Source: Eledone cirrhosa (taxonomy: Eukaryota). From it: a DNA stretch of 64,000 nucleotides. The stretch covers positions 192,696,001-192,760,000 of the forward strand of contig OZ024743.1 in the NCBI GenBank assembly GCA_964016885.1. Reading direction: 5' to 3'. Positions within the stretch are counted from its first letter, which is position 1. Each line of letters begins with the position of its first letter. Under the pieces are notes generated by a model that saw only the letters and a program-made list of their open reading frames with translations, made no database searches and was not told where the DNA came from. Shown piece by piece: positions 1-64,000 of the stretch. The translations under genes were made by a program, and so were the position numbers.

Positions 1-71
1 AAACGCAGAAGTGGATATTTCAAAAAACGTTGCAACCGGAGGAAGACAGGAAGACGATACTTTGGTTTGTG

Positions 72-338
72 GAAACGTTCCCTGGCAAAGAACGGGAAAA
101 AACGAATACAATACGTCATTAATAGGAGCGGTGAAAAACAATTACGCGTAAAGACAGAACCACGTTTATGGTATAAAAGAAGTCGTAGACTAATGTTCTC
201 TTAGGTGGTTCATAGAGACGTTCTCTGGTAATGAACGGAAAAAACGAAGATAATACGTCATATGTGGAGCGTGGAGAACAATTGCACGCGAAGACAAAAC
301 CACGTAAATGGTATAGCTGAAGTCGTAAACTAAAATTC
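72..338. repeat. Diverged tandem duplication, unit about 143 bp, in the PLE 3' region
   Basis: ACGTTC(C/T)CTGG..AACG..AATACGTCAT..AAGACA..ACCACGT..ATGGTATA..GAAGTCGTA occurs at about 72-198 and about 216-338. Confidence 0.75.
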
Positions 339-881
339 TAACTAGGAAACCGAATGAATCTCCGCTTCAGGGTTAAGAATAAAAAAATAAAATACAATAC
401 AGAGGTAATAGAAATTAAATAAATACATACACGCATGCAAATACGTACATACACAAGCATACGCGAAAACACTTGCCATAGGTATACAAAACCACGCACA
501 TATAAATATGTGTGTGTGTGTGTGCGTGTATACAAATAAATAAATAATTAAATAAACGTATATAAATAAATACGTATATAACAAGCGCACACACATACCC
601 ACATGTAAATACACAAATGTTCGGAGACGTAAGTCAACCAAAACATGAAGTACACATATACACACAACCTACATACGTACGAACCTGCATACTCACACAG
701 AAGCAAAACTCCCGTATACACATAACCAAACCATATGTACCAGAATATATAAAAAGTTATACGCCATAACATATACAATCAAATATACGTACGAGAAAGT
801 ATACGTACCTTCACAAAACATACAGGTAATATATACTTACCTATGCAAATAAGTAATGGTATAAACAAAACATATACTTAG

Positions 882-2018
882 CTACCACATCAAGACGTAA
901 AATATCCACGTATAAATCGTACTATCCGTTAGGGTATAACGTGGGGCTGTAATACAGGAAAGTTTTGTGCAATTTATGTTTACAAGCCAAATTGTCTCAG
1001 ATTTTTTGTTTAAGATGTGGTCTGTGGGGTAGAGTATTTCCAGGGCCTCAGCGGCGCAGAGGTCACACGGTCTTTTATTTCCGTTATACGATCTAGCCCT
1101 AGCTAGGATCTCCCAGTGTAACTTATATTGGGTGTGGTTGTCTTTTAGACTCCAGATATAAGCTGAAAGTGACGTCATATTCCTTCTTAGAAGGAAACGA
1201 AAAGAATGGGTATGTATGTAAAGACGCTGCTTGAATCTATTGGCGGTTAACCCTATGTAGGCCCTACGGGACGTGGGTGTTCCAACCTTACATTTGTAGA
1301 CAATGTTACTAGAGAGGCATTTCCCGGATAGGGGGCAATCAACCCGATTCCTACAATTACAGTTAGTACTAACTACAGGGTTGCACGTGTTCCTACGGCT
1401 AGGTAGTTTAGCTAAATTTGAAGCTGTGATGTTATGTGCAAGGTTAGGAGTCGTAGAGTAAGAAATTTTAATAGTATTTCTATTTAAAATGTTACTATAT
1501 TTATGTGTAGGGAGAAAATTCTTCGTAATAAGGGAAAGAAAGATCTTAGCTAATGGTGTGGCCACCTCCATATTATATGGTGGGTTATACCAACAAATGC
1601 GACGGGATCTATTTCTTCTAGGTCTATTTTCGTACTCTGTATATGCTACCTTATCGACAAATCCACTCCGAGCAAGAGCTTCATTGTAATAAGTGGAATG
1701 GTCGTTGAAAATATGCTCGTTAGCAGATAGACGGGAAAACCTCAACGAAACGTTTCTTACCAGGTTCTTGGTTATGCTGGCAGGATGGTTGGAATGCTTA
1801 CATATGTAATTAAGCGTATCATTCGGCTTTCTATACGGGTAATACAACCCATTCGATAAATTGAGGGTAACGCCGAGGTAATTAACGACCGAGAGATTGG
1901 CCTCAACCTGTATAGAGAGGTTGAAGCCTTTAAAGAAGGCTGTGATTTCTTTTCTGAACCTGTCGCAAGCACGAGGTCCGCACTTAGTCATGGTCAAAAG
2001 ACCATCATCACGGTACAA
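882..2018 (-). pseudogene. PLE ORF fragment: RT catalytic/thumb region, Cys-rich linker, GIY-YIG endonuclease
   Basis: GGGLYRDDGL catalytic motif, YLGVTLNL, PYRKPN, SNHP, WYNPPY, CNCRNRVDCPLSGKC, IVYKCKV..AYIGLT..FKQR, CDLC. The N-terminal RT is missing. Confidence 0.92.
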
Positions 2019-2126
2019 ACCACCGCCCGCGTTGGGGAATTCGTCCTTACGGTTCTTATATATTTGATATATATTTATCCTTATCGAGCCCTCTTTGGAT
2101 TTTAGTCTTCAAATTTATTATTATTA

Positions 2127-2188
<62 letters not shown>

Positions 2189-2612
2189 GAGACGCACAAG
2201 ATAAAGACACCATACTGTCTTGAAGAAAGTGTTTCGCGTGACATGTTGATTGTAAATGAAATGCTAATGGAAACTGCAGCGGGTCATGTTTCCTGGTTTG
2301 TGGAAGCAATTAGATATGAAGATGGAAGACTCCATCATTTATTCTATACGTATACACTCCTAATGGATTATGACATATTTATTTAATGCCCATTGTATCA
2401 GAGGATGGGAAATCTAAAGGATGAAATATAATCCATGATATTAGATCTAAATGTGACAACTCTATCAGTAGTTTAAGTTAACAGTTCTTTAAGTCCAGGA
2501 GGTGAATAGAGAATGGGTGATATTAGCATTTGTCATTTACTACAACATAAATTGAAGAGGGGATTTTCTTGGGAGTTTCTGAACTCGTTTAACCACCTGA
2601 ATACACCACGAT

Positions 2613-2868
2613 GGAAGCGCGTAGTCTAGTGGTAAGGGTGTTGGAATTATGACCATAACGCTGTGGGTTCGATTGCTGGAGTGGGTTGTGTGTTGTGTTC
2701 TTGAGCAAAATACTTCATTTCATACTCAACTGAAAATGAGTACCAGCGATAGCTGGGAGTTTAACCCGTTCAGCCCAGGGGGGAGTATTGTACTCTCTGT
2801 CGCTTAACGCCATGGAAACCATGATAAGCGCCGGCCTGATGAGCCTCCGGGCTTCAGACAGACTTTAG
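2613..2868 (+). mobile_element. tRNA-derived SINE
   Basis: A-box-like TAGTCTAGTGG and B-box-like GGTTCGATTGC, then GTGTTGTGTTCTTGAGCAA. The head is shared with reverse copies near 22.4k, 36.7k, 46.1k, 48.5k and 52.1k. Confidence 0.7.
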
Positions 2869-3560
2869 AGATACGCCACGTACAGAAATTTCCTCACCCA
2901 TTTTTCCCGAGTTGTTTATTTGAATTCCATCGTTTTGTTTTTTTTAAATTGCCAATAGTTTTGAAAGTATTGGACAATTTTATTTTGTATGTTTGAAGCA
3001 GATGTTGATATTTTTTCTGTCTCATTTTAGTATGTGTGCTGTTGTATCTTCATTTTACATCGTACCTTTAATTCATAGGGCCAGGTTTATCACATATATC
3101 ACTCTCGTTCAGTATGTGAATTAAAATATATAAATACATAAATGTGGAATATTCAGCCACTTATACGTAAATTCACGAGTTGTTCGTTCAGTTGATCAAA
3201 CAATAGAATTCGTATCGCCGAAACCGACGGAAGATCCATCGTCATTCTACAATCTTCTGTACTTGCTTCCTTGCTGTTATTTTCTGGCTAAAGCCAGCAT
3301 GACTGACTGCATTCGCTGTCTCACCATTTTGCAGTGGGCTTTGGTGGTTTTATTTCCGCCAGTCGTTTATCTGGTACTTTTCTCAGACCCGCGAAGACTA
3401 GGCTTATTTAGAGGCGGCCTTTAATCGCATTGTCGTAGCTACATCACTGGGTTGTGAGAGTTTTCCTGGGAGCCACCAATACTCCATCACCCCTAGTAGT
3501 TTACTACTGTTGGTCCGAGGTTGCTTTTTATCCGATAGGTGCCCGCTTATATCTCAACTA

Positions 3561-3804
3561 TGGGCATGTGGTTAGAATGTCTCAGGAAAGAACCGCTGGA
3601 CAGATTTTACGAACAAATCCAACCACCAGGAGACCCAGAGGTAGACCCCGAGCAAGATGGTTGGACAACATCCATGAGCTTGGCTGGCCTCGCTTGGGGA
3701 TCCAGCAGGATCAGTTGGAGAGGGTGGCCTCTGACAGGACCTCTAGAAGGAGTGTTTGAGGACTCTGCCCGAAGAAGAAGAAGAAGAAGAAGAAGAAGAA
3801 GAAG

Positions 3805-3833
<29 letters not shown>
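3561..3833 (+). mobile_element. RTE-clade LINE 3' fragment with (GAA)n tail
   Basis: GHVVRM..RRPRGRPRARWLD..ASDR, typical of an RTE C-terminus, followed by a long GAA run. Confidence 0.8.
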
Positions 3834-3835
<2 letters not shown>

Positions 3836-4194
3836 CAGCATGTCATAGGGTAACCAATTTAGCTCTTTGAATTATGGATATATCCCATCCACAGTTTCCG
3901 ACTACCAAATCTCACTCACAAGACCCGAGTCATCTCTAGGCTTTTGTAGGAAAACACCTGGCCAGCATTACATGTAGAGGGATCCAGCCCTGGACATCAT
4001 GACTACGAAGCGAACTCATTAACCACTCGCCTGTGCCTTATTTACACACCCTCAGAGACTCATGCATACACACGCACACTCGTGCTATATGTGTGTATGT
4101 GTAAAGATTCATAGTCCTTATGTTCAACATAACAGTTTAATATGTATCTATGTAAACATACATATTCAATTTCATGTTGTTATTGTATAATATA

Positions 4195-4490
4195 GGAGCG
4201 AATTGGGAGAGTCATTAGAACGTCTGATAGAGTGTTTTGGCGGGATTCGTTCTGGCTCTAAACTGTTTGAGTTCAAATCCCATCGCAGTTAACTTTTCCT
4301 TTAATCCTTTTGAGGTCGATAAAAAAAGTGCCAGTCTCGTAATGGGTTGATTCTTCCTCTATATCTGGAATAAATCTGCTGTACTCAGGCCTGGAGAGTG
4401 ATAGACACCGCCTGGCTTAAAAGTGCCACAGAAACGCCGTATGTCAATACAGCGCCCCTACGATTCCATCAGGAGTTACGGGACCATACC
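4195..4490 (+). mobile_element. tRNA-derived SINE (family A head) plus a second 3' module
   Basis: GAGTTCAAATCCC B-box and GGTCGATAAA..AGT(G/A)CCAG core. The same two-part layout recurs at about 5515-5820, 10050-10425 and 21890-22215. Confidence 0.65.
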
Positions 4491-4803
4491 AATTAATAAT
4501 ATCAGGATTATATAATGCATTTTTACCCAAACGTTTGGAACCTAAACTTATTTGTACAGCTATGAAGTGCGAAAAAAAAAAAAAAAAAAAAAAAAGATTT
4601 TTTTTTACATTTTATATCAACATAATCGACATTCGGAAATTTACCTCAGCAAATTTTCATAAAGAAATATGCATTATTAAGAAAGTTATAAGTCGGTGGC
4701 GTGGCAGCACTACAATGTGTGTGTGTGTGTGTGTACGAGTACGTAATTATGTATATATGTACGTACGCACATATGTATCTAGGTATGTATACATGTATGT
4801 ATG

Positions 4804-4944
4804 CAGGGACGTCTTAACAGCATTATAGTCCCCCGGGCAAAGCAGAGCACTGGGGCCCCTACCTACACAACCACACACAGGAATAAAAATACAAATGGGT
4901 CCCCGGGCAACTGCCCAGCGTGCCCATGCGTTAAGACGGCCCTG
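4804..4944. mobile_element. hAT-type MITE (141 bp)
   Basis: TIRs CAGGGACGTCTTAAC / GTTAAGACGGCCCTG with 8-bp TSD TATGTATG on both sides. Confidence 0.85.
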
Positions 4945-6503
4945 TATGTATGCATGTGTGTGCGCGGTGACATGGAAATTAGCCGCTTCACTAAACTGCA
5001 TTTATGCCAAAATAATGGTTGCTGATTTAGGCACAAGTCCAACAATTTGCAGAGAGAGAAAAATCAAATAAATCGACCTCAGTCATTTCTGGTACTTTAT
5101 TTTATACCACCGTAAGGATGAAAGGCAACACTAACCTCAGCTGTATTTGAACACGGAACTTAAACACACTTGGACACATATTTACATATATACAGACACA
5201 AAAAGAAAAAAAATAACCCAGAGGCATTTACATACATTTACGGGAATACGTACTTTTACGCACTCACACGCTAATGTCCATGTCTGCCGTTAGCATCCAC
5301 ACACGCATTCATACACATATATCCACACATACAAACACACACACGCACACACAGACAATTGATGTTGCTTACACAGCTGTGGTTGTGAAAGAAATCACAA
5401 TCTACCCAGTTGTATAAAAATTACTTGGGACACATTTTTGACAAATTCCACCCAGAATCGGATAAGATTCCAATCATTCTAGGTGTGTCACTATGCCTGT
5501 AGTTTTGTTAAGGCAGCGAATTTGGCTGAGTCGTTAGGGCGTCATATTACCAGCTTCGGTGCTTTTTTTTCTCGGCTGTCTGCGCCAATGTCAAATATAT
5601 TTTACCGAGGTCGATAAATAAAGTGCCAATCCAATACAGAGATCTATTCTTCTTTCGTCTCTCTTTAATACTTTCTCTTGTTTTTCTCTCTCTCTTTCTC
5701 TAGAAAAAATCGGCTCTGTTTAGTCATGAAGAGAAATACGTTCCACCAGATTTAAAAGGCCCAAGACATGTCGGGTCTCAGGACGGCGTCCCTACGACTC
5801 TTTCAGGAGTTAAGGGCCCTTTTTCCTTCCTAGTTCTGTTGACTTGGTGAATGTAATATTGTTGCCGTTGCTGAGCCTGCAGTCACCTCTAATGGAAGAG
5901 ACTAATGACGAAAACCGTTACCTGTGTATTGAGCACTAGTTCTACAATGTGTGTCCTATTCTCCCAAATAAAATAATTTCATCTTATAGGTTAGTAAACT
6001 GACAAACCCAGCTTTTGCCTCATCTTGTTCTGACCCAGTAAGAAAATGAGTATGTCTGCATTTTCCACTACAGTCCACAGTCCACATTCATCCACGCCAA
6101 ATCATGTTACAAGTCCACCAACCCGCTCCACCTCTCTGGATATTTCGACAATGCTGCTGTGTGTCGAAGATCTTTATCGGTGTATTTATTGATCGTAGGA
6201 AGTTATATACATGCATACATAGTCCCGTAACTCCCGAGGAAGTCGTTGGGACGCCATATTGACATACACCGTTTCTAGGGCATTAAAGAAAAGAACCTGG
6301 TGGAGCCCATCTCCTCTCCAGGTCTGATCACAGTAGATTTCTTCCAGAATAGCCTAGAAAGTCTGGGTGAGAGAATGGAAGTTAGAAAAGAATATACACA
6401 CACAGACACACTCGATTTCATTGTTCTGTAAAAAGTTCAATGGAAGTAAGATTCGAAAAAGAAAAACCATTCCAGGGGTCACTTATGCAAGAATATTACA
6501 GAA

Positions 6504-6507
<4 letters not shown>

Positions 6508-6588
<81 letters not shown>

Positions 6589-6603
6589 CATATATATATA
6601 TAC

Positions 6604-6666
<63 letters not shown>

Positions 6667-6667
6667 C

Positions 6668-6744
<77 letters not shown>

Positions 6745-6805
6745 CATATATATGCATATATATATATATATATATACACATATATATATATATATATATA
6801 TGTAC

Positions 6806-6898
<93 letters not shown>

Positions 6899-7020
6899 TA
6901 TACATATATATGCATATATATATATATATAGTACACATATATATATATATATATATATATGTACATATATATACATATATATATATACATATATACATAT
7001 AAATACATATATATATATAC

Positions 7021-7075
<55 letters not shown>
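6508..7075. repeat. Long (TA)n/(TACA) microsatellite
   Basis: About 570 bp of TA with CA interruptions. Confidence 0.97.
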
Positions 7076-7077
<2 letters not shown>

Positions 7078-7184
7078 AACAAGTATGACCCCGACGGCAG
7101 AGTCCAAGCCGTTTCGACGGGCTAATTCTGGAATTAACGTCGAAACGGCTTGAGCTCTGTCGTCGGGGTCATACTTGTTCCTAT
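7073..7184. repeat. Inverted repeat with 47-bp arms; inverted duplication of a hammerhead 3' half
   Basis: Arms 7073-7119 and 7138-7184 differ at 3 positions. The right arm reads CGTC-GAAA-CGG-CTTGAGCT-CTG-TC. Confidence 0.9.
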
Positions 7185-7313
7185 TACCCACTCTACTGCC
7201 CTAAGTATTGAGTACTTTGGTGCGTTATGGTCCATCTGGTTCCTTACACCATTTCATCGTTATATATATATATATATTTCGTTCTGAAATTTGACCCTCC
7301 CAAAGTATAACAA

Positions 7314-7353
<40 letters not shown>

Positions 7354-7731
7354 ATTGAGCTCTCCCCAACCAACCCAGTAATATTTGCGAGAAGCGAGAA
7401 ATAGGTAAGAACAAACAAGCCGAAGAGAAAAACCCTCTACGTAGTCGCTCGACATATTAGAAATACCAGTTAAATCTCCCTGATATCAACTCATCCTACC
7501 ATCTTAAACAAAAAACTTGAAGGGTACATTAGCTAATGGATTCATGAACATACTGGATATACGAATGTTGAGGCATTCAAAGCTGCTTGAACACGTTTTG
7601 ATCATAGCTTTGTCTACACGATCACGGCTTACCTGGGGCTAAACAACAAGTCCAACGCAGTAAGTAAATGAAAACAAAACGTTTGGGCAAGGCAAGCCGA
7701 ATAGATTTGATGCAAGCAGTAAACTAATACA

Positions 7732-7795
<64 letters not shown>

Positions 7796-7873
7796 CACAG
7801 CCAGCCGACTAAATTGTGGTTTGTACATCACTGGTCGGTTGGTCCCATATTATAATAATAATGATAATGATAA

Positions 7874-7928
<55 letters not shown>

Positions 7929-8167
7929 GTTTAGGGATTGTAACGTCAAGTTTCTGTTGTTACATATATATATACACATTCACATACTCACCATCATCAT
8001 CCTCGAGTACATGGTTTATTTGGTTAAAGCAACGATCCAGGTACACACTGCTTACACCCCGATGTCTTCTGAAAAAGTTTACACTTTTTTCTTTTTTTGC
8101 CCACCCTTTCTCTCTTTTTCTCTTTTTCTCTCTTTCTCTCTACTCCCTCTTATCTACCGCTGCTGTT

Positions 8168-8227
<60 letters not shown>

Positions 8228-8786
8228 TACCACTACCACCACCTACTATGCTGTTGTTACTACTATTACCGTTACTACTATTGTTACTATGTCTAATGAA
8301 TGTGCTACTGCTGCTGACGTTGTTGTTATTGTTGCCAATGCCGTTATTTCCCGATGTTGGTAAAAGCTGCATTATCGTACTGTTTGGTTGCTTTTGTTGG
8401 TTAGACGACTGTAAGACGGAAAACAAGGAACCTTCTATGAGGACACACCCACACGCTAGAAATGGCAGTCAAATCTCCCTAAAACTACATCTTACCGTCT
8501 TAAATAAAAAAAAAAGATACCTCAGACAATGTAGTCACTTATATTCTCACTTAATTATTTCTATCAGCATAGTGCATGGCCCCAGTATACTGATAGAAAT
8601 ACTCCTAAAAGTCGATTATATCAATCCTATCCCACACCAGCACTTTTTTTCAAGTTTAGTATTTGTTTTATCGCTCTCCATTTGTCGAACCGCTAGGCTA
8701 CGGGACATAAACATATATATTTAAACTTTCAGTTTGGTAAGCTGACAAACCTAATTTTTGACACTTCTAGCCATACTAAGATAGAC

Positions 8787-9250
8787 TTCTTTATTTGCCA
8801 CAAGGGCGCACAAGAAATGGGAAATTACAAGGCATGGGACGGCGGGGGGTTTATATGGAAGCGTGTAAATAAATTTAACAATTATAAATAAACAATCGAA
8901 ATTCCCAATAGGAGTGAACGTCACTGCGGGGTTGTTTTATACCCCGTAGATAGAACAACCCACAACACCGAAAGCATGTTTTGGTAAATGCTGCCTTTTT
9001 CTCTCTTGTATTCTTCAACCTACAGGTTTATATACAGAGTATACTCGGGCCATTTTCGCTACATTTACCCAACTTTCAGCGAATTTACTGGGATGCAACA
9101 CCTCTCTCTCCATCCTCAAGCCTGTATTATCCGCTACACAGCCCACACTTACCCCCACCAAAACACGTGGCGAGTCATAACATCATACGACCCTCTCCAC
9201 TGCTTTGGATATTTCCACATCGCTGCTACGCGGCAAAGATGTTTAGGGAT
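8787..9250 (-). mobile_element. Old 3' fragment of the Tx1-like LINE family
   Basis: 3' end CCCTTGTGGCAAATAAAGAA matches the other copies and abuts AGATAGA; decayed ORF2 C-terminus. Confidence 0.8.
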
Positions 9251-10496
9251 TTATTAATATATATCTACTAATATATAATAAGCTTGTGTATTTGTCCGTC
9301 ACAAGAGATGACTGAGGAAGTAAGGGATGATGACAAACTGAGAAAGGAAGGCGTGATAACGTCGACTTAGGAAGGAAGGGGTGGCAGCGCCCAATATTCG
9401 CTACATCCGTGTGTTTACATGTATACTGAATTGGCTACACATATTGGCTGTTATGATTATGTGTATTTGTGTGTATGTATATGTATGTTTGTGAAAATTA
9501 TATTTATTTATATTTGTGTGAGTATATATGTGCTTGTGTGTGTTTATTTAGAAAGATACATAGACAATAGAATTACAAACACACACGATTTCACTGGTGA
9601 CAGTTGCTCTAGTGATGGTATTGGTTGTTATTGGTGGTGCTTATGATGGTGGTCACGGTATGGTTGTTGTTGGTGATGGTGGTGGTGCTGGTAGTAATGA
9701 TGAAGGCGAGTATGGTTTTGGTGGTGATAGCGCTGGTAGTGACGGTGATGATGTAGCTGTGGTTCTCATTGTTTAGCCGTGGTCCAGTACGTTCCAGCAC
9801 TCCCCATCAATAAACCTCGAATGAAGAAAATGAAAATATTTCGGTCGATTCACCGGATTCATTGCGTATATACGCGTTCGGGTTAGGGTCATGTTTGGTT
9901 AGGATTAGCAGGGCTGGGTTAGCCGTTAAGCAAAATATTCACATGCTTAGGGCAACAAGGGAAGATTTTATTCAAGTTAAATGTATTTATCATAAAAAGA
10001 AATCTTTGCAGACTTCTTATAGGGGGGGGGGGGGGGGGGGGGGGGGCTAGCGAATTGGCTGAGTCTTGGGAACGTCGAATTAAAGGCTTTGTGGTATTCG
10101 TTGCAGTTCTCTGTGATCTCTGAATTTAAATCCTGCCGAAGTCAGCTTTGTCTTTCATCTTTACGAAGTTGATAAAAAAAAGTACCAGTCCAGTGTTGGG
10201 GTCATTTCTTTCTCTACTGTACACCTCTCGCTTACCCCCCCCCCTACCGTCTCTCTCTCTCTCGCTCTCTCTCGCTCTCTCTCTCTTTCATTTCTCTCCG
10301 CTCCTCTGTAAGAAATCGGCAGTGTTCAGGCCTGGGGGTCATGGGCTCCGCCAAGTTTAAAGCGCCCTAAACATGCCGTATATCTCGACGGAGCCCCTAA
10401 AAAGCCACTCTGAATTACGTGTCCATACATAAATATATGGGAGGAGTGCACCATAATCTTTTAAGTATTTGGGGCCTCAAAGGAACTTGAATAAAA

Positions 10497-10559
<63 letters not shown>

Positions 10560-10804
10560 GAGCATGCGAAATGAGTCTGGTGAATTCGGCACCAGTCTAG
10601 AACCAAGGGTATCGGAACGCTAACCATTTCACGACGTGTGCCGGCGGCGCTTTATTGCCACTACCATCCGAGGGGGTGGACAGGGTACTTTTTATTGTTT
10701 TCACCAGCATTACCACTTTACAAAATGTGTTGGATACATTTATCATGGTGCCAACACTACTACATTTCGACACTAGAGCGCTCGCTGTGTCCTCAGCCAG
10801 TCAG

Positions 10805-10868
<64 letters not shown>

Positions 10869-11690
10869 AGGTGAATCGACTGGGTACTTTATTTATCGAC
10901 TCCTAAAAGATGGATGAAGGCATAGTTAGTCTCGGTGAGATATGAACTCAGAGTGCAGGGAGCTGAACCGGAATGAATTCCGCAAAGCTCACCAATCTGA
11001 CGTCCTTAACGACTATGCCAATTCTTCAATCGACATACATCAATTATAAACATTAAAAGTTCAATTTATCGTAGTTGTCTCCCTTACATTCACTGCCTAA
11101 TCAATTTATCAACGCATGTATTTTGCCTGTTCTCATTACATTCCTTCTCAGTTTGTTCCATATCAACTATCAGGGCTACTATTAGGTCAACTAGGCAGCT
11201 GCTTAAGGTATCGATCTCATAGGGGCGCATTATTGAACCTTAAAGGACCATAGTTTTATACATATTCATATATTTAAATTAAATATATAATAATGTGTTA
11301 CATAGACCTGGAAGAACCTTCCGAGCTCTTTACTTTATTCAAATAATTTCCCAGTGATTTGAACTGTGAGCGTTGTGGGTGCGTTGTGGGCCATTGGTAT
11401 CAGGGGAACCAAAACAAACCATAACGACATAAACTCTTCTCCATATCATGGAGTTTCATTTTGTTCATGTCAAATAAACCAAATAAACCCCAGATTTTCA
11501 TAATTTTCATACAAAATGACGCTAACATAAGGACACGAAATAGTGGTAACAGTGGGACATGAAATTGGTGAATTTGTATTGTCCTGTATCTCCTGGTGGA
11601 GTCGTAGGTTAGCCTTAAGGATATACAGCATGCATTGGACATTTAAAATCTGCTGGAGCACATTCCCTCTCCAGGTCTGAATAACCGATT

Positions 11691-11748
<58 letters not shown>

Positions 11749-11749
11749 T

Positions 11750-12483
11750 TTAAGATAAGCAGAACAAGCAAAATTCAACCAATTTTTTAAAAATAAATTT
11801 AAAAATATAATTTAAATATTTTTATTATATTTAAATTATATTTTTTAATTTATTTTTTAAAAATTGGTTGAATTTTGCTTGTTCTGCTTATCTTAATATT
11901 ATAGTTCTGGTATGTCAAATTAATACCATAGAACAACCTTAAATCATAGACAACCTATATATTTCTAGGGGTACTTAGTACCCTTGGGCATATTAACTTC
12001 TATTATTATTCTCGTTATGTTGAGAACAAATCTGTTGTTTCTATTTAGCTGCTATTTTTAGTAACGAGATAGACAACACGTCTATGTTTTTCCCGCTTTC
12101 ACCTCGGGCATTTCACGTACGGGTCATTTTTCGACCTTTTAGATCCGTGCTAGCTGGCGGATAACAATATATTTTATTGTTCCTGGGTCTTTAGCCCTAG
12201 GAAAGGAAAATGCTTCTCTGATGAACTTTGATTTTCCATTAGAAATCCATTGGATTTCTGGTGTTTTACAAAGCGAAACCGATCGGTAAGGGCCAAAAGA
12301 ATAGGTAAATATTTAAATTATATTTTTTAATTTATTTTTAAAAAATTGGTTGAATTTTGCTTGTTCTGCTTATCTTAATATTATAGTTCTGGTATGTCAA
12401 ATTAATACCATAGAACAACCTTAAATCATAGACAACCTATATATTTCTAGGGGTACTTAGTACCCTTGGGCATATTAACTTCT
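11750..12483 (+). mobile_element. Non-coding hammerhead-bearing element (PLE pseudo-LTR or retrozyme-like)
   Basis: 175-bp direct repeats at 11827-12001 and 12309-12483 (period 482). A 70-bp inverted copy lies at 11750-11819, with an HHR between the repeats. Flanked by (TA)n and (CT)n(TA)n. Confidence 0.78.
12214..12292 (+). ncRNA. Minimal type-I hammerhead ribozyme motif
   Basis: TTCT-CTGATGA(12218)-A-CTTTG..[ATTAGAAATCCA/TGGATTTCTGGT]..CAAAG-C-GAAA(12275)-CCGATCGG-TA-AGGG. Palindromic stem III; predicted GUA cleavage after 12288. Confidence 0.78.
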
Positions 12484-12512
<29 letters not shown>

Positions 12513-12516
<4 letters not shown>

Positions 12517-13297
12517 GAATAAAGTTAGTCCTTCATCAGTGATCTTCCAACCATCATTGGTATTTCATCGCTTTAAAGACCATATACCTCCGGTTGGTGC
12601 GAGCAACGACTAAAAAAAGTCGTTGGGACACGTAAATAAAGGGGACACGAGAGTGTAAACAAACAAGATGGTGAAGCAACGAAAAGTGAGGAAGAAGGAG
12701 TCAAGTCCCAGATTTCCATGAATATAAGTTCGGTGAAATCGTGAACGAGAGAGAATAAAGACTATCAAACCTGGTTGGAATGTGAGCAAGGAAGGAATTC
12801 CGTACAGGTCTAACGGGAGGAAGAAGGGATCTAGTCTGTGAATTCGGTGAACGTAAGTTCTGTGAAATCGTAGACGAGAGAGAGAAAAAAAAGCGACCTG
12901 CCTGACCAAGGGTGCGAAAGAAAAGAATTACGCACAGGTCAAACGGGAAGAAGGAGGAGGAGGAGAGGTAGTAACAGAGAGTGAGTGAGTGAAGGGTGAG
13001 GAAGAGGCTAACAAAGAGAGTGACTGTTAGAGAGGGTAAAGATACAGAGAAAGAGGAAGCAGTAAGAACGAAATAGACGGGTCACAGCGGGGGAAAGAAT
13101 ATGTGTAAATATGAGAATAAACGTGCTGCGTGGTTGCTAATGGGTTACATATGAATAAAGTGGTCCTTCATCAGTGATCTTCCAACCATCATTGGTATTT
13201 CATCGCTTTAAAGACCATATACCTCCGGTTGGTGCGAGCAACGGCTAAAAAAAGTCGTTGGGACACGTAAATAAAGGGGACACGAGAGTGTAAACAA

Positions 13298-13298
<1 letters not shown>
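12513..13298. mobile_element. Non-coding element with about 150-bp terminal direct repeats between (TA)n tracts
   Basis: 12513-12663 and 13149-13298 are near-identical. Internal diverged duplication of about 128 bp at about 12690-12955. No TG..CA ends. Confidence 0.7.
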
Positions 13299-13338
<40 letters not shown>

Positions 13339-13489
13339 ACATCAGTATTGTACAGGTGATTATTTATCGACCTGGAATGGATGAAAGGCAAAGTTTACAT
13401 CAGTGGGATTTGACCTCAGAACGCAGCCTGAACGAATGCCACAAAGCCTTATATTCGACTTTCTAACGACTCTGCCAATTCAGCGTTTT

Positions 13490-13717
13490 ATGGTTCCACA
13501 ATACTAAGGTTGTTTATTTCAAAGTGTTTATATTTATCTAAAAACCTTCTATCATCATTTTATGTAAGAACCTTTGTTAAATGATGTTCCAAACACCAGC
13601 TTAACAACGAGAAATTTAGTTATATTATTAACTCCCTCCAAATTCATTATTATTTTCGAAATGATTTTAAAATCTTAAGCAGTATCTTTAATTACAAATA
13701 TTGTCACGAGAGGGCTT
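13490..13717. mobile_element. MITE family copy (related to 19010-19270 and 62442-62893)
   Basis: Shared AAAGTGTTTATATTTAT..TTTTATGTAA..TTCCAAACA blocks and a TTAA-bounded end. Confidence 0.55.
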
Positions 13718-14589
13718 AAGGAAAAAATGATATAATGCACCCTTTAATAAAAAACTGAAATTGAAATTGTACGATAGTTTCTTTAATTTAAGATTCTTAC
13801 AAGTTGATGATGAACACTAGTGGTATGGCAAATTTAAGTTTTGAGTAAGTGGCAATCAACAACATTCAATTCCTGATTTCCAATGACGTATTCCTTTTAT
13901 CAGCCCTTAAAAAAGGGGTGGATGAATTCCTCAGAATCAAAAGCCATCCACCCCCAACTATCGGTTAAATAGCCTCACCGACTTTACACCCTTGACATGA
14001 ACAAAACCAAACAGAAAGTAGTAGAGGTTCCTCCAATAAGAGTGAGAAGGAGCTGGATTGGATTGGTTCCTTTTATCTTAAACTGCCCAGAATGTAGCAG
14101 ACTTTTTAAACCATACCAATAACTAGTTCAAGCACATGAAGACATGCATTTTTTTCTTTCTTTTTTTTCTGCTTTAGAATTGACGATGATAGACGGTTTG
14201 GGTTAACATTGCTTCCCATCGAAAAAAAAAAAACAGTTGGCGACTGAGGTAGACTATGATAAAATAATAAATATCATTGCAAAAATGAAGACAAAATAAT
14301 AAATATCATTGCAAAAATGAAGACAAAATAATTACAGACACATACACAGGCATACACGGACGCAAACATGCACATTCACGCACACGCACACATAGACATA
14401 AACAAGCAATCACACATCCATAAATATCCACACACACGCACATCTTTTGATCCCCCACAATTTGCTAGCCCAGAGTAAGATTTACATACGCACACACACA
14501 CACTCACACACTCAAGCACACACAAATATACACATCCTTTGACCCCCCCCATCCTCTCAGAGTTTGCAAGCCCTGAATAAGGTTTAGAC

Positions 14590-14673
<84 letters not shown>

Positions 14674-15001
14674 ACTCTCTCTCTCTTTCTTTCTCACACA
14701 CACACAGACAGACACTCACACGCATCTTTTGAATTATCAGTTTGCAAGCCCCAGAGTAACAGTTAGGAAGTTCAACAACTCTGAAAACTCCCAGAGGAGA
14801 ACAGCTGAAGATTATTATACAATCTGGTTTCAAATCTCGTTGAGGCCAATTTTACTTTTTACCTTTTACCTTCCGGAATCGATAAAATAACGAACCAATC
14901 AAGTACTTGGATCAATATAATCGAATTCCCCCCTCCCCCACATTAAAAAAATTACTGGCCTTGGTGCCAAAATTTGAAACCACCACCACCACCGCCATCA
15001 C

Positions 15002-15037
<36 letters not shown>

Positions 15038-15145
15038 GTCGAGCAACGACAGGAGAAGGTACCCGTCATTGGTGGTTAAGATGATTGTCGATGTGTGGTG
15101 TTCTTCAATTATCCTTAGGTATTCTGCTCACTGTACCAGGAAAAC

Positions 15146-15225
15146 TATACTATGTATACCTGACGTGTATACTATGTATACCTGACGTGTATACTATGTA
15201 TACCTGACGTGTATACTATGTATAC
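15146..15225. repeat. 22-bp tandem repeat, about 3.6 copies
   Basis: TATACTATGTATACCTGACGTG repeated. Confidence 0.9.
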
Positions 15226-15349
15226 TTGTTACTCATTTTTTCATTTCTATATAAACCCCACCATAATGTTGCTGTCTTTTTAAGGTCTCCTTCATCTGAT
15301 GCCATTGTGGCAAATGAAACAAATCACTATCATCATTATCATGACTATG

Positions 15350-15665
15350 AGGGCGGTGTGTTGGTAGTATTGATAGAGCGTCAGACACCATGCTTTTCCA
15401 GCATAGAGTTATGACCCTTTATGTTCTGAGTTCAAATCCCGCCGAGGTTAGCTTTGCCTTTCATCCTTAAGGGGTCGATAAAATAAAATACCAGTAATGT
15501 ACTGAGGTCGATTTAATCGACTTTCCCTTCTCCCCAAAATTGCTGGCATTGTGCCTGTAGTAGAAATCATTACTTTGCCTTTCATCCTTACGGGGTCGAT
15601 AAAATAAAGTACCAGTAATGTACTGGGTAATTGCTGGCCTTGTGCCAAAAGTAGAAACAATTATT
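15350..15665 (+). mobile_element. tRNA-derived SINE family A with internally duplicated 3' part
   Basis: GAGTTCAAATCCCGCCGAGG; CTTTGCCTTTCATCCTTA..GGGGTCGATAAAATAAA occurs twice. Other copies lie near 10.9k(-), 13.4k(-), 14.9k, 36.1k, 38.5k(-) and 52.6k. Confidence 0.75.
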
Positions 15666-16099
15666 ACCTTTGTTGTTCAGTCTGTCAAGACATGTATGCA
15701 CACATGTTTTGTTAATTTTAACGTGTTTACATAATATTCGTTGTTATATTTTTGTCAAAAACTCTCAATTGGGCGCCATATATTGCCTTCTGAAAAGGAA
15801 GCCCATAATATTTGGGCTTTGGGCCCAAATATTTAAACTTTATTTTTATTTTTCACGCTTATAAGCGTTAACAATATGGAGGAAATGCGCTCCTCCGCTT
15901 TCAGCCAGCTGGTGCATGACAGCGACTCAAAGGTCGACAATAACGTCACCACCCCCACCACAACAAACGTCACCACAGTTACCACTACCACCACTTCAGA
16001 CAACAAAGCTACCGTCGCCAACAACACCAGCAACAAATGCCACGATAGCAAAACAGCAGAAGCACATCAACAGCAACAACTACAACAATAACAAAAACG

Positions 16100-16920
16100 G
16101 TGACAATAACAACAGCAACAATGACAACAACAATAAAAACACCAACCAGTAACAACGACGACGACAACAATAACATCAACAACAACGGCAAAGACAACAA
16201 CAACAACAACAAAAGCAACAACAACGACAACAAAAGCAGAAACAACAATAACAAAATCACATTCGTAACTACATTCGCGAAAACAACGAAACTGTTCAAC
16301 ATGAACTTGCGTAGGAGGGATGGAGGTTTGACTCAGGCAGCCAAAGTTGTAAAAGTAGACAAAACCCGGGCCAACATAAGTGTTTTGCCTGAGGTGTTGG
16401 CAGCAACAGAGATAAAGACTCTCATTTATAGATGTATTGGCATTAACTCCACAAAGCCGGAGCCGTCCCCACCATCTCAGGTGGAGGATGCTCTGAAGAG
16501 TTTAAAGCCAGACATTTAACACGTGGCAAAGGCCAAGCAGTTTGGGAGCATCTCGGAGCTCTGCAATAGTGATGACCTTGCAAAAAAAAAGTATTCTGCG
16601 GTCCCCTGTAAAACGGACCAATATATTTTGTTTCCCTCTCACGTGGGAAGAACACTGAAGATCTGAATTGCTGGGAGCTCACCAGAAATGGACAATCTGG
16701 TGGATCTTAGCACACATACTCCTGGAGGGAAGTAAAACGCTCCTCGAGGTAAAGTGAATCTGGAGGGAGAACTTGTCTGGCGTCAGTCTTGAGATACTTC
16801 TCCAGATCAAATCAGAGGAAATTGAAAAGATTCAAAAACTAATTCGCCTTCCAAGTGGCGTGGAGCTAAGAGTAATTATTGAAGGCAAAAGATCCCGCTG
16901 TCATCTTTGTGGGAAAACCA
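16100..16920 (+). pseudogene. Decayed ORF1 of a divergent Tx1-like LINE
   Basis: SGVSLEILLQIKSEEIEKIQKLIRL..VIIEGKRSRCHLCG aligns by eye to ORF1 at 26770-28671 (SGTGIELVVQMKPERIAQIPDRILL..ISVEGRRPSCHICA). Frameshifted, with an Asn-rich N-terminus. Confidence 0.7.
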
Positions 16921-17036
16921 GTGTTGTCTGCTTTGTTGTTTCTGTTTACTTTTTGCACACACACACGCGCGCGCGCGCGCGCATGCATACATACATACAT
17001 ACATACATACATACATACATACATACATACATACGC

Positions 17037-17123
<87 letters not shown>

Positions 17124-17549
17124 ATAAATGGAGTAAGTAAGTGTATGCAGAAAAAAGAAGCATTTATGATAACAAGGTAAGATACAAAAAAAAACCTTGA
17201 ATGGGGAGACACGTGGAGGGAGAAGGGAAGTAGAAAGAAAGAAGGAGGGGAAAAGAGGAGAGGGAGAGAGAGAACTAGGAAAGATGGCAACGAGAAAATT
17301 ACGATGAGATCAGGAGGAGGAGGAAATCTCTTCCCCGCCCGCCCTAGTGTTCACTGCAGCCCATCCTCAGTGAATTTCAGAACTTCTTTACAGGAAACAT
17401 TATCTTCTACCCTACCACCCGACCATCAAACGTCTACCTGCACCCCGTTAACTGTTGTTATAAGTAAGTCGTCTCAGGTTTCAAGGTTTGTTAAGAATTA
17501 CTACTATTGGGCCTTCATATAAAACCCTTTACTAACTGATATCTGAAGA

Positions 17550-18106
17550 CTAAGTAGCAATAACAGATACGACTGCTGCAACTATAATTGCACCAGCAAT
17601 AACTGCAGCAACAGCTAAGGCAACAACACCTTCAGTAGCAGTAGCAGCAACAACAATAGCTGCATCAACAGAAACAACCACAACAGCAACAGTAACGTCT
17701 ACAGCTGCGACATCATCATCAACTACAATAGCAACAACTAGAACTGCATCAGCATCATCAGCAGCATCGACAGCTGTACCACCAACATCTACACCAGCAG
17801 CAATACCAACAATTATGATGGCAGCAGTAACAACAAGGATAACAACAACAACGACGACAAGGATAACAACAACAACGACAACGACGACAACGACGACGAC
17901 AACAACAACCAACGACGACAACAACAACAACGACGACAATGACGACAACAACGACAACGACAACGACAACAACAACGACGACAACGACAACGACGACGAC
18001 AACAACAACGGCGGCGACAACGACGATAACAACGACGACAACGACGACGATAACAACAACGATAATGACAGCAACGATGACGATGACAACAACAATAACA
18101 ACAACA
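17550..18106. repeat. Degenerate (ACA/ACG/GCA)n trinucleotide tract
   Basis: Low-complexity triplet repeat seen directly. Confidence 0.9.
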
Positions 18107-18611
18107 GGGTCGGTGCTACCATTAAGCCAACGAGGTAGCCAGTCCTCAGAATGTAGTCCTCAGACGCCATATTGAATCTTAAACAACCACAGTTTTATAC
18201 AAATCTAAACTATAATAAAGTAAGGAGTGCGGGACTGCGTACGGTTTGTTTCTTTTAATCCGGTTAGTAAAATAAGTTGGGTTACTTTGAATAAATAATG
18301 AATGAATATTACATAATTTATCTACTAAATTTCGTAGCTGTTGATTAAATATATTTTATTGCTTATTTAAAGATTCACTTCTTTAAAATTTCCAAATGTC
18401 AACACTTCCGGTTAGCGATCGCTTAAATAAACATTCATATATAATATCGTCTTTTTTTTATGTATGATGGATTACGTTACTGATTACATAAGCGAGTGTA
18501 ATGCAGTCTTCGTTCAATTTTTGTGCATATTGTCAATTTCGATTTTATTTGATGTATCATATCTATAGGCATATATGCTTGCGTATAATATCAATAGGCA
18601 CATTACACATG

Positions 18612-18648
18612 CTAGCAGAAAACCACCCGAAGGGTGGTTTTCTGCTAG
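18612..18648. repeat. Perfect 17-bp hairpin with GAA loop
   Basis: CTAGCAGAAAACCACCC-GAA-GGGTGGTTTTCTGCTAG. Confidence 0.9.
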
Positions 18649-19359
18649 TTTGTATAATTAATTTAAACACAATTTCCTGTGATCAGTAAATAAATCACTA
18701 AACATCTTTTGCCGTGTTGCAGCGTTGTGGAAATATCCAAAGCGGTGGAGAGGACCGTATGGTGTTATAATCTGTAACATGATTTGGCATGGATGAGTGT
18801 GGACTGTGTAGTGGAAAATGCAGGCTTAGTAATTTTCTTAGCGTGGTCAGAACAAGAAGTGTCAAAACCTAAGTTCATCTGGCTTACCAAACCCTAAGTG
18901 GAAATTATTTTATTAGGCCAGGGTGCTAAATATAGGCCTAGCTTCTACGTGGTCACTGCACCTGCTCGATATAGCACATAAGCCTATCCCAAATCAGTTC
19001 CTACAGCCTTAACTATTCGATATATTTTAAACTACCTCTAGTTCTACATTTATAAAACCGTTTGTCGTAAAGTGTTTATATTTATATTTTAAAAGCCTTC
19101 CATCTTAATTTTATGTAAAAACATTTGTTAAGTTATATTCCAAACAACAAATAGATAATGAGAAAATTAGATATATCACTAAATCTCCCCAAATACTTAA
19201 TTATGTTCAAGATGATTTGAAAATAATAGGCAGTGTGTTTCATTAGAAATATGATAACGAAATGGTTAAAAATGACAAGCGTCATACAACAAAAAGCCTC
19301 TATGTGGGCACTGCATCTGGTAGAAATAGCAACGTGCGTTTGGCAGGTTGTATGCGTTT

Positions 19360-19625
19360 GAACTGAGTAGTTAAGAAGTTTCATTCACAATCACAACATC
19401 CAGTGTTCGATCCCACAACGTGGCATCTTGGGCAAGTATATTTACCATAGCCTCGGGTCAAGCCGAGCCTTGTGAGTAAAATTATGAAGAAGGAAACTGT
19501 TTAGAAGCCAGTCGGATGGATTGTACCTGTAATTCAAAGGTCCAGTTATGTCACACACTGTGTCGTGCTAAATCTCCCTGAGAATTACGGTAAATAAACT
19601 TGTGTCTATGCAATACTCAACCACC
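19360..19625 (+). mobile_element. tRNA-derived SINE family B
   Basis: GTTCGATCCCAC..GGCATCTTGGGCAAGT..GCCTTGTGAGT. Relatives lie near 3.9k(-), 29.55k, 35.2k, 36.9k(-) and 51.75k(-). Confidence 0.65.
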
Positions 19626-21729
19626 TTCAATCCAATCCGGGACCTTCTCACTCTTGTTGGAGGAATCCCGCCCTAGTTGACCATCACCACCTTTTTGTTT
19701 GGTTTTAGTCATGTCAGGGGTATAGCTGTACTAACAACGCTTGGCCAATTGCAGGTTGGTGAGGCTGTTTAACTCATATTTGGGGTGGTGGCTTTTGACT
19801 GAAGAGATCATCCACCCTTTTAACAGCTCTTGTTTTTTGTGCTGCCGGGTCTGGTAGGGGAGCCGATTTAGTCACCGACCACCCGACCATGAAGCATGTT
19901 GTACTGGGTTACATGATACCAGTAGCAGGGAGAAGTTTATTATTCATGAGTTGGATGTTCAGTTGATCAAACAACTAAATGCTCATCGTCGAAACCAACG
20001 GAGAATTCATCTCCATCAGAGACAAAACATTTTTTTGTTCCAAATTTAGTGTAATAAACAGCAGAATCGTAAGTATATAAAAATACACGGCATTGGCATT
20101 ATACATTAAAATGATTAGCAATAACGTAACAGGTATTTATTGGTGTGTGAACGCAGAGATAGTTTCAACTGTTACAGGTATCTGGAGACGGGGGGGGGGG
20201 GGGGGGAGAACAAACCACAAACGATTTGTTTTCAACGAGCGTTTATCGCTTGTTTTAGTGTATTGTGTCAGATTGAGAGATTGCATGTAAGGTATTTGTG
20301 AATAAACATTTTTATATGCCTACTTCCCCCTCTCCCTTGCACCTCCCCCTCTCACTCTCTCTCTCTTTCACACACACACACAAGTAAAAACAACACAAAT
20401 AAAACGAAGGAAAAGACGATCGAACAGTGGCATGAGAGTTTAAAATAAAGTAAAGATATAACTGAAGAAAAAACAACACAAAAACTTTAAAATTGTGAAT
20501 ATATTTACGGCGAATGAAAAGAATCTGACGTTTCCAGTTAAAACCTTTATCGAAGTAGAGTAAGAAAAGAAAAGGATAAGAAAGAAAAGGGTTTACAACA
20601 AGTTGGAGAACAGATGTGTTTGAAACGGCGGCAGAGGTAAATTATAACGTTCGGGAAAGTGAAAGTCATTTTTATGACAAGTGAATGTGTTTGTTTTTTA
20701 GTATTGCGTGTGTGATTATTTTTTCTTTTTCTTTTTTTGTGTATTGTGTGTACGGAAAATGACATTGTGTGTTGAAACAAATAAATTTTTTTTAAATAAC
20801 TACATAGTTAGACGTTTGTTGCATATAACAGACAGAAAGTTGGTGCCAACTTTGGCAAGATATTACAAAAACATCTAAACGATGATGATGACACAAACAC
20901 ATATATATATACAAACACACATATATATATACATACAGACACACATATATATACACACATATACACACCCACACATATATATATAAGAGAAAATAATCAC
21001 ACACGCAATACTAATTAACACCATATCACTATAGAGACCTGTTGTAAATAAACAAACTGTATCGTAACTTTCAATGTAAAAAAAACAAAAAAAAAACACA
21101 TTCACTTGTCAGAAAATTGACTTTCACTTTCCCGAACGTTATAATTAACCTATATTCTGTTGAATGGAAATGTGACCGTTAGAGTGGAAGTGGACAAAAC
21201 CACCAAGTGGTGCTAAGAGGAAGTAGAACGGAGAGTGGGAGTGGCGAATTAAGACGAAGGTGGAGGTAAAATTTACGGCTAGTAGAGAAGGAGGAGTAGA
21301 GTATAACACAGAGGGTGGAGGGAAAAGAGAATGGAAGAAGAAAAGAGGATGTGTAGGAAGAAAAGAGGGCATTAAAGATTATCTTTGCAATGTCAAGTTC
21401 GAAACCCCTTTTAGGGAGGCTCGGACAATGAGATAATGAGAGAGAGAGAAAGCTCATAGCCTCAGTTGATCCAAGTCTTTTGAAACATTAGGAAAGAACG
21501 ACAGTGGTAGGTGGTGGTGTTTCACGTGGAACAGGTTTTTTTAAATGTTTAAAGCTTTCTAAAAATTAAACTATAAACTTCCTGTATAATACGAAACTGC
21601 ATTAGCAAGACATTTTTGAAATGTACCAAACACCATTATGACTGCATCACATTAAAGATTAAAGTCTTTACTCTAATAGTGAAAATGTTCGCAAATAAAG
21701 AAACTATAAGCATTTGAATTAACAAACTC

Positions 21730-21889
<160 letters not shown>

Positions 21890-22606
21890 ATGTTAACTAC
21901 GTTAGAATATTGGATGAAATGCTTTGCGGTGCTCGTTCCGGTACTCTGCGCTCTGAGTTCAAATCCCACTGAGGTCAATAATTTTGCCTTTCAACCTTTC
22001 TAGGTCGATAAAAAAAGTACCAGATCAGCAATGAGATCGATTTTTTCTATATATTTATTTCTCACTTCTTCTCTATCACTTTTTTCCTGGAATAGGCTGT
22101 ATTCAGGTATTCAGACCTGGAGATGGATGGGCTTCGCCAGGTTTTAAATGCCCAAGAAACGCTGTATTTCCCCCATGGTGCCTCTACGACTCCACAAGGA
22201 GTTACGGGTACATACAAACATGGAGGGAATTCCGTCGGTTATGACGACGAGTGTTCTAGTTGATCCGATCAACGGAAAAGCCTGCTCATGAAATTAACGC
22301 GGAAGTGGTTGAGCATTCTACAAACACACGCACCCTTAACGTACTTTTCAGGGAGATTCGGCGTGACACAATGTGACAAGGCTGACCCTTCAAATTACAG
22401 GTACAACTCATTTTTGCCAGCTGAGTGAACATGAAATAAAGTGTCTTGCTGAAGGACACAGCGCGCCGCTGGGAATCGAACTCACGATCTTACCATCGTG
22501 AGCCGAATTCACTGCACGCACACACACACACGCACGCACACACACACACATACATACATACATACATACATACATACATACATACATACATACATACATA
22601 CATACA

Positions 22607-22637
<31 letters not shown>

Positions 22638-22891
22638 TCAAATCCACACTCTTTGTAACCGCGTATAATATATTCAAATGCATCTTATTTGACATCGGGT
22701 AGAGTAAGGTTTTTGCTTCGAAACCACCTTATTTATTGTCTCCGACATCGGTAAATAATCTACATTCTTTGGTGTTTTATGGCGTAACATTCCAAAGAGA
22801 TAATTATAGCAATGTTATTAGAGACATATATCTTCATGACACAGTTATCTTATGCTATTTACTTGTATGTTTATCATATGGTATATATTAT

Positions 22892-22959
<68 letters not shown>

Positions 22960-23028
22960 TACGTTCCGTTCATTTGTATGTGCCTCATAGAGATACCTAT
23001 GCATATTTATTTGTGTGTGTTTATATGT

Positions 23029-23036
23029 ATAGATAG

Positions 23037-23067
<31 letters not shown>

Positions 23068-23083
23068 TAAATATATAGATAGA
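23029..23083. repeat. (GATA)n tract at the LINE 3' junction
   Basis: GATA repeats directly abut TTTCTTTATTT (AAATAAAGAAA on the minus strand). Confidence 0.92.
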
Positions 23084-23298
23084 TTTCTTTATTTACCATA
23101 AAGGCATAAAAAGAAGGGACAAATACAAAGGGGGAGTTTACATATAATCGAGTAAAAAGGGTGTAACATGAAAATAATCGAAAATAACCTCAAAAGGGAG
23201 GGGACGTGATGGGGGTTGCACACACCCCCGAAAAAGTGTGCAATCCTTTGCCCGGGGAGCACATGGAGAAGGTGCTCCCCTCTCCTTTACTTCTTTAC

Positions 23299-26200
23299 CT
23301 ACAGGATGGTATACAGAGAAGGCCCATTTACACGAGCCATTCTCGCCACTATCACCCACCTTTCATAAAACTGCCTGTGGCCAAGCACCTCTCTCTCCAT
23401 TCTTATCCTTCTTCCGAAGTGATATCGGAAGAAGTAGACCAGACTATGGCCAGAGAGGAAGTTGCCTGACCTCAGACCTTTCAATCGTGTCCACCAAACA
23501 ACCTCTTTCAACATGGCTATTACGCACAGAAAAACCGCCTTTGCTTCCTTTGTGAAGAGGGGAGGCGGTTTGATTGTCATCACGGACTCGGCGGTCAATT
23601 TAATCGGCGCCACCCGCGACAGCAGTTGTTCGGCGTAGCCCCACAGATCAGCCACGCCAGGACATTGCACCAATGCGTGCGCCACGGTTTCTTCGTGACG
23701 CACGCATCTAGGGCAAATCTTTTTTGAGGGATCCCTGCCCGGGCGCCCGTGTCTGTAGAGCCTCTCTCGAACGGGTAGAGCCCCCCGGTAGCACTGCCAG
23801 GCCAGTGACTTCTGGAAGTTGTCCATTGGTCCTGGGCCGAAAGTCCTACCGAACAGGCTGGCCAGTTCGTCTTCTTCCATGTCCAGCGACTCTCCAAGGG
23901 TGTCATCGCCCCTGCTAGCCACCAGCCCTCTATAGAATGATGAGGTGGATTCTCCACCGATGGCCCGGCCCGCTTGCCAGAGAGCCCTGAGCGCCTGAGC
24001 ACACTCAGTGTGCCAGTCTCCCAGTTTTCCGGATCTTTGCTTGACCCAGGACTGTAGCTCGGTGAGTGAGACGAGTCTCGGAAAGGCTCGTTTCACGAAC
24101 GGAGCCCACACCGGTTGACCAGTGAGGAATACCTGTAGGTGTCGTAGCCTTAATGCGTGCCTACGCATCATCAACCACGGCATCCCCAGCCCTCCTTTCG
24201 AAGGTTGTTGGCAGCAGATGGATCTTCTCACCATAGGAGGACGCTTCTTCCAAAGAAATTGGAAGAGCATGCGTTCCATGGTGGTGAGTGTTTCCTTAGG
24301 GCAAGGCACGACAGTCAGGCGGTAGTAAGTGACGGACGCTATGTAAATGTTCGCCACCTCCGCCCGGCCTTTTAGGGACAGCTTACACTTGGCCCATTTC
24401 TGGGTTAGTGCAAACACCTTGTTCGTAACCTCGTTCCAGTTCTTTTCCACCTGGAGGTCCGGTCCAAACCAGACCCCAAGCAACTTTACCGGGCCCTCCG
24501 TCCAGTGTCCGACGACACCGTCAGGAGGCATCGGTTTGCCTCTCCACGTTCCGAGTTGCAGCCCGATGGATTTTTCCCGGTTCAGTTTCGCTCCTGACAA
24601 CCTTTCGTACTCCTCCAGTAAGGTACCGATCGCCTCGATCTCCGAGTCGGTTGATACCATTACTGTTACGTCATCGGCGTAGGCCGACACCGCTTTGCTC
24701 AATCCTGGTTCCAGGGGGATACCCTGCAACAACTCCAACTTCCTCAGTAAAGGCTCGAGAGTCAATACGTACAGAAGGGAGGAGAGAGGGCACCCCTGTC
24801 GAATGGATCGTGTGATTTCGAACGGCTTCGAAAGGTAGCCGTTCACCTTGATCCTAGAACAGATGTGGTTGCTATGTAGGGCAGTGATCCAGCCTCTGAA
24901 AACAGGACCGAACCCAGCCGCCGCTAGCACCGCATCCAGGTAACCATGGTCGACCCTATCGAAGGCCTTAGACTGATCCAAGTTGATCAGGGCCCCACCG
25001 AAGCCGGGTTTGTTGCCAACCCTCTCTATGATGTATCGCATGAGGTGGAGGTTATCGTGAATGGACCTGGATGGGATAGCACATGTCTGCGCATCTCCCA
25101 CCAGGCCACCCACGACAAGCGCCAACCTCTTTGCTAACACCTTGGCCAAAATCTTTAACTCTGTGTTTAGCAGGGTTATGGGCCGAAAATTATTTATACT
25201 ATCCCCCTTGTTCTCGTCCTTCCTCACCAGCGTGACTACGCCCTTGGCTACAGAACAAGGAATTCTCCCGTTCTGCTGCCAATTGCAGTAGACCGCTTCG
25301 AGGAGTTCGGAGAAGAAGACCGGCATTGCTAAATAAAGTTCGTAAGGTATACCATCGAGACCTGGAGATTTGCGTCTGCTGCATTGGCTCAGCGCATCTC
25401 CGATCTCATCAGCCGAGATTGGTCCCTCGCAGGACTCTGCCTCTTTGTTCGAGAGACGCGGCAGGCCGTCGAGGTATGGACCGAAATCCACGCCCCGGCC
25501 CGGACCCTCGCCTCCCCCGAACAATCGGGCAAAGTGCTTTTGAAAGGCCTCGCACATCTGCTTAGGCTCCCGGATCACTCGTCCATCTTCGTCTTGCAAC
25601 GACCGGATGGTGGATCGATTTCCACTTTTAGCTTCTGTCACGCGGGCCCATCCAACGGCTTTGGCCCCCTCATTACCTAGAGCACGTATTTTACTTCGAA
25701 TGACGCAGCCTTCATGCTTTGCATCGAAAAACTGGTTCAAGGCCGTCCTCGATGCCAGCACTCTGGCCACATCTTCGCTCTTGATTGCCTCTTCTAATTT
25801 ACCTGTTAATTCTTTCTCGTTTCTATTCCTATTGGCAGCTAACATCTTGCTATAACTTATTGATTCTGTTCTAATCTCTCTTTTGAGAGATGCCCACCAT
25901 CGGTTGTTGACGATTGCACCCGTCAACCTCTCCTTAACTAATCTGCTAATCCGGTTTCTGTAAGTCTCTTTTGCCGGTAAAGACAAATTAAGTTTCCAGT
26001 AACCGGGACCCTGCCTATGTGTTTTCTCGAGATTGACCACGCAGGTCACTAATTTGTGATCCGTGTAGCCAACCGTGCGCATTTCTGGACAGCTTAATAT
26101 GTCCCTATCCTTACTTCTAACTAAGAATCTATCTAAGTACGATCTAGATTGACCACTGTGGTTTCTCCAAGTCCAGGTAGGCACAGTTGGAAAATCTAGT

Positions 26201-26736
26201 CGATATCTATCGACCAAGTTAAAACGGTCGAGTAACCCCTTGAGGCTGTTACGCCCCCCTCTATTAGGACATGCTCCTGCATAGTCCCAACGTGCATCCA
26301 GGATGTCATTCCAATCCCCCGCTAGAAGCAGGGAACGCGACGTTCCCAGAAAAGTCTCCAAACGCTGGAAGAAGTCGGGCCGTTCAGCTCCGAAAGGGGA
26401 GTAGACGGCGACCAGTCTCAAGGCCGCACTTTCACTACTGCCAACGTCTAGCACCAACAAACGACCCTCCGGGTCCGAGTGCACAACCTGTACGGCAAGA
26501 CCCAGGTGTTTTTGCAGCAGCACGACAACCCCACCCCCACCTCCAGGTTGACAGAGAGATGCATGAACCTCAAAGTCATCGAAGGTGGGGGCCAGCTGCC
26601 GCATGACGCTGATTCGAGTCTCACAGATAACCATTACATTTATACTACATGACCTGAGGTCATTTAGAAGCTTTGCTTGCTTCCAAGTTGAGCCCAGGCC
26701 ACGTGCATTCAAACATCCTACTCTTAACACATCCAT
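23299..26736 (-). CDS. LINE ORF2: APE endonuclease, reverse transcriptase, C-terminal zinc finger (1145 aa, uninterrupted)
   Basis: LNARGL, ICET, GDWN, SYLDRFLV, TDH; KSPGLDG, FRPITLLN, DQSKAFDRV, IRQGCPLS, AYADD, LLGVWF; CPRC..ETVAHALVQC. Confidence 0.96.
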   Translation of the reverse strand: MDVLRVGCLNARGLGSTWKQAKLLNDLRSCSINVMVICETRISVMRQLAPTFDDFEVHASLCQPGGGGGVVVLLQKHLGLAVQVVHSDPEGRLLVLDVGSSESAALRLVAVYSPFGAERPDFFQRLETFLGTSRSLLLAGDWNDILDARWDYAGACPNRGGRNSLKGLLDRFNLVDRYRLDFPTVPTWTWRNHSGQSRSYLDRFLVRSKDRDILSCPEMRTVGYTDHKLVTCVVNLEKTHRQGPGYWKLNLSLPAKETYRNRISRLVKERLTGAIVNNRWWASLKREIRTESISYSKMLAANRNRNEKELTGKLEEAIKSEDVARVLASRTALNQFFDAKHEGCVIRSKIRALGNEGAKAVGWARVTEAKSGNRSTIRSLQDEDGRVIREPKQMCEAFQKHFARLFGGGEGPGRGVDFGPYLDGLPRLSNKEAESCEGPISADEIGDALSQCSRRKSPGLDGIPYELYLAMPVFFSELLEAVYCNWQQNGRIPCSVAKGVVTLVRKDENKGDSINNFRPITLLNTELKILAKVLAKRLALVVGGLVGDAQTCAIPSRSIHDNLHLMRYIIERVGNKPGFGGALINLDQSKAFDRVDHGYLDAVLAAAGFGPVFRGWITALHSNHICSRIKVNGYLSKPFEITRSIRQGCPLSSLLYVLTLEPLLRKLELLQGIPLEPGLSKAVSAYADDVTVMVSTDSEIEAIGTLLEEYERLSGAKLNREKSIGLQLGTWRGKPMPPDGVVGHWTEGPVKLLGVWFGPDLQVEKNWNEVTNKVFALTQKWAKCKLSLKGRAEVANIYIASVTYYRLTVVPCPKETLTTMERMLFQFLWKKRPPMVRRSICCQQPSKGGLGMPWLMMRRHALRLRHLQVFLTGQPVWAPFVKRAFPRLVSLTELQSWVKQRSGKLGDWHTECAQALRALWQAGRAIGGESTSSFYRGLVASRGDDTLGESLDMEEDELASLFGRTFGPGPMDNFQKSLAWQCYRGALPVRERLYRHGRPGRDPSKKICPRCVRHEETVAHALVQCPGVADLWGYAEQLLSRVAPIKLTAESVMTIKPPPLFTKEAKAVFLCVIAMLKEVVWWTRLKGLRSGNFLSGHSLVYFFRYHFGRRIRMEREVLGHRQFYERWVIVARMARVNGPSLYTIL

Positions 26737-26769
26737 GTGGGCGGCAGAGCCAAAGGAGAGTGTAGAGAC

Positions 26770-28671
26770 CTACCTTTCCGCTTCCCGGGGTTCGGGTTGC
26801 ACGACTTCCATGGGGTCGGGGGTGTTGGGTGAAGGGGTGTCTTGTGGTGGTGTGGGGTCGTCAGTGTGTGGTGGGGTTGGGGTGTTTGGAGTTGTGTTGG
26901 GGAGGGGAAGGGGAGGGGGAAAGCTTTTTAGTAGGACGCGGTTTATGGGTTTGACAGAGGGTGGTCCTACGTCCTCCTTAAAATCCTTTTTTAGTTTTTG
27001 GTAGAGGTTCATTGGGATTTTTATTAGTTTTAAATGTGGGTGGTTTTCTGACGAAACAAAGTTTACACCTTCGGTTTGTACCGAAGGATTATTGTATATG
27101 AGTTCATTTAATTTATTATTGTTTCTGTTGATGTAAGTATAGTGTAATGTCTTTTTTTCCGATGGTGTGAGTGTTTCGAAGAGGGGAGGGGCAGGTTTGG
27201 TTTTGTTTGTTGCTGGAGGGGTGTTTTCTGTTTTGTTAGATTGTGTTGCGATTTGGGTGGGGGTTGTTTGTCCTTGTGTGTTTTGCACATGTTTTCTTTT
27301 TTTCCTTTTAATCTGTCTGAAGGACTCCGTTTCTTCCTCCGAATTCGTTGGGTTATCTTCAGTGTTGGAGGGAAGAGGTATATTTGCTGGTAATGTTTCC
27401 GTGTTGGTTTTCTTTGTGGGGGAGATGGATGTCACTATGTTAGACTGTGTTGTGTGTTGTGTCTGCGGTGGTTGTGTTGTTTTATTGAGTGAGAGGTTGG
27501 GTGGGCCTGTATTTTGTTTTGGGGTAATGTGTTGTGACTGTTTGTGTTGTGGTGGTGTTGTGGTGTTACTGAGGGGCGGGTTGGGTGGGACTGAGTTTTG
27601 TTGTTTGTTTATCTGTTGTGGTGGTGGTGGTGGAGCTGGTGTTGGTAGCAGGGTTTTCTTTTTGTTGAGTTGGGGACAAGCGGCCTTCAGGTGCCCTCTG
27701 CCTGCACAGATATGGCAGGACGGCCTTCTCCCCTCCACGCTAATGTTTATATACCCGTGGTCCTCTAATAGGATTCTGTCGGGTATTTGGGCGATGCGTT
27801 CAGGCTTCATTTGTACTACCAGCTCTATACCTGTTCCACTGAACGCATTGCCTGTGGTTTTCCCAATGGAAATCACGTTGTCATTCACTGGATCGATGAA
27901 GCCAGCTATGAGCCAGCAGTAGTCCACATCTGGCATCATTGCATCCAGCCATATGCGTTGAGTTTTTTTTCCCATATAAGATGGATAAAAGGTGAAATTT
28001 TTCGAACGAATCGGTGACAAAGCACATTTTTTTGCCGCCGATTCGTTCTTCATGATAATTGCTAGGCTTCCATACAGTCTGTCTTTTCTTATGAAAGTTG
28101 TTTCATTCAGTACTTCTGTGAGTACTGTTTTGATATCTGCTTGAGAAGGCTGTTCAGGTTTTTTTGTACTGTTGTTGATGGTCCGAAACTTGACCGTTCG
28201 GCTTTCAATGTCTTTCGTGAATTCTTGAGGCATTTTTACCAATAAAATACCATTCTCACCTTCACTTATGTATTGTTTTGCGTCCGTGATCCTTCGTACC
28301 ACATCTGAAATGTTTTCCGCTATATAAGTCAAAGATTTCTTTGTTTTCTGTGCAAATGAAATCTTGTCGTCTGCTTTGTTTTCTGATATGATGTTATTTT
28401 CAACTGTTATTTTTTTGTTTGTTGTGTCTTTGTTTGTGTTATTAGTATTGTCATGCAATTTTTCAAATTTTTTTTTTTCGTTGTTGGAATCCAAGTCCAG
28501 ATTTATGTTTTCGTCATTTAATTTTTTCTCCGCAGATTCGTCCGTTTTTATTTTCATTTTTCCTTCCTTCTCTATGACGTTAGTTGGGAAGGAAGGGAGG
28601 ACTAAAGCGTGCGAGCTTACAACTCTTACCGCTGTCCCCCCACCACTATTTTCGTTCGCTGCGTTTAACAT
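26770..28671 (-). CDS. LINE ORF1: nucleic-acid-binding protein with CCHC knuckle (633 aa, uninterrupted)
   Basis: CHICAGRGHLKAAC zinc knuckle, Pro/Gln/Thr-rich tail, KRKKRK basic patch; lies directly upstream of ORF2. Confidence 0.88.
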   Translation of the reverse strand: MLNAANENSGGGTAVRVVSSHALVLPSFPTNVIEKEGKMKIKTDESAEKKLNDENINLDLDSNNEKKKFEKLHDNTNNTNKDTTNKKITVENNIISENKADDKISFAQKTKKSLTYIAENISDVVRRITDAKQYISEGENGILLVKMPQEFTKDIESRTVKFRTINNSTKKPEQPSQADIKTVLTEVLNETTFIRKDRLYGSLAIIMKNESAAKKCALSPIRSKNFTFYPSYMGKKTQRIWLDAMMPDVDYCWLIAGFIDPVNDNVISIGKTTGNAFSGTGIELVVQMKPERIAQIPDRILLEDHGYINISVEGRRPSCHICAGRGHLKAACPQLNKKKTLLPTPAPPPPPQQINKQQNSVPPNPPLSNTTTPPQHKQSQHITPKQNTGPPNLSLNKTTQPPQTQHTTQSNIVTSISPTKKTNTETLPANIPLPSNTEDNPTNSEEETESFRQIKRKKRKHVQNTQGQTTPTQIATQSNKTENTPPATNKTKPAPPLFETLTPSEKKTLHYTYINRNNNKLNELIYNNPSVQTEGVNFVSSENHPHLKLIKIPMNLYQKLKKDFKEDVGPPSVKPINRVLLKSFPPPLPLPNTTPNTPTPPHTDDPTPPQDTPSPNTPDPMEVVQPEPREAER

Positions 28672-28900
28672 TTCTGTTAGACGATTGAAATTTTTTACAC
28701 AAAATTTTTTAAAACAGGTTTTTCACCTCTAGGAGGGGTAAAGATGAGCTGACCCACCGCCTGACAGTTCAGACGGAGGGTCAAGCTACACAATTGTATC
28801 AAAATTAAGTTTGAACTCACAAAATTTCCTCAATAAATTTGAACAAAACTTCTGTGCGAAGTGAATGACATCCACACTGTAGAACAGACGACAGCTAGCT

Positions 28901-29050
<150 letters not shown>

Positions 29051-29054
29051 TATA

Positions 29055-29131
<77 letters not shown>

Positions 29132-29274
29132 GCAGGCATAAGTTGAAATTATAACCAGTACAACTGCAAAATCTTGTTTAACAACCTGAATACTACAATT
29201 AAAAGATTAAAAGACTTGTCAAACAAGGAAAACTACATGTTGCTTTAAACACATGTTCTACTTTCCGACACTCC

Positions 29275-29497
29275 GGGCATGTGATTAGAATTTCTCAGAT
29301 TTTACGGGCAAAGACCAGCTGGCAAGAGACCCAGTGGCAAGATGCTTGCATAACATCCATCAACATGGCTGCTTGTGCTTGGGGATCCAACCGGATCGAT
29401 TGAAGACGGTTGCTTCTGACAAGACTCGCTGGAAGGAGTGTTTGAGGACTCTTCCTCCATGACCCTCTCATGAATAAGTGGGCAAAGAAGAAGAAGA
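29275..29497 (+). mobile_element. RTE-clade 3' fragment, homologous to 3561-3833
   Basis: Shared GGGCATGTG..TTAGAAT, CTTGGGGATCCA and GAAGGAGTGTTTGAGGACTCT, plus a short GAA tail. Confidence 0.7.
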
Positions 29498-29777
29498 GTC
29501 CGATTCAACAGCGTGGCGTCTCGAGCAAGTGTCATTTACCTAAGTCTCGGATCGACTCAAGCCTTGCGAGTGAAATTGGGTAGACAGAAACAGTGTGGAG
29601 GCTCGTCAGATAGACTGAACCTATAATCCACAGGTCTGTGGAATACTCGACGAGTTGCACATTAACTGCATAAGCAGCCTGTTACAGCGATTAAAAAAAA
29701 CTCGAACACTAATCGTCGAAATAAAATTAGGTCCACTCCAATATTAGCAAAAAAAAAATCATGCCTCTAAATTAATA

Positions 29778-29871
<94 letters not shown>

Positions 29872-29970
29872 CTCTGTTTGCATGCGCAAACAGAGACAGA
29901 GACAAGAATAAATAAAGAAATAAAATTAAAATGACGTAGACATTACAATACAACGGGAGGAAACATATAG

Positions 29971-30014
29971 TACCACTGATGATGTCACAGATGTGTGACG
30001 AAAGAACTTTGATA
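29971..30014 (+). ncRNA. Minimal hammerhead motif, partly decayed
   Basis: TACCA-CTGATGA-T-GTCACA-GATG-TGTGAC-GAAA-GAAC-TT-TGATA. Perfect 6-bp stem II; weak stems I and III. Confidence 0.6.
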
Positions 30015-30254
30015 GACTATAATTGTGTATGGTTGACGGTATATTTAGTCAGTTTCTACATGTTGTTGAAATGTTGGATAAATACTCTATCGTGGCCACC
30101 GCGAAGAGGCCGCTTTCGGTTATTTGTCGAAAATTTCTTCATAGGAGCCTTTATTCTTATAGCTTGGTCTAATTGATTTTTTATATGGTTAATTATGCTA
30201 ATTGGGAGAGGAAATGGTATATATTTTATCTAGTGATTCTAAGGACATGATTTA

Positions 30255-30302
<48 letters not shown>

Positions 30303-30485
30303 GTTATATAGTAAGGTGCATTATTGGTTGTGTAAAATGGTCCAATAACTTTATGTTAGCAATATTAAGTTCTCCACGCTTTTGTATATCTCCAATTCCA
30401 TTCAAGGGAACAGCTAGACGTTGTAAAACGGAGTATAAGTATCAAAATGAAAATCCGAAGGCAAGGTAAAATTCCAATCATTTAA

Positions 30486-30559
30486 TCACGACACATGTTT
30501 CAATAAGAGATAGATCGATTGTGAAGCCATGATCGATTATCACTGATATCATCAGGTGA
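30486..30559 (-). ncRNA. Minimal type-I hammerhead ribozyme in the PLE 3' end
   Basis: TCAC-CTGATGA-T-[long imperfect stem II with ATCGAT/ATCGAT]-T-GAAA-CATGTG-TC-GTGA. 4-bp stem I, palindromic ACATGT in stem III, GUC cleavage triplet. Confidence 0.82.
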
Positions 30560-32182
30560 AAATGAATTGTCTTCAAATTCTTGATATGAGGGAGGAAAAT
30601 AACGATGTTCTCTCACAGAATTCATTCCCTCATATGGAGACACCAGTCAGAGACACGGCGACTGCTATTAACTTCAGTTGAGGTCATAAAAGTTTTCAGA
30701 TTTCTATCGCTGCAAAAGACGCTGGACATCAATCAAATCTGTAGGGATACAGTCAGTCACAGTTAATGTGAGTGGGTACACACACATTCCACACCCACAT
30801 ACACCGGCTCGAGGTCAAAGAAAAATATATACATATATATACACACATCAACACAGTATTAAACCTGTAGAGTTAGTGTGGGTGGGTACACACACGCTCT
30901 CACACACACCGAAGCGATGTCCGAGAAAAAACAAATATAAGAAAACAAATATAAGAATGTACCAACACAGCACTCACCGAAAGTTAGTTCACAAAACAAC
31001 AGAAGCTATATTAGCCAAATCTCAATTTGACGATGTAAATTGGAAATTTAGGGTCAACCACAAGCAAGTAAGTTCAGTTCAGTGTTCTGCTATACGTGTA
31101 TAGATTGAATTGTAACATCCATATCTTCAAGTGTATGTTATGGTATATACACATCCGAATCGTCCAAAAAAGGGTATGTCCGGGTATATACACATCCATG
31201 TGAAGAGCAAGCAATCAGCTCATATCGAACTCAGTATGTACCGCTGTGCCATTGAGAATCCGAATCACCAAATCTGTGCGTGCAAGCAACCGCAATGTAG
31301 GCCAGCAAAGGGCTCCGTGTAGGGTTGGGTATTGGGTAAATGCGTCCGTAAGTGCGATTTCCCGTCATATGGGCCAATGAGCTTTTAAGATAGTTGTTTG
31401 AGTGGTGGAGGTGTGTTATCCAACACAGAAGTTGAAGTAAAAAAACACAGGATAGTAAAATCCAAAGGATGTGTGTAGGCCCATTAATGGTGTGTCAGTA
31501 TTATTGTTCAATCCGTAACAGTGAGTCCTCCATGGTTAGATGATCACGGATCAAAACCTAGTGTAGTGTTCAGTCGGTAGGAACGTGACAGTCGTAATTG
31601 TGGGAGCTCAATGTCTAAAGGAAACGAGTACTGTGTGTAGAGTTATGTATAGAGAGCGTAATCGGTCCTAACTAAATGTGTAATACGACTAGCTATATCC
31701 CAACTGAGAGAACTCAATGGTTAGGGTATCTTAAAGTAAAGGTAGGTGTGTGTAATCGGTCATGTCTCAGTGTGCAATCAATTACTAACTAGGTATACTA
31801 AGTGTGTAATCAATCTAACTATTTACTAGCTAGGTATTCTAAAAAAGTGCACTCAGCTGTGAGAACTCCGTGGAAACAGCCCGAGTATCGTTTGTAAGTG
31901 CGCAAACAATCTTAGCCGTCTAACTACCTGAGTGTGTGACTGTCTGTTTATTGAGAGAACTCTATGGCTAAAGTAGAGAGGGAGGAGTTAGTGGTAGGTT
32001 ACCTTCCAAAAATCCTGCGGAAAGCTTTCGAGGTTCTATGTTGGCAGTTGCTGAAAAAATCTGCTCTCCTATTAATTAATAGGGGGCCGCCTCTAATAAT
32101 ATAAAAAGTTTCAGCTATACATAAATTGCAAACGCCAGTGCTGCCATTATAAGGTTGGGCTGAGCAAACTATCCATCTATCC

Positions 32183-32690
32183 TTAAATTATGTGGCAAAA
32201 GGTTCTATCAGGAGTGGAGACCTTACAGTCGTAGACTATGTTTTTGGTAAGGCATTTCCCAGCCATGGGGCAGGTGGCGGTGCTTCTGCAGTTACATTTT
32301 TTGCTATCGACCTGGGTAGTTCCAGATGGACGACGATACCTTTGGGGTCGGGTCTCAGTTCCTGTCTGCTCTATGGGTAAATTCCCTGGGGTTGGGGAGA
32401 CACGACTCGCCTCACGTGTATGAGTCAGTTCCTCAATAGAGTTGCCATTGTTCCTGCCATGCCTAATTCTCTCATGGGCTGTCCTAAGTCTACTATAATT
32501 CATCTTAGCTATATTCTGAGCTATGTTACTAGTTGTGGAGTAGGACAGCTTGGTGGTATTTCTATTGAATATTTTATAATATCTGTGCGATCTAGGGAAG
32601 CATTTGTCTAAGGCCCTAAAGAAAAGCTTAGCTATACTAGTGGTCAGGCCAGTGGGGTAAGGGGGATTATACCACAGGACTTTTCTGGTT
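32183..32690 (-). pseudogene. PLE linker and GIY-YIG start, frameshifted
   Basis: WYNPP motif, Cys motif and IVY, homologous to 882-2018. Confidence 0.8.
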
Positions 32691-32706
32691 CGATGCCTCT
32701 TATTCT

Positions 32707-32915
<209 letters not shown>

Positions 32916-33180
32916 ATATACTTATTTATATCTGTATTTTTAACCGTTAGTCAATCAATGATAAACATTGATTGTCAGGTAAATTAACTATGGAGATATA
33001 AAAGATACAGAACCAAAAACCGATCCAAACCAAAATGTGAGTGTGTTTTATTATTATTTCTGGCAATATTATAACAATATGACTCTCCCCAAATATAACA
33101 ATATTTGTTTCAACACACGATTTCATATCAAAAACCTTGCAAAATAAATATATATATATATATATCATTACCACAAAAGA

Positions 33181-33265
33181 AGTCCGACGAGCTTTTGATT
33201 CCAGAGTCGGGCTAGATCGATAAAGATCGAACCTTGAGCTGATCAATAGCGAAACGCGCGTCACT
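33181..33265 (+). ncRNA. Minimal type-I hammerhead with CCGACGA core variant
   Basis: AGT-CCGACGA-GCTTTTGAT..ATCAATAGC-GAAA-CGCGCG-TC-ACT. Lies in a 155-bp island between two (TA)n tracts, ending TTATTATTACTA. Confidence 0.75.
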
Positions 33266-33774
33266 ACTAATTAAACGTAATGAAGACATAACACATCGTC
33301 GTTTTTATTATTATTACTATACATATATATATATATATATACATACACACGCACACACACACACACATGGTTGTTAGGAAGTTCGAATAAGATAAATACT
33401 TAGTTATCTTTAAATATGAGCTAGTTTTCGACGTTATAAGAATAAGTACCAGTAAAAACCGCGGAAATAGATTTCGATATGATGAGTCGTAGAGCTTAGG
33501 GCAAACTTCAACTTTTAACGTAACTAAATATCTAATAGAAGACGGCAAAAAGCAGGGGGTGCAAGGGAGATAATTCACAACTACTTAAAATCTTACGAAT
33601 CATTTTAATTTATTCGCATATAAGGGGGAGTAACTACAATGGAAGAAATGCTTCGAGAAGGAAATACAGGCTCTTCTGTCAGTTAAAAGGAGTACTATAC
33701 ATGCAGGCAAAGCAAAGGTACAATGAGAAAAAGCACGAAACTAAATAAAAATATGAGAGAGAGAGAAAGAGAGA

Positions 33775-33855
<81 letters not shown>

Positions 33856-34187
33856 AGGTGATAACTGATAGGGAGAACAAGACGCACACACACACACACA
33901 TATATATAGTACATCATCATCATCAGGTCGAGCTTGCTCGGCTTTCTACTATATTTAGCTCTAGACTTAGCTATTGACCAGTTAATTTTATTGTTCATTT
34001 TTTGTCGATTCTATTAAATGATGAATAGCCCCTGTTTATTTTAACATGTCTATTGAGCACTCTTATTCGATATGTGTTTTTGCCACATTTTTCCGAATAT
34101 TTTTGCGGATATAAAGGTTATCTCCCTTGCTGAAATCCATGTGCGTATTTTTAGCCTGGGTCTTGTCTTTTCATCCATTCGGACAAA

Positions 34188-34290
34188 GCTCGTTGATGAA
34201 GTAACTCCAGTCCCCCGTTTGTCTGTAAGTCTTATATTTTTATGTGAGCTGATAGATGACGGTTTAAGGATTTACAGAAACCCAAGAAGC
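34188..34290 (+). ncRNA. Degenerate hammerhead-like relic
   Basis: TTGATGA-A-GTAACTCC..CCGT..TCTTATAT-TTTT-ATGTGAG..ACGG..GGATTTAC-A-GAAAC. The cleavage triplet is lost. The host segment ends ATTATTCTACTA-(TA)n at about 34559. Confidence 0.4.
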
Positions 34291-34554
34291 TAGATATTCC
34301 ATCTCTCTAGTGGGTCCGGGTATGCTTTTTACATTCATTTCATTTATTGATTTATTGATAATTTATCTGAGTGTCCCGAATCTTCCATATCGAACTTTTC
34401 GGTTATTTGGTTGATTGTAGACATATTCTACGTGTGACGGTATTTTAACGATAGTTATAGTTCTGTTTTATTTGAATTATAGAGCCCTCTGCCGCTCATC
34501 TCGAATTTTGTTTATCGTGAACTCGTGCGCCGATTTTTCGATACTCGATTATTC

Positions 34555-34607
<53 letters not shown>

Positions 34608-35109
34608 TTCATTATTTAACGATCGTTTCTAGGACATATATGTGTTAGAATTGGCATGCATATTCAAAAGATCTATGTACAAAATTATACAAACTATCAA
34701 AGAGAATATACATACCAACACATATATATGCTGTCTTCAGAAATAATGAAGTATATTTATTGATAATAACAACAATTCAAAATTACAGGTCTGTTTGGGA
34801 ACAGATTTTAAATAGACCAATGAAATACATAAAAATTCATCAAGAAAATACAGTTAGGTGTGTGTATATATGTAAGTAACTTCGTTCACAGATATGCATA
34901 AAAATGTATGCGCACATGCATACGCATGTCGAAAAAGTGTATGTAAATATAAAAATTCAGGGCTAATGTTTCTGTATGTTTATAATCCACAGACAAAATA
35001 TACATACATATACATACATATATACACATATATATACACACATATACACACATTCATACACACACATGCATATATACATAAACACACACATACCCACGAA
35101 CACCCACAC

Positions 35110-35142
<33 letters not shown>

Positions 35143-36439
35143 TACGTATATATTATTATTATAACTATATGGATATTGACTTTTGACAATGTAGTAAGCA
35201 ATGTGTGACAAATGCAGGTATGGCTAAGTGATTAAGAAGTTCGCTGCGCGATCATGCAACCCGAGTTCGATCACACTGCACGGCATCTTGGGCAAGTGTC
35301 TTTACCAAAGTCTTCGGTCGATCCAAACCTTGCAGGTAAACTCAGAAACTCTAAAATTCCAAACGGGGACCATGAAAAGAAGTACCCCAAAACAGGGAGA
35401 AATGAGGCAAAATGAAGAGATTTTACATAATGAAAACTATGCCCATTTTCCCAAGAGAAGACATCTCCCACCCATCCTAAAGTGAGTCGGTGATCTCCCC
35501 GTTGGACGGGAAGCGTTGACAGGTCTGGAAACTGGTTAGACTGAAACTATGTAGACGCCCATTGAATAGACTGTACCTCTAATTCCAAGATCCAACCATG
35601 TCCCATATTAATTCGACTTAAGAAATACATTATGGGCAAAAGGGTCTGTGGAATACTCAGCCATCAACATGTTAATTCACCAGTCAGACATTCAATATAA
35701 CGATCACCGTTGAAACCGATTTCCACCAGCACCATCATCATCGATTAATCAATCAATGTAGTAAGCAGCAAAAAATATGTTATAATCTTAATGGTGTAAA
35801 GATCCAGAAAGTATATGAAGAAAATGAAAATAACATTCGGTAATTACTTACGGAAAACTATTTTAAATCAACCAAATAAATGATAAGACAGGGGAGAGCA
35901 CTCTGTTAAGAACAAAACAACCGTAGAGATCTTCCAAATTTTTAGATCATCAACCCCTTATTAGAATCCTTGCTTTGCCACCACCACTAGCCCAATCAAC
36001 CGCAGACATGTACAAAAATGAATCAGTAAACAGAATATAAAATAATAGACAATAATGACTAATCATATATAACTCAGAAACCTCTATAAGCAAATTGTAT
36101 TTTATTGTATTAGTATTTATACATGGCGGGTTGGCAGTATCGTTACAGCGTCGGACAGAATGCTATAGCAAGCATTTAGTTTCGGCTCTTTACGTTCTGA
36201 TTTCAAATCCTACTGCGTTCAAATTCTGGTCCAATCGACCATTGGTGATTGATATCGACTACTTTGGAGACTTCTGCCTTATAGTATCACAGATTTGGTA
36301 CTAATGTTCAATTTTGCTTCTGTAATTGATAAAATATAGTTACTGATACATCTAAAATAAACTACATAACACCCTGTAGATTATGATGGATCCTTCGTCG
36401 GTTTCGACGATGGGAATTTAGTTCTTCAATCATCTAAAT

Positions 36440-36772
36440 GGGTAGAGGTAGAGATCCTCTTCAGTCACGATTGACCATGGGCTTTGCACCTAGAAAGTTC
36501 CCCCACCGAGGTACAAGTCCGAGCAATGTGCTTTTGTGGAAGACCAGCAGTCGCCCGTACATATCAGTCAACTCTCTCCACGCCACCGTTGTCCAAGGGA
36601 AAGACAAGAGCCGATATACCTTGGCACTGGTGACAACACAACTCATTTCTCCAGCTGAGTGAACTGCAGTAACGTGAAGTAAAGTGTCTTGCACAAGGAC
36701 ACAACACACCACCCGGTCCGGGAATCGAACTTACAACCTGACGATTGTGAGCCCAACGCTCTAACCACTAAG
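36440..36772 (-). mobile_element. tRNA-headed SINE
   Basis: TAGTGGTTAGAGCG A-box and GTTCGATTCCC B-box on the minus strand; a relative lies at about 46015-46200. Confidence 0.7.
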
Positions 36773-37233
36773 GGTTCATTATTTCACGGACACGTGTATG
36801 CTTAACGTAATTCTCAGGCAGGATCAGCATGACACAATTTGTAACGAAGCTAGACATTTGAATTATAGATATAGTCCTTCTTACGAGGCCCCACATTCAT
36901 TGTCAATCTAATTTCCTTCACAAGTCGACCGAGACTATTGTAAAGACACTTGCCTAAGATACCTCGCAGTGGGATCCAGCCCTGTACCTCGTGACTGCGA
37001 AGCGAACTTATTAACCATAGAGCCATGCCTGTGTCGGATACTGTAGATTATATTAAAAAAGGAGGTCTCCAAGAAAGAAAAACAAAAGATAACTGTTAAC
37101 GAATTGTATTCCCTTTTTTTTTCACAACTGATTTGAACTTATGCAAAACAATACATTGTATGTATCGTTCTGCATGCATACATGCATACATAAATACCCC
37201 TTTCTATCTACTTCTCACCCTCAACCAGGTAAG

Positions 37234-37330
<97 letters not shown>

Positions 37331-39412
37331 AAGAGTTTCTGCTTTTGTAGCCCACCAGTAATTTATAAATGGATATATTGTGTAAGAATGTTTATATTTA
37401 CATGACATGCTGACTACAGTGGACAATAACAAAAAATAGAATTTATAGCTGTCAGTTTTTATTTTTGCATTTGACACTTTCTAGAAATGATGTGTGTGTG
37501 TGGGGGGGGTGTAATAAAGATTAGTGTGCTTAAGATCTGAGATACTATAAAATAGCTTGTAAAATAAGACTCTTAAAGACGAAAAAAGAAGTTGCCATCG
37601 GCCGATGTGAGGCTTCACCTTATTTTATAAGCTACTAGACCACCGTCACCCGTTGGGTTACGTTCACTGCAAAATATTCTTGAAAAATCATGTTCACTTA
37701 AAAATAATTTTGAAATAATTAAAATATATACAGACATGTATATAATGTAAAATGAAACTGGAAGGCCCATATATATATATATACGTGTATGTATATATAT
37801 ACATATAAATATGTGTGTATATATATATATATATGTATCTGTGTGTGTGTGTATATATATATATGTAGGTGTCTGTGATATATGTACACTGGTCATAGAC
37901 ACACATATATATATATATATATACACAACAACACGACCAACTCTCTCTCTCTCTCTCTCTCTCTCTTCCGTTCTCCTTCTCTGTCTCCTCTCCCTCTCTC
38001 TATATCTTTCTTTCAGTCTACTCTGTCATAACCACTATCTCTTCCTCTCTACTTTTCTCTTTGTTTATGAAGGTACCCTGAAAAACCCCATATCCCGAGA
38101 ACCCGTACTCCGATTTACGCGAAACTTGTTTTATTCCATTTGTATCCCTATTTCAGGGTCAATTTCCTTTTGGGTGTATTACATTACAGACAAGCAAACA
38201 AGAAAGCAATCATAGAGTTTTAGTAGTATATAGATTTCCGCGCATCACAGCGCATGAGCACACCATTCTTTATATTGACTTTATTCCCTTTGCGCTTCGT
38301 AAACGTCCAAGAGATCGGCTTCGTATACACGATGTTTGTTAAAATATATATATATATATTTCTGTTAGTTATATCGAAAATCGTTGATATCAAATATGGT
38401 ACAATACGCCTGTAAATAGGAAAGAAGGAATGGATCTCATTCAGTTTCGACGGTGATTGTTCCGGTTGTTCTATCAACGGAACAGCCCCCTCGTGAAATA
38501 TACGTGTAAGTGGCTGAACAGTAAAGGTAAAGTTGACCTCAGCGAGATTTGAACTTAAGGCGCAGTGAGCCGGAACGAACAACGAGGTATTTATTTAACC
38601 TGACTCTTTGACGACTGGCGATTCGCCGCCTTAAGTGAATTTAAACAATACCAAATCAATTAATTGTCTTGATCTAAGACACCATGCGCTATCTGGTGTG
38701 GGAATCAAACCTATAACCTTATGATCATAAGCCCTAAGCCCTAACCACTAGGTCACGGCGTCTTCATACCTTCGTGTAATATGATTTATATATTATATTT
38801 TATTCGCAGTTGTATAAATAACATTACAAATTGTTTATAATTCTTACAGAATGAAAATATAAATACAAATATAAGCACATATAAATACAATTAATTACTG
38901 CTAGGAACCTCACAAATATAATGCTAAAAAATCTATGATCAAAGTGAGAGAAAAAGACATAGGCTCCCACTCGGATTGCAACAAGAGGCTAGTCCAGGCT
39001 GAGAAGACCACCAATATTGGCCACAGGCAGAGCATCAATCCAGTCCCCCGAGAATTTTGCGGTTGCAGAAAGTAAGCGACACCTTTAAATAATTCATTGG
39101 TTCCTTTCTATCGGTGAAAGATCTTGTGTAGTGATATATTAGCACAGAATTGTTGTTAATACATCACTAGACAAAACAGATTGGGTTTATCTGATACGAA
39201 TATTTACTTCTCCGACGGAATAGTGTCGAAATATAGTTTATTTTTCTCGGTTTCGATAACCTTTGATCCTGTCTCTAATATCAGACGTAGCAAATCAACA
39301 ACTTCTTCATCGGTAAGTCACGTTGAATGTTCGTGTTAAATTTTTTTCCGTTGACTGTAGTGAAATTTCATAAGTCTATCTATATATCTATCTATCTATC
39401 TATCTATTTATT

Positions 39413-42400
39413 TCGGTCCAAACTGAAGGGCCAAACTTTATAACTGCTGTGGGACTACCTCATTTAAAAATGATAAAAGTCCCAATGCACTTGTACAAAA
39501 CACTGAAAATAAATTTCACGGAGGACGTGCCCCCCCCCCCCCCCCCTGCGCCAAACCAATCAACCGCGTCCTCCTAAAAAATTTCACACACACACACACA
39601 CACCCACCCAGACACCCACTCAACCACAAACACGCCAACCCCACAACACACCGATGCCCCTTCACTTCCACAAACCACCACCCCACCCAACAACCCATCC
39701 CCAACCAGCATGGAAATTGAGCGGCCCGTTTCCCGGGACGCAGAGAGGTAAGTGCCTTTTCTCTTTACCACCAACATGGCTGTGCTAAGAGTAGGGTGTC
39801 TAAATGCGCGTGGCCTGGGCTCGTCTTGGAAGCAAGCAATGCTTCTAAATGACCTCAGGTCACGATCTATAAATGTGATGGTTATCTGCGAGGCCCGGAT
39901 CAGCAGCATGCGACAGCTATCCCCCACCTTTGACGACTTTGAGATGCACGCATCTCTCTGTCAGCCCGGGGGTGGGGGTGGGGTTGTCGTTCTGCTGCAA
40001 AAACATATGGGCCTTGCAACACAGATAGTTCACTTGGACCCAGGGGGTCGACTGGTGGTGCTGGACCTTGGCAGTGGTGAAGGTAGAGCCTTTAGGCTGA
40101 TAGCCGCATATGCCCCTTTTGGGACAGAGCGGCCCGACTTTTTCCAGCGTCTGGAGTCTTTTCTAGGGACGTCCCGTTCCCTGCTTTTAGTGGGGGATTG
40201 GAATGGTATCCTGGATGCACGTTGGGACTATGCAGGGGCATGTCCCGATAGAGAGGGGTGCAACAGCCTCAAGGGGTTACTCGGCCGATTTGACCTGGCC
40301 GATAGATTTCGACTAGATTTTCCGACGGTGCCAACCTGGTCTTGGTCAAATCGCAGCGGATCATCTAGATCGTACCTAGATAGATTTTTAGTTAGAAATA
40401 AGGACAGGGACTTTTTAAGTTGTCCAGAAATGCTCATGGTTGGCTATTCAGACCACAAGTTGGTGACCTGCATGGTCAACCTTGATGGAACGCATAGACA
40501 GGGCCCCGGTTACTGGAAGCTCAACTTGTCCTTGCCGGCAAGTAGAGCCTACAGGAATCGGATTAGTACGTTAGTTAAGGAACGGTTGACTGGAGCGATC
40601 GTCAACAGCAGGTGGTGAGTATCTCTAAAGAGAGAGATTAGAGTAGTCTCGATAGAATTTAGTAAGGTTCTAGCTGCGGATAGGAATAGGAAGGAAAGGG
40701 AGCTAATAGATAGAGTAGAAGAGGCAATTAGAAGCGGCGACGTGGCCAGAGTGCTAGCGTCGAGAACGGCTTTGAGCCAGTTTTTCGACGCGAAGCACGA
40801 AGGCTGCGTTGTCCGAAGTAAAATACGTGCTCTAGGGAGCGAGGGGACCAAAGCTGTTAGCTGGGCCCGCGTGACAGAGGCCAACAGTGGAACTAAATCC
40901 ACCATCCGGTCTTTGCGAGACCTGGATGGACGGGCGATTCTTGAACCTAAGCAGATGTGTGAGGCCTTTCAAAGGCACTTTGCCCGACTGTTCGGGAGGG
41001 GCGGGGAGCCGGTTGGGAACGTGGACTTCGGTCCATACCTCGACGGCCTGCCGCGCCTCTCGGACAGGGAGGCGAAGTCCTGCGAGGAGCCGATTTCGGC
41101 CGCTGAGATAGAGGACGTGCTGAGCCAATGCGGCAAACGCAAATCCCCGGGTCTCGATGGTCTTCCTTACGAATTATATCTAGCTATGCCGGACTTGTTC
41201 CCCGATCTCCTCGAGGCGGTCTACTGCAACTGGCAACAGAACGGGAGAATTCCCTGTACTGTGACCAAGGGCGTAGTCACGCTAGTGAGGAAGGACGAGA
41301 ACAAGGGGGACGAAATAAGTAACTTCAGGCCCATAACTCTGCTAAATACAGAGTTACAGATTTTGGCCAAGGTGCTAGCAAAGAGGTTGGCGCTTGTCGT
41401 GGGCAACCTGGTGGGAGATGCGCAGACATGCGCTATCCCGTCCAGGTCCATCCATGACAACCTCCACCTCATGCGATACATCATAGAGAGGGTTGGGAAC
41501 GAACCCGGCTTTGGTGGGGCTCTGATCAACTTGGATCAATCTAAGGCGTTCGATAGGGTCGACCCTGGTTACCTGGATGCGGTGCTAGCGGCGGCAGGCT
41601 TCGGACCCGTTTTCAGGGGCTGGATCACTGCTATGCACAGCAGCCGCATCTGCTCTAGGGTCAAGGTGAACGGCTACCTCTCGGAGCCGTTCAAAATCGC
41701 GCGGTCCATCCGACAAGGGTGCCCTCTCTCCTCCCTTCTGTATGTGTTGACTCTCGAGCCACTACTGCGGAAGTTGGAGTTGTTGCAGGGCATCCCTTTG
41801 GAACTGGGATTGCGGAAAGCGGTGTCGGCCTACGCCGATGACGTGACAGTAATGGTGTCGACGGCCTCCGAAATCGAGGCGGTCGGCACCTTACTGGAGG
41901 AGTACGAAAAGTTCACAGGGGCTAAGCTGAACCGGGACAAGTCGATCGGTTTGCAACTCGGCACGTGGAGGGGCAGACCGATGCCCTCCGATGGCGTCGT
42001 CGGACGCTGGACGGAGGGCCCGGTGAAGTTGCTCGGGGTCTGGTTCGGACCGGACCTCCAGGTGGAGAAAAACTGGGCGGAGGTTACGAACAGGGTGTTT
42101 GCACTGACCCAGAAGTGGGCCAGTTGCAAACTATCCCTGAAAGGTCGAGCGGAGGTGGCGAACACCTACATAGCGTCCGTCATCTACTACCGCCTGACCG
42201 TAGTGCCCTGCCCAAGGGAAACCCTCACCAAGATGGAGCGCGCGCTCTTCCAATTCCTTTGGAAGAGGCGGGCTCCTATGGTGAGGAGATCCATCTGCTG
42301 TCAACACCCTTCGAAAGGAGGGCTGGGGATGCCGTGGCTAATGATGCGTAAACACGCATTAAGGCTACGGCACCTCTACGTATTCCTCACCGGAGAACCG

Positions 42401-42773
42401 GTGTGGGCCTCGTTTGTGAGACGAACCTTTCCCAGACTCGTCTCACTCACCGAGCTGCAATCCTGGGTCAAGCAAAGACCGAGAAAACTGAGTGTGCTCC
42501 TGAGGAAAAGGGTTGCACACTTTTTTCGGGGGTGTGTGCGACCCCCCAAGGCGCCTCCTCTCTATTGAGGATTTTGTTATAAATTTTATTTTTTGTTATA
42601 TTTTATAACAAAATCCTCTATTGAGGATTTTGTTATAATTCTATTTTTTGTTATATTTTATTTTATTTTTATATATTGTTATTGCCTCCTCCCTATTGAG
42701 GACGCCTTGTTTTGTAAACTCCCCCCATTGTACTTGTCCCACTTTTGATGCCCTTGTGGCAAATAAAAGAAAC
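39413..42773 (+). mobile_element. Tx1-like LINE subfamily B, 5'-truncated within ORF1 and internally rearranged
   Basis: Starts just after (TATC)n at about 39375-39408. ORF1 tail, then ORF2 from ATG 39776; jumps to the 3' UTR at about 42491; ends AATAAAAGAAAC then (TCTA)n. Confidence 0.9.
39776..42490 (+). pseudogene. ORF2 (APE plus RT) with a premature stop
   Basis: Colinear with 23299-26736; TGG>TGA at 40616-40618; YADD intact. Confidence 0.9.
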
Positions 42774-42819
42774 ACATCTATCTATCTATCTACCTACCCA
42801 TCTATCTATATATCTACCT

Positions 42820-43810
42820 AACTGGGCGCCTGGCACACTGAGTGTGCCCAGGCGCTCACCGCCCTCTGGCAGGAGGATCCGGTTATCAGTGGAGACTCCA
42901 CCGCAACATTCTATAGAGGGCTGGTACGCAGCAGGTGCGACGATACCCTCGGAGAAGCCCTAGACATGGAGGAGGACGAACTGGCCGGCCTGTTCGGTAG
43001 GACATTCAGCCCGGGACCTATGGACAACTTCCAGAAGTCCCTGGCCTGGCAGTGCTACCGAGGAGCCTTACCCGTTCGAGAAAGGCTCTACAGACACGGG
43101 CGCCCGGGTAGGGACCCCGCCAAAAAGATCTGTCCCAGATGCGTGTGCGACGAGGAAACCGTTGCACACGCATTGGTACACTGCTCGGGCGTAGCCGATC
43201 TGTGGGGCTATGTCGAACAACTGCTGTCAAGGGTGGGACCGATCCGGTTGACCACCGAGTCTATTGTAATGATCAAGCCGCCTCCCCCCTTCAAAGATGA
43301 AGCAGAGGCGGTGTTTCTGTGCGTAATAGCCATGGCGAAAGAGGTTGTATGGTGGACGCGTCTGAAAGGACTGAGGTCAGGCACCTTTCTCTCTGGCCAA
43401 CAACTGGTCCGTTTCTTCCGATATCATTTCGGAAGAAGGATCAGGATGGAGAGAGAGGTGCTGCACCCCAGTCGTTTTTATGAAAGGTGGGTGAAAGTGG
43501 CGAGAATGGCCCGTGTGAATGGGCCTTCTCTTTACATGAGCCTGTAGGTGGAAAAGAGGAAGGAACGAGGGAGCACCCCCTCTCTGTGCTCCTGAGGAAA
43601 AGGGTTGCACACTTTTTTCGGGGGTGTGTGCGACCCCCCAAGGCGCCTCCTCTCTATTGAGGATTTTGTTATAAATTTTATTTTTTGTTATATCTTATTT
43701 TATTTTTATATTTTGTTATTGCCTCCTCCTTATTGAGGACGCCTTTTTGTGTAAACTCCCCCCATTGTACTTGTCCCACTTTTGATGCCCTAGTGGCAAA
43801 TAAAAGAAAC
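42820..43810 (+). mobile_element. Tx1-like subfamily B 3' segment
   Basis: Resumes ORF2 where the upstream copy broke off; has the C-terminal zinc finger, 3' UTR and (TCTA)n tail. Confidence 0.9.
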
Positions 43811-43837
43811 ATATCTATTTATCTATCTATCTATCTA

Positions 43838-43972
43838 CTAGCCCTCTATAGAATGTTGCGGTGGAGTCTCCACTGATAACCGGATCCGCCTGCCTGAGGG
43901 CGGTGAGCGCCTGGGCACACTCAGTGTGCCAGGCGCCCAGTTTTCTCGGTCTTTGCTTGACCCAGGATTGCA
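43838..43972 (-). mobile_element. Inverted Tx1-like ORF2 fragment
   Basis: Reverse complement of about 42456-42490 joined to about 42820-42922. Confidence 0.8.
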
Positions 43973-43994
43973 CTTTTCTATAGAGGATTGCACT

Positions 43995-44893
43995 ATTCTA
44001 TAGAGGGCTGGTACGCAGCAGGTGCGACGATGCCCTAGGAGAAGCCCTAGACATGGAGGAGGACGAACTGGCCAGCCTGTTCGGTAGGACATTCAGCCCG
44101 GGACCTATGGACAACTTCCAGAAGTCCCTGGCCTGGCAGTGCTACCGAGGGGCTTTACCCGTTCGAGAAAGGCTCTACAGACACGGGCGCCCGGGTAGGG
44201 ACCCCGCCAAAAAGATCTGTCACAGATGCGTGTGCGACGAGGAAACCGTTGCACACGCATTGGTACACTGCTCGGGCGTAGCCGATCTGTGGGGCTATGT
44301 CGAACAACTGCTGTCAAGGGTGGGACCGATCCGGCTGACCACCGAGTCTATTGTAATGATCAAGCCGCCTCCCCCCTTCAAAGATGAAGCAGAGGCGGTG
44401 TTTCTGTGCGTAATAGCCATGGCGAAAGAGGTTGTATGGTGGACGCGTCTGAAAGGACTGAGGTCAGGCACCTTTCTCTCTGGCCAACAACTGGTCCGTT
44501 TCTTCCGATATCATTTCGGAAGAAGGATCAGGATGGAGAGAGAGGTGCTGCACCCCAGTCGTTTTTATGAAAGGTGGGTGAAAGTGGCGAGAATGGCCCG
44601 TGTGAATGGGCCTTCTCTTTACATGAGCCTGTAGGTGGAAAAGAGGAAGGAACGAGGGAGCACCCCCTCTCTGTGCTCCTGAGGAAAAGGGTTGCACACT
44701 TTTTTCGGGGGTGTGTGCGACCCCCCAAGGCGCCTCTCTATTGAGGATTTTGTTATAATTCTATTTTTTGTTATATTTTATTTTATTTTTATATATTGTT
44801 ATTGCCTCCTCCCTATTGAGGACGCCTTGTTTTGTAAACTCCCCCCATTGTACTTGTCCCACTTTTGATGCCCTTGTGGCAAATAAAAGAAAC
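43995..44893 (+). mobile_element. Second Tx1-like subfamily B 3' segment
   Basis: Near-identical to 42908-43810; followed by (TCTA)n at 44895-44981. Confidence 0.9.
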
Positions 44894-44894
44894 A

Positions 44895-44940
<46 letters not shown>

Positions 44941-44981
44941 CATTCCAACCTATCTATCTATCTATCTATCTATCTACCTAT

Positions 44982-45530
44982 CTGCTGTCGCGGGTGGCGC
45001 CGATTCGATTGACCGCCGAGTCCGTGATGACAATCAAGCCGCCTCCCCTCTTCACAAAGGAAGCAAAGGCGGTTTTTCTGTGCGTAATAGCCATGTTGAA
45101 AGAGGTTGTTTGGTGGACACGATTGAAAGGTCTGAGGTCAGGCAACTTCCTCTCTGGCCATAGTCTGGTCTACTTCTTCCGATATCACTTCGGAAGAAGG
45201 ATAAGAATGGAGAGAGAGGTGCTTGGCCACAGGCAGTTTTATGAAAGGTGGGTGATAGTGGCGAGAATGGCTCGTGTAAATGGGCCTTCTCTGTATACCA
45301 TCCTGTAGGTAAAGAAGTGAAGGAGAGGGGAGCACCTTCTCCATGTGCTCCCCGGGCAAAGGATTGCACACTTTTTCGGGGGTGTGTGCAACCCCCATCA
45401 CGTCCCCTCCCTTTTGAAGTTGTTTTTGATTATTTTCATTTTATACCCTTTTTACTCGGTTTTATGTAAACTCCCCCTTTGTATTTGTCCCTTCTTTTTA
45501 TGCCTTTATGGTAAATAAAGAAATCTATCT
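44982..45530 (+). mobile_element. Tx1-like subfamily A 5'-truncated copy
   Basis: Near-identical reverse complement of about 23084-23625. Begins in (TATC)n and ends AATAAAGAAATCTATCT. Confidence 0.92.
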
Positions 45531-46485
45531 TATGTCTGGGTGTCGTTTTAAAGTCTATTTGTTTGGCTGCTTGTCTCAAACACATTACTATCTTTATCTT
45601 ACACACACACGCACGCACACACATACACACACACACATATATATGTGTGTATGTGTATGCGTGTATAAAGCAAACCTTAAATAGATACACACGAATGTGT
45701 GTGTGTGTGTGTGCGTGTGTGTGTATGTGTGTGTGTGTTAATTGTTTTGTAGCCCTATTGCTTCTAAACTAATGCATAAAAACCCAAGACGGCGTCCCTA
45801 CGACTCCATCGAGAGTCAAGTGTCAATGGCATGACATGGATGGATCACATACATATTCATCTTTTATTTATTTAATGGAATCATTTATAATCTAATAACG
45901 CCTGTCTAGATGTGTATATAAATATGTATTTTAAATGTACGCACGTATCACAATTAAGGTATCTATGTAGCGAAACCTGTCCACACCTGGGTGACACCTG
46001 TCGCTTCATTTACACCTAGAAAGTGTCCCTTCCGAGGCGCAGACACGGGCAAGGTTGTTTGAGGAAGACCAGCAGTCACCTATGCATACCAGCCTCTCTG
46101 TCATCGATGTTGCTCAAGGACATAACGCATCGCCTGGTCCGAGAATCGAACTCACAACCTCACGATTGCGAATCCAATTCTCTAAAGACTCAGCCACGCG
46201 CCTCATCATCATCATCATCGTCGTCGTCGTTTTAACGTCATCTTTCCCCGCTAACAAGGGTTAGATAGGTCCATACAGACCAAGTCAATACTGAAGTAAA
46301 GTCACTGATCTCCCAGGCAGGCCAGGAATCTGTATCTCGTTTATGTATGGTCTCACGTTAAACCGAGAGCTCAGAAGAGGTTGTCATACCTTTGACATAA
46401 CTGTTTGGCAAGATTTCTACGGCTGAATGCCTTTCTTATCATCAACCACTTTACAGCATGTACTAGGTGCGGTTATTTTGTAAAT

Positions 46486-46541
<56 letters not shown>

Positions 46542-46999
46542 GGAAGGTTCTATATCAATGCCTTGTGTCATTTACAGCTCTGCTACCGCTGCATTCATTA
46601 ATCTGATGTGTAAACATCACCTACACTTGAAATTACTTTCATTTCTCTCTAGTCTAGCTAGAAGTTAAATCCAAACAACTTTATCTCAACATTAAAAAAA
46701 AAAAATCAAGGCGCCATATCAGTAAAAATGGCTTGCATTTCATTTCATTTATAACAACGTAACGGAAATTTTAACACTACAGTTTGACTTGCTAGAAATA
46801 GCAGTCGAATATTTCTCAAATCGACACCATAGCATCAAACAAAGGTCATCATCATCATCGTTGCGACAACAGTCGAACATTCCTGACAAAGTCTCTACAC
46901 AATTCATGATTTTCCATTGCTCCTGGCAACTGCTTCCTACTGAAGTTTGTATCAATTGAGAGTTGATTGATGAAAGTTCGAGCTGGTCTTCCTCTACAG

Positions 47000-47289
47000 T
47001 AGGCATGGGCAACCTTTTTCGAGAATCGGCCGCATGAGATATGGCTCATCATCAGGCGGGCCGCAAGCGCTAATTTACATTCGTGCCGCCATTAAAAAAA
47101 AGGGTAGTAACTCAGGTTGTTTTGATTTGTTTGTTCAGAATTCGTACACGTTGTTTTCCTCGATCGTAAAAATGATAGAAATATAAATTACGACTGAAAA
47201 GTTGGGGTAAAAAAATCAGAAAGATTTCACTTTGGTGATTTAGGCGAGCCATTCAGAAAGCTTCGCGGGCCGCAGGTTGCCCATGACTG
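47000..47289. mobile_element. hAT (Charlie-like) MITE, 290 bp
   Basis: TIRs TAGGCATGGGCAACC / GGTTGCCCATGACTG with perfect 8-bp TSD CTCTACAG. Confidence 0.88.
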
Positions 47290-47335
47290 CTCTACAGTGT
47301 CTCCCATGAGTTGGTTCCCACAATAGTAGCTTTAA

Positions 47336-47546
47336 CCCTTTAGCATTTACATTACTCTATATTTACTATTATATTTTCACAGTAAAGGCTCTATCTCACA
47401 TAATTATCTCATATAATGTTGAATCTATGAGCTTTTGATATTATTTATTTTGAGAACAATACCTTAACATCAGTATGAGTGGCCAGTTTGAACAGAAAGA
47501 GGTGAGAGAATTCTGGCCAGATATGGAAGATTTAAATGCTAAAAGG
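47336..47546. mobile_element. piggyBac-type MITE, copy 1
   Basis: TTAA-CCCTTTAGCATTTA..TAAATGCTAAAAGG-TTAA. Confidence 0.82.
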
Positions 47547-47659
47547 TTAAAGAAAGATACGGCTAATGTATTCCTAGATATACTGAGTATGAATAAAAGA
47601 TTGACTGTTCAATACTGTTAGATTAGTTAAAGTATTTCTTGGACTAGAAGACGCTCATT

Positions 47660-48255
47660 AGTGTAAGTGACATTGTGTAAATGACACAGTGTAATTCATA
47701 CAGTGTAATTGATGTAGTGTAATTGACGCAGTGTAATTGACACAGTGTAATTGACATTGTGTAAATGACACAGTAATTCATACAGTGTAATTGACACAGT
47801 GTAATTGAGACAGCATAATTGAGGCTGTGTAAGTGACTCAGTGTAGTTGATGCAGTGTAACTGATGCTAGTAGGGGGTGGAGGTGGAAGTAGACATCAAG
47901 TGGTGATGATGATGATAATTGACAATGTAATTAACAGTGTAACTGACAGTGTAATTGACACAGTGTAATTGACATAATGTGATTGATACAATGTGGTGGG
48001 TGGCAAAATTTACTTAACACAGTGTAATCGACACAGTGCTAATGATACAGTGTAATTGACACAGGTAATTGACAGAGTATTACTGACACAGTGTAATTGC
48101 CACAGTGTAATTGACACAGTGTAATTAATGCAGTGTAATTGATGCACTGTAATTGACACAGTGTAATTGACATAGTATATTTGACACAGCCTAATTAACA
48201 AAATGCAATTAATAGATAGTAATTAACACTGTAATTGATATAGTTTAATTGACAA
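47660..48255. repeat. Diverged 15-bp minisatellite
   Basis: Many imperfect CAGTGTAATTGACA(C) units. Confidence 0.85.
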
Positions 48256-48698
48256 GCAGGGTGGTTTGAATGCTGCTGAACAAACCAGAATCTATAAAAC
48301 AAAAGCAACCTGCGATTGTCAATCGACAAGATCCCAGACCTCATTCGCTTAACGAGTAGGGTGGAGTTAATCAAATTGAACCGAGGAAACAATGTTTCCA
48401 TTGGTCTTTCCAATTGCTAATACTATCTGTTGGTCTCAACTCTAGGCAGAAGGAGCAACGTGTAATAAAGTGTCTTGCTCATGGACATAACACATTGGCC
48501 AGTCTGGGAATCGAAATCACAACCTCATGATTGTGAATCCAATCCTCTAACCACTCAGCCATATGCCTTATTAGTGCTAAAGAAGATATGTAGCTGTAAG
48601 GAACTGTCAATACCAATGTCAAGTCAATCATTCTATATAGAGTAGCTACATGGGAATACAATAGGGATCATAATGAAATAACTGAGTGTTCATTGACA

Positions 48699-49342
48699 CT
48701 TGCTTAAACCTCCCATTCCCTACCTGGCCAAAACTAGGTCTGGTTATATGAAATAAAACCACCATTTTAAAGGGTTATAAGAACTATATGCTTGCTTAAA
48801 CCTCCCATTCCCTACCTGGCCAAAACTAGATCTGGTTATATGAAATAAAACCACCATTTTAAAGGGTTATAAGAACTATATGCTTGCTTAAACCTCCCAT
48901 TCCCTACCTGGCCAAAACTAGGTCTGGTTATATGAAATAAAACCACCATTTTAAAGGGTTATAAGAACTATATGCTTGCTTAAACCTCCCATTCCCTACC
49001 TGGCCAAAACTAGGTCTGGTTATATGAAATAAAACCCCCATTTTAAAGGGTTATAAGAACTATATGCTTGCTTAAACCTCCCATTCCCTACCTGGCCAAA
49101 ACTAGGTCTGGTTATATGAAATAAAACCACCATTTTAAAGGGTTATAAGAACTATATGCTTGCTTAAACTTCCCATTCCCTACCTGGCCAAAACTAGGTC
49201 TGGTTATATGAAATAAAACCACCATTTTAAAGGGTTATAAGAACTATATGCTTGCTTAAACCTCCCATTTCCTACCTGGCCAAAACTAGGTCTGGTTATA
49301 TGAAATAAAACCACCATTTTAAAGGGTTATAAGAACTATATG
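48699..49342. repeat. 92-bp tandem repeat, 7 near-identical units
   Basis: Units start at 48699, 48791, 48883, 48975, 49067, 49159 and 49251. Confidence 0.96.
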
Positions 49343-49611
49343 TTAAGTTATTATCTTAGTAATGAAATAAGTAATAATTTTAGTAAATCCTTCAAAATCT
49401 TTCATTAATTAATTGAAATAGAGTGTAGTTCATTAGAAATATGGTCATGAAAAGGTTAATAAAAATTTTATAAATCTGATGTTGCATGATCCAATAATAT
49501 CAGCTGTATTAACACTGACTATAATAACAACAACGACAATGATTCAATGAAGGTGCCGCTATGTAGTTCAATTTGCTGAAAAAGGCATCCAAACCACACA
49601 CCACTGTTTAA

Positions 49612-49831
49612 CCCTTTAGCATTTACATTACTCTATATTTACTATTATATTTTCACAGTAAAGGCTTCACCTCACATAATTATCTCACATAATATTGAAT
49701 ATATGAGATTTTGATATTATTTATTTTGAGAACAATGCTCTAACATCAGCATAAGCAGCCAGTTACGGCTGGTTTGAACAGAAAAAGGTGAGAGAATTCT
49801 GACAAGTTATGGCGGTTTAAATGCTAAAGGG
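49612..49831. mobile_element. piggyBac-type MITE, copy 2
   Basis: TTAA-CCCTTTAGCATTTA..TAAATGCTAAAGGG-TTGA; interior homologous to copy 1. Confidence 0.82.
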
Positions 49832-49997
49832 TTGAAAATATATATAAAGGATATAGTAGAAAAGACAAGATGGTAACAGCTGAAATGTATTTCACAGTAG
49901 GCATATTTGGGCTGATCAAAGGCTAAAAATTAAACTTTAATAATGATTTCATCTTCATAGAATGGATCATAGCATAATTAGCAAATAAATCACATAC

Positions 49998-51225
49998 CTT
50001 TTTCTGTGACTTCCAAGTAGACGGCATCTTTGATGGTAGAGGAGGTGCTGGTGGTGGTGGAGGGGGAGGTGGTGGAGGAGGAGGTGGTGGTGGTACAGAA
50101 GGTGGTACTTGTGATGGGAGTGGAGGTGGAGGTGGGATTGGTGGTGAGTGTAAAGGACTTGTAGGAGATGGAGACTTTGGTTCGTGCAATGTAGCGACGG
50201 CTTTTGGTTGGCTTTCATAAAAATCAGCTTCCGATGGTTCGACATAGGAATTGGTACGGACTATTGGTTGTATCTCTCCACACTGTATAACAGTAGGTGA
50301 AGCATATCCTTGGCTATATCCATCTTCTGGATGAGGAGCAAATTGTGTGCCGCCTATATTTGGTGATAATGGACTGTAGTAGGTGTTTGGACATTGTGGA
50401 GTAACATAATCTGGTGTTTTAGCTGAACTAGTAATGCTGACAGGTTTTGCCCAATAGAGATTCTCTTCAGGCCGTTCCCTAATGCCAGCTGAGACAGGTT
50501 TCTGGAGAACCGGGCTTGTTTGTCCATCATAATCATTACTAGGATTTACATAAGATGGTGTAGTTGTAGCATATGCCTGAGCATTATAAACAGGACTAGT
50601 CACTGGTGATTTCTGGAGATTTGAATGACTGTCTGTAAAATAGGAGGCACTTTGTGCCGCTGGGGTTGGTGTGAAAGCACTTGACTGATAACCTAGATTA
50701 GGTTTCACTTCAGCTACACGAGTATTATAAGCTGCATAATCATTCGACTGGTTATAGTGAGGCGACATAGGAGACGCAGGTGACGGTTTGTATTGTGGAG
50801 GAACAGGGTATGACTCATTACAAACATCATTATTCATGAAGTCGGTTGTTCCTTGATTAACTGAATTGATGTTATTGTAGTGAGGTCGGCTCTCTGTATA
50901 GGCATCCGCGCTGTGATGGTAGGAATCAGCTGGTTCCGAGTAGTACTGACGCGGTGTTGGAGTTACTGGTGAAATATATCCATAGCTGCTTGGTTGGGTT
51001 GACGGATCACTAATTGAGCGAAAACCAGAAGAATAATCGAAAGGAGATTGGTATTGGTTATTGATGTTATTGTTGTACATCTGTTGTTGTTGTGTTGTTG
51101 ATGTAACAGAAGGTGACATAATTTGCTCATTTTGACGTGGAGGTGGGTTCTTATAAACTGGGTAAACTGGACTCTGGTCATAATTAGGTGGGCTGTTGAG
51201 TGGTGAAAACACCTCTGCAGCTCCC
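49998..51225 (-). CDS. Large internal coding exon (1228 nt) of an unidentified Pro/Ser/Tyr-rich protein
   Basis: Open frame of about 409 codons with varied codon usage. Acceptor: CTGACTAAT branch point, polypyrimidine tract, CAG at 51226-51228. Donor AAG/GTATGT at 49997. Polyproline run near the exon end. Confidence 0.85.
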
Positions 51226-51422
51226 CTGGAAAAGAGAAAGAAAGATAGAAAAAAATTAGTCAGAGAAAGTATAAATATTTTACAATAGATTTAATTCAGT
51301 AAAGTAAATGGAACATCATTAGTTTCTGTAATGAATTTTCCAGTTATTTCATCAATGGAATGGACTACTTGTTAAATTAACATGGAAGTGGTTGAGTATC
51401 CTACAGACATGTGTACCCTTAA

Positions 51423-51630
51423 CCCTTTAGCATTTATACTACTCTATATATACTATTGTATTTTAATGGTAAAGGCTTTACCTCACATAATATGGAATTT
51501 CTGAGATTTTAATATCATTTATTTTGAGAACAATACCTTAACATCAGTATGAGTGGCTAGTTACAGCCGGCTTGTACAGAAAGAGGTGAGAGAATTCTGG
51601 CCAGATACAGCCAGTATAAATGCTAAAGGG
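51423..51630. mobile_element. piggyBac-type MITE, copy 3, inserted in a SINE remnant
   Basis: TTAA-CCCTTTAGCATTTATAC..GTATAAATGCTAAAGGG-TTAA. Confidence 0.85.
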
Positions 51631-52532
51631 TTAACATAATTCTTAGGGGAACATGACATTGTGAGATAAGGCTGGCTGGTTCTTTAATCTACAGGTACAG
51701 TCTATCTGATAGGCTGCCAAACAGTTTTCCTCAACACAATTTCATTCACATGGCTCGAGTCAACCAGAGCCTATGGTAAATAACGCTTGACCAAGATACC
51801 ATATAGTGGGATCAAACCCAGGCCCTTGATTACATAGGGAACTTTTTTAATATTTGGTCATACTGTGTTTACAAAGGTGACAATATTGCTGGGTGGTTCA
51901 CTATGATAACAATCATAACAATGATGTTGAAACCATATTGATTGAATCGATTCACAAGATCCCAAACCTCACTTGTTTACAGAGTGAGGTGGAACTTGTC
52001 AAAGCAGACCAAGGAAACAATGTTTTCATTGCTGATACTATCTACAGGCCTCAACTTCTGGCAGAAAGAGCAACATGGAATAAAGTGTCTTGCTCAAGGA
52101 CACAATGCATCACTTAGTCCTGGAATCGAACTTGCAACCTCACGATTGCGAATCCTATTTCCCTAACCACTAAATCACATGCCTTCACTATAAACCATAA
52201 AAGACATGATGATTGTCATAACTCATTTTTTTTTTCAGTTGAGTTGACTGGAACAACGTCTTGCCCAAGTACACAATGTGTCACCCAGCCCAGAAATTGA
52301 TTTCACAACCTTACGATTTGAACCCGACACCCTAACCATTTGGATAACATTAGTGATATGAAGAAGGAAGGCTAGCATACATGGGGGACGGCTGGTCTTC
52401 CAGGCAATCATCTTGCACGTTGGAAAGGAACTTGTCATCACCAATACCACCGCCATCCTCGCTGCCACCACCACCACCATCATCATCATGGAAAACACCT
52501 CACCCTCCCACGTTTGAAAAAGTGGTGTTGAG

Positions 52533-52988
52533 CAGGCATGTCAAACTGAGGGTCTTCCGAGGGCTACATGGGTCACATATGTGCTGTCTGAGGGCCACAC
52601 ACGACAACTAATTGCGCTCATTATAACGGTGGATTGGCAGTATCGGTAGAGGGTCGGCCGCCATGCTTTGACGTATAGAGTTACGGCCCTTGCGATTCTG
52701 AGTTCAAATCCCGCCGGGGTTAACTTTACCTTTCACCCTTACGGGGTCGATAAAATAAAGTACCAGTAATACACTGAGTAATTGCTGGCCTTGTGCCAAA
52801 AAGTAGAAACAATTATAACACATTTTTTTTTATTTTACATTACGAAGATAAAACATGCTCACACTGTAAAAACCTTTGTGCGGGCCGCAGGTGTGCTCGT
52901 AAAGGGCCGCAGGTGTGCTCGTAAAGGGCCGCAGGTGTGCTCGTAAAGGGCCGCATGCGGTACGTGGGCCGCTTGTTTGACATGCCTG
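52533..52988. mobile_element. hAT-type MITE containing a SINE (about 52628-52815) and a 22-bp triplication
   Basis: TIRs CAGGCATGTCAAAC / GTTTGACATGCCTG; flanks GTGTTGAG and GTGTAAAG (6/8 match); GGGCCGCAGGTGTGCTCGTAAA three times. Confidence 0.75.
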
Positions 52989-53820
52989 GTGTAAAGCGAG
53001 ATTGCCGGCTGCCAAACCAAATTTTACTGACAGAAATAACTCCAACCAAAGTTGACCTCGGTGCGATTTGAACTCAGAGCGTAAATGGCCGTAACAAAGC
53101 ATTTTGTCTAGACTCTATACCGATTCCCCCAAACAACAACAACAACAACAACAACAACGTTTTACCGTCCACGATCATCACCACAACTACCTCCATCATT
53201 ACCAACACCCTATCCCACCCTCCTCGCCGCCGCCGCCACCACTACCATCTCCAACACCACACCACCACCACCAACACCACTACCTATACCAACAACAACA
53301 GCAACAACTCCACCAACACCACTAGCACCAGTACCAACACCACCACCACCACCACCATCAACAACAACGGCAACACAAACACCACTAGCACCACCACCAA
53401 CACCACCACTAGCACCACCACCACTAGCACCACCACCACGACCAAGAAACGATGTTATAAGAGCGAGGAGGTTGCCGGCTGTCTAAACCAGATGTTAACT
53501 GACAGAAATAGCTGAAGCCAAAATCTGTTTATCACATCTCACAGACAGTTAAAGCTAGGAGTGCGGCGATGGTGATGATAGCGGCAGTGTTGGCGTTGGT
53601 AGTAGCAGTGGTGGTGGTGGTGGTGATAGTTGCCGTGGTTGGTGGCGGCGGTGTTATCTCACTTTACTTTACTACGGTCGTCCATCCGTCTTAATCAACC
53701 CACCTACATGCCTACCTGCCTACCTACCATTCACACACCACCCTCTTTTTTTTTTACTTACTAACTTACTACTACCATTAGTTGATCTAACAGAAGCAAC
53801 AGTTTATATATATAGATATA

Positions 53821-55511
53821 TTTCTTTATTAGCCACAAGGGCGCACAAGAAAAGGGGACAATACAATACAAAGACATGCCAGGGATTTTACATACAGTCG
53901 TGTAAAAAATATAAAAACAAACAATTACAACAATCGAAATCCCCAATAGGGGGGAGGCGCCACAAATGGGTTGTTTAATACCCCGTCGATAGAACAACCC
54001 TCAACTTCAGGAGCTTGTTGTGCAAGTGCGCCTTTCTTCCTTTTGCTCTCTTCTTTAACCTACAGGTTTATAAACAGAGAAGGCCAAATCACTCGGGCCA
54101 TTTTCGCTTCATTCACCCACCTTTCAGTAAATTTATTGGGGTGCAGTGCCTCTCTCTCCACCCTGATTCTCCTTCTAAAGTGATACTTAAAGAAGGGAAT
54201 CAACTGTTGTCCGGAGAGAAAGGCATCTGTCCTCAGTCCTCTTAATCTCGTCCATCATATAACTTCTTTCACCATAGCCACCGTACAGAGGAAAACCGCC
54301 TCTCTTTCGTTTTTGAAAGAGGCTGGCGGTTTGATCCTTACTATGGACTCGAAAGTCAACTGGATTTGTCCCATACGCGACAGCAGTTGTTCTGCATAGT
54401 TCCACAGGTCGGTTATGCCCGGGCAGTGTACAATTGCGTGCAGGACTGTTTCAATGTCCTGCGCGCATCTTGGAAACGTCCTCTTGGAAGGATCCCTGCC
54501 GGGGCGTCCGTGCCTGTAGATCTTGTTACGAACCGGTAGAGCTCCTCGGTAGCACTGCCAGGCCAGGGACCTCTGAAAGTTGTCCATAGGTGCCGGGCGG
54601 AAAGTCCTACCAAACAGACTGGTGAGCTCATCGTCTTCGACGCCCAGAGTCTCTCCGAGCACGTCGTCGCCCTTGTAACATACAATCCCTCTATAGAATG
54701 TCGAAGTGGAGTCTCCACTGATTGCTGCGCCCGCTTGCCAGATGACTGTGAGCGCCTGAGCGCATTCAATGTGCCAGGCGCCCATCGTTTTCGGTCTTTT
54801 CTTGACCCAGGACTGCAGCTCCGTCAGCGAGACGAGCTGTGGGAAAGCCTGTCTCACAAACGGTGCCCACACCGGTTGGGGGTCGGTGAGGAATACCTGG
54901 AGATGCCGCAGCCTCAGTGCATGTTTGCGCATCATCAGCCACGGCATTCCCAGCCCTCCGTTGGAAGGGTGCTGACAGCAAACGGATCTCCTCACCAGTG
55001 GAGCCTGCTTCTTCCACAGAAACTGGAAGAGCATGCGTTCCATCTTGGCGAGGTGTTCACGGGGACAAGGAACGACAGTCAAGCGGTAGTAGATGACGGA
55101 CGCTATGAAAGTGTTCGCCACCTCCGATCGACCTTTCAAGGACAGTTTGCACTCTGCCCACTTCTGGGTGAGTGCAAAACCTTGGCCCTGACCTCGTTCC
55201 AGTTTTTCTCCACCTGGAGGTCTGGACCGAACCAGACCCCAAGCAATTTCACCGGTCCGTCCGTCCAGCGTCCAACGACGCTGTCGGACGTCATCGGTTT
55301 GCCTCTCCACGTGCCGAGTTGCAAACCGACAGACTTGTCCGGGTTTAGTTTTGCTCCCGTCAGCGTTTCGTATTCTTTCAGTAAGTTGCCGATCACCCCG
55401 ATTTCCGAGGTGCTCGACACCATTACCGTCACGTTGTCGGCATAAGCCGACGCCGCTTTGCGCAGTCTCGGTTCTAGAGGGATGCCCTGCAACAGCTCCA
55501 ATTTCCGCAGT
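53821..55511 (-). mobile_element. Tx1-like subfamily C, 5'-truncated and frameshifted
   Basis: ORF2 homology from LRKMELLQGIP to the C-terminus; 3' end AATAAAGAAA. Flanks are TAGATATA and TAGATAGATATA. Confidence 0.9.
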
Positions 55512-55542
55512 AGATAGATATAACTTTATTATTACAAAAATT

Positions 55543-55690
55543 ACTTCTACAGAACTAGAACTGTTCCATTTGCGAATGAAACAATTCTAGTCCTGTAGAA
55601 GTCATTTCTATAATACAGTAGAATAAGATACCTATACCCTAGTAATGTATTGAGTACCTTTTTTAACGGTGGTCACCTCCCGCTGTACAT
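55543..55690 (+). mobile_element. Hammerhead-family element with fold-back palindrome (55543-55602)
   Basis: ACTTCTACAGAACTAGAACTGTTCCATT / AATGAAACAATTCTAGTCCTGTAGAAGT, then GTATTGAGTACC. Reverse-strand relative of 55873-56000 and 63816-63944. Confidence 0.72.
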
Positions 55691-55806
55691 TCCGAATTCA
55701 AGGCCCAGAGCCCATCACCCTCACCCTTTCCCCTCCCATCCTTCTGTGACCCCCCGTTTTGAAATATTTGTAGTGATTTGTGTAAATAGAAATTCTTGTA
55801 AGTAAA

Positions 55807-55872
<66 letters not shown>

Positions 55873-56000
55873 ATCCCGGATTCAATTGGGGTTAACCACA
55901 GTAAGTAAGGTACTCAATACATAACAGAGTATATACAATATTTAATATAGAAATGGCTTCTAAAGGACTAGAACTGTTTCATTCGAAGGAAATTATCAGG
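55873..56000 (-). mobile_element. Hammerhead-family element ending in (CA)n, core decayed
   Basis: CTGATAA-TTTCCTTCGAAT-GAAA-CAG.. at 55955-55999; homologous to 63816-63944; abuts (GT)n at 55808-55871. Confidence 0.72.
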
Positions 56001-57122
56001 GTGAGAACTGGCTGGAAGAAATTAGGGAGCTAGTAGCTCTGCTGACAAGAAGGGCTTTTCCCTCAGAGCGCATGGTAGACTGTATAATACCTGTCTGCTA
56101 ACAGCAATGCTACATTGCTGAAGACCTGCGAAGGCGAGAGTGAAATGAAGCGAGTATGCTCTGGCGGGTGTGTAATTCGCATGGACGGAGTAGCATTAGT
56201 AAGCTGAAAGAAAAATTCTGTATAAGAGGAATCCGATGTAGTGTGTGTCCAACACTTGGTGTGGATATGTGATGTATATGTAAGATGACAGCTGTATAAA
56301 GATGTGTAGAGAAATTTCTGTAGATGGAACACACGGAAGAAGTATACCTAGGAAATGGTGGGGTGATGTAGTGAAGATCGACTTGAGGAAGCTGAACTTT
56401 GTGATAGAATTGATAAAGTATCGCGAGAATTCACAAGATGTAGTACTGGAGAAGACTTGCCTAACGATACAAAGGATGTGAACTGACCAATTCATGCATC
56501 CCAACAGAACTATCACTCCTTAGTAGCTATTCTTACCATCATTGTACATCCTTACACCATTAAATCCTAGCATCCACACTCTAGCTAAGACCACCCAACC
56601 ACTGTTAAATCCTAATACACCAGTCATAACACCCTAATTTACATCATCACAGTACTCCCCCACACTTTCTGAGGTCACTCCTTCCCTCCCACACATCACC
56701 CTGTCCACACTTTCTCACCTCTCCTACCTGCATACACCCAATACATCATAATTATCATCCTGCTTACCTCCCTCGTAGAGTAGAGAGGGCTCGTCAGGTG
56801 AGTCAATGACTGAAAGGATATCTCGTGTTGGTATCACGAAAATACACCCAGTACACCCTGTAAGTTTGTTGATAGGACGGGCATCAAGCTGTAGAAATTA
56901 TACCAAAAATGATCAACAGGACTCTTCCATTATGTCAACATTTAGTGACACAATAAATGCACCCAGTACAATCTGACATCCAGCCATAGAATACTTGCTA
57001 AACAAAGGATCAGGAGGACTCTTCAGGCGTGACAAAGGTACGAGATCTCCCTAGTGGTGCACCGATTAAATACTGACAAACTGCCTCACTCTTGTTCACA
57101 GGGGGGGGGGGAATGATTACGC

Positions 57123-57191
<69 letters not shown>

Positions 57192-58152
57192 AGTTTGCGT
57201 GCGCGCGCGCCCGAATATGGCGAGTAGGAAAATAGAATATCCTTGTAATTTAATGACTGAAATTCCCATTTAGAACTGTTCAGATAATGAGAATGCAGCA
57301 GGGGAGAGAACTCTTATAGCTTGATTTGATGCAAACTTTTTGGAACAAATTAAGACAATGCAGTGGAAGGAAACTTTATCTACAAGCCAATTTGGTGAAG
57401 CAACGGACATGATTTAATGTTATTAGATCTCCTCCACGAAATCTTTGATAATTGGTTTGCTCAGTCAGTGACGACCAGAGTCAAAACAGGGTATGATTCA
57501 GAGTAACAGAAATAAGTGTTGGCCACCGAGGCGCAGACCAATGTCTATATATGGTCTGGTTTAAATTTATATGAACTAAACGAAGCCACACAAAATAGGA
57601 AAATTTGGAAGTAACTATATCATGTTAGTGTGCAATCTGCAGCAGGCAGAGACTGCGAATGCTGATGAGATCGTATATAAATGATCGGGAACTTTTATAG
57701 AATAAGAAAAAAAAAAGATAGCTAAAATCATGACGTAAGTATACTTTGGTTTATAATAAATTATGGAGTTCCAATAGTCTATTTTTAAAAACTAAAAATG
57801 GCTTTTCAGATTGAAAAGAGTCACAAGAGTTTCTGCAAGTAGCGCTGCTGACTAAACCTGAGTATAGCAAAAAATACTATTAAAATTCCACCTTTAAAGG
57901 ACTGTATTTTTATTATTTCTAATTTCTAAAAAATAAGAAAAAGCGCTTGTCATTTTAGTAATCAGCCATGTAGAAGTACATCTGTATAGAAAAGCACAAT
58001 AAAATTCAACTATATATATCGAATGGAAAAGATCGGTGCAAATCAGCGAAGTGAGAGTTCTACGCGGTCATTCAACTTGTTAGAAATAGCAGCTAAACTT
58101 CCCTCGAAAAACAACACCATGGTGATCGTAAAGGATTATTTAGTTCTAGATA

Positions 58153-58405
58153 TGTGGGTATGGTGTGGTGTGCGGTGCCGGAAGCTGGGAGTGCTCGACC
58201 GGAAGAGTGCTTGACCGGAAGGGTGCTCGACTGTAAGAGCCAGCAGGTCTGCCTCTCTCTAGGGTGGTCAGCGAACGTGGTGGACGTCAGTTTTGGAGCT
58301 CCCGGTTAACGAGTTGGATTGTACGCACGTGGGAGAGGAGAAACCAACCATTGGATTAACGGTGCCAGCGAAAGCGGTAAGTGAAGTAGCTTTTTTTTAA
58401 CCACA
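58153..58405 (+). repeat. 5' LTR (253 bp)
   Basis: TGTGGG..CCACA with three 17-bp GTGCT(C/T)GACCGGAAG units; roughly 95% identical to the 3' LTR by eye. Confidence 0.95.
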
Positions 58406-58534
58406 AGCTATTTCGGCACTGGAAACTGAGATCTGATTGATCAAAAAAAAAAAAAGAACTTTCTCGAAAACAACTGGAAAAACAGAGAGGAGTCTGTTGT
58501 TTTTTGTTACTTACCGTAGGACAAAATTAGGATA

Positions 58535-58544
58535 TGGCGACGAG
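58535..58544 (+). promoter_or_regulatory. Probable primer-binding site
   Basis: TGGCGACGAG, complementary to the 3' end of tRNA-Ser(GCU) as I recall it; lies just upstream of the gag ATG. Confidence 0.6.
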
Positions 58545-58551
58545 ATTACGA

Positions 58552-59289
58552 ATGAGCGGAGAAGCGATTAGAGCATTTACCGGTGAAGGCGATGTTGTCG
58601 CTTGACTGCGAAAAGTCCGGCTGGTCGCAAGCTTACACAAGATAGAAGATGTGACTGGCCTCATGGCACTGTACCTCGAGGGGGATGCGTTGGCACTCTT
58701 CCTAGAGATGGATAAACACAGCCAAATGGATGCGCAAAAGATTGAGAGGCGTATGATGGAAGCGTTCGCGGAAGGACCGTTAGCCGCTTTTGTTTAGCTG
58801 GCAAGGATTAGATGGAACGGTGAACGCGTTGACATTTTCGCAGTGGAAATACGGCGATTGGCCATGTTGGCCGGATATCAGGTGGAATGCGAACGCACGG
58901 TGCGGTTGGCGTTCATAAATGGATTTCCAGACGACAGACTGCAGCAAGTCTCGGGTTACAAGGAAATGCAGATGCGTGCACTGGTGGAGCAAGCCCGCAT
59001 CATAGCAGAAGATGCCAAGAAGAGTGTCGCGGCGATAGCAATGACAGAGGCCCACGGCAGCCGGCAGCGAAATGGTGAAAGGGAGGCAACCACGGCACGC
59101 GGTCGCCCGCGAACGATTAGAGGTTGCTGTTTTAGGTGCCAGGGCCCGCACATGACGAGAGACTGTAGAGAGTCAAGGCCGGACAAAATATACTACCGGT
59201 GTAAGCGACCAGGCCACATCGCTACTAGCGGCGACCAGGGAAACGATCCAAGGGGAACTACTGCGCCGGTAGCTGCCCCTTACGAGTAG
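58552..59289 (+). pseudogene. gag with in-frame stops
   Basis: MSGEAIRAFTGEGDVVA* start; knuckles CFRCQGPHMTRDC and a degenerate YRCKRPGHIA. Confidence 0.8.
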
Positions 59290-62064
59290 AGGCGCTGCTC
59301 GTGGTGAAAGTTTTCGTGAGGGGAAAGCCACAGCGAGCCCTCGTGGACACGGGCTGTACTACGACACTGGTGACCGCGGGGGTGGCGCAGAGGTGGAGAG
59401 GGAAGAGCAGCGTAAGGGCAGTCGACGGTAGGAAAATTGAATGCCGAGGTCGCAGCGAGGTGGAGATGGCGGTACGGGGAAAGAAAATAAGGCTTTCTGC
59501 ATCGTAGTCGACAACGTGGTGGATGGGATCGGCGTAGTTATGGGCATTGGCCGTCTAGGAGGCTTCACAGTGAACAACGTCACTGTGTCGTTTGGCGGCG
59601 CCGCATCGGTATGCGCTGTGAGTACGCGACAGGAGAATCAGAAGGCCCGCGAGGAGAAATATCCCGCTTACACTGTACAGGAGAAAGACTTCAAGGAGGT
59701 GTTCGATGGGCAACGATGGGTTGTTGAGTGGTACTGGAAGGGAGAACCACCAACACTGGAGACCAAAGTGAGCTGCTATCAACACACATTGAAGGGAGAC
59801 ATTAGGAGCGAGTTCGAGCGAGAGGTAGAGAGATGGATTGAGGAGGGCATACTGCTTCCCTGGAAAGAGGATGTGAAGTGCGGAGTATTGCCGTTAATGG
59901 CGGTGGCGCAACCAACGAAGAATAAAGTGAGGCCGGTACTGGACTTTCGGGAGCTGAACGAGCACGTGTCATGCCACACGGGTGGCGAGGTCACGGATGT
60001 CTGTGGAGAAACCCTGCGTGAGTGGAGACGCGTGACGGGGGCTTCCGCAATCGTCGATCTAAAGTCGGCATACTTACAATTACACATAGATGAGAAGCTC
60101 TGGCAGTATCAGCTGGTCAGGTATAAGGGCCGGACATATTGCCTGACCAGGCTCGGTTTCGGGCTGAGCTCTGCACCGAAGATCATGGCGGTCCTCAAGA
60201 CCATTCTGGGAAAGGCCGACAAGATGAAGAGGACCACTAATTCCTACATTGACGACATCCTAGTGGACGAGTCTGTAGTGTCGGCGGCGGAGGTCACGAA
60301 CCATTTACAGGGGTATGGACTGGCTGCGAAGCCGTCAGAAGCGTTGGAGGGGGGAGCCGCGCTGGGACTTAGGCTACAGCGAGACAGGACGGGTGTGTTA
60401 GTATTCGAGAGGGGAAATGAAGTTCCAGAACTGGGCCCAAGTATGAGTAGGCGGGAGCTTTTCTCGGCGTGTGGAAAGTTGGTGGGTCACTACCCGATTG
60501 CTGGGTGGCTCCGGACGGCATGCAGCTATGTCAAGAGACGAGCGGGCGGGGTGACTTGGAGTGACAGAGTGGGAGAGAGGACGGTGGCAGTAGATCGTGG
60601 AGAGGGTGAAAGCCGACGACCCATTGCGGGGACGCTGGTATGTTCCCAAATCGCAGAGCGGGACCGTATGGTGCGATGCCAGCAGCATAGCGCTAGGTGT
60701 CACGTTGGAGATAGGAGATGTTGAGGTCGAGGATGCAGCCTGGCTTAGGAAGAAAGACGACTGCAACCACATCAATGTGGCCGAAATGGACGCGGTGTTG
60801 AGAGGGGTGAACCTCGCCCTGAGGTGGGGACTGCGCACCATCGAAATTCGCACCGACTCGGCTACTGTACTCGGATGGGTGAGATCAGTGCTCACCAGTG
60901 AGAAGAGAGTGCGAACGAGAGGGGCAGCGGAGATGCTGATAAAGCGCCGCCTGGGAACTTTAGGAGAGCTGGCTATCGAATTCGACCTGAGGCTGAGCGT
61001 AGTTTTCGTGCCCTCAGAGAAAAATAGGGCGGACGTTTTAACCAGGGTGAAGAAAGCCTGGATGGAAGCGCCGGAAGATGTAGAAGAGAAGATAGCTGCC
61101 GTGTGTCGGCTGACCGAGTCGGATCTGAAAAGGTTGCATGACATGCACCACATGGGAGTGGATAGGACTCTGTTCCTAGCCAGTTGAATCGACTCGGACG
61201 TTAACAGACACAGTGCTCAAAGAGTGGTTAGAAGCTGCGTCCGATGTCAGTCCATTGATCCCGCTCCGGGTGTGCACGAAACGGGAAGCCTCCCGGTGGA
61301 TCGCGATTGGCGGTGGATATAACACACTACCGACAAGGAACATACCTCTCAATGGTCGACTGTGGACCGGGACGGATGGCGATATGGAGGGAGATGAAGA
61401 CTGAAACGTCCGAGGAAATCACGCGGACGTTGAGAAAGGTGTTCTTGGAGCGGGGCCCTGTGGACGAACTGCTGATGGACAACAGCGCAGCGTTCCGCTC
61501 GGAGGCGCTGAGGGAGATGCTCGATGGATGGAAGGTGGACCGTTTCTTCAGAGCAGCGTACAGGCCGAGCGGAAATGGAATCGTGGAGCGAGACCACAGG
61601 ACGATCAAAGCAATGGCGGAGCGGGGCCACATCTCACCAATGGAGGCAGTGTTCTGGTACAACATGTCTCCTCAGGTGGGACAGGTTGAGGAATCGGTGC
61701 CACACAGAGAAGTATTCAGATACGAGTGGTGGCACCCGTGCACGCCACACAACGGCCAGTGGAGAGAGAGAATGCATTCGTGCAGGTGGGCGAAGAAGTC
61801 TGGGTTAAGCCCCCAGATGCACGTTGCACATCTCAATGGGGAAGGGGAACGGTGACGGCCGTAAATTCCCAGAACAATGTGTCCATGGACGGAGTACCAC
61901 ATCATGTCCTGGATGTCTGTAGAATCACTGTGTCAACGGACTCCGAGGAAGAGGAAACCCAAAGTGCCGCCCCAACACTGCGGAGATCGCAAAGAAGTCG
62001 CAAACCACCAACCTGGACAGCAGACTTTCATATGCAGCAGGACGAGGGGGAAATAGATCCTTGA
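59290..62064 (+). pseudogene. pol (protease, RT, RNase H, integrase), frameshifted
   Basis: ALVDTGC; RPVLDFRELN, DLKSAYLQ, LGFGL, YIDD; WCDAS, HINVAE, TDS; HDMHHMG, AVDIT, DNSAAF, SGNGIVER. Confidence 0.92.
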
Positions 62065-62077
62065 GATCAGGGGTGTG

Positions 62078-62331
62078 TGTGGGTATGGTGTGGTGTGCGG
62101 TGGCCGGAGGCTGGGGAGTGCTCGACCGGAAGAGTGCTTGACCGGAAGGGTGCTCGACCGGAAGGGCCAGCAGGTCTGCCTCTCTCTAGGGTGGTCAGCG
62201 AACGTGGTGGACGTCAGTTTTGGAGCTCCCGGTTAACGAGTTGGATTGTACGCACGTGGGAGAGGAGAAACCAGCCATTGGATTAGCGGTGCCAGCAAAA
62301 GCGGTAAGTGAAGTAGCTTTTTCTAACCACA
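62078..62331 (+). repeat. 3' LTR (254 bp)
   Basis: Direct repeat of 58153-58405, preceded by purine-rich GAGATCAGGGG. Confidence 0.95.
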
Positions 62332-62441
62332 AGATATACACTGTGTCTGAACAAAAGAACGCCTGTTTCCAATCAGGGTTGATCTAGGATACCACCACCA
62401 CAACGACGATATTACCACTACACGAACAATAACAATCTTAA

Positions 62442-62893
62442 CCCTTTTGTTATTATATTTCTAACAGTGCTTATGGTTTTTAAATCCTTTTGAAAATAAT
62501 GAAGAATTTGAGGGATTTAGCTATATATCTAACCTTTCCATTATTAAGTTGGTGTTTGTAGCATAACTTAACAAAAGTTTTTACATAGAATTATGATAGG
62601 CTTTTAAATATGAGGGTCGGCTGAAAAGTTCATAGGCTGACTATGAAGTAGTGATGCTAGAACTGTAAAATCCTGATTGCATTAATTCCAACTCTTCTTA
62701 TTAATAACTGTATTATTTCTTTCCAGAGACTATGATGGAAAATAAACCTCATTTGGTCATTCCATGCGAGTATCTTGGTCAGTGTATGAACTTTTCAGTC
62801 GACCCTCGTAGATATAAACATTTTGAAACAAACAGTTTTGTATAGTAGAACCAAGGGCGGTTTCAGGAAAATGTTTGGAATGAATCAAAAGGG
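62442..62893. mobile_element. TTAA-flanked piggyBac-type MITE hosting a mariner MITE
   Basis: TTAA-CCCTTTTG..CAAAAGGG-TTAA. Confidence 0.7.
62611..62808. mobile_element. Tc1/mariner-type MITE (198 bp)
   Basis: About 30-bp TIRs TGAGGGTCGGCTGAAAAGTTCATA / TATGAACTTTTCAGTCGACCCTCG, flanked by TA. Confidence 0.88.
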
Positions 62894-63255
62894 TTAAAGT
62901 TAAATCAGACAGAGAAGGATTTTTTTTTTAATAGTGCATTCCAAACAAACTACCTACATAGCAGAATATTCCTTAACACGAAAAAACGATCAGAAATTCT
63001 ATAAACAGTTCTATAAATAGTAGCTGACGATGAATTTGGTGATGAGTAGCTTCGGCCAGCTTACATTCCACAGGATGGAAGCGTTAAATATAAACAAATG
63101 ACGTGAAGTAAACTTCGAGAGAGAAGGTGGGGAAATGCTACCAGACTACCAGGAATCAGTGACGTAGCTAGAGTGTGTGCCACCCGGGGCAGCCCTTCAG
63201 TTTGCCGCCCCTGGGCGCCTACAGAAAATACATATTGCTTTTAATATACGTGTAA

Positions 63256-63303
<48 letters not shown>

Positions 63304-63760
63304 TCCTGCTATATCAAGCGTTAACCTAATATATCCCTTCCATATACTGTACCGATTGTGTTGTTATTTCTGTTTCCCTTTTACATATGCTTAGCAGACA
63401 CGATTTTTAACTGCGGTAAGAACTTTTTCTTATATCAAAGTTTAATGGGCTTCCACTGAAGATTTATAAGTGCCCACCTAAATATATTCTTACATGAATA
63501 TATGTTAGGCTTCTACATAAACTGGAAACATTCTCCCAATTTGTAGAAAACTTATAATGAAACAATTGTTTGGAAAGAGAGATATATTTTAACTTTAATT
63601 ATATCTCATAAAATAATACAACTGGCTTTCCACAAAATACATATAGTTAGCACCCCAAACACTTAAATTGGGTTATACTAACATATAACCTAATGTTTGT
63701 TGAGTGAGATGGTTACCAGTCGGAGTTTAGCGTTAAGCTATCTCTGTTATTGTATTAAAT

Positions 63761-63791
<31 letters not shown>

Positions 63792-63892
63792 ATATATGTG
63801 TGTGTGTGTGTGTGTCCCGGGTTCAATCGGGAGTAACCATAGTAAGTAAGGTACTCAATACATAGCAGAGTATACATATTTAATATGGAAAT

Positions 63893-63944
63893 GGCTTCTA
63901 CAGGACTAGAACTGTTTCATTCGAAGGAAATCATCAGGAAAGCC
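63893..63944 (-). ncRNA. Type-I hammerhead ribozyme motif
   Basis: GGCTTTC-CTGATGA-T-TTC-CTTC-GAA-T-GAAA-CAG-TTCTAGTC-CTG-TA-GAAGCC. All three stems can form; GUA cleavage triplet. The element runs into (CA)n at about 63815. Confidence 0.82.
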
Positions 63945-64000
63945 GACTGCTAATGTGTAAATACCACCATCACACATTGACAGTCTGCTTTCCTGATTTC

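Follow-up and report, generated by a model that had tools for sequence, protein, structure and literature searches.

The palindrome at positions 7073 to 7184 of the window (the whole 64,000-nucleotide stretch of Eledone cirrhosa DNA analysed here, which lies on contig C4 of a 3.0 Gb genome) is an ordinary, decayed copy of an abundant repeat. As judged from sequence, the palindrome family is a (TA)n-targeting, EN+ Penelope-like retrotransposon with the protein motifs of the Hydra clade. Its inserts were probably formed by reverse transcription primed from each of the two cut target strands, with a single capped sense RNA as template and both cDNAs running off the 5' end of that RNA. The parts of the window locus are given below, where family positions are numbered from the A of a YAGTC site (+1).

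6508..7075, no strand: (TA)n tract on the left, belonging to the target microsatellite
7073..7131, minus strand: short arm, covering about +4 to +61 of the family; outer end at putative start site A (GTTCC, then TA)
7120..7137, no strand: centre, where the arms meet with a 1-nt overlap at 7131
7131..7262, plus strand: long arm, family positions about +7 to +140; outer end at putative start site B
7142..7169, plus strand: hammerhead 3' half (GAAA, 7142-7145; stem III, 7146-7149 with 7159-7162; predicted cleavage triplet, 7162-7164; stem I 3' strand, 7165-7169)
7185..7262, plus strand: one-sided tail of 78 bp between putative start sites A and B, continuing into the element body in full copies
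7261..7278, no strand: (TA)n tract, right part of the target

An earlier note, made from the letters of the window, had described the palindrome as having 47-bp arms with three differences, two G-U pairs and one A-C mismatch on the plus strand, and a place between (TA)n tracts; all of this was borne out by comparison of the arms (7073-7119 and 7138-7184, with an 18-nt spacer) and by the tracts found on either side. The 196-nt palindrome region folds at -102 kcal/mol (z = -13.6), and none of 200 shuffles was equally stable. Both arms begin inside loop II of the hammerhead motif, just downstream of +1 (at about +4 and +7), and the copy lacks the extra G described below and shows small decay changes. 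Comparison with intact copies places a hammerhead 3' half on the minus strand of the short arm as well as on the plus strand, where stem III includes one G-U pair and its loop holds a 6-nt palindrome. The hammerhead 5' half is absent, with the inverted arm in its place, and the window copy is therefore predicted to be unable to cleave alone. The three arm differences look like ordinary decay (the family mean is 1.9 differences per 46 nt over 145 pairs); the locus is a decayed insert of the type that pairs sites A and B, its decay lies within the family range, no target-site duplication is readable at it and nothing links it to a host role or function. Rfam gave no match at the gathering score across the whole window, and no hammerhead family among 32 weak matches within 6900-7500.

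The family is very large. The arm 19-mer has 57,359 exact matches genome-wide, there are 16,081 places where two arms stand head-to-head within 60 nt, and 5,952 intact hammerhead 5' halves belong to the family. These exact patterns favour young copies, most samples were drawn from the start of one contig, and the sampling 19-mer is blind to arms starting after +11. A search with the 190-bp unit yielded 3,820 candidates, the best 40 of which were scored and were all palindromic, as would be expected if the unit were non-autonomous, for instance a MITE, and were copied with its palindrome already in place. We give next to no credence to that explanation: the palindromes are made anew, with no master copy behind them, because the 130 inserts show 83 different centres, the most frequent of which (15 copies) is found with seven sets of alleles and with the tail on one side in some copies and on the other side in others. 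Moreover, the same sequence forms the pLTRs of elements that code for reverse transcriptase (RT), and no target duplication is readable. The earlier note had named MITE-like homologs, always palindromic and with target-site duplications, as the case against its own reading; non-palindromic copies do exist. Membership of the non-LTR retrozymes was considered and rejected: these are tandem, non-coding 150-400 nt monomers, each with a whole hammerhead (bioRxiv 10.64898/2026.07.22.740005, in the part covered), and the family unit is coding and 3.1-3.5 kb long. As regards ADAR marks, A-to-G accounts for 2 of the 27 changes common to both arms in 145 pairs, a count that draws on only five A positions and on search patterns that select against edited copies.

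Non-palindromic copies lead to partial tandems. At one locus, L161, an inverted truncated copy is followed by a partial copy in tandem and then by a 3,118-bp unit with an open frame of 719 codons (3280-5436), starting at +232. Within this single frame, an RT (YRDD at residue 348) is joined to a C-terminal GIY-YIG domain (YIGLT at 606); it has 2,054 homologues, mostly unnamed, the best of which are 39-54% identical. A Pfam scan of this type of frame returned no family, such that the assignment rests on motifs and homology, and a PDB search with it found no match. Self-maps of L161 and a second locus, L178, show the same plan: a partial tandem forming the pLTRs, an inverted 5'-truncated copy and a one-sided tail. 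The placing of the arms, as a hammerhead 3' half, in a Penelope-like pLTR, as the earlier note had it, is supported. Among 30 tail-to-body junctions, 16 follow an intact pLTR, seven start near +1 and seven are without a scorable core.

The Hydra clade is defined by DKT in place of DKG, a CxCX5C linker, CxxC plus CxH flanking the E and N, and (TA)n targeting (PMC8557442, section 11). The L161 protein has DKT at residue 117, CxCX5C at 572, CxxC at 670 and CxH at 698, and no CCHH as judged by eye; at residue 37, RWR stands at the place matching the RWK of Hydra, a conservative change. Family insertions, likewise, sit in (TA)n. Hydra-1_Obim (Craig et al. 2021), an example from the clade in the sections of PMC8557442 covered, shares the single frame of RT with C-terminal GIY-YIG and, with its clade, the DKT, CxCX5C, CxxC and CxH motifs, the (TA)n targets and the hammerhead motif. 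Its protein is alike across the RT by eye, and the palindrome family was judged to be distinct from it. The two also differ in that the family unit is 3.1-3.5 kb long with a 3' UTR of about 1.1 kb, whereas Hydra is given as under 3 kb; and the family has a mostly U3/A8 core and a loop II of 37-39 nt, whereas Hydra-1_Obim has a canonical core and an 8-nt loop, and no pLTR is annotated for it in those sections. A coral Hydra element, the entry before Hydra-1_Obim in the supplement of PMC8557442, has by eye a 9-nt word identical to site B soon after its hammerhead, a possible conserved start signal.

Three further Penelope-like features were seen. A second, divergent Hydra-like element is nested in an insertion of the palindrome family (L100, 2518-4149, minus strand). 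Two loci (G000:C1:91476608-91487252 and C1:437200358-437210968) each hold four head-to-tail units spaced about 3.54 kb apart, an arrangement that would fit a template that is circular or was jumped repeatedly. In the window itself, 882-2108 and 32183-32950 (both on the minus strand) are fragments of other Penelope-like frames, also with Hydra-type motifs.

Intact copies present, in order, stem I, a 7-nt core half, stem II, a loop of 37-39 nt, GAAA, stem III, UC and the return strand of stem I. The consensus fold of 19 such copies is a three-way junction, with stems of five, six and five pairs around the core; the copies are close, and none of the 16 stem pairs shows compensatory, two-sided changes. 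Single-sequence folds of two intact copies (z of -0.56 and -1.29) are no better than those of shuffles. Among the first 100 of the 5,952 intact halves, read by eye, core positions 3 and 8 are U3/A8 in 74, C3/A8 in 23, U3/G8 in two, G3/A8 in one and C3/G8 in none; position 7 is G in 68, T in 14, A in 13 and C in five, and position 4 is U in all 100. We consider the intact copies to carry a type I hammerhead motif and a predicted ribozyme, about a quarter of them with a C3/A8 mismatch. The 5' half that the earlier note expected in non-palindromic copies is thus present, although in a different form, as CUGANGA occurs in 0 of 100 and most are U3/A8. The latter is a known variant of hammerheads in Penelope-like elements (PLEs), including Cercyon of Schistosoma (Cervera and de la Pena 2014, PMC4209133, in part). 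The same note was right about the GAAA, placed its stem III (CGG) in a register 3 nt off (the stem is formed by CGGC with GYCG) and took the first GUC for the cleavage triplet, where we predict the second. In searches for CUGANGA itself, directly upstream of the 3' half there were nine matches (seven in an unrelated LINE, one by chance and one a junction artefact), and within 38 nt there were 45 heterogeneous matches, which we read as flank or junction sequence and whose 30 loci were taken only into pooled counts. Two minimal hammerhead-like motifs (CUGANGA...GAAA) occur elsewhere in the window, at 29976-30003 (plus strand) and about 10765-10796 (minus strand), in unrelated repeats.

In the part of PMC4209133 covered, the minimal type I hammerheads of PLEs resemble the family motif in their type I order, short helix I, G10.1-C11.1 pair, palindromic loop 3, U3-A8 swap and occurrence as motif pairs on opposite strands. 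The family motif differs from them in its helix III of 4-5 bp, the 2x1 internal loop in helix II, the quarter of copies with C3/A8 and the long loop II containing the predicted start site.

The positions at which arms stop were read from the first 100 listed matches of the arm 19-mer on contig C1, where four calls at +1 rest on a tolerated mismatch. Eighteen arms continue past this point into upstream pLTR sequence; the other 82 end somewhere from -7 to +11, and 78 of these have an inverted partner. The positions are counted from the A of the YAGTC word, inside loop II, and the 5' strand of stem II is reached by none of the 82 truncated arms. Inversion breakpoints do cluster, as the earlier note had proposed; however, they do so inside loop II at the predicted transcription start, not in stem II. 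That note had the cDNA fold at stem II, so that the ribozyme hairpin would set the inversion point. The palindrome does start adjoining stem II, with an inverted copy standing in for the 5' half; but such a fold predicts that loop II is kept between the arms, and this was seen whole in none of 146 inserts (and in none of the first 50 listed centres). Since, in addition, no truncated arm extends to the 5' strand of stem II, we reject fold-back at stem II for the bulk of the copies, and rate it as very improbable overall. It also requires the long-tailed arm to be the template, whereas the arm reaching farther 5' is the short one in 15 inserts, the long one in 16 and neither in 10 (n = 41).

The base preceding +1 is G in 5,050 arms and A in 827, whereas in intact copies it is T in 26, C in 15 and G in none (n = 41); at control junctions at +2, G is found in 15 of 100, by eye. 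The partner arm could have templated the extra base at 13 of 30 extra-G loci and 3 of 15 extra-A loci, and could not have done so at the remaining 17 and 12, respectively. The YAGTC word at +1 is initiator-like, and an AT-rich word at -29 to -31 makes a good TATA-like match in two of the four subfamilies only. In full-length L1 insertions, an extra G is read as a mark of the cap (PMC11702581, in the part covered). Given that the arms stop at an initiator-like site with the extra G expected of a cap, we infer that +1 is likely to be the capped RNA start of the element. Matches of 1-7 native bases upstream of +1, seen in 20 of the 82 truncated arms, may reflect chance microhomology or minor start sites.

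The stop at +1 might instead be a pause by the RT, or an RNA processing site, in loop II, with two primed cDNAs but no capped start. The zone lies within a structured motif, the TATA-like word is imperfect in two subfamilies, and the sequence at +1 to +2 is, in addition, similar to a YAG splice acceptor. The excess of G, however, is specific to +1; no upstream exon is common to 30 loci, the basis on which a splice-junction origin of the G was rejected, and AG is retained in the arms. Processing by the ribozyme itself would be predicted at +41. Of 172 mixed junctions near this cut, the first 100 were counted by eye, and only 11 clear and about six ambiguous ones end there, against 16,081 palindromes; inserts with both arms starting at the cut numbered none in 0.96 Mb from 314 loci that had been selected with other patterns, a sample of low power. 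We regard a pause or processing site as unlikely, and a capped start at +1 as the better reading.

The outer ends of the arms lie at one of two sites, A near +58 and B near +138, with TA after each. In 41 of 43 unbiased inserts an arm ending at A is paired with one ending at B; the other two pair A with a partial arm, and neither A/A nor B/B was seen (P = 5e-13 against an even split). In a larger set, from which 30 loci that had been chosen because they resemble the window copy were removed, 104 of 118 are A/B, and all eight long inserts pair a B-ending arm with one ending at A or partial. The extra G occurs on the short arm in 19 cases and on the long arm in 19 (outside the match to the partner in 13 and 11, respectively), and on both arms in 4 of 146 inserts. 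Since either arm can carry the extra G, which one folded cDNA cannot give, two cDNAs are indicated. At the four most variable columns the arms of an insert differ in only 0-7% of 131 pairs, compared with 46-65% for random pairing (15 of the 146 pairs were dropped for indels, short flanks or more than eight differences). Such sharing of alleles would fit a single template, and fold-back predicts it too. At one centre, L172 (G000:C1:13301052-13301103), the arms have variants typical of different subfamilies, possibly from two RNA templates.

Passage beyond +1 seems to be decided jointly for both arms: by eye, 46 of the first 100 intact halves share a head-to-head cluster with a second intact half, in excess of the 18% that independent passage of each arm would give.

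Self-priming has been proposed in print from the junction palindromes (Arkhipova et al. 2013; PMC3846280, in part): one cDNA would pair with itself through short inverted words close to its end and so prime its own extension, and the endonuclease would trim the second arm later. The centres often show microhomology and are recurrent, and the alleles common to both arms are as this route predicts; it may account for a subset of the copies. As the general route, we hold it to be quite improbable: the farther 5' reach belongs to the short arm about as often as to the long arm, the short arm can carry a G lying outside its partner's match, a short first arm would offer no template for the 78-bp tail, and the G stands on both arms in four inserts. 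It also needs an antisense template, whereas the cap-type G points to sense.

With two primed cDNAs on a capped sense RNA as the favoured reading, the steps may be envisaged as follows. A and B would be two internal starts of reverse transcription that operate together, each serving one of the target strands, perhaps with a dimeric enzyme. Both cDNAs would run off the RNA 5' end at +1, and their two ends would be trimmed by a few bases before being joined via microhomology or short fill-ins. Copying of the same 60 bases of one RNA by two enzymes might involve strand displacement or, alternatively, two RNAs from one locus. An RNA beginning at +1 would have half a ribozyme at its 5' end and would not cut itself there; the whole motif would be transcribed only at the RNA 3' end. 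Long insertions would arise when copying passes +1, through a template jump or a tandem or circular RNA.

The closest biochemical parallel is PAc, a Poseidon element of Anolis, whose purified protein cuts and extends both strands in vitro and whose two internal starts bound the tail (Frangieh et al. 2024, PMC11167929, in the part covered); the protein is predicted to be a dimer. PAc resembles the palindrome family in its AT-rich target, extension of both strands, two internal RT starts bounding the tail, and an insertion for which ribozyme cleavage is dispensable. The same part of that paper makes no report of paired starts in one insertion, nor of run-off at a capped start inside the ribozyme.

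Twin priming offers another point of comparison. In L1, two target ends reportedly prime on one RNA, as proposed here for the family; L1 twin priming copies non-overlapping parts of the RNA, whereas both cDNAs of the family would copy the same first 60 bases, giving a palindrome. The extra G at the RNA start is a further likeness (PMC11702581, in part).

Much of the architecture of these insertions is already in print: inverted pLTRs, one-sided tails, junction palindromes, the putative TATA and Inr of pLTRs and the hypothesis of antisense self-priming all appear in PMC3846280, and a transcription start within the pLTR in PMC2377424 and section 10 of PMC8557442 (each in the parts covered). The published PLE insertions likewise have a 5' inverted copy, a tail on one arm and a palindromic junction (PMC3846280; PMC8557442, Figure 2 legend), and their pLTRs have a putative TATA and Inr, as in the family (PMC3846280). 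The family differs from them in its tail of 78-80 bp, against 30-40, and in the dominance of stubs without a body; its data favour two primed cDNAs on sense RNA, whereas the published model is self-priming on antisense RNA (PMC3846280). Our literature search, chiefly of openly available papers, found no statement that priming is paired, that PLE inversion points carry a cap mark or that transcription starts inside a hammerhead, and the mechanism proposed here is absent from the literature searched; the part of PMC13000458 covered held nothing on caps.

A more speculative scheme, which is possible but on balance doubtful, would extend this to a general PLE replication cycle. The promoter would lie inside loop II of the element's own hammerhead, and the transcript, from cap to cut, would have a terminal repeat like the retroviral R region; a dimeric enzyme would begin a cDNA on each target strand, both of them close to the RNA 5' end. 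The palindromes, 16,000 in number, would then be stranded strong-stop products, and pLTRs and partial tandems would result from a cDNA jump to the ribozyme-made 3' end.

The way in which PLEs make their inverted ends, and the RNA strand that serves as their template, are stated as open in the parts of PMC3846280 and PMC8557442 covered. If true, the reading of +1 as a capped start, with the same RNA copied from both cut strands, would show which strand is copied. The tens of thousands of copies would amount to a fossil record, to the base, of where the RNA starts, where each of the two primings takes place and how the two are paired. An in vitro test can therefore be designed directly from one intact copy. 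Additionally, if transcribed, the near-perfect hairpins, 16,000 of them, could supply dsRNA in large amounts.

The window holds several other features. A two-frame non-LTR retrotransposon (class assigned by eye) occupies 23299-28722 on the minus strand, with an open endonuclease/RT frame of 1,156 codons, and broken copies related to it lie at 39752-45308 and 54255-55586. An LTR retrotransposon with broken gag-, RT- and integrase-like frames spans 58798-61855. Finally, at 48699-49342 and 49923-51290 (minus strand), seven copies of a 92-bp unit, with 98% identity, adjoin an open Pro/Ser-rich frame of 455 codons, which may be a host exon.

What the first reader, a model, noticed from the sequence alone, without database searches (positions are those of the whole stretch)
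55543..55602. Second fold-back at hammerhead stem II, with the intact parent visible in the window
Seen: the palindrome's right arm GAAT-GAAA-CAATTCTAGTCCTG-TA-GAAG matches the 3' half of the complete HHR at 63893-63944. The symmetry centre (CATTTGCGAATG) falls at stem II. This independently repeats the geometry at 7073-7184 in a different sequence, supporting a recurrent mechanism rather than chance.
Basis: partly seen in the sequence, partly recalled or inferred. Interest (0 to 1): 0.72.

Follow-up and report, generated by a model that had tools for sequence, protein, structure and literature searches.

The report
Head-to-head stub of Penelope-like retroelement
This DNA palindrome is real and is one of thousands of back-to-back stubs of a Penelope-like jumping gene; most such joints sit at the element's likely RNA start, and this one falls in the ribozyme's stem II loop only as a minority case, so stem II is likely not what causes the fold-back.

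Summary
The palindrome is real (41-nt arms, 35 matching, 55530-55615) and its axis lies in hammerhead loop II. It is a 5'-inverted, truncated pLTR of a Penelope-like element (Hydra-type RT plus GIY-YIG in longer copies), a layout already published. The stem II claim fails as a rule. Genome-wide patterns give 4,521 fold-backs at the hammerhead's 5' edge, 401 for the stem II pattern (78 in register), 103 in stem III and 50 just upstream. In 53 sampled inversions, 37 centre at -8..+7 and 3 in stem II. The hotspot lies 30 nt after a TATA box, and 15 of 20 informative 5' ends carry an extra G, as from a cap. The 7073 family folds at its own predicted start site, which happens to lie inside its stem II loop. 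The 'intact parent' at 63816 is itself a fold-back, centred about 45 nt upstream of stem II, and belongs to another subfamily. Best reading: both cut DNA ends copy capped RNA to its start and the copies join head to head; this copy was shortened by about 20 nt. The scan found this reading before on other DNA (e1-10352193, e1-9821833).

The parts
55519..55572 (-). Inverted, tail-less arm: pLTR piece from about +15/+17 to about +60/+67 (numbering +1 = C3 of the hammerhead core)
55571..55574 (.). Junction TGCG; axis between +14 and +15, in loop II, one base off the stem II axis
   Evidence: sequence; register compared
55573..55700 (+). Sense arm: 5'-truncated pLTR (subfamily D) lacking stem I 5' strand and CUGAUGA core, with GAAA (55578-55581), stem III, cleavage site (55597|55598), stem I 3' strand and the 3' tail
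55616..55700 (+). 'Tail': part of the sense arm that has no counterpart in the inverted arm (approximate limits)
55876..56000 (-). Second family-1 copy (subfamily A), not inverted, 5' end at about -1, core reads CTGATAA
63816..63958 (-).
63952..64000 (+). Inverted arm of that same insertion, running past the window end; axis about 63965
   Evidence: L001
7073..7255 (+). Family-2 head-to-head insertion: inverted arm 7073-7130, sense arm 7131-7255; junction 4-6 nt after the family's predicted start site
54050..55513 (-). Flanking LINE fragment (not part of the element), ending at the left edge of the insertion

Best explanation
The palindrome is a short head-to-head insertion of the pLTR of a Penelope-like element, likely made when both ends of a cut chromosome primed reverse transcription on the element's RNA and the two copies were joined at their ends. 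Steps: (1, shown) the family is a Penelope-like element with RT and C-terminal GIY-YIG endonuclease, and over half of sampled copies carry an inverted, tail-less arm. (2, inferred) a CCAAT/TATA promoter in the pLTR starts a capped RNA at the first base of hammerhead stem I. (3, inferred) one DNA end primes at the outer RT start (about +123), the other at the inner start (about +55 to +67); the difference is the tail. (4, inferred) both cDNAs run off at the cap, often gaining a C, and are joined by 0-5 bp of pairing or with a few added bases, giving the hotspot at -8..+7. (5, inferred) in this copy both cDNAs stopped or were trimmed about 20 nt short and joined in loop II through a GC/CG dinucleotide; a later C-to-T change gave TGCG. 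The insertion is a dead end: it has no promoter and lacks the 5' half of the ribozyme core.
For: Family identity: L183 and L192 hold RT (YRDD) and GIY-YIG frames upstream of the same pLTR, L183 as 3.9-kb head-to-head arms. Hotspot: centres 37 of 53 at -8..+7, 3 in stem II, 1 at -29..-9 (binomial p 5e-7 and 2e-13); patterns 4,521 / 401 / 103 / 50 with reversed-pattern controls 0. TATA at -35 to -37 in 10 of 13 long copies, CCAAT at -85 to -91 in 9 of 13. Family 2 piles up at its own initiator-like site about 30 nt after a TATA-like box, although there the site lies in loop II: 26 of 44 centres at -8..+10 of its numbering. Extra G before the predicted first base in 15 of 20 informative ends beside (TA)n (counted by eye) and 6 G against 3 A in family 2; PMC11702581 (passages) reads such a G in L1 insertions as the cap. 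Tail-less arm reaches at least 10 nt further 5' than the tail arm in 6 of 53 and 9 of 44, which simple snap-back cannot give. Both arms share the variable loop II in 18 of 23, chance 0.18. A Penelope-like protein cleaves and extends both strands and starts at two internal sites that bound the tail (PMC11167929, parts 1-2 of 4 read).
Against: No RNA evidence: the start site and cap are inferred from DNA alone. TATA distance varies (-30 in L034, -39 in L080; none called in L100). The hotspot also coincides with the start of stem I in family 1, with an AG after a pyrimidine tract in subfamily B and family 2 (a possible splice acceptor), and with a similar distance from the RT start sites in both families (about 130 and 136 nt). 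The extra-G tally is small and by eye, and many junction Gs are ambiguous. Symmetric junctions fit snap-back equally well. For this copy the trimming step is not shown; the GC-pairing reading rests on a loop sequence seen in L141, 1 of the 29 relatives fetched. Of the 9 family-2 asymmetric rows, L199 is a miscall and L157 has another layout.
Confidence: 0.75

Rival explanations
1. Stem II drives the fold-back: the cDNA copy of stem II forms a hairpin, primes on itself and copies back.
For: 78 junctions genome-wide are exactly in register with stem II, about three times the mean per spacer length in that pattern (401 over 17 lengths).
Against: 78 against 4,521 at the 5' edge; 3 of 53 centres in stem II; this copy has a 4-nt spacer where register needs 6; family-1 stem II is 3 bp closed by a U-U pair and is absent from the centroid fold; the 63816 copy folds upstream.
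Confidence: 0.05
2. Snap-back self-priming at the end of one strand, wherever it stops (published form: self-priming on an antisense template, PMC3846280).
For: Gives the same final layout; 29 of 53 and 24 of 44 junctions show overlap between the arms; arms share one template.
Against: Tail-less arm longer than the tail arm in 6 of 53 and 7-9 of 44 and in L183; an extra C/G on the tail-less arm or on both arms in L046 and L158; fixed outer end of the tail-less arm at +62 in 37 of 44 family-2 copies fits a second RT start.
Confidence: 0.12
3. Two primed cDNAs are joined as in the best explanation, but the stop is set by something other than a start site: a splice acceptor, the base of stem I, or a fixed copying length.
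For: AG after a T-rich tract at -6/-5 in subfamily B and at the family-2 site; PMC4209133 (passages) maps the D. virilis Penelope intron end to the 5' end of helix I; both families give 130-136 nt stubs.
Against: No common upstream exon appears at junctions; subfamily A ends at -7 while its AG lies at -11/-10; family 2 stops inside loop II, not at stem I; the extra G is expected at a cap.
Confidence: 0.07
4. Assembly or library chimera.
For: No read or contig spans this locus in 4 runs laid (one of them laid nothing).
Against: Arms differ at 6 of 41 positions; thousands of junctions with distinct spacers and flanks; opposite-strand joints at +1/-3 in raw reads of run X20 (6 reads, 2 starts) and in contigs of run X1.
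Confidence: 0.01

Closest known systems
Complex insertions of EN+ Penelope-like elements: inverted 5'-truncated pLTR, tail on one end, palindrome at the junction (PMC8557442, PMC3846280; passages read)
   Same: Head-to-head inverted truncated copy at the 5' end, tail on one arm only, junction palindrome, TATA and Inr-like motifs in the pLTR, (TA)n targets.
   Different: Tail here is about 60-75 nt, not 30-40. The papers give no junction hotspot; PMC3846280 explains the palindromes by self-priming on an antisense template, whereas the extra G here points to capped sense RNA.
Hydra clade of Penelope-like elements (PMC8557442 section 11, read whole)
   Same: C-terminal GIY-YIG, CxCX5C linker, CxxC and CxH around the late E/N residues, hammerhead in pLTR, (TA)n insertion.
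PAc Poseidon element in vitro (PMC11167929, parts 1-2 of 4 read)
   Same: Two internal RT starts bounding the tail, both strands cleaved and extended, uncleaved RNA as template, start about 111-118 nt after stem II begins (here about 115).
   Different: Another clade; the paper does not treat 5' junctions.
L1 twin priming and cap-derived G (PMC11702581, passages read)
   Same: Second DNA end primes a second cDNA; cDNA ends joined by microhomology; extra G at full-length 5' ends.
   Different: In L1 the two pieces cover different parts of the RNA; here both copy the same stretch, which gives a palindrome.

Membership tests
EN+ Penelope-like element (family level) | RT and GIY-YIG endonuclease linked to the same pLTR | tested here: met
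   L183, L181, L184, L187 (family 1) and L192 (family 2) hold such frames upstream of the pLTR. Pfam support is weak: GIY-YIG E 0.017-0.018, below cut-off, for L183; nothing for L192; no RT family hit. Linkage is shown for subfamilies B/B2, not for the finding's subfamily D.
EN+ Penelope-like element (family level) | Inverted 5'-truncated copy adjacent at the 5' end | tested here: met
   53 of 89 family-1 and 44 of 58 family-2 copies
EN+ Penelope-like element (family level) | Tail on one end only | tested here: met
   Inverted arms end at +54..+67 (50 of 53) or +62 (37 of 44) while sense arms run to about +123 or +138
EN+ Penelope-like element (family level) | Hammerhead motif in the pLTR | tested here: met
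   Core motifs present; stem I covaries across subfamilies (GGCTTTC/GAAGCC, AGATTC/GAATCT, AGCTTC/GAAGCT). No Rfam hammerhead hit; folding z near 0 for family 1.
EN+ Penelope-like element (family level) | Target-site duplication | tested here: inconclusive
   None evident at 55513-55521 / 55700; often hidden in microsatellite targets
EN+ Penelope-like element (family level) | Phylogenetic placement of RT with Penelope-like RTs | not tested
   No tree built; no reference proteins held
Hydra clade | CxCX5C linker, no CCHH in the endonuclease, CxxC and CxH near the C terminus | tested here: met
   Read from the L183 and L192 frames against the definition; the L192 frame ends before the C-terminal motifs
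Hydra clade | RWK and DKT motifs in the N-terminal region | not tested
   Fetched frames begin downstream of that region
Active type I hammerhead (this copy, 55573-55603) | CUGANGA core, stem I and stem II complete | tested here: not met
   The copy starts at about +14: no core 5' half, no stem I 5' strand
Active type I hammerhead (family copies) | Self-cleavage | not testable with these tools
   Needs in vitro transcription and cleavage assay
   Axis one base off; 78 in-register against 4,521 at the 5' edge

The most novel reading that the evidence does not exclude
The mirror-image insertions of Penelope-like elements are made by twin target-primed reverse transcription of capped sense RNA from the two tail-bounding start sites, with head-to-head joining of the cDNA ends; the junction hotspot is a genome-wide fossil map of the pLTR start site. 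In family 2 the promoter sits inside the loop of hammerhead stem II, so RNA started there lacks half the ribozyme and only read-through RNA could cleave.
Probability: 0.6. Interest if true: 0.6.

Novelty: new member of a known kind. Interest (0 to 1): 0.38.

Why it matters
The palindrome itself is a dead, ordinary stub and an atypical one for its family. The family statistics matter more: PMC8557442 names the formation of tandem/inverted structures as an open point of Penelope-like transposition, and PMC3846280 proposes antisense self-priming. A sharp hotspot 30 nt after a TATA box with a cap-like extra G favours capped sense RNA and priming from both DNA ends, which the existing in vitro system (PMC11167929) could test directly. 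It also removes a tempting false lead, a ribozyme-primed fold-back.

Tried and rejected
Rfam found no hammerhead in the window; its 74 hits are microRNA-like matches to microsatellites and hairpins, all below gathering scores. The first 30 loci were chosen for a complete hammerhead and so biased; they were left out of the junction counts and used only as coordinate references and. The unbiased samples are the first 90 of 7,490 family-1 anchor matches and the first 58 of 16,378 family-2 matches, all on contig C1; L102 was dropped as a duplicate of L101, and inverted arms more than 40 nt from the sense arm were not counted as adjacent (1 in family 1, 5 in family 2). Searches were swamped by microsatellites and were replaced. 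None of 30 top GIY-YIG loci had a family pLTR in line within 1.5 kb; two held unrelated short family-2 stubs. Sequencing runs: no RNA holder listed. Run X17 laid no reads in either call (48, 52). Truncation at the ribozyme cleavage site is at most a small class (family 1: 12 of 89 sense ends at +20 or beyond, spread out), so cleavage was rejected as the cause of the hotspot. Whether the insertion interrupts the flanking LINE stayed open: only about 15 nt of weak likeness follow it. Pattern counts are exact-match lower bounds and not strictly comparable: the -16..-8 pattern covers two subfamily types only, the +1..+8 zone was not counted, and part of the 401 have one arm reaching the core. Paper searches found no report of a junction hotspot at a pLTR start site; most subscription journals are not in the library and no supplements were read, so the Hydra alignments and hammerhead files of PMC8557442 may bear on clade and novelty.

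Full report
Numbering: +1 is C3 of the hammerhead core CTGATGA; there is no zero. In family 2, +20 is the G of GAAA and the initiator-like A is +2.

1. Observation. 55543-55602 agrees with its reverse complement at 52 of 60 positions. The arms extend to 55530-55570 and 55575-55615, 35 of 41 matching. A scan for such palindromes found this site alone in the window and none in 10 simulated windows. The right arm is the 3' half of a type I hammerhead motif (GAAA 55578-55581, stem III, cleavage site 55597|55598, stem I 3' strand), followed by a 3' end shared with the family up to about 55700. The axis lies between +14 and +15, in loop II, one base off the axis of stem II (TTC +9..+11 with GAA +16..+18).

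2. The 'parent'. The 63816 copy holds a whole hammerhead (63893-63944, - strand), but it is itself a head-to-head insertion with axis near 63965 and a second arm running out of the window. It is also another subfamily: four closer relatives score 141-153 against 84. The 55876-56000 copy is a plain truncated copy ending at about -1. So of three family copies in the window, one ends in loop II, one at the core edge and one upstream.

3. What the family is. A 33-base anchor 3' of the ribozyme has 7,490 exact matches in the 3.0-Gb genome; the 7073 family has 16,378. [quoted passage not shown] Pfam support is below cut-off, so identity rests on motifs and layout. The CxCX5C linker, missing CCHH and (TA)n targets fit the Hydra clade as defined in PMC8557442 (section read). 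Inverted 5'-truncated copies, a tail on one end and junction palindromes are published features (passages read).

4. Where the junctions lie. In the first 90 anchor matches on C1 (89 after dropping one duplicate), 53 have an adjacent inverted arm. Centres: 7 at -30 or further, 1 at -29..-9, 37 at -8..+7, 3 in stem II, 5 at +20..+39. Only 1 of 53 has both arms ending in stem II. Exact genome-wide patterns: 4,521 at the 5' edge, 401 for the stem II pattern, 78 of them in register with stem II, 103 in stem III, 50 at -16..-8 for two subfamily types; reversed controls 0. The distribution has a sharp upstream edge and a downstream tail; this finding lies in the tail. Ends are uncertain by a few bases because of microhomology.

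5. Why there. Long copies carry TATA at -35 to -37 (10 of 13) and CCAAT near -90 (9 of 13); a start about 30 nt after TATA (general promoter knowledge, recalled) falls at -7..-5, the first base of stem I. Family 2 separates the candidates. Its hammerhead has a long stem II whose loop holds a TATA-like box and a (T/C)AGT initiator-like site (the core reads TTGATAA or TTGAGAA in L166, L208, L214, matching the U3-A8 variant of PMC4209133, passages read). There 26 of 44 centres lie at -8..+10, and the 7073 junction is at +6/+8. What the two families share is the distance from TATA, not the ribozyme helix. Where a truncated copy abuts (TA)n, the base before the predicted first nucleotide is G in 15 of 20 informative cases among 64 loci listed (counted by eye: 9 of 12 subfamily B, 6 of 8 A types; p 4e-6 against a 25% background), and 6 G against 3 A in family 2. 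PMC11702581 (passages) reads such a G in L1 insertions as the mRNA cap.

6. Mechanism. Shown: both arms come from one template type (loop II identical in 18 of 23, chance 0.18); the inverted arm has a fixed outer end (+62 in 37 of 44 family-2 copies; +54..+67 in 50 of 53 family-1 copies); either arm can be the longer at the junction (6 against 8 of 53; 9 against 6 of 44, with two doubtful rows). Inferred: both target ends prime cDNA from the two start sites that bound the tail, as a Poseidon protein does in vitro (PMC11167929, parts 1-2 of 4 read), both run to the cap, and the ends are joined. The commonest subfamily-B junction reads GAATC or GATTC in either orientation, as expected if two GAATC ends paired across one mismatch. 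Simple snap-back cannot make the tail-less arm longer. For this copy, both cDNAs were about 20 nt short and met in loop II off register; stem II pairing explains only the small in-register class.

7. Artefact. This locus was not bridged in the 4 runs laid. The class is seen in raw reads: depth falls at about -3 and opposite-strand joints map to +1/-3 (6 reads, 2 starts, run X20; contigs of X1). Diverged arms argue against a chimera.

8. Verdict. Observation confirmed; interpretation partly supported. A new member of a known kind of insertion, and a minority case within its family. The hotspot at a capped start site was not found in six paper searches (supplements not read), but this scan noted it before in this genome and another. 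It lacks RNA evidence. Interest 0.38.

Noticed in passing
L192:355-475 (-), L154, L155, L166; window 7131-7255: Family-2 hammerhead has a U3-A8-type core in some copies and a long stem II whose loop contains the TATA-like box and initiator-like site; RNA started there would lack the ribozyme's 5' half.
   Followed up: partly
L182:619-696: Reads and contigs show joints that go back 76-78 bases, i.e. head-to-tail tandem units of about 77 bp spanning the family-1 hammerhead (-19 to +59); possibly a retrozyme-like or dimer-forming array.
   Followed up: no
L181, L182, L183, L192: Multi-kilobase head-to-head insertions of the same families (L183 arms 3.9 kb, 97% alike), with kilobases of microsatellite between ORF end and pLTR.
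   Followed up: partly
window 23290-28722 (-), 39752-45530 (+), 54050-55513 (-): Several copies of one LINE family (endonuclease, RT and zf-RVT domains); the L1/Tx1-type label is recalled, not tested.
   Followed up: no
window 59441-61855 (+): Frames with DUF7047 and an integrase core (rve) domain; not examined.
   Followed up: no
G000, (L221-L250): 10,597 GIY-YIG candidates; most of the top 30 carry CxxC inside the endonuclease, so other Penelope-like clades are abundant beside these two families.
   Followed up: no
L152, L157, L109, L041: A few copies end at or next to the predicted ribozyme cleavage site, perhaps copies of cleaved RNA.
   Followed up: partly
L156, L162, L073, L138: Family-1 and family-2 stubs often sit side by side in the same (TA)n tract, in line with a shared target.
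   Followed up: no
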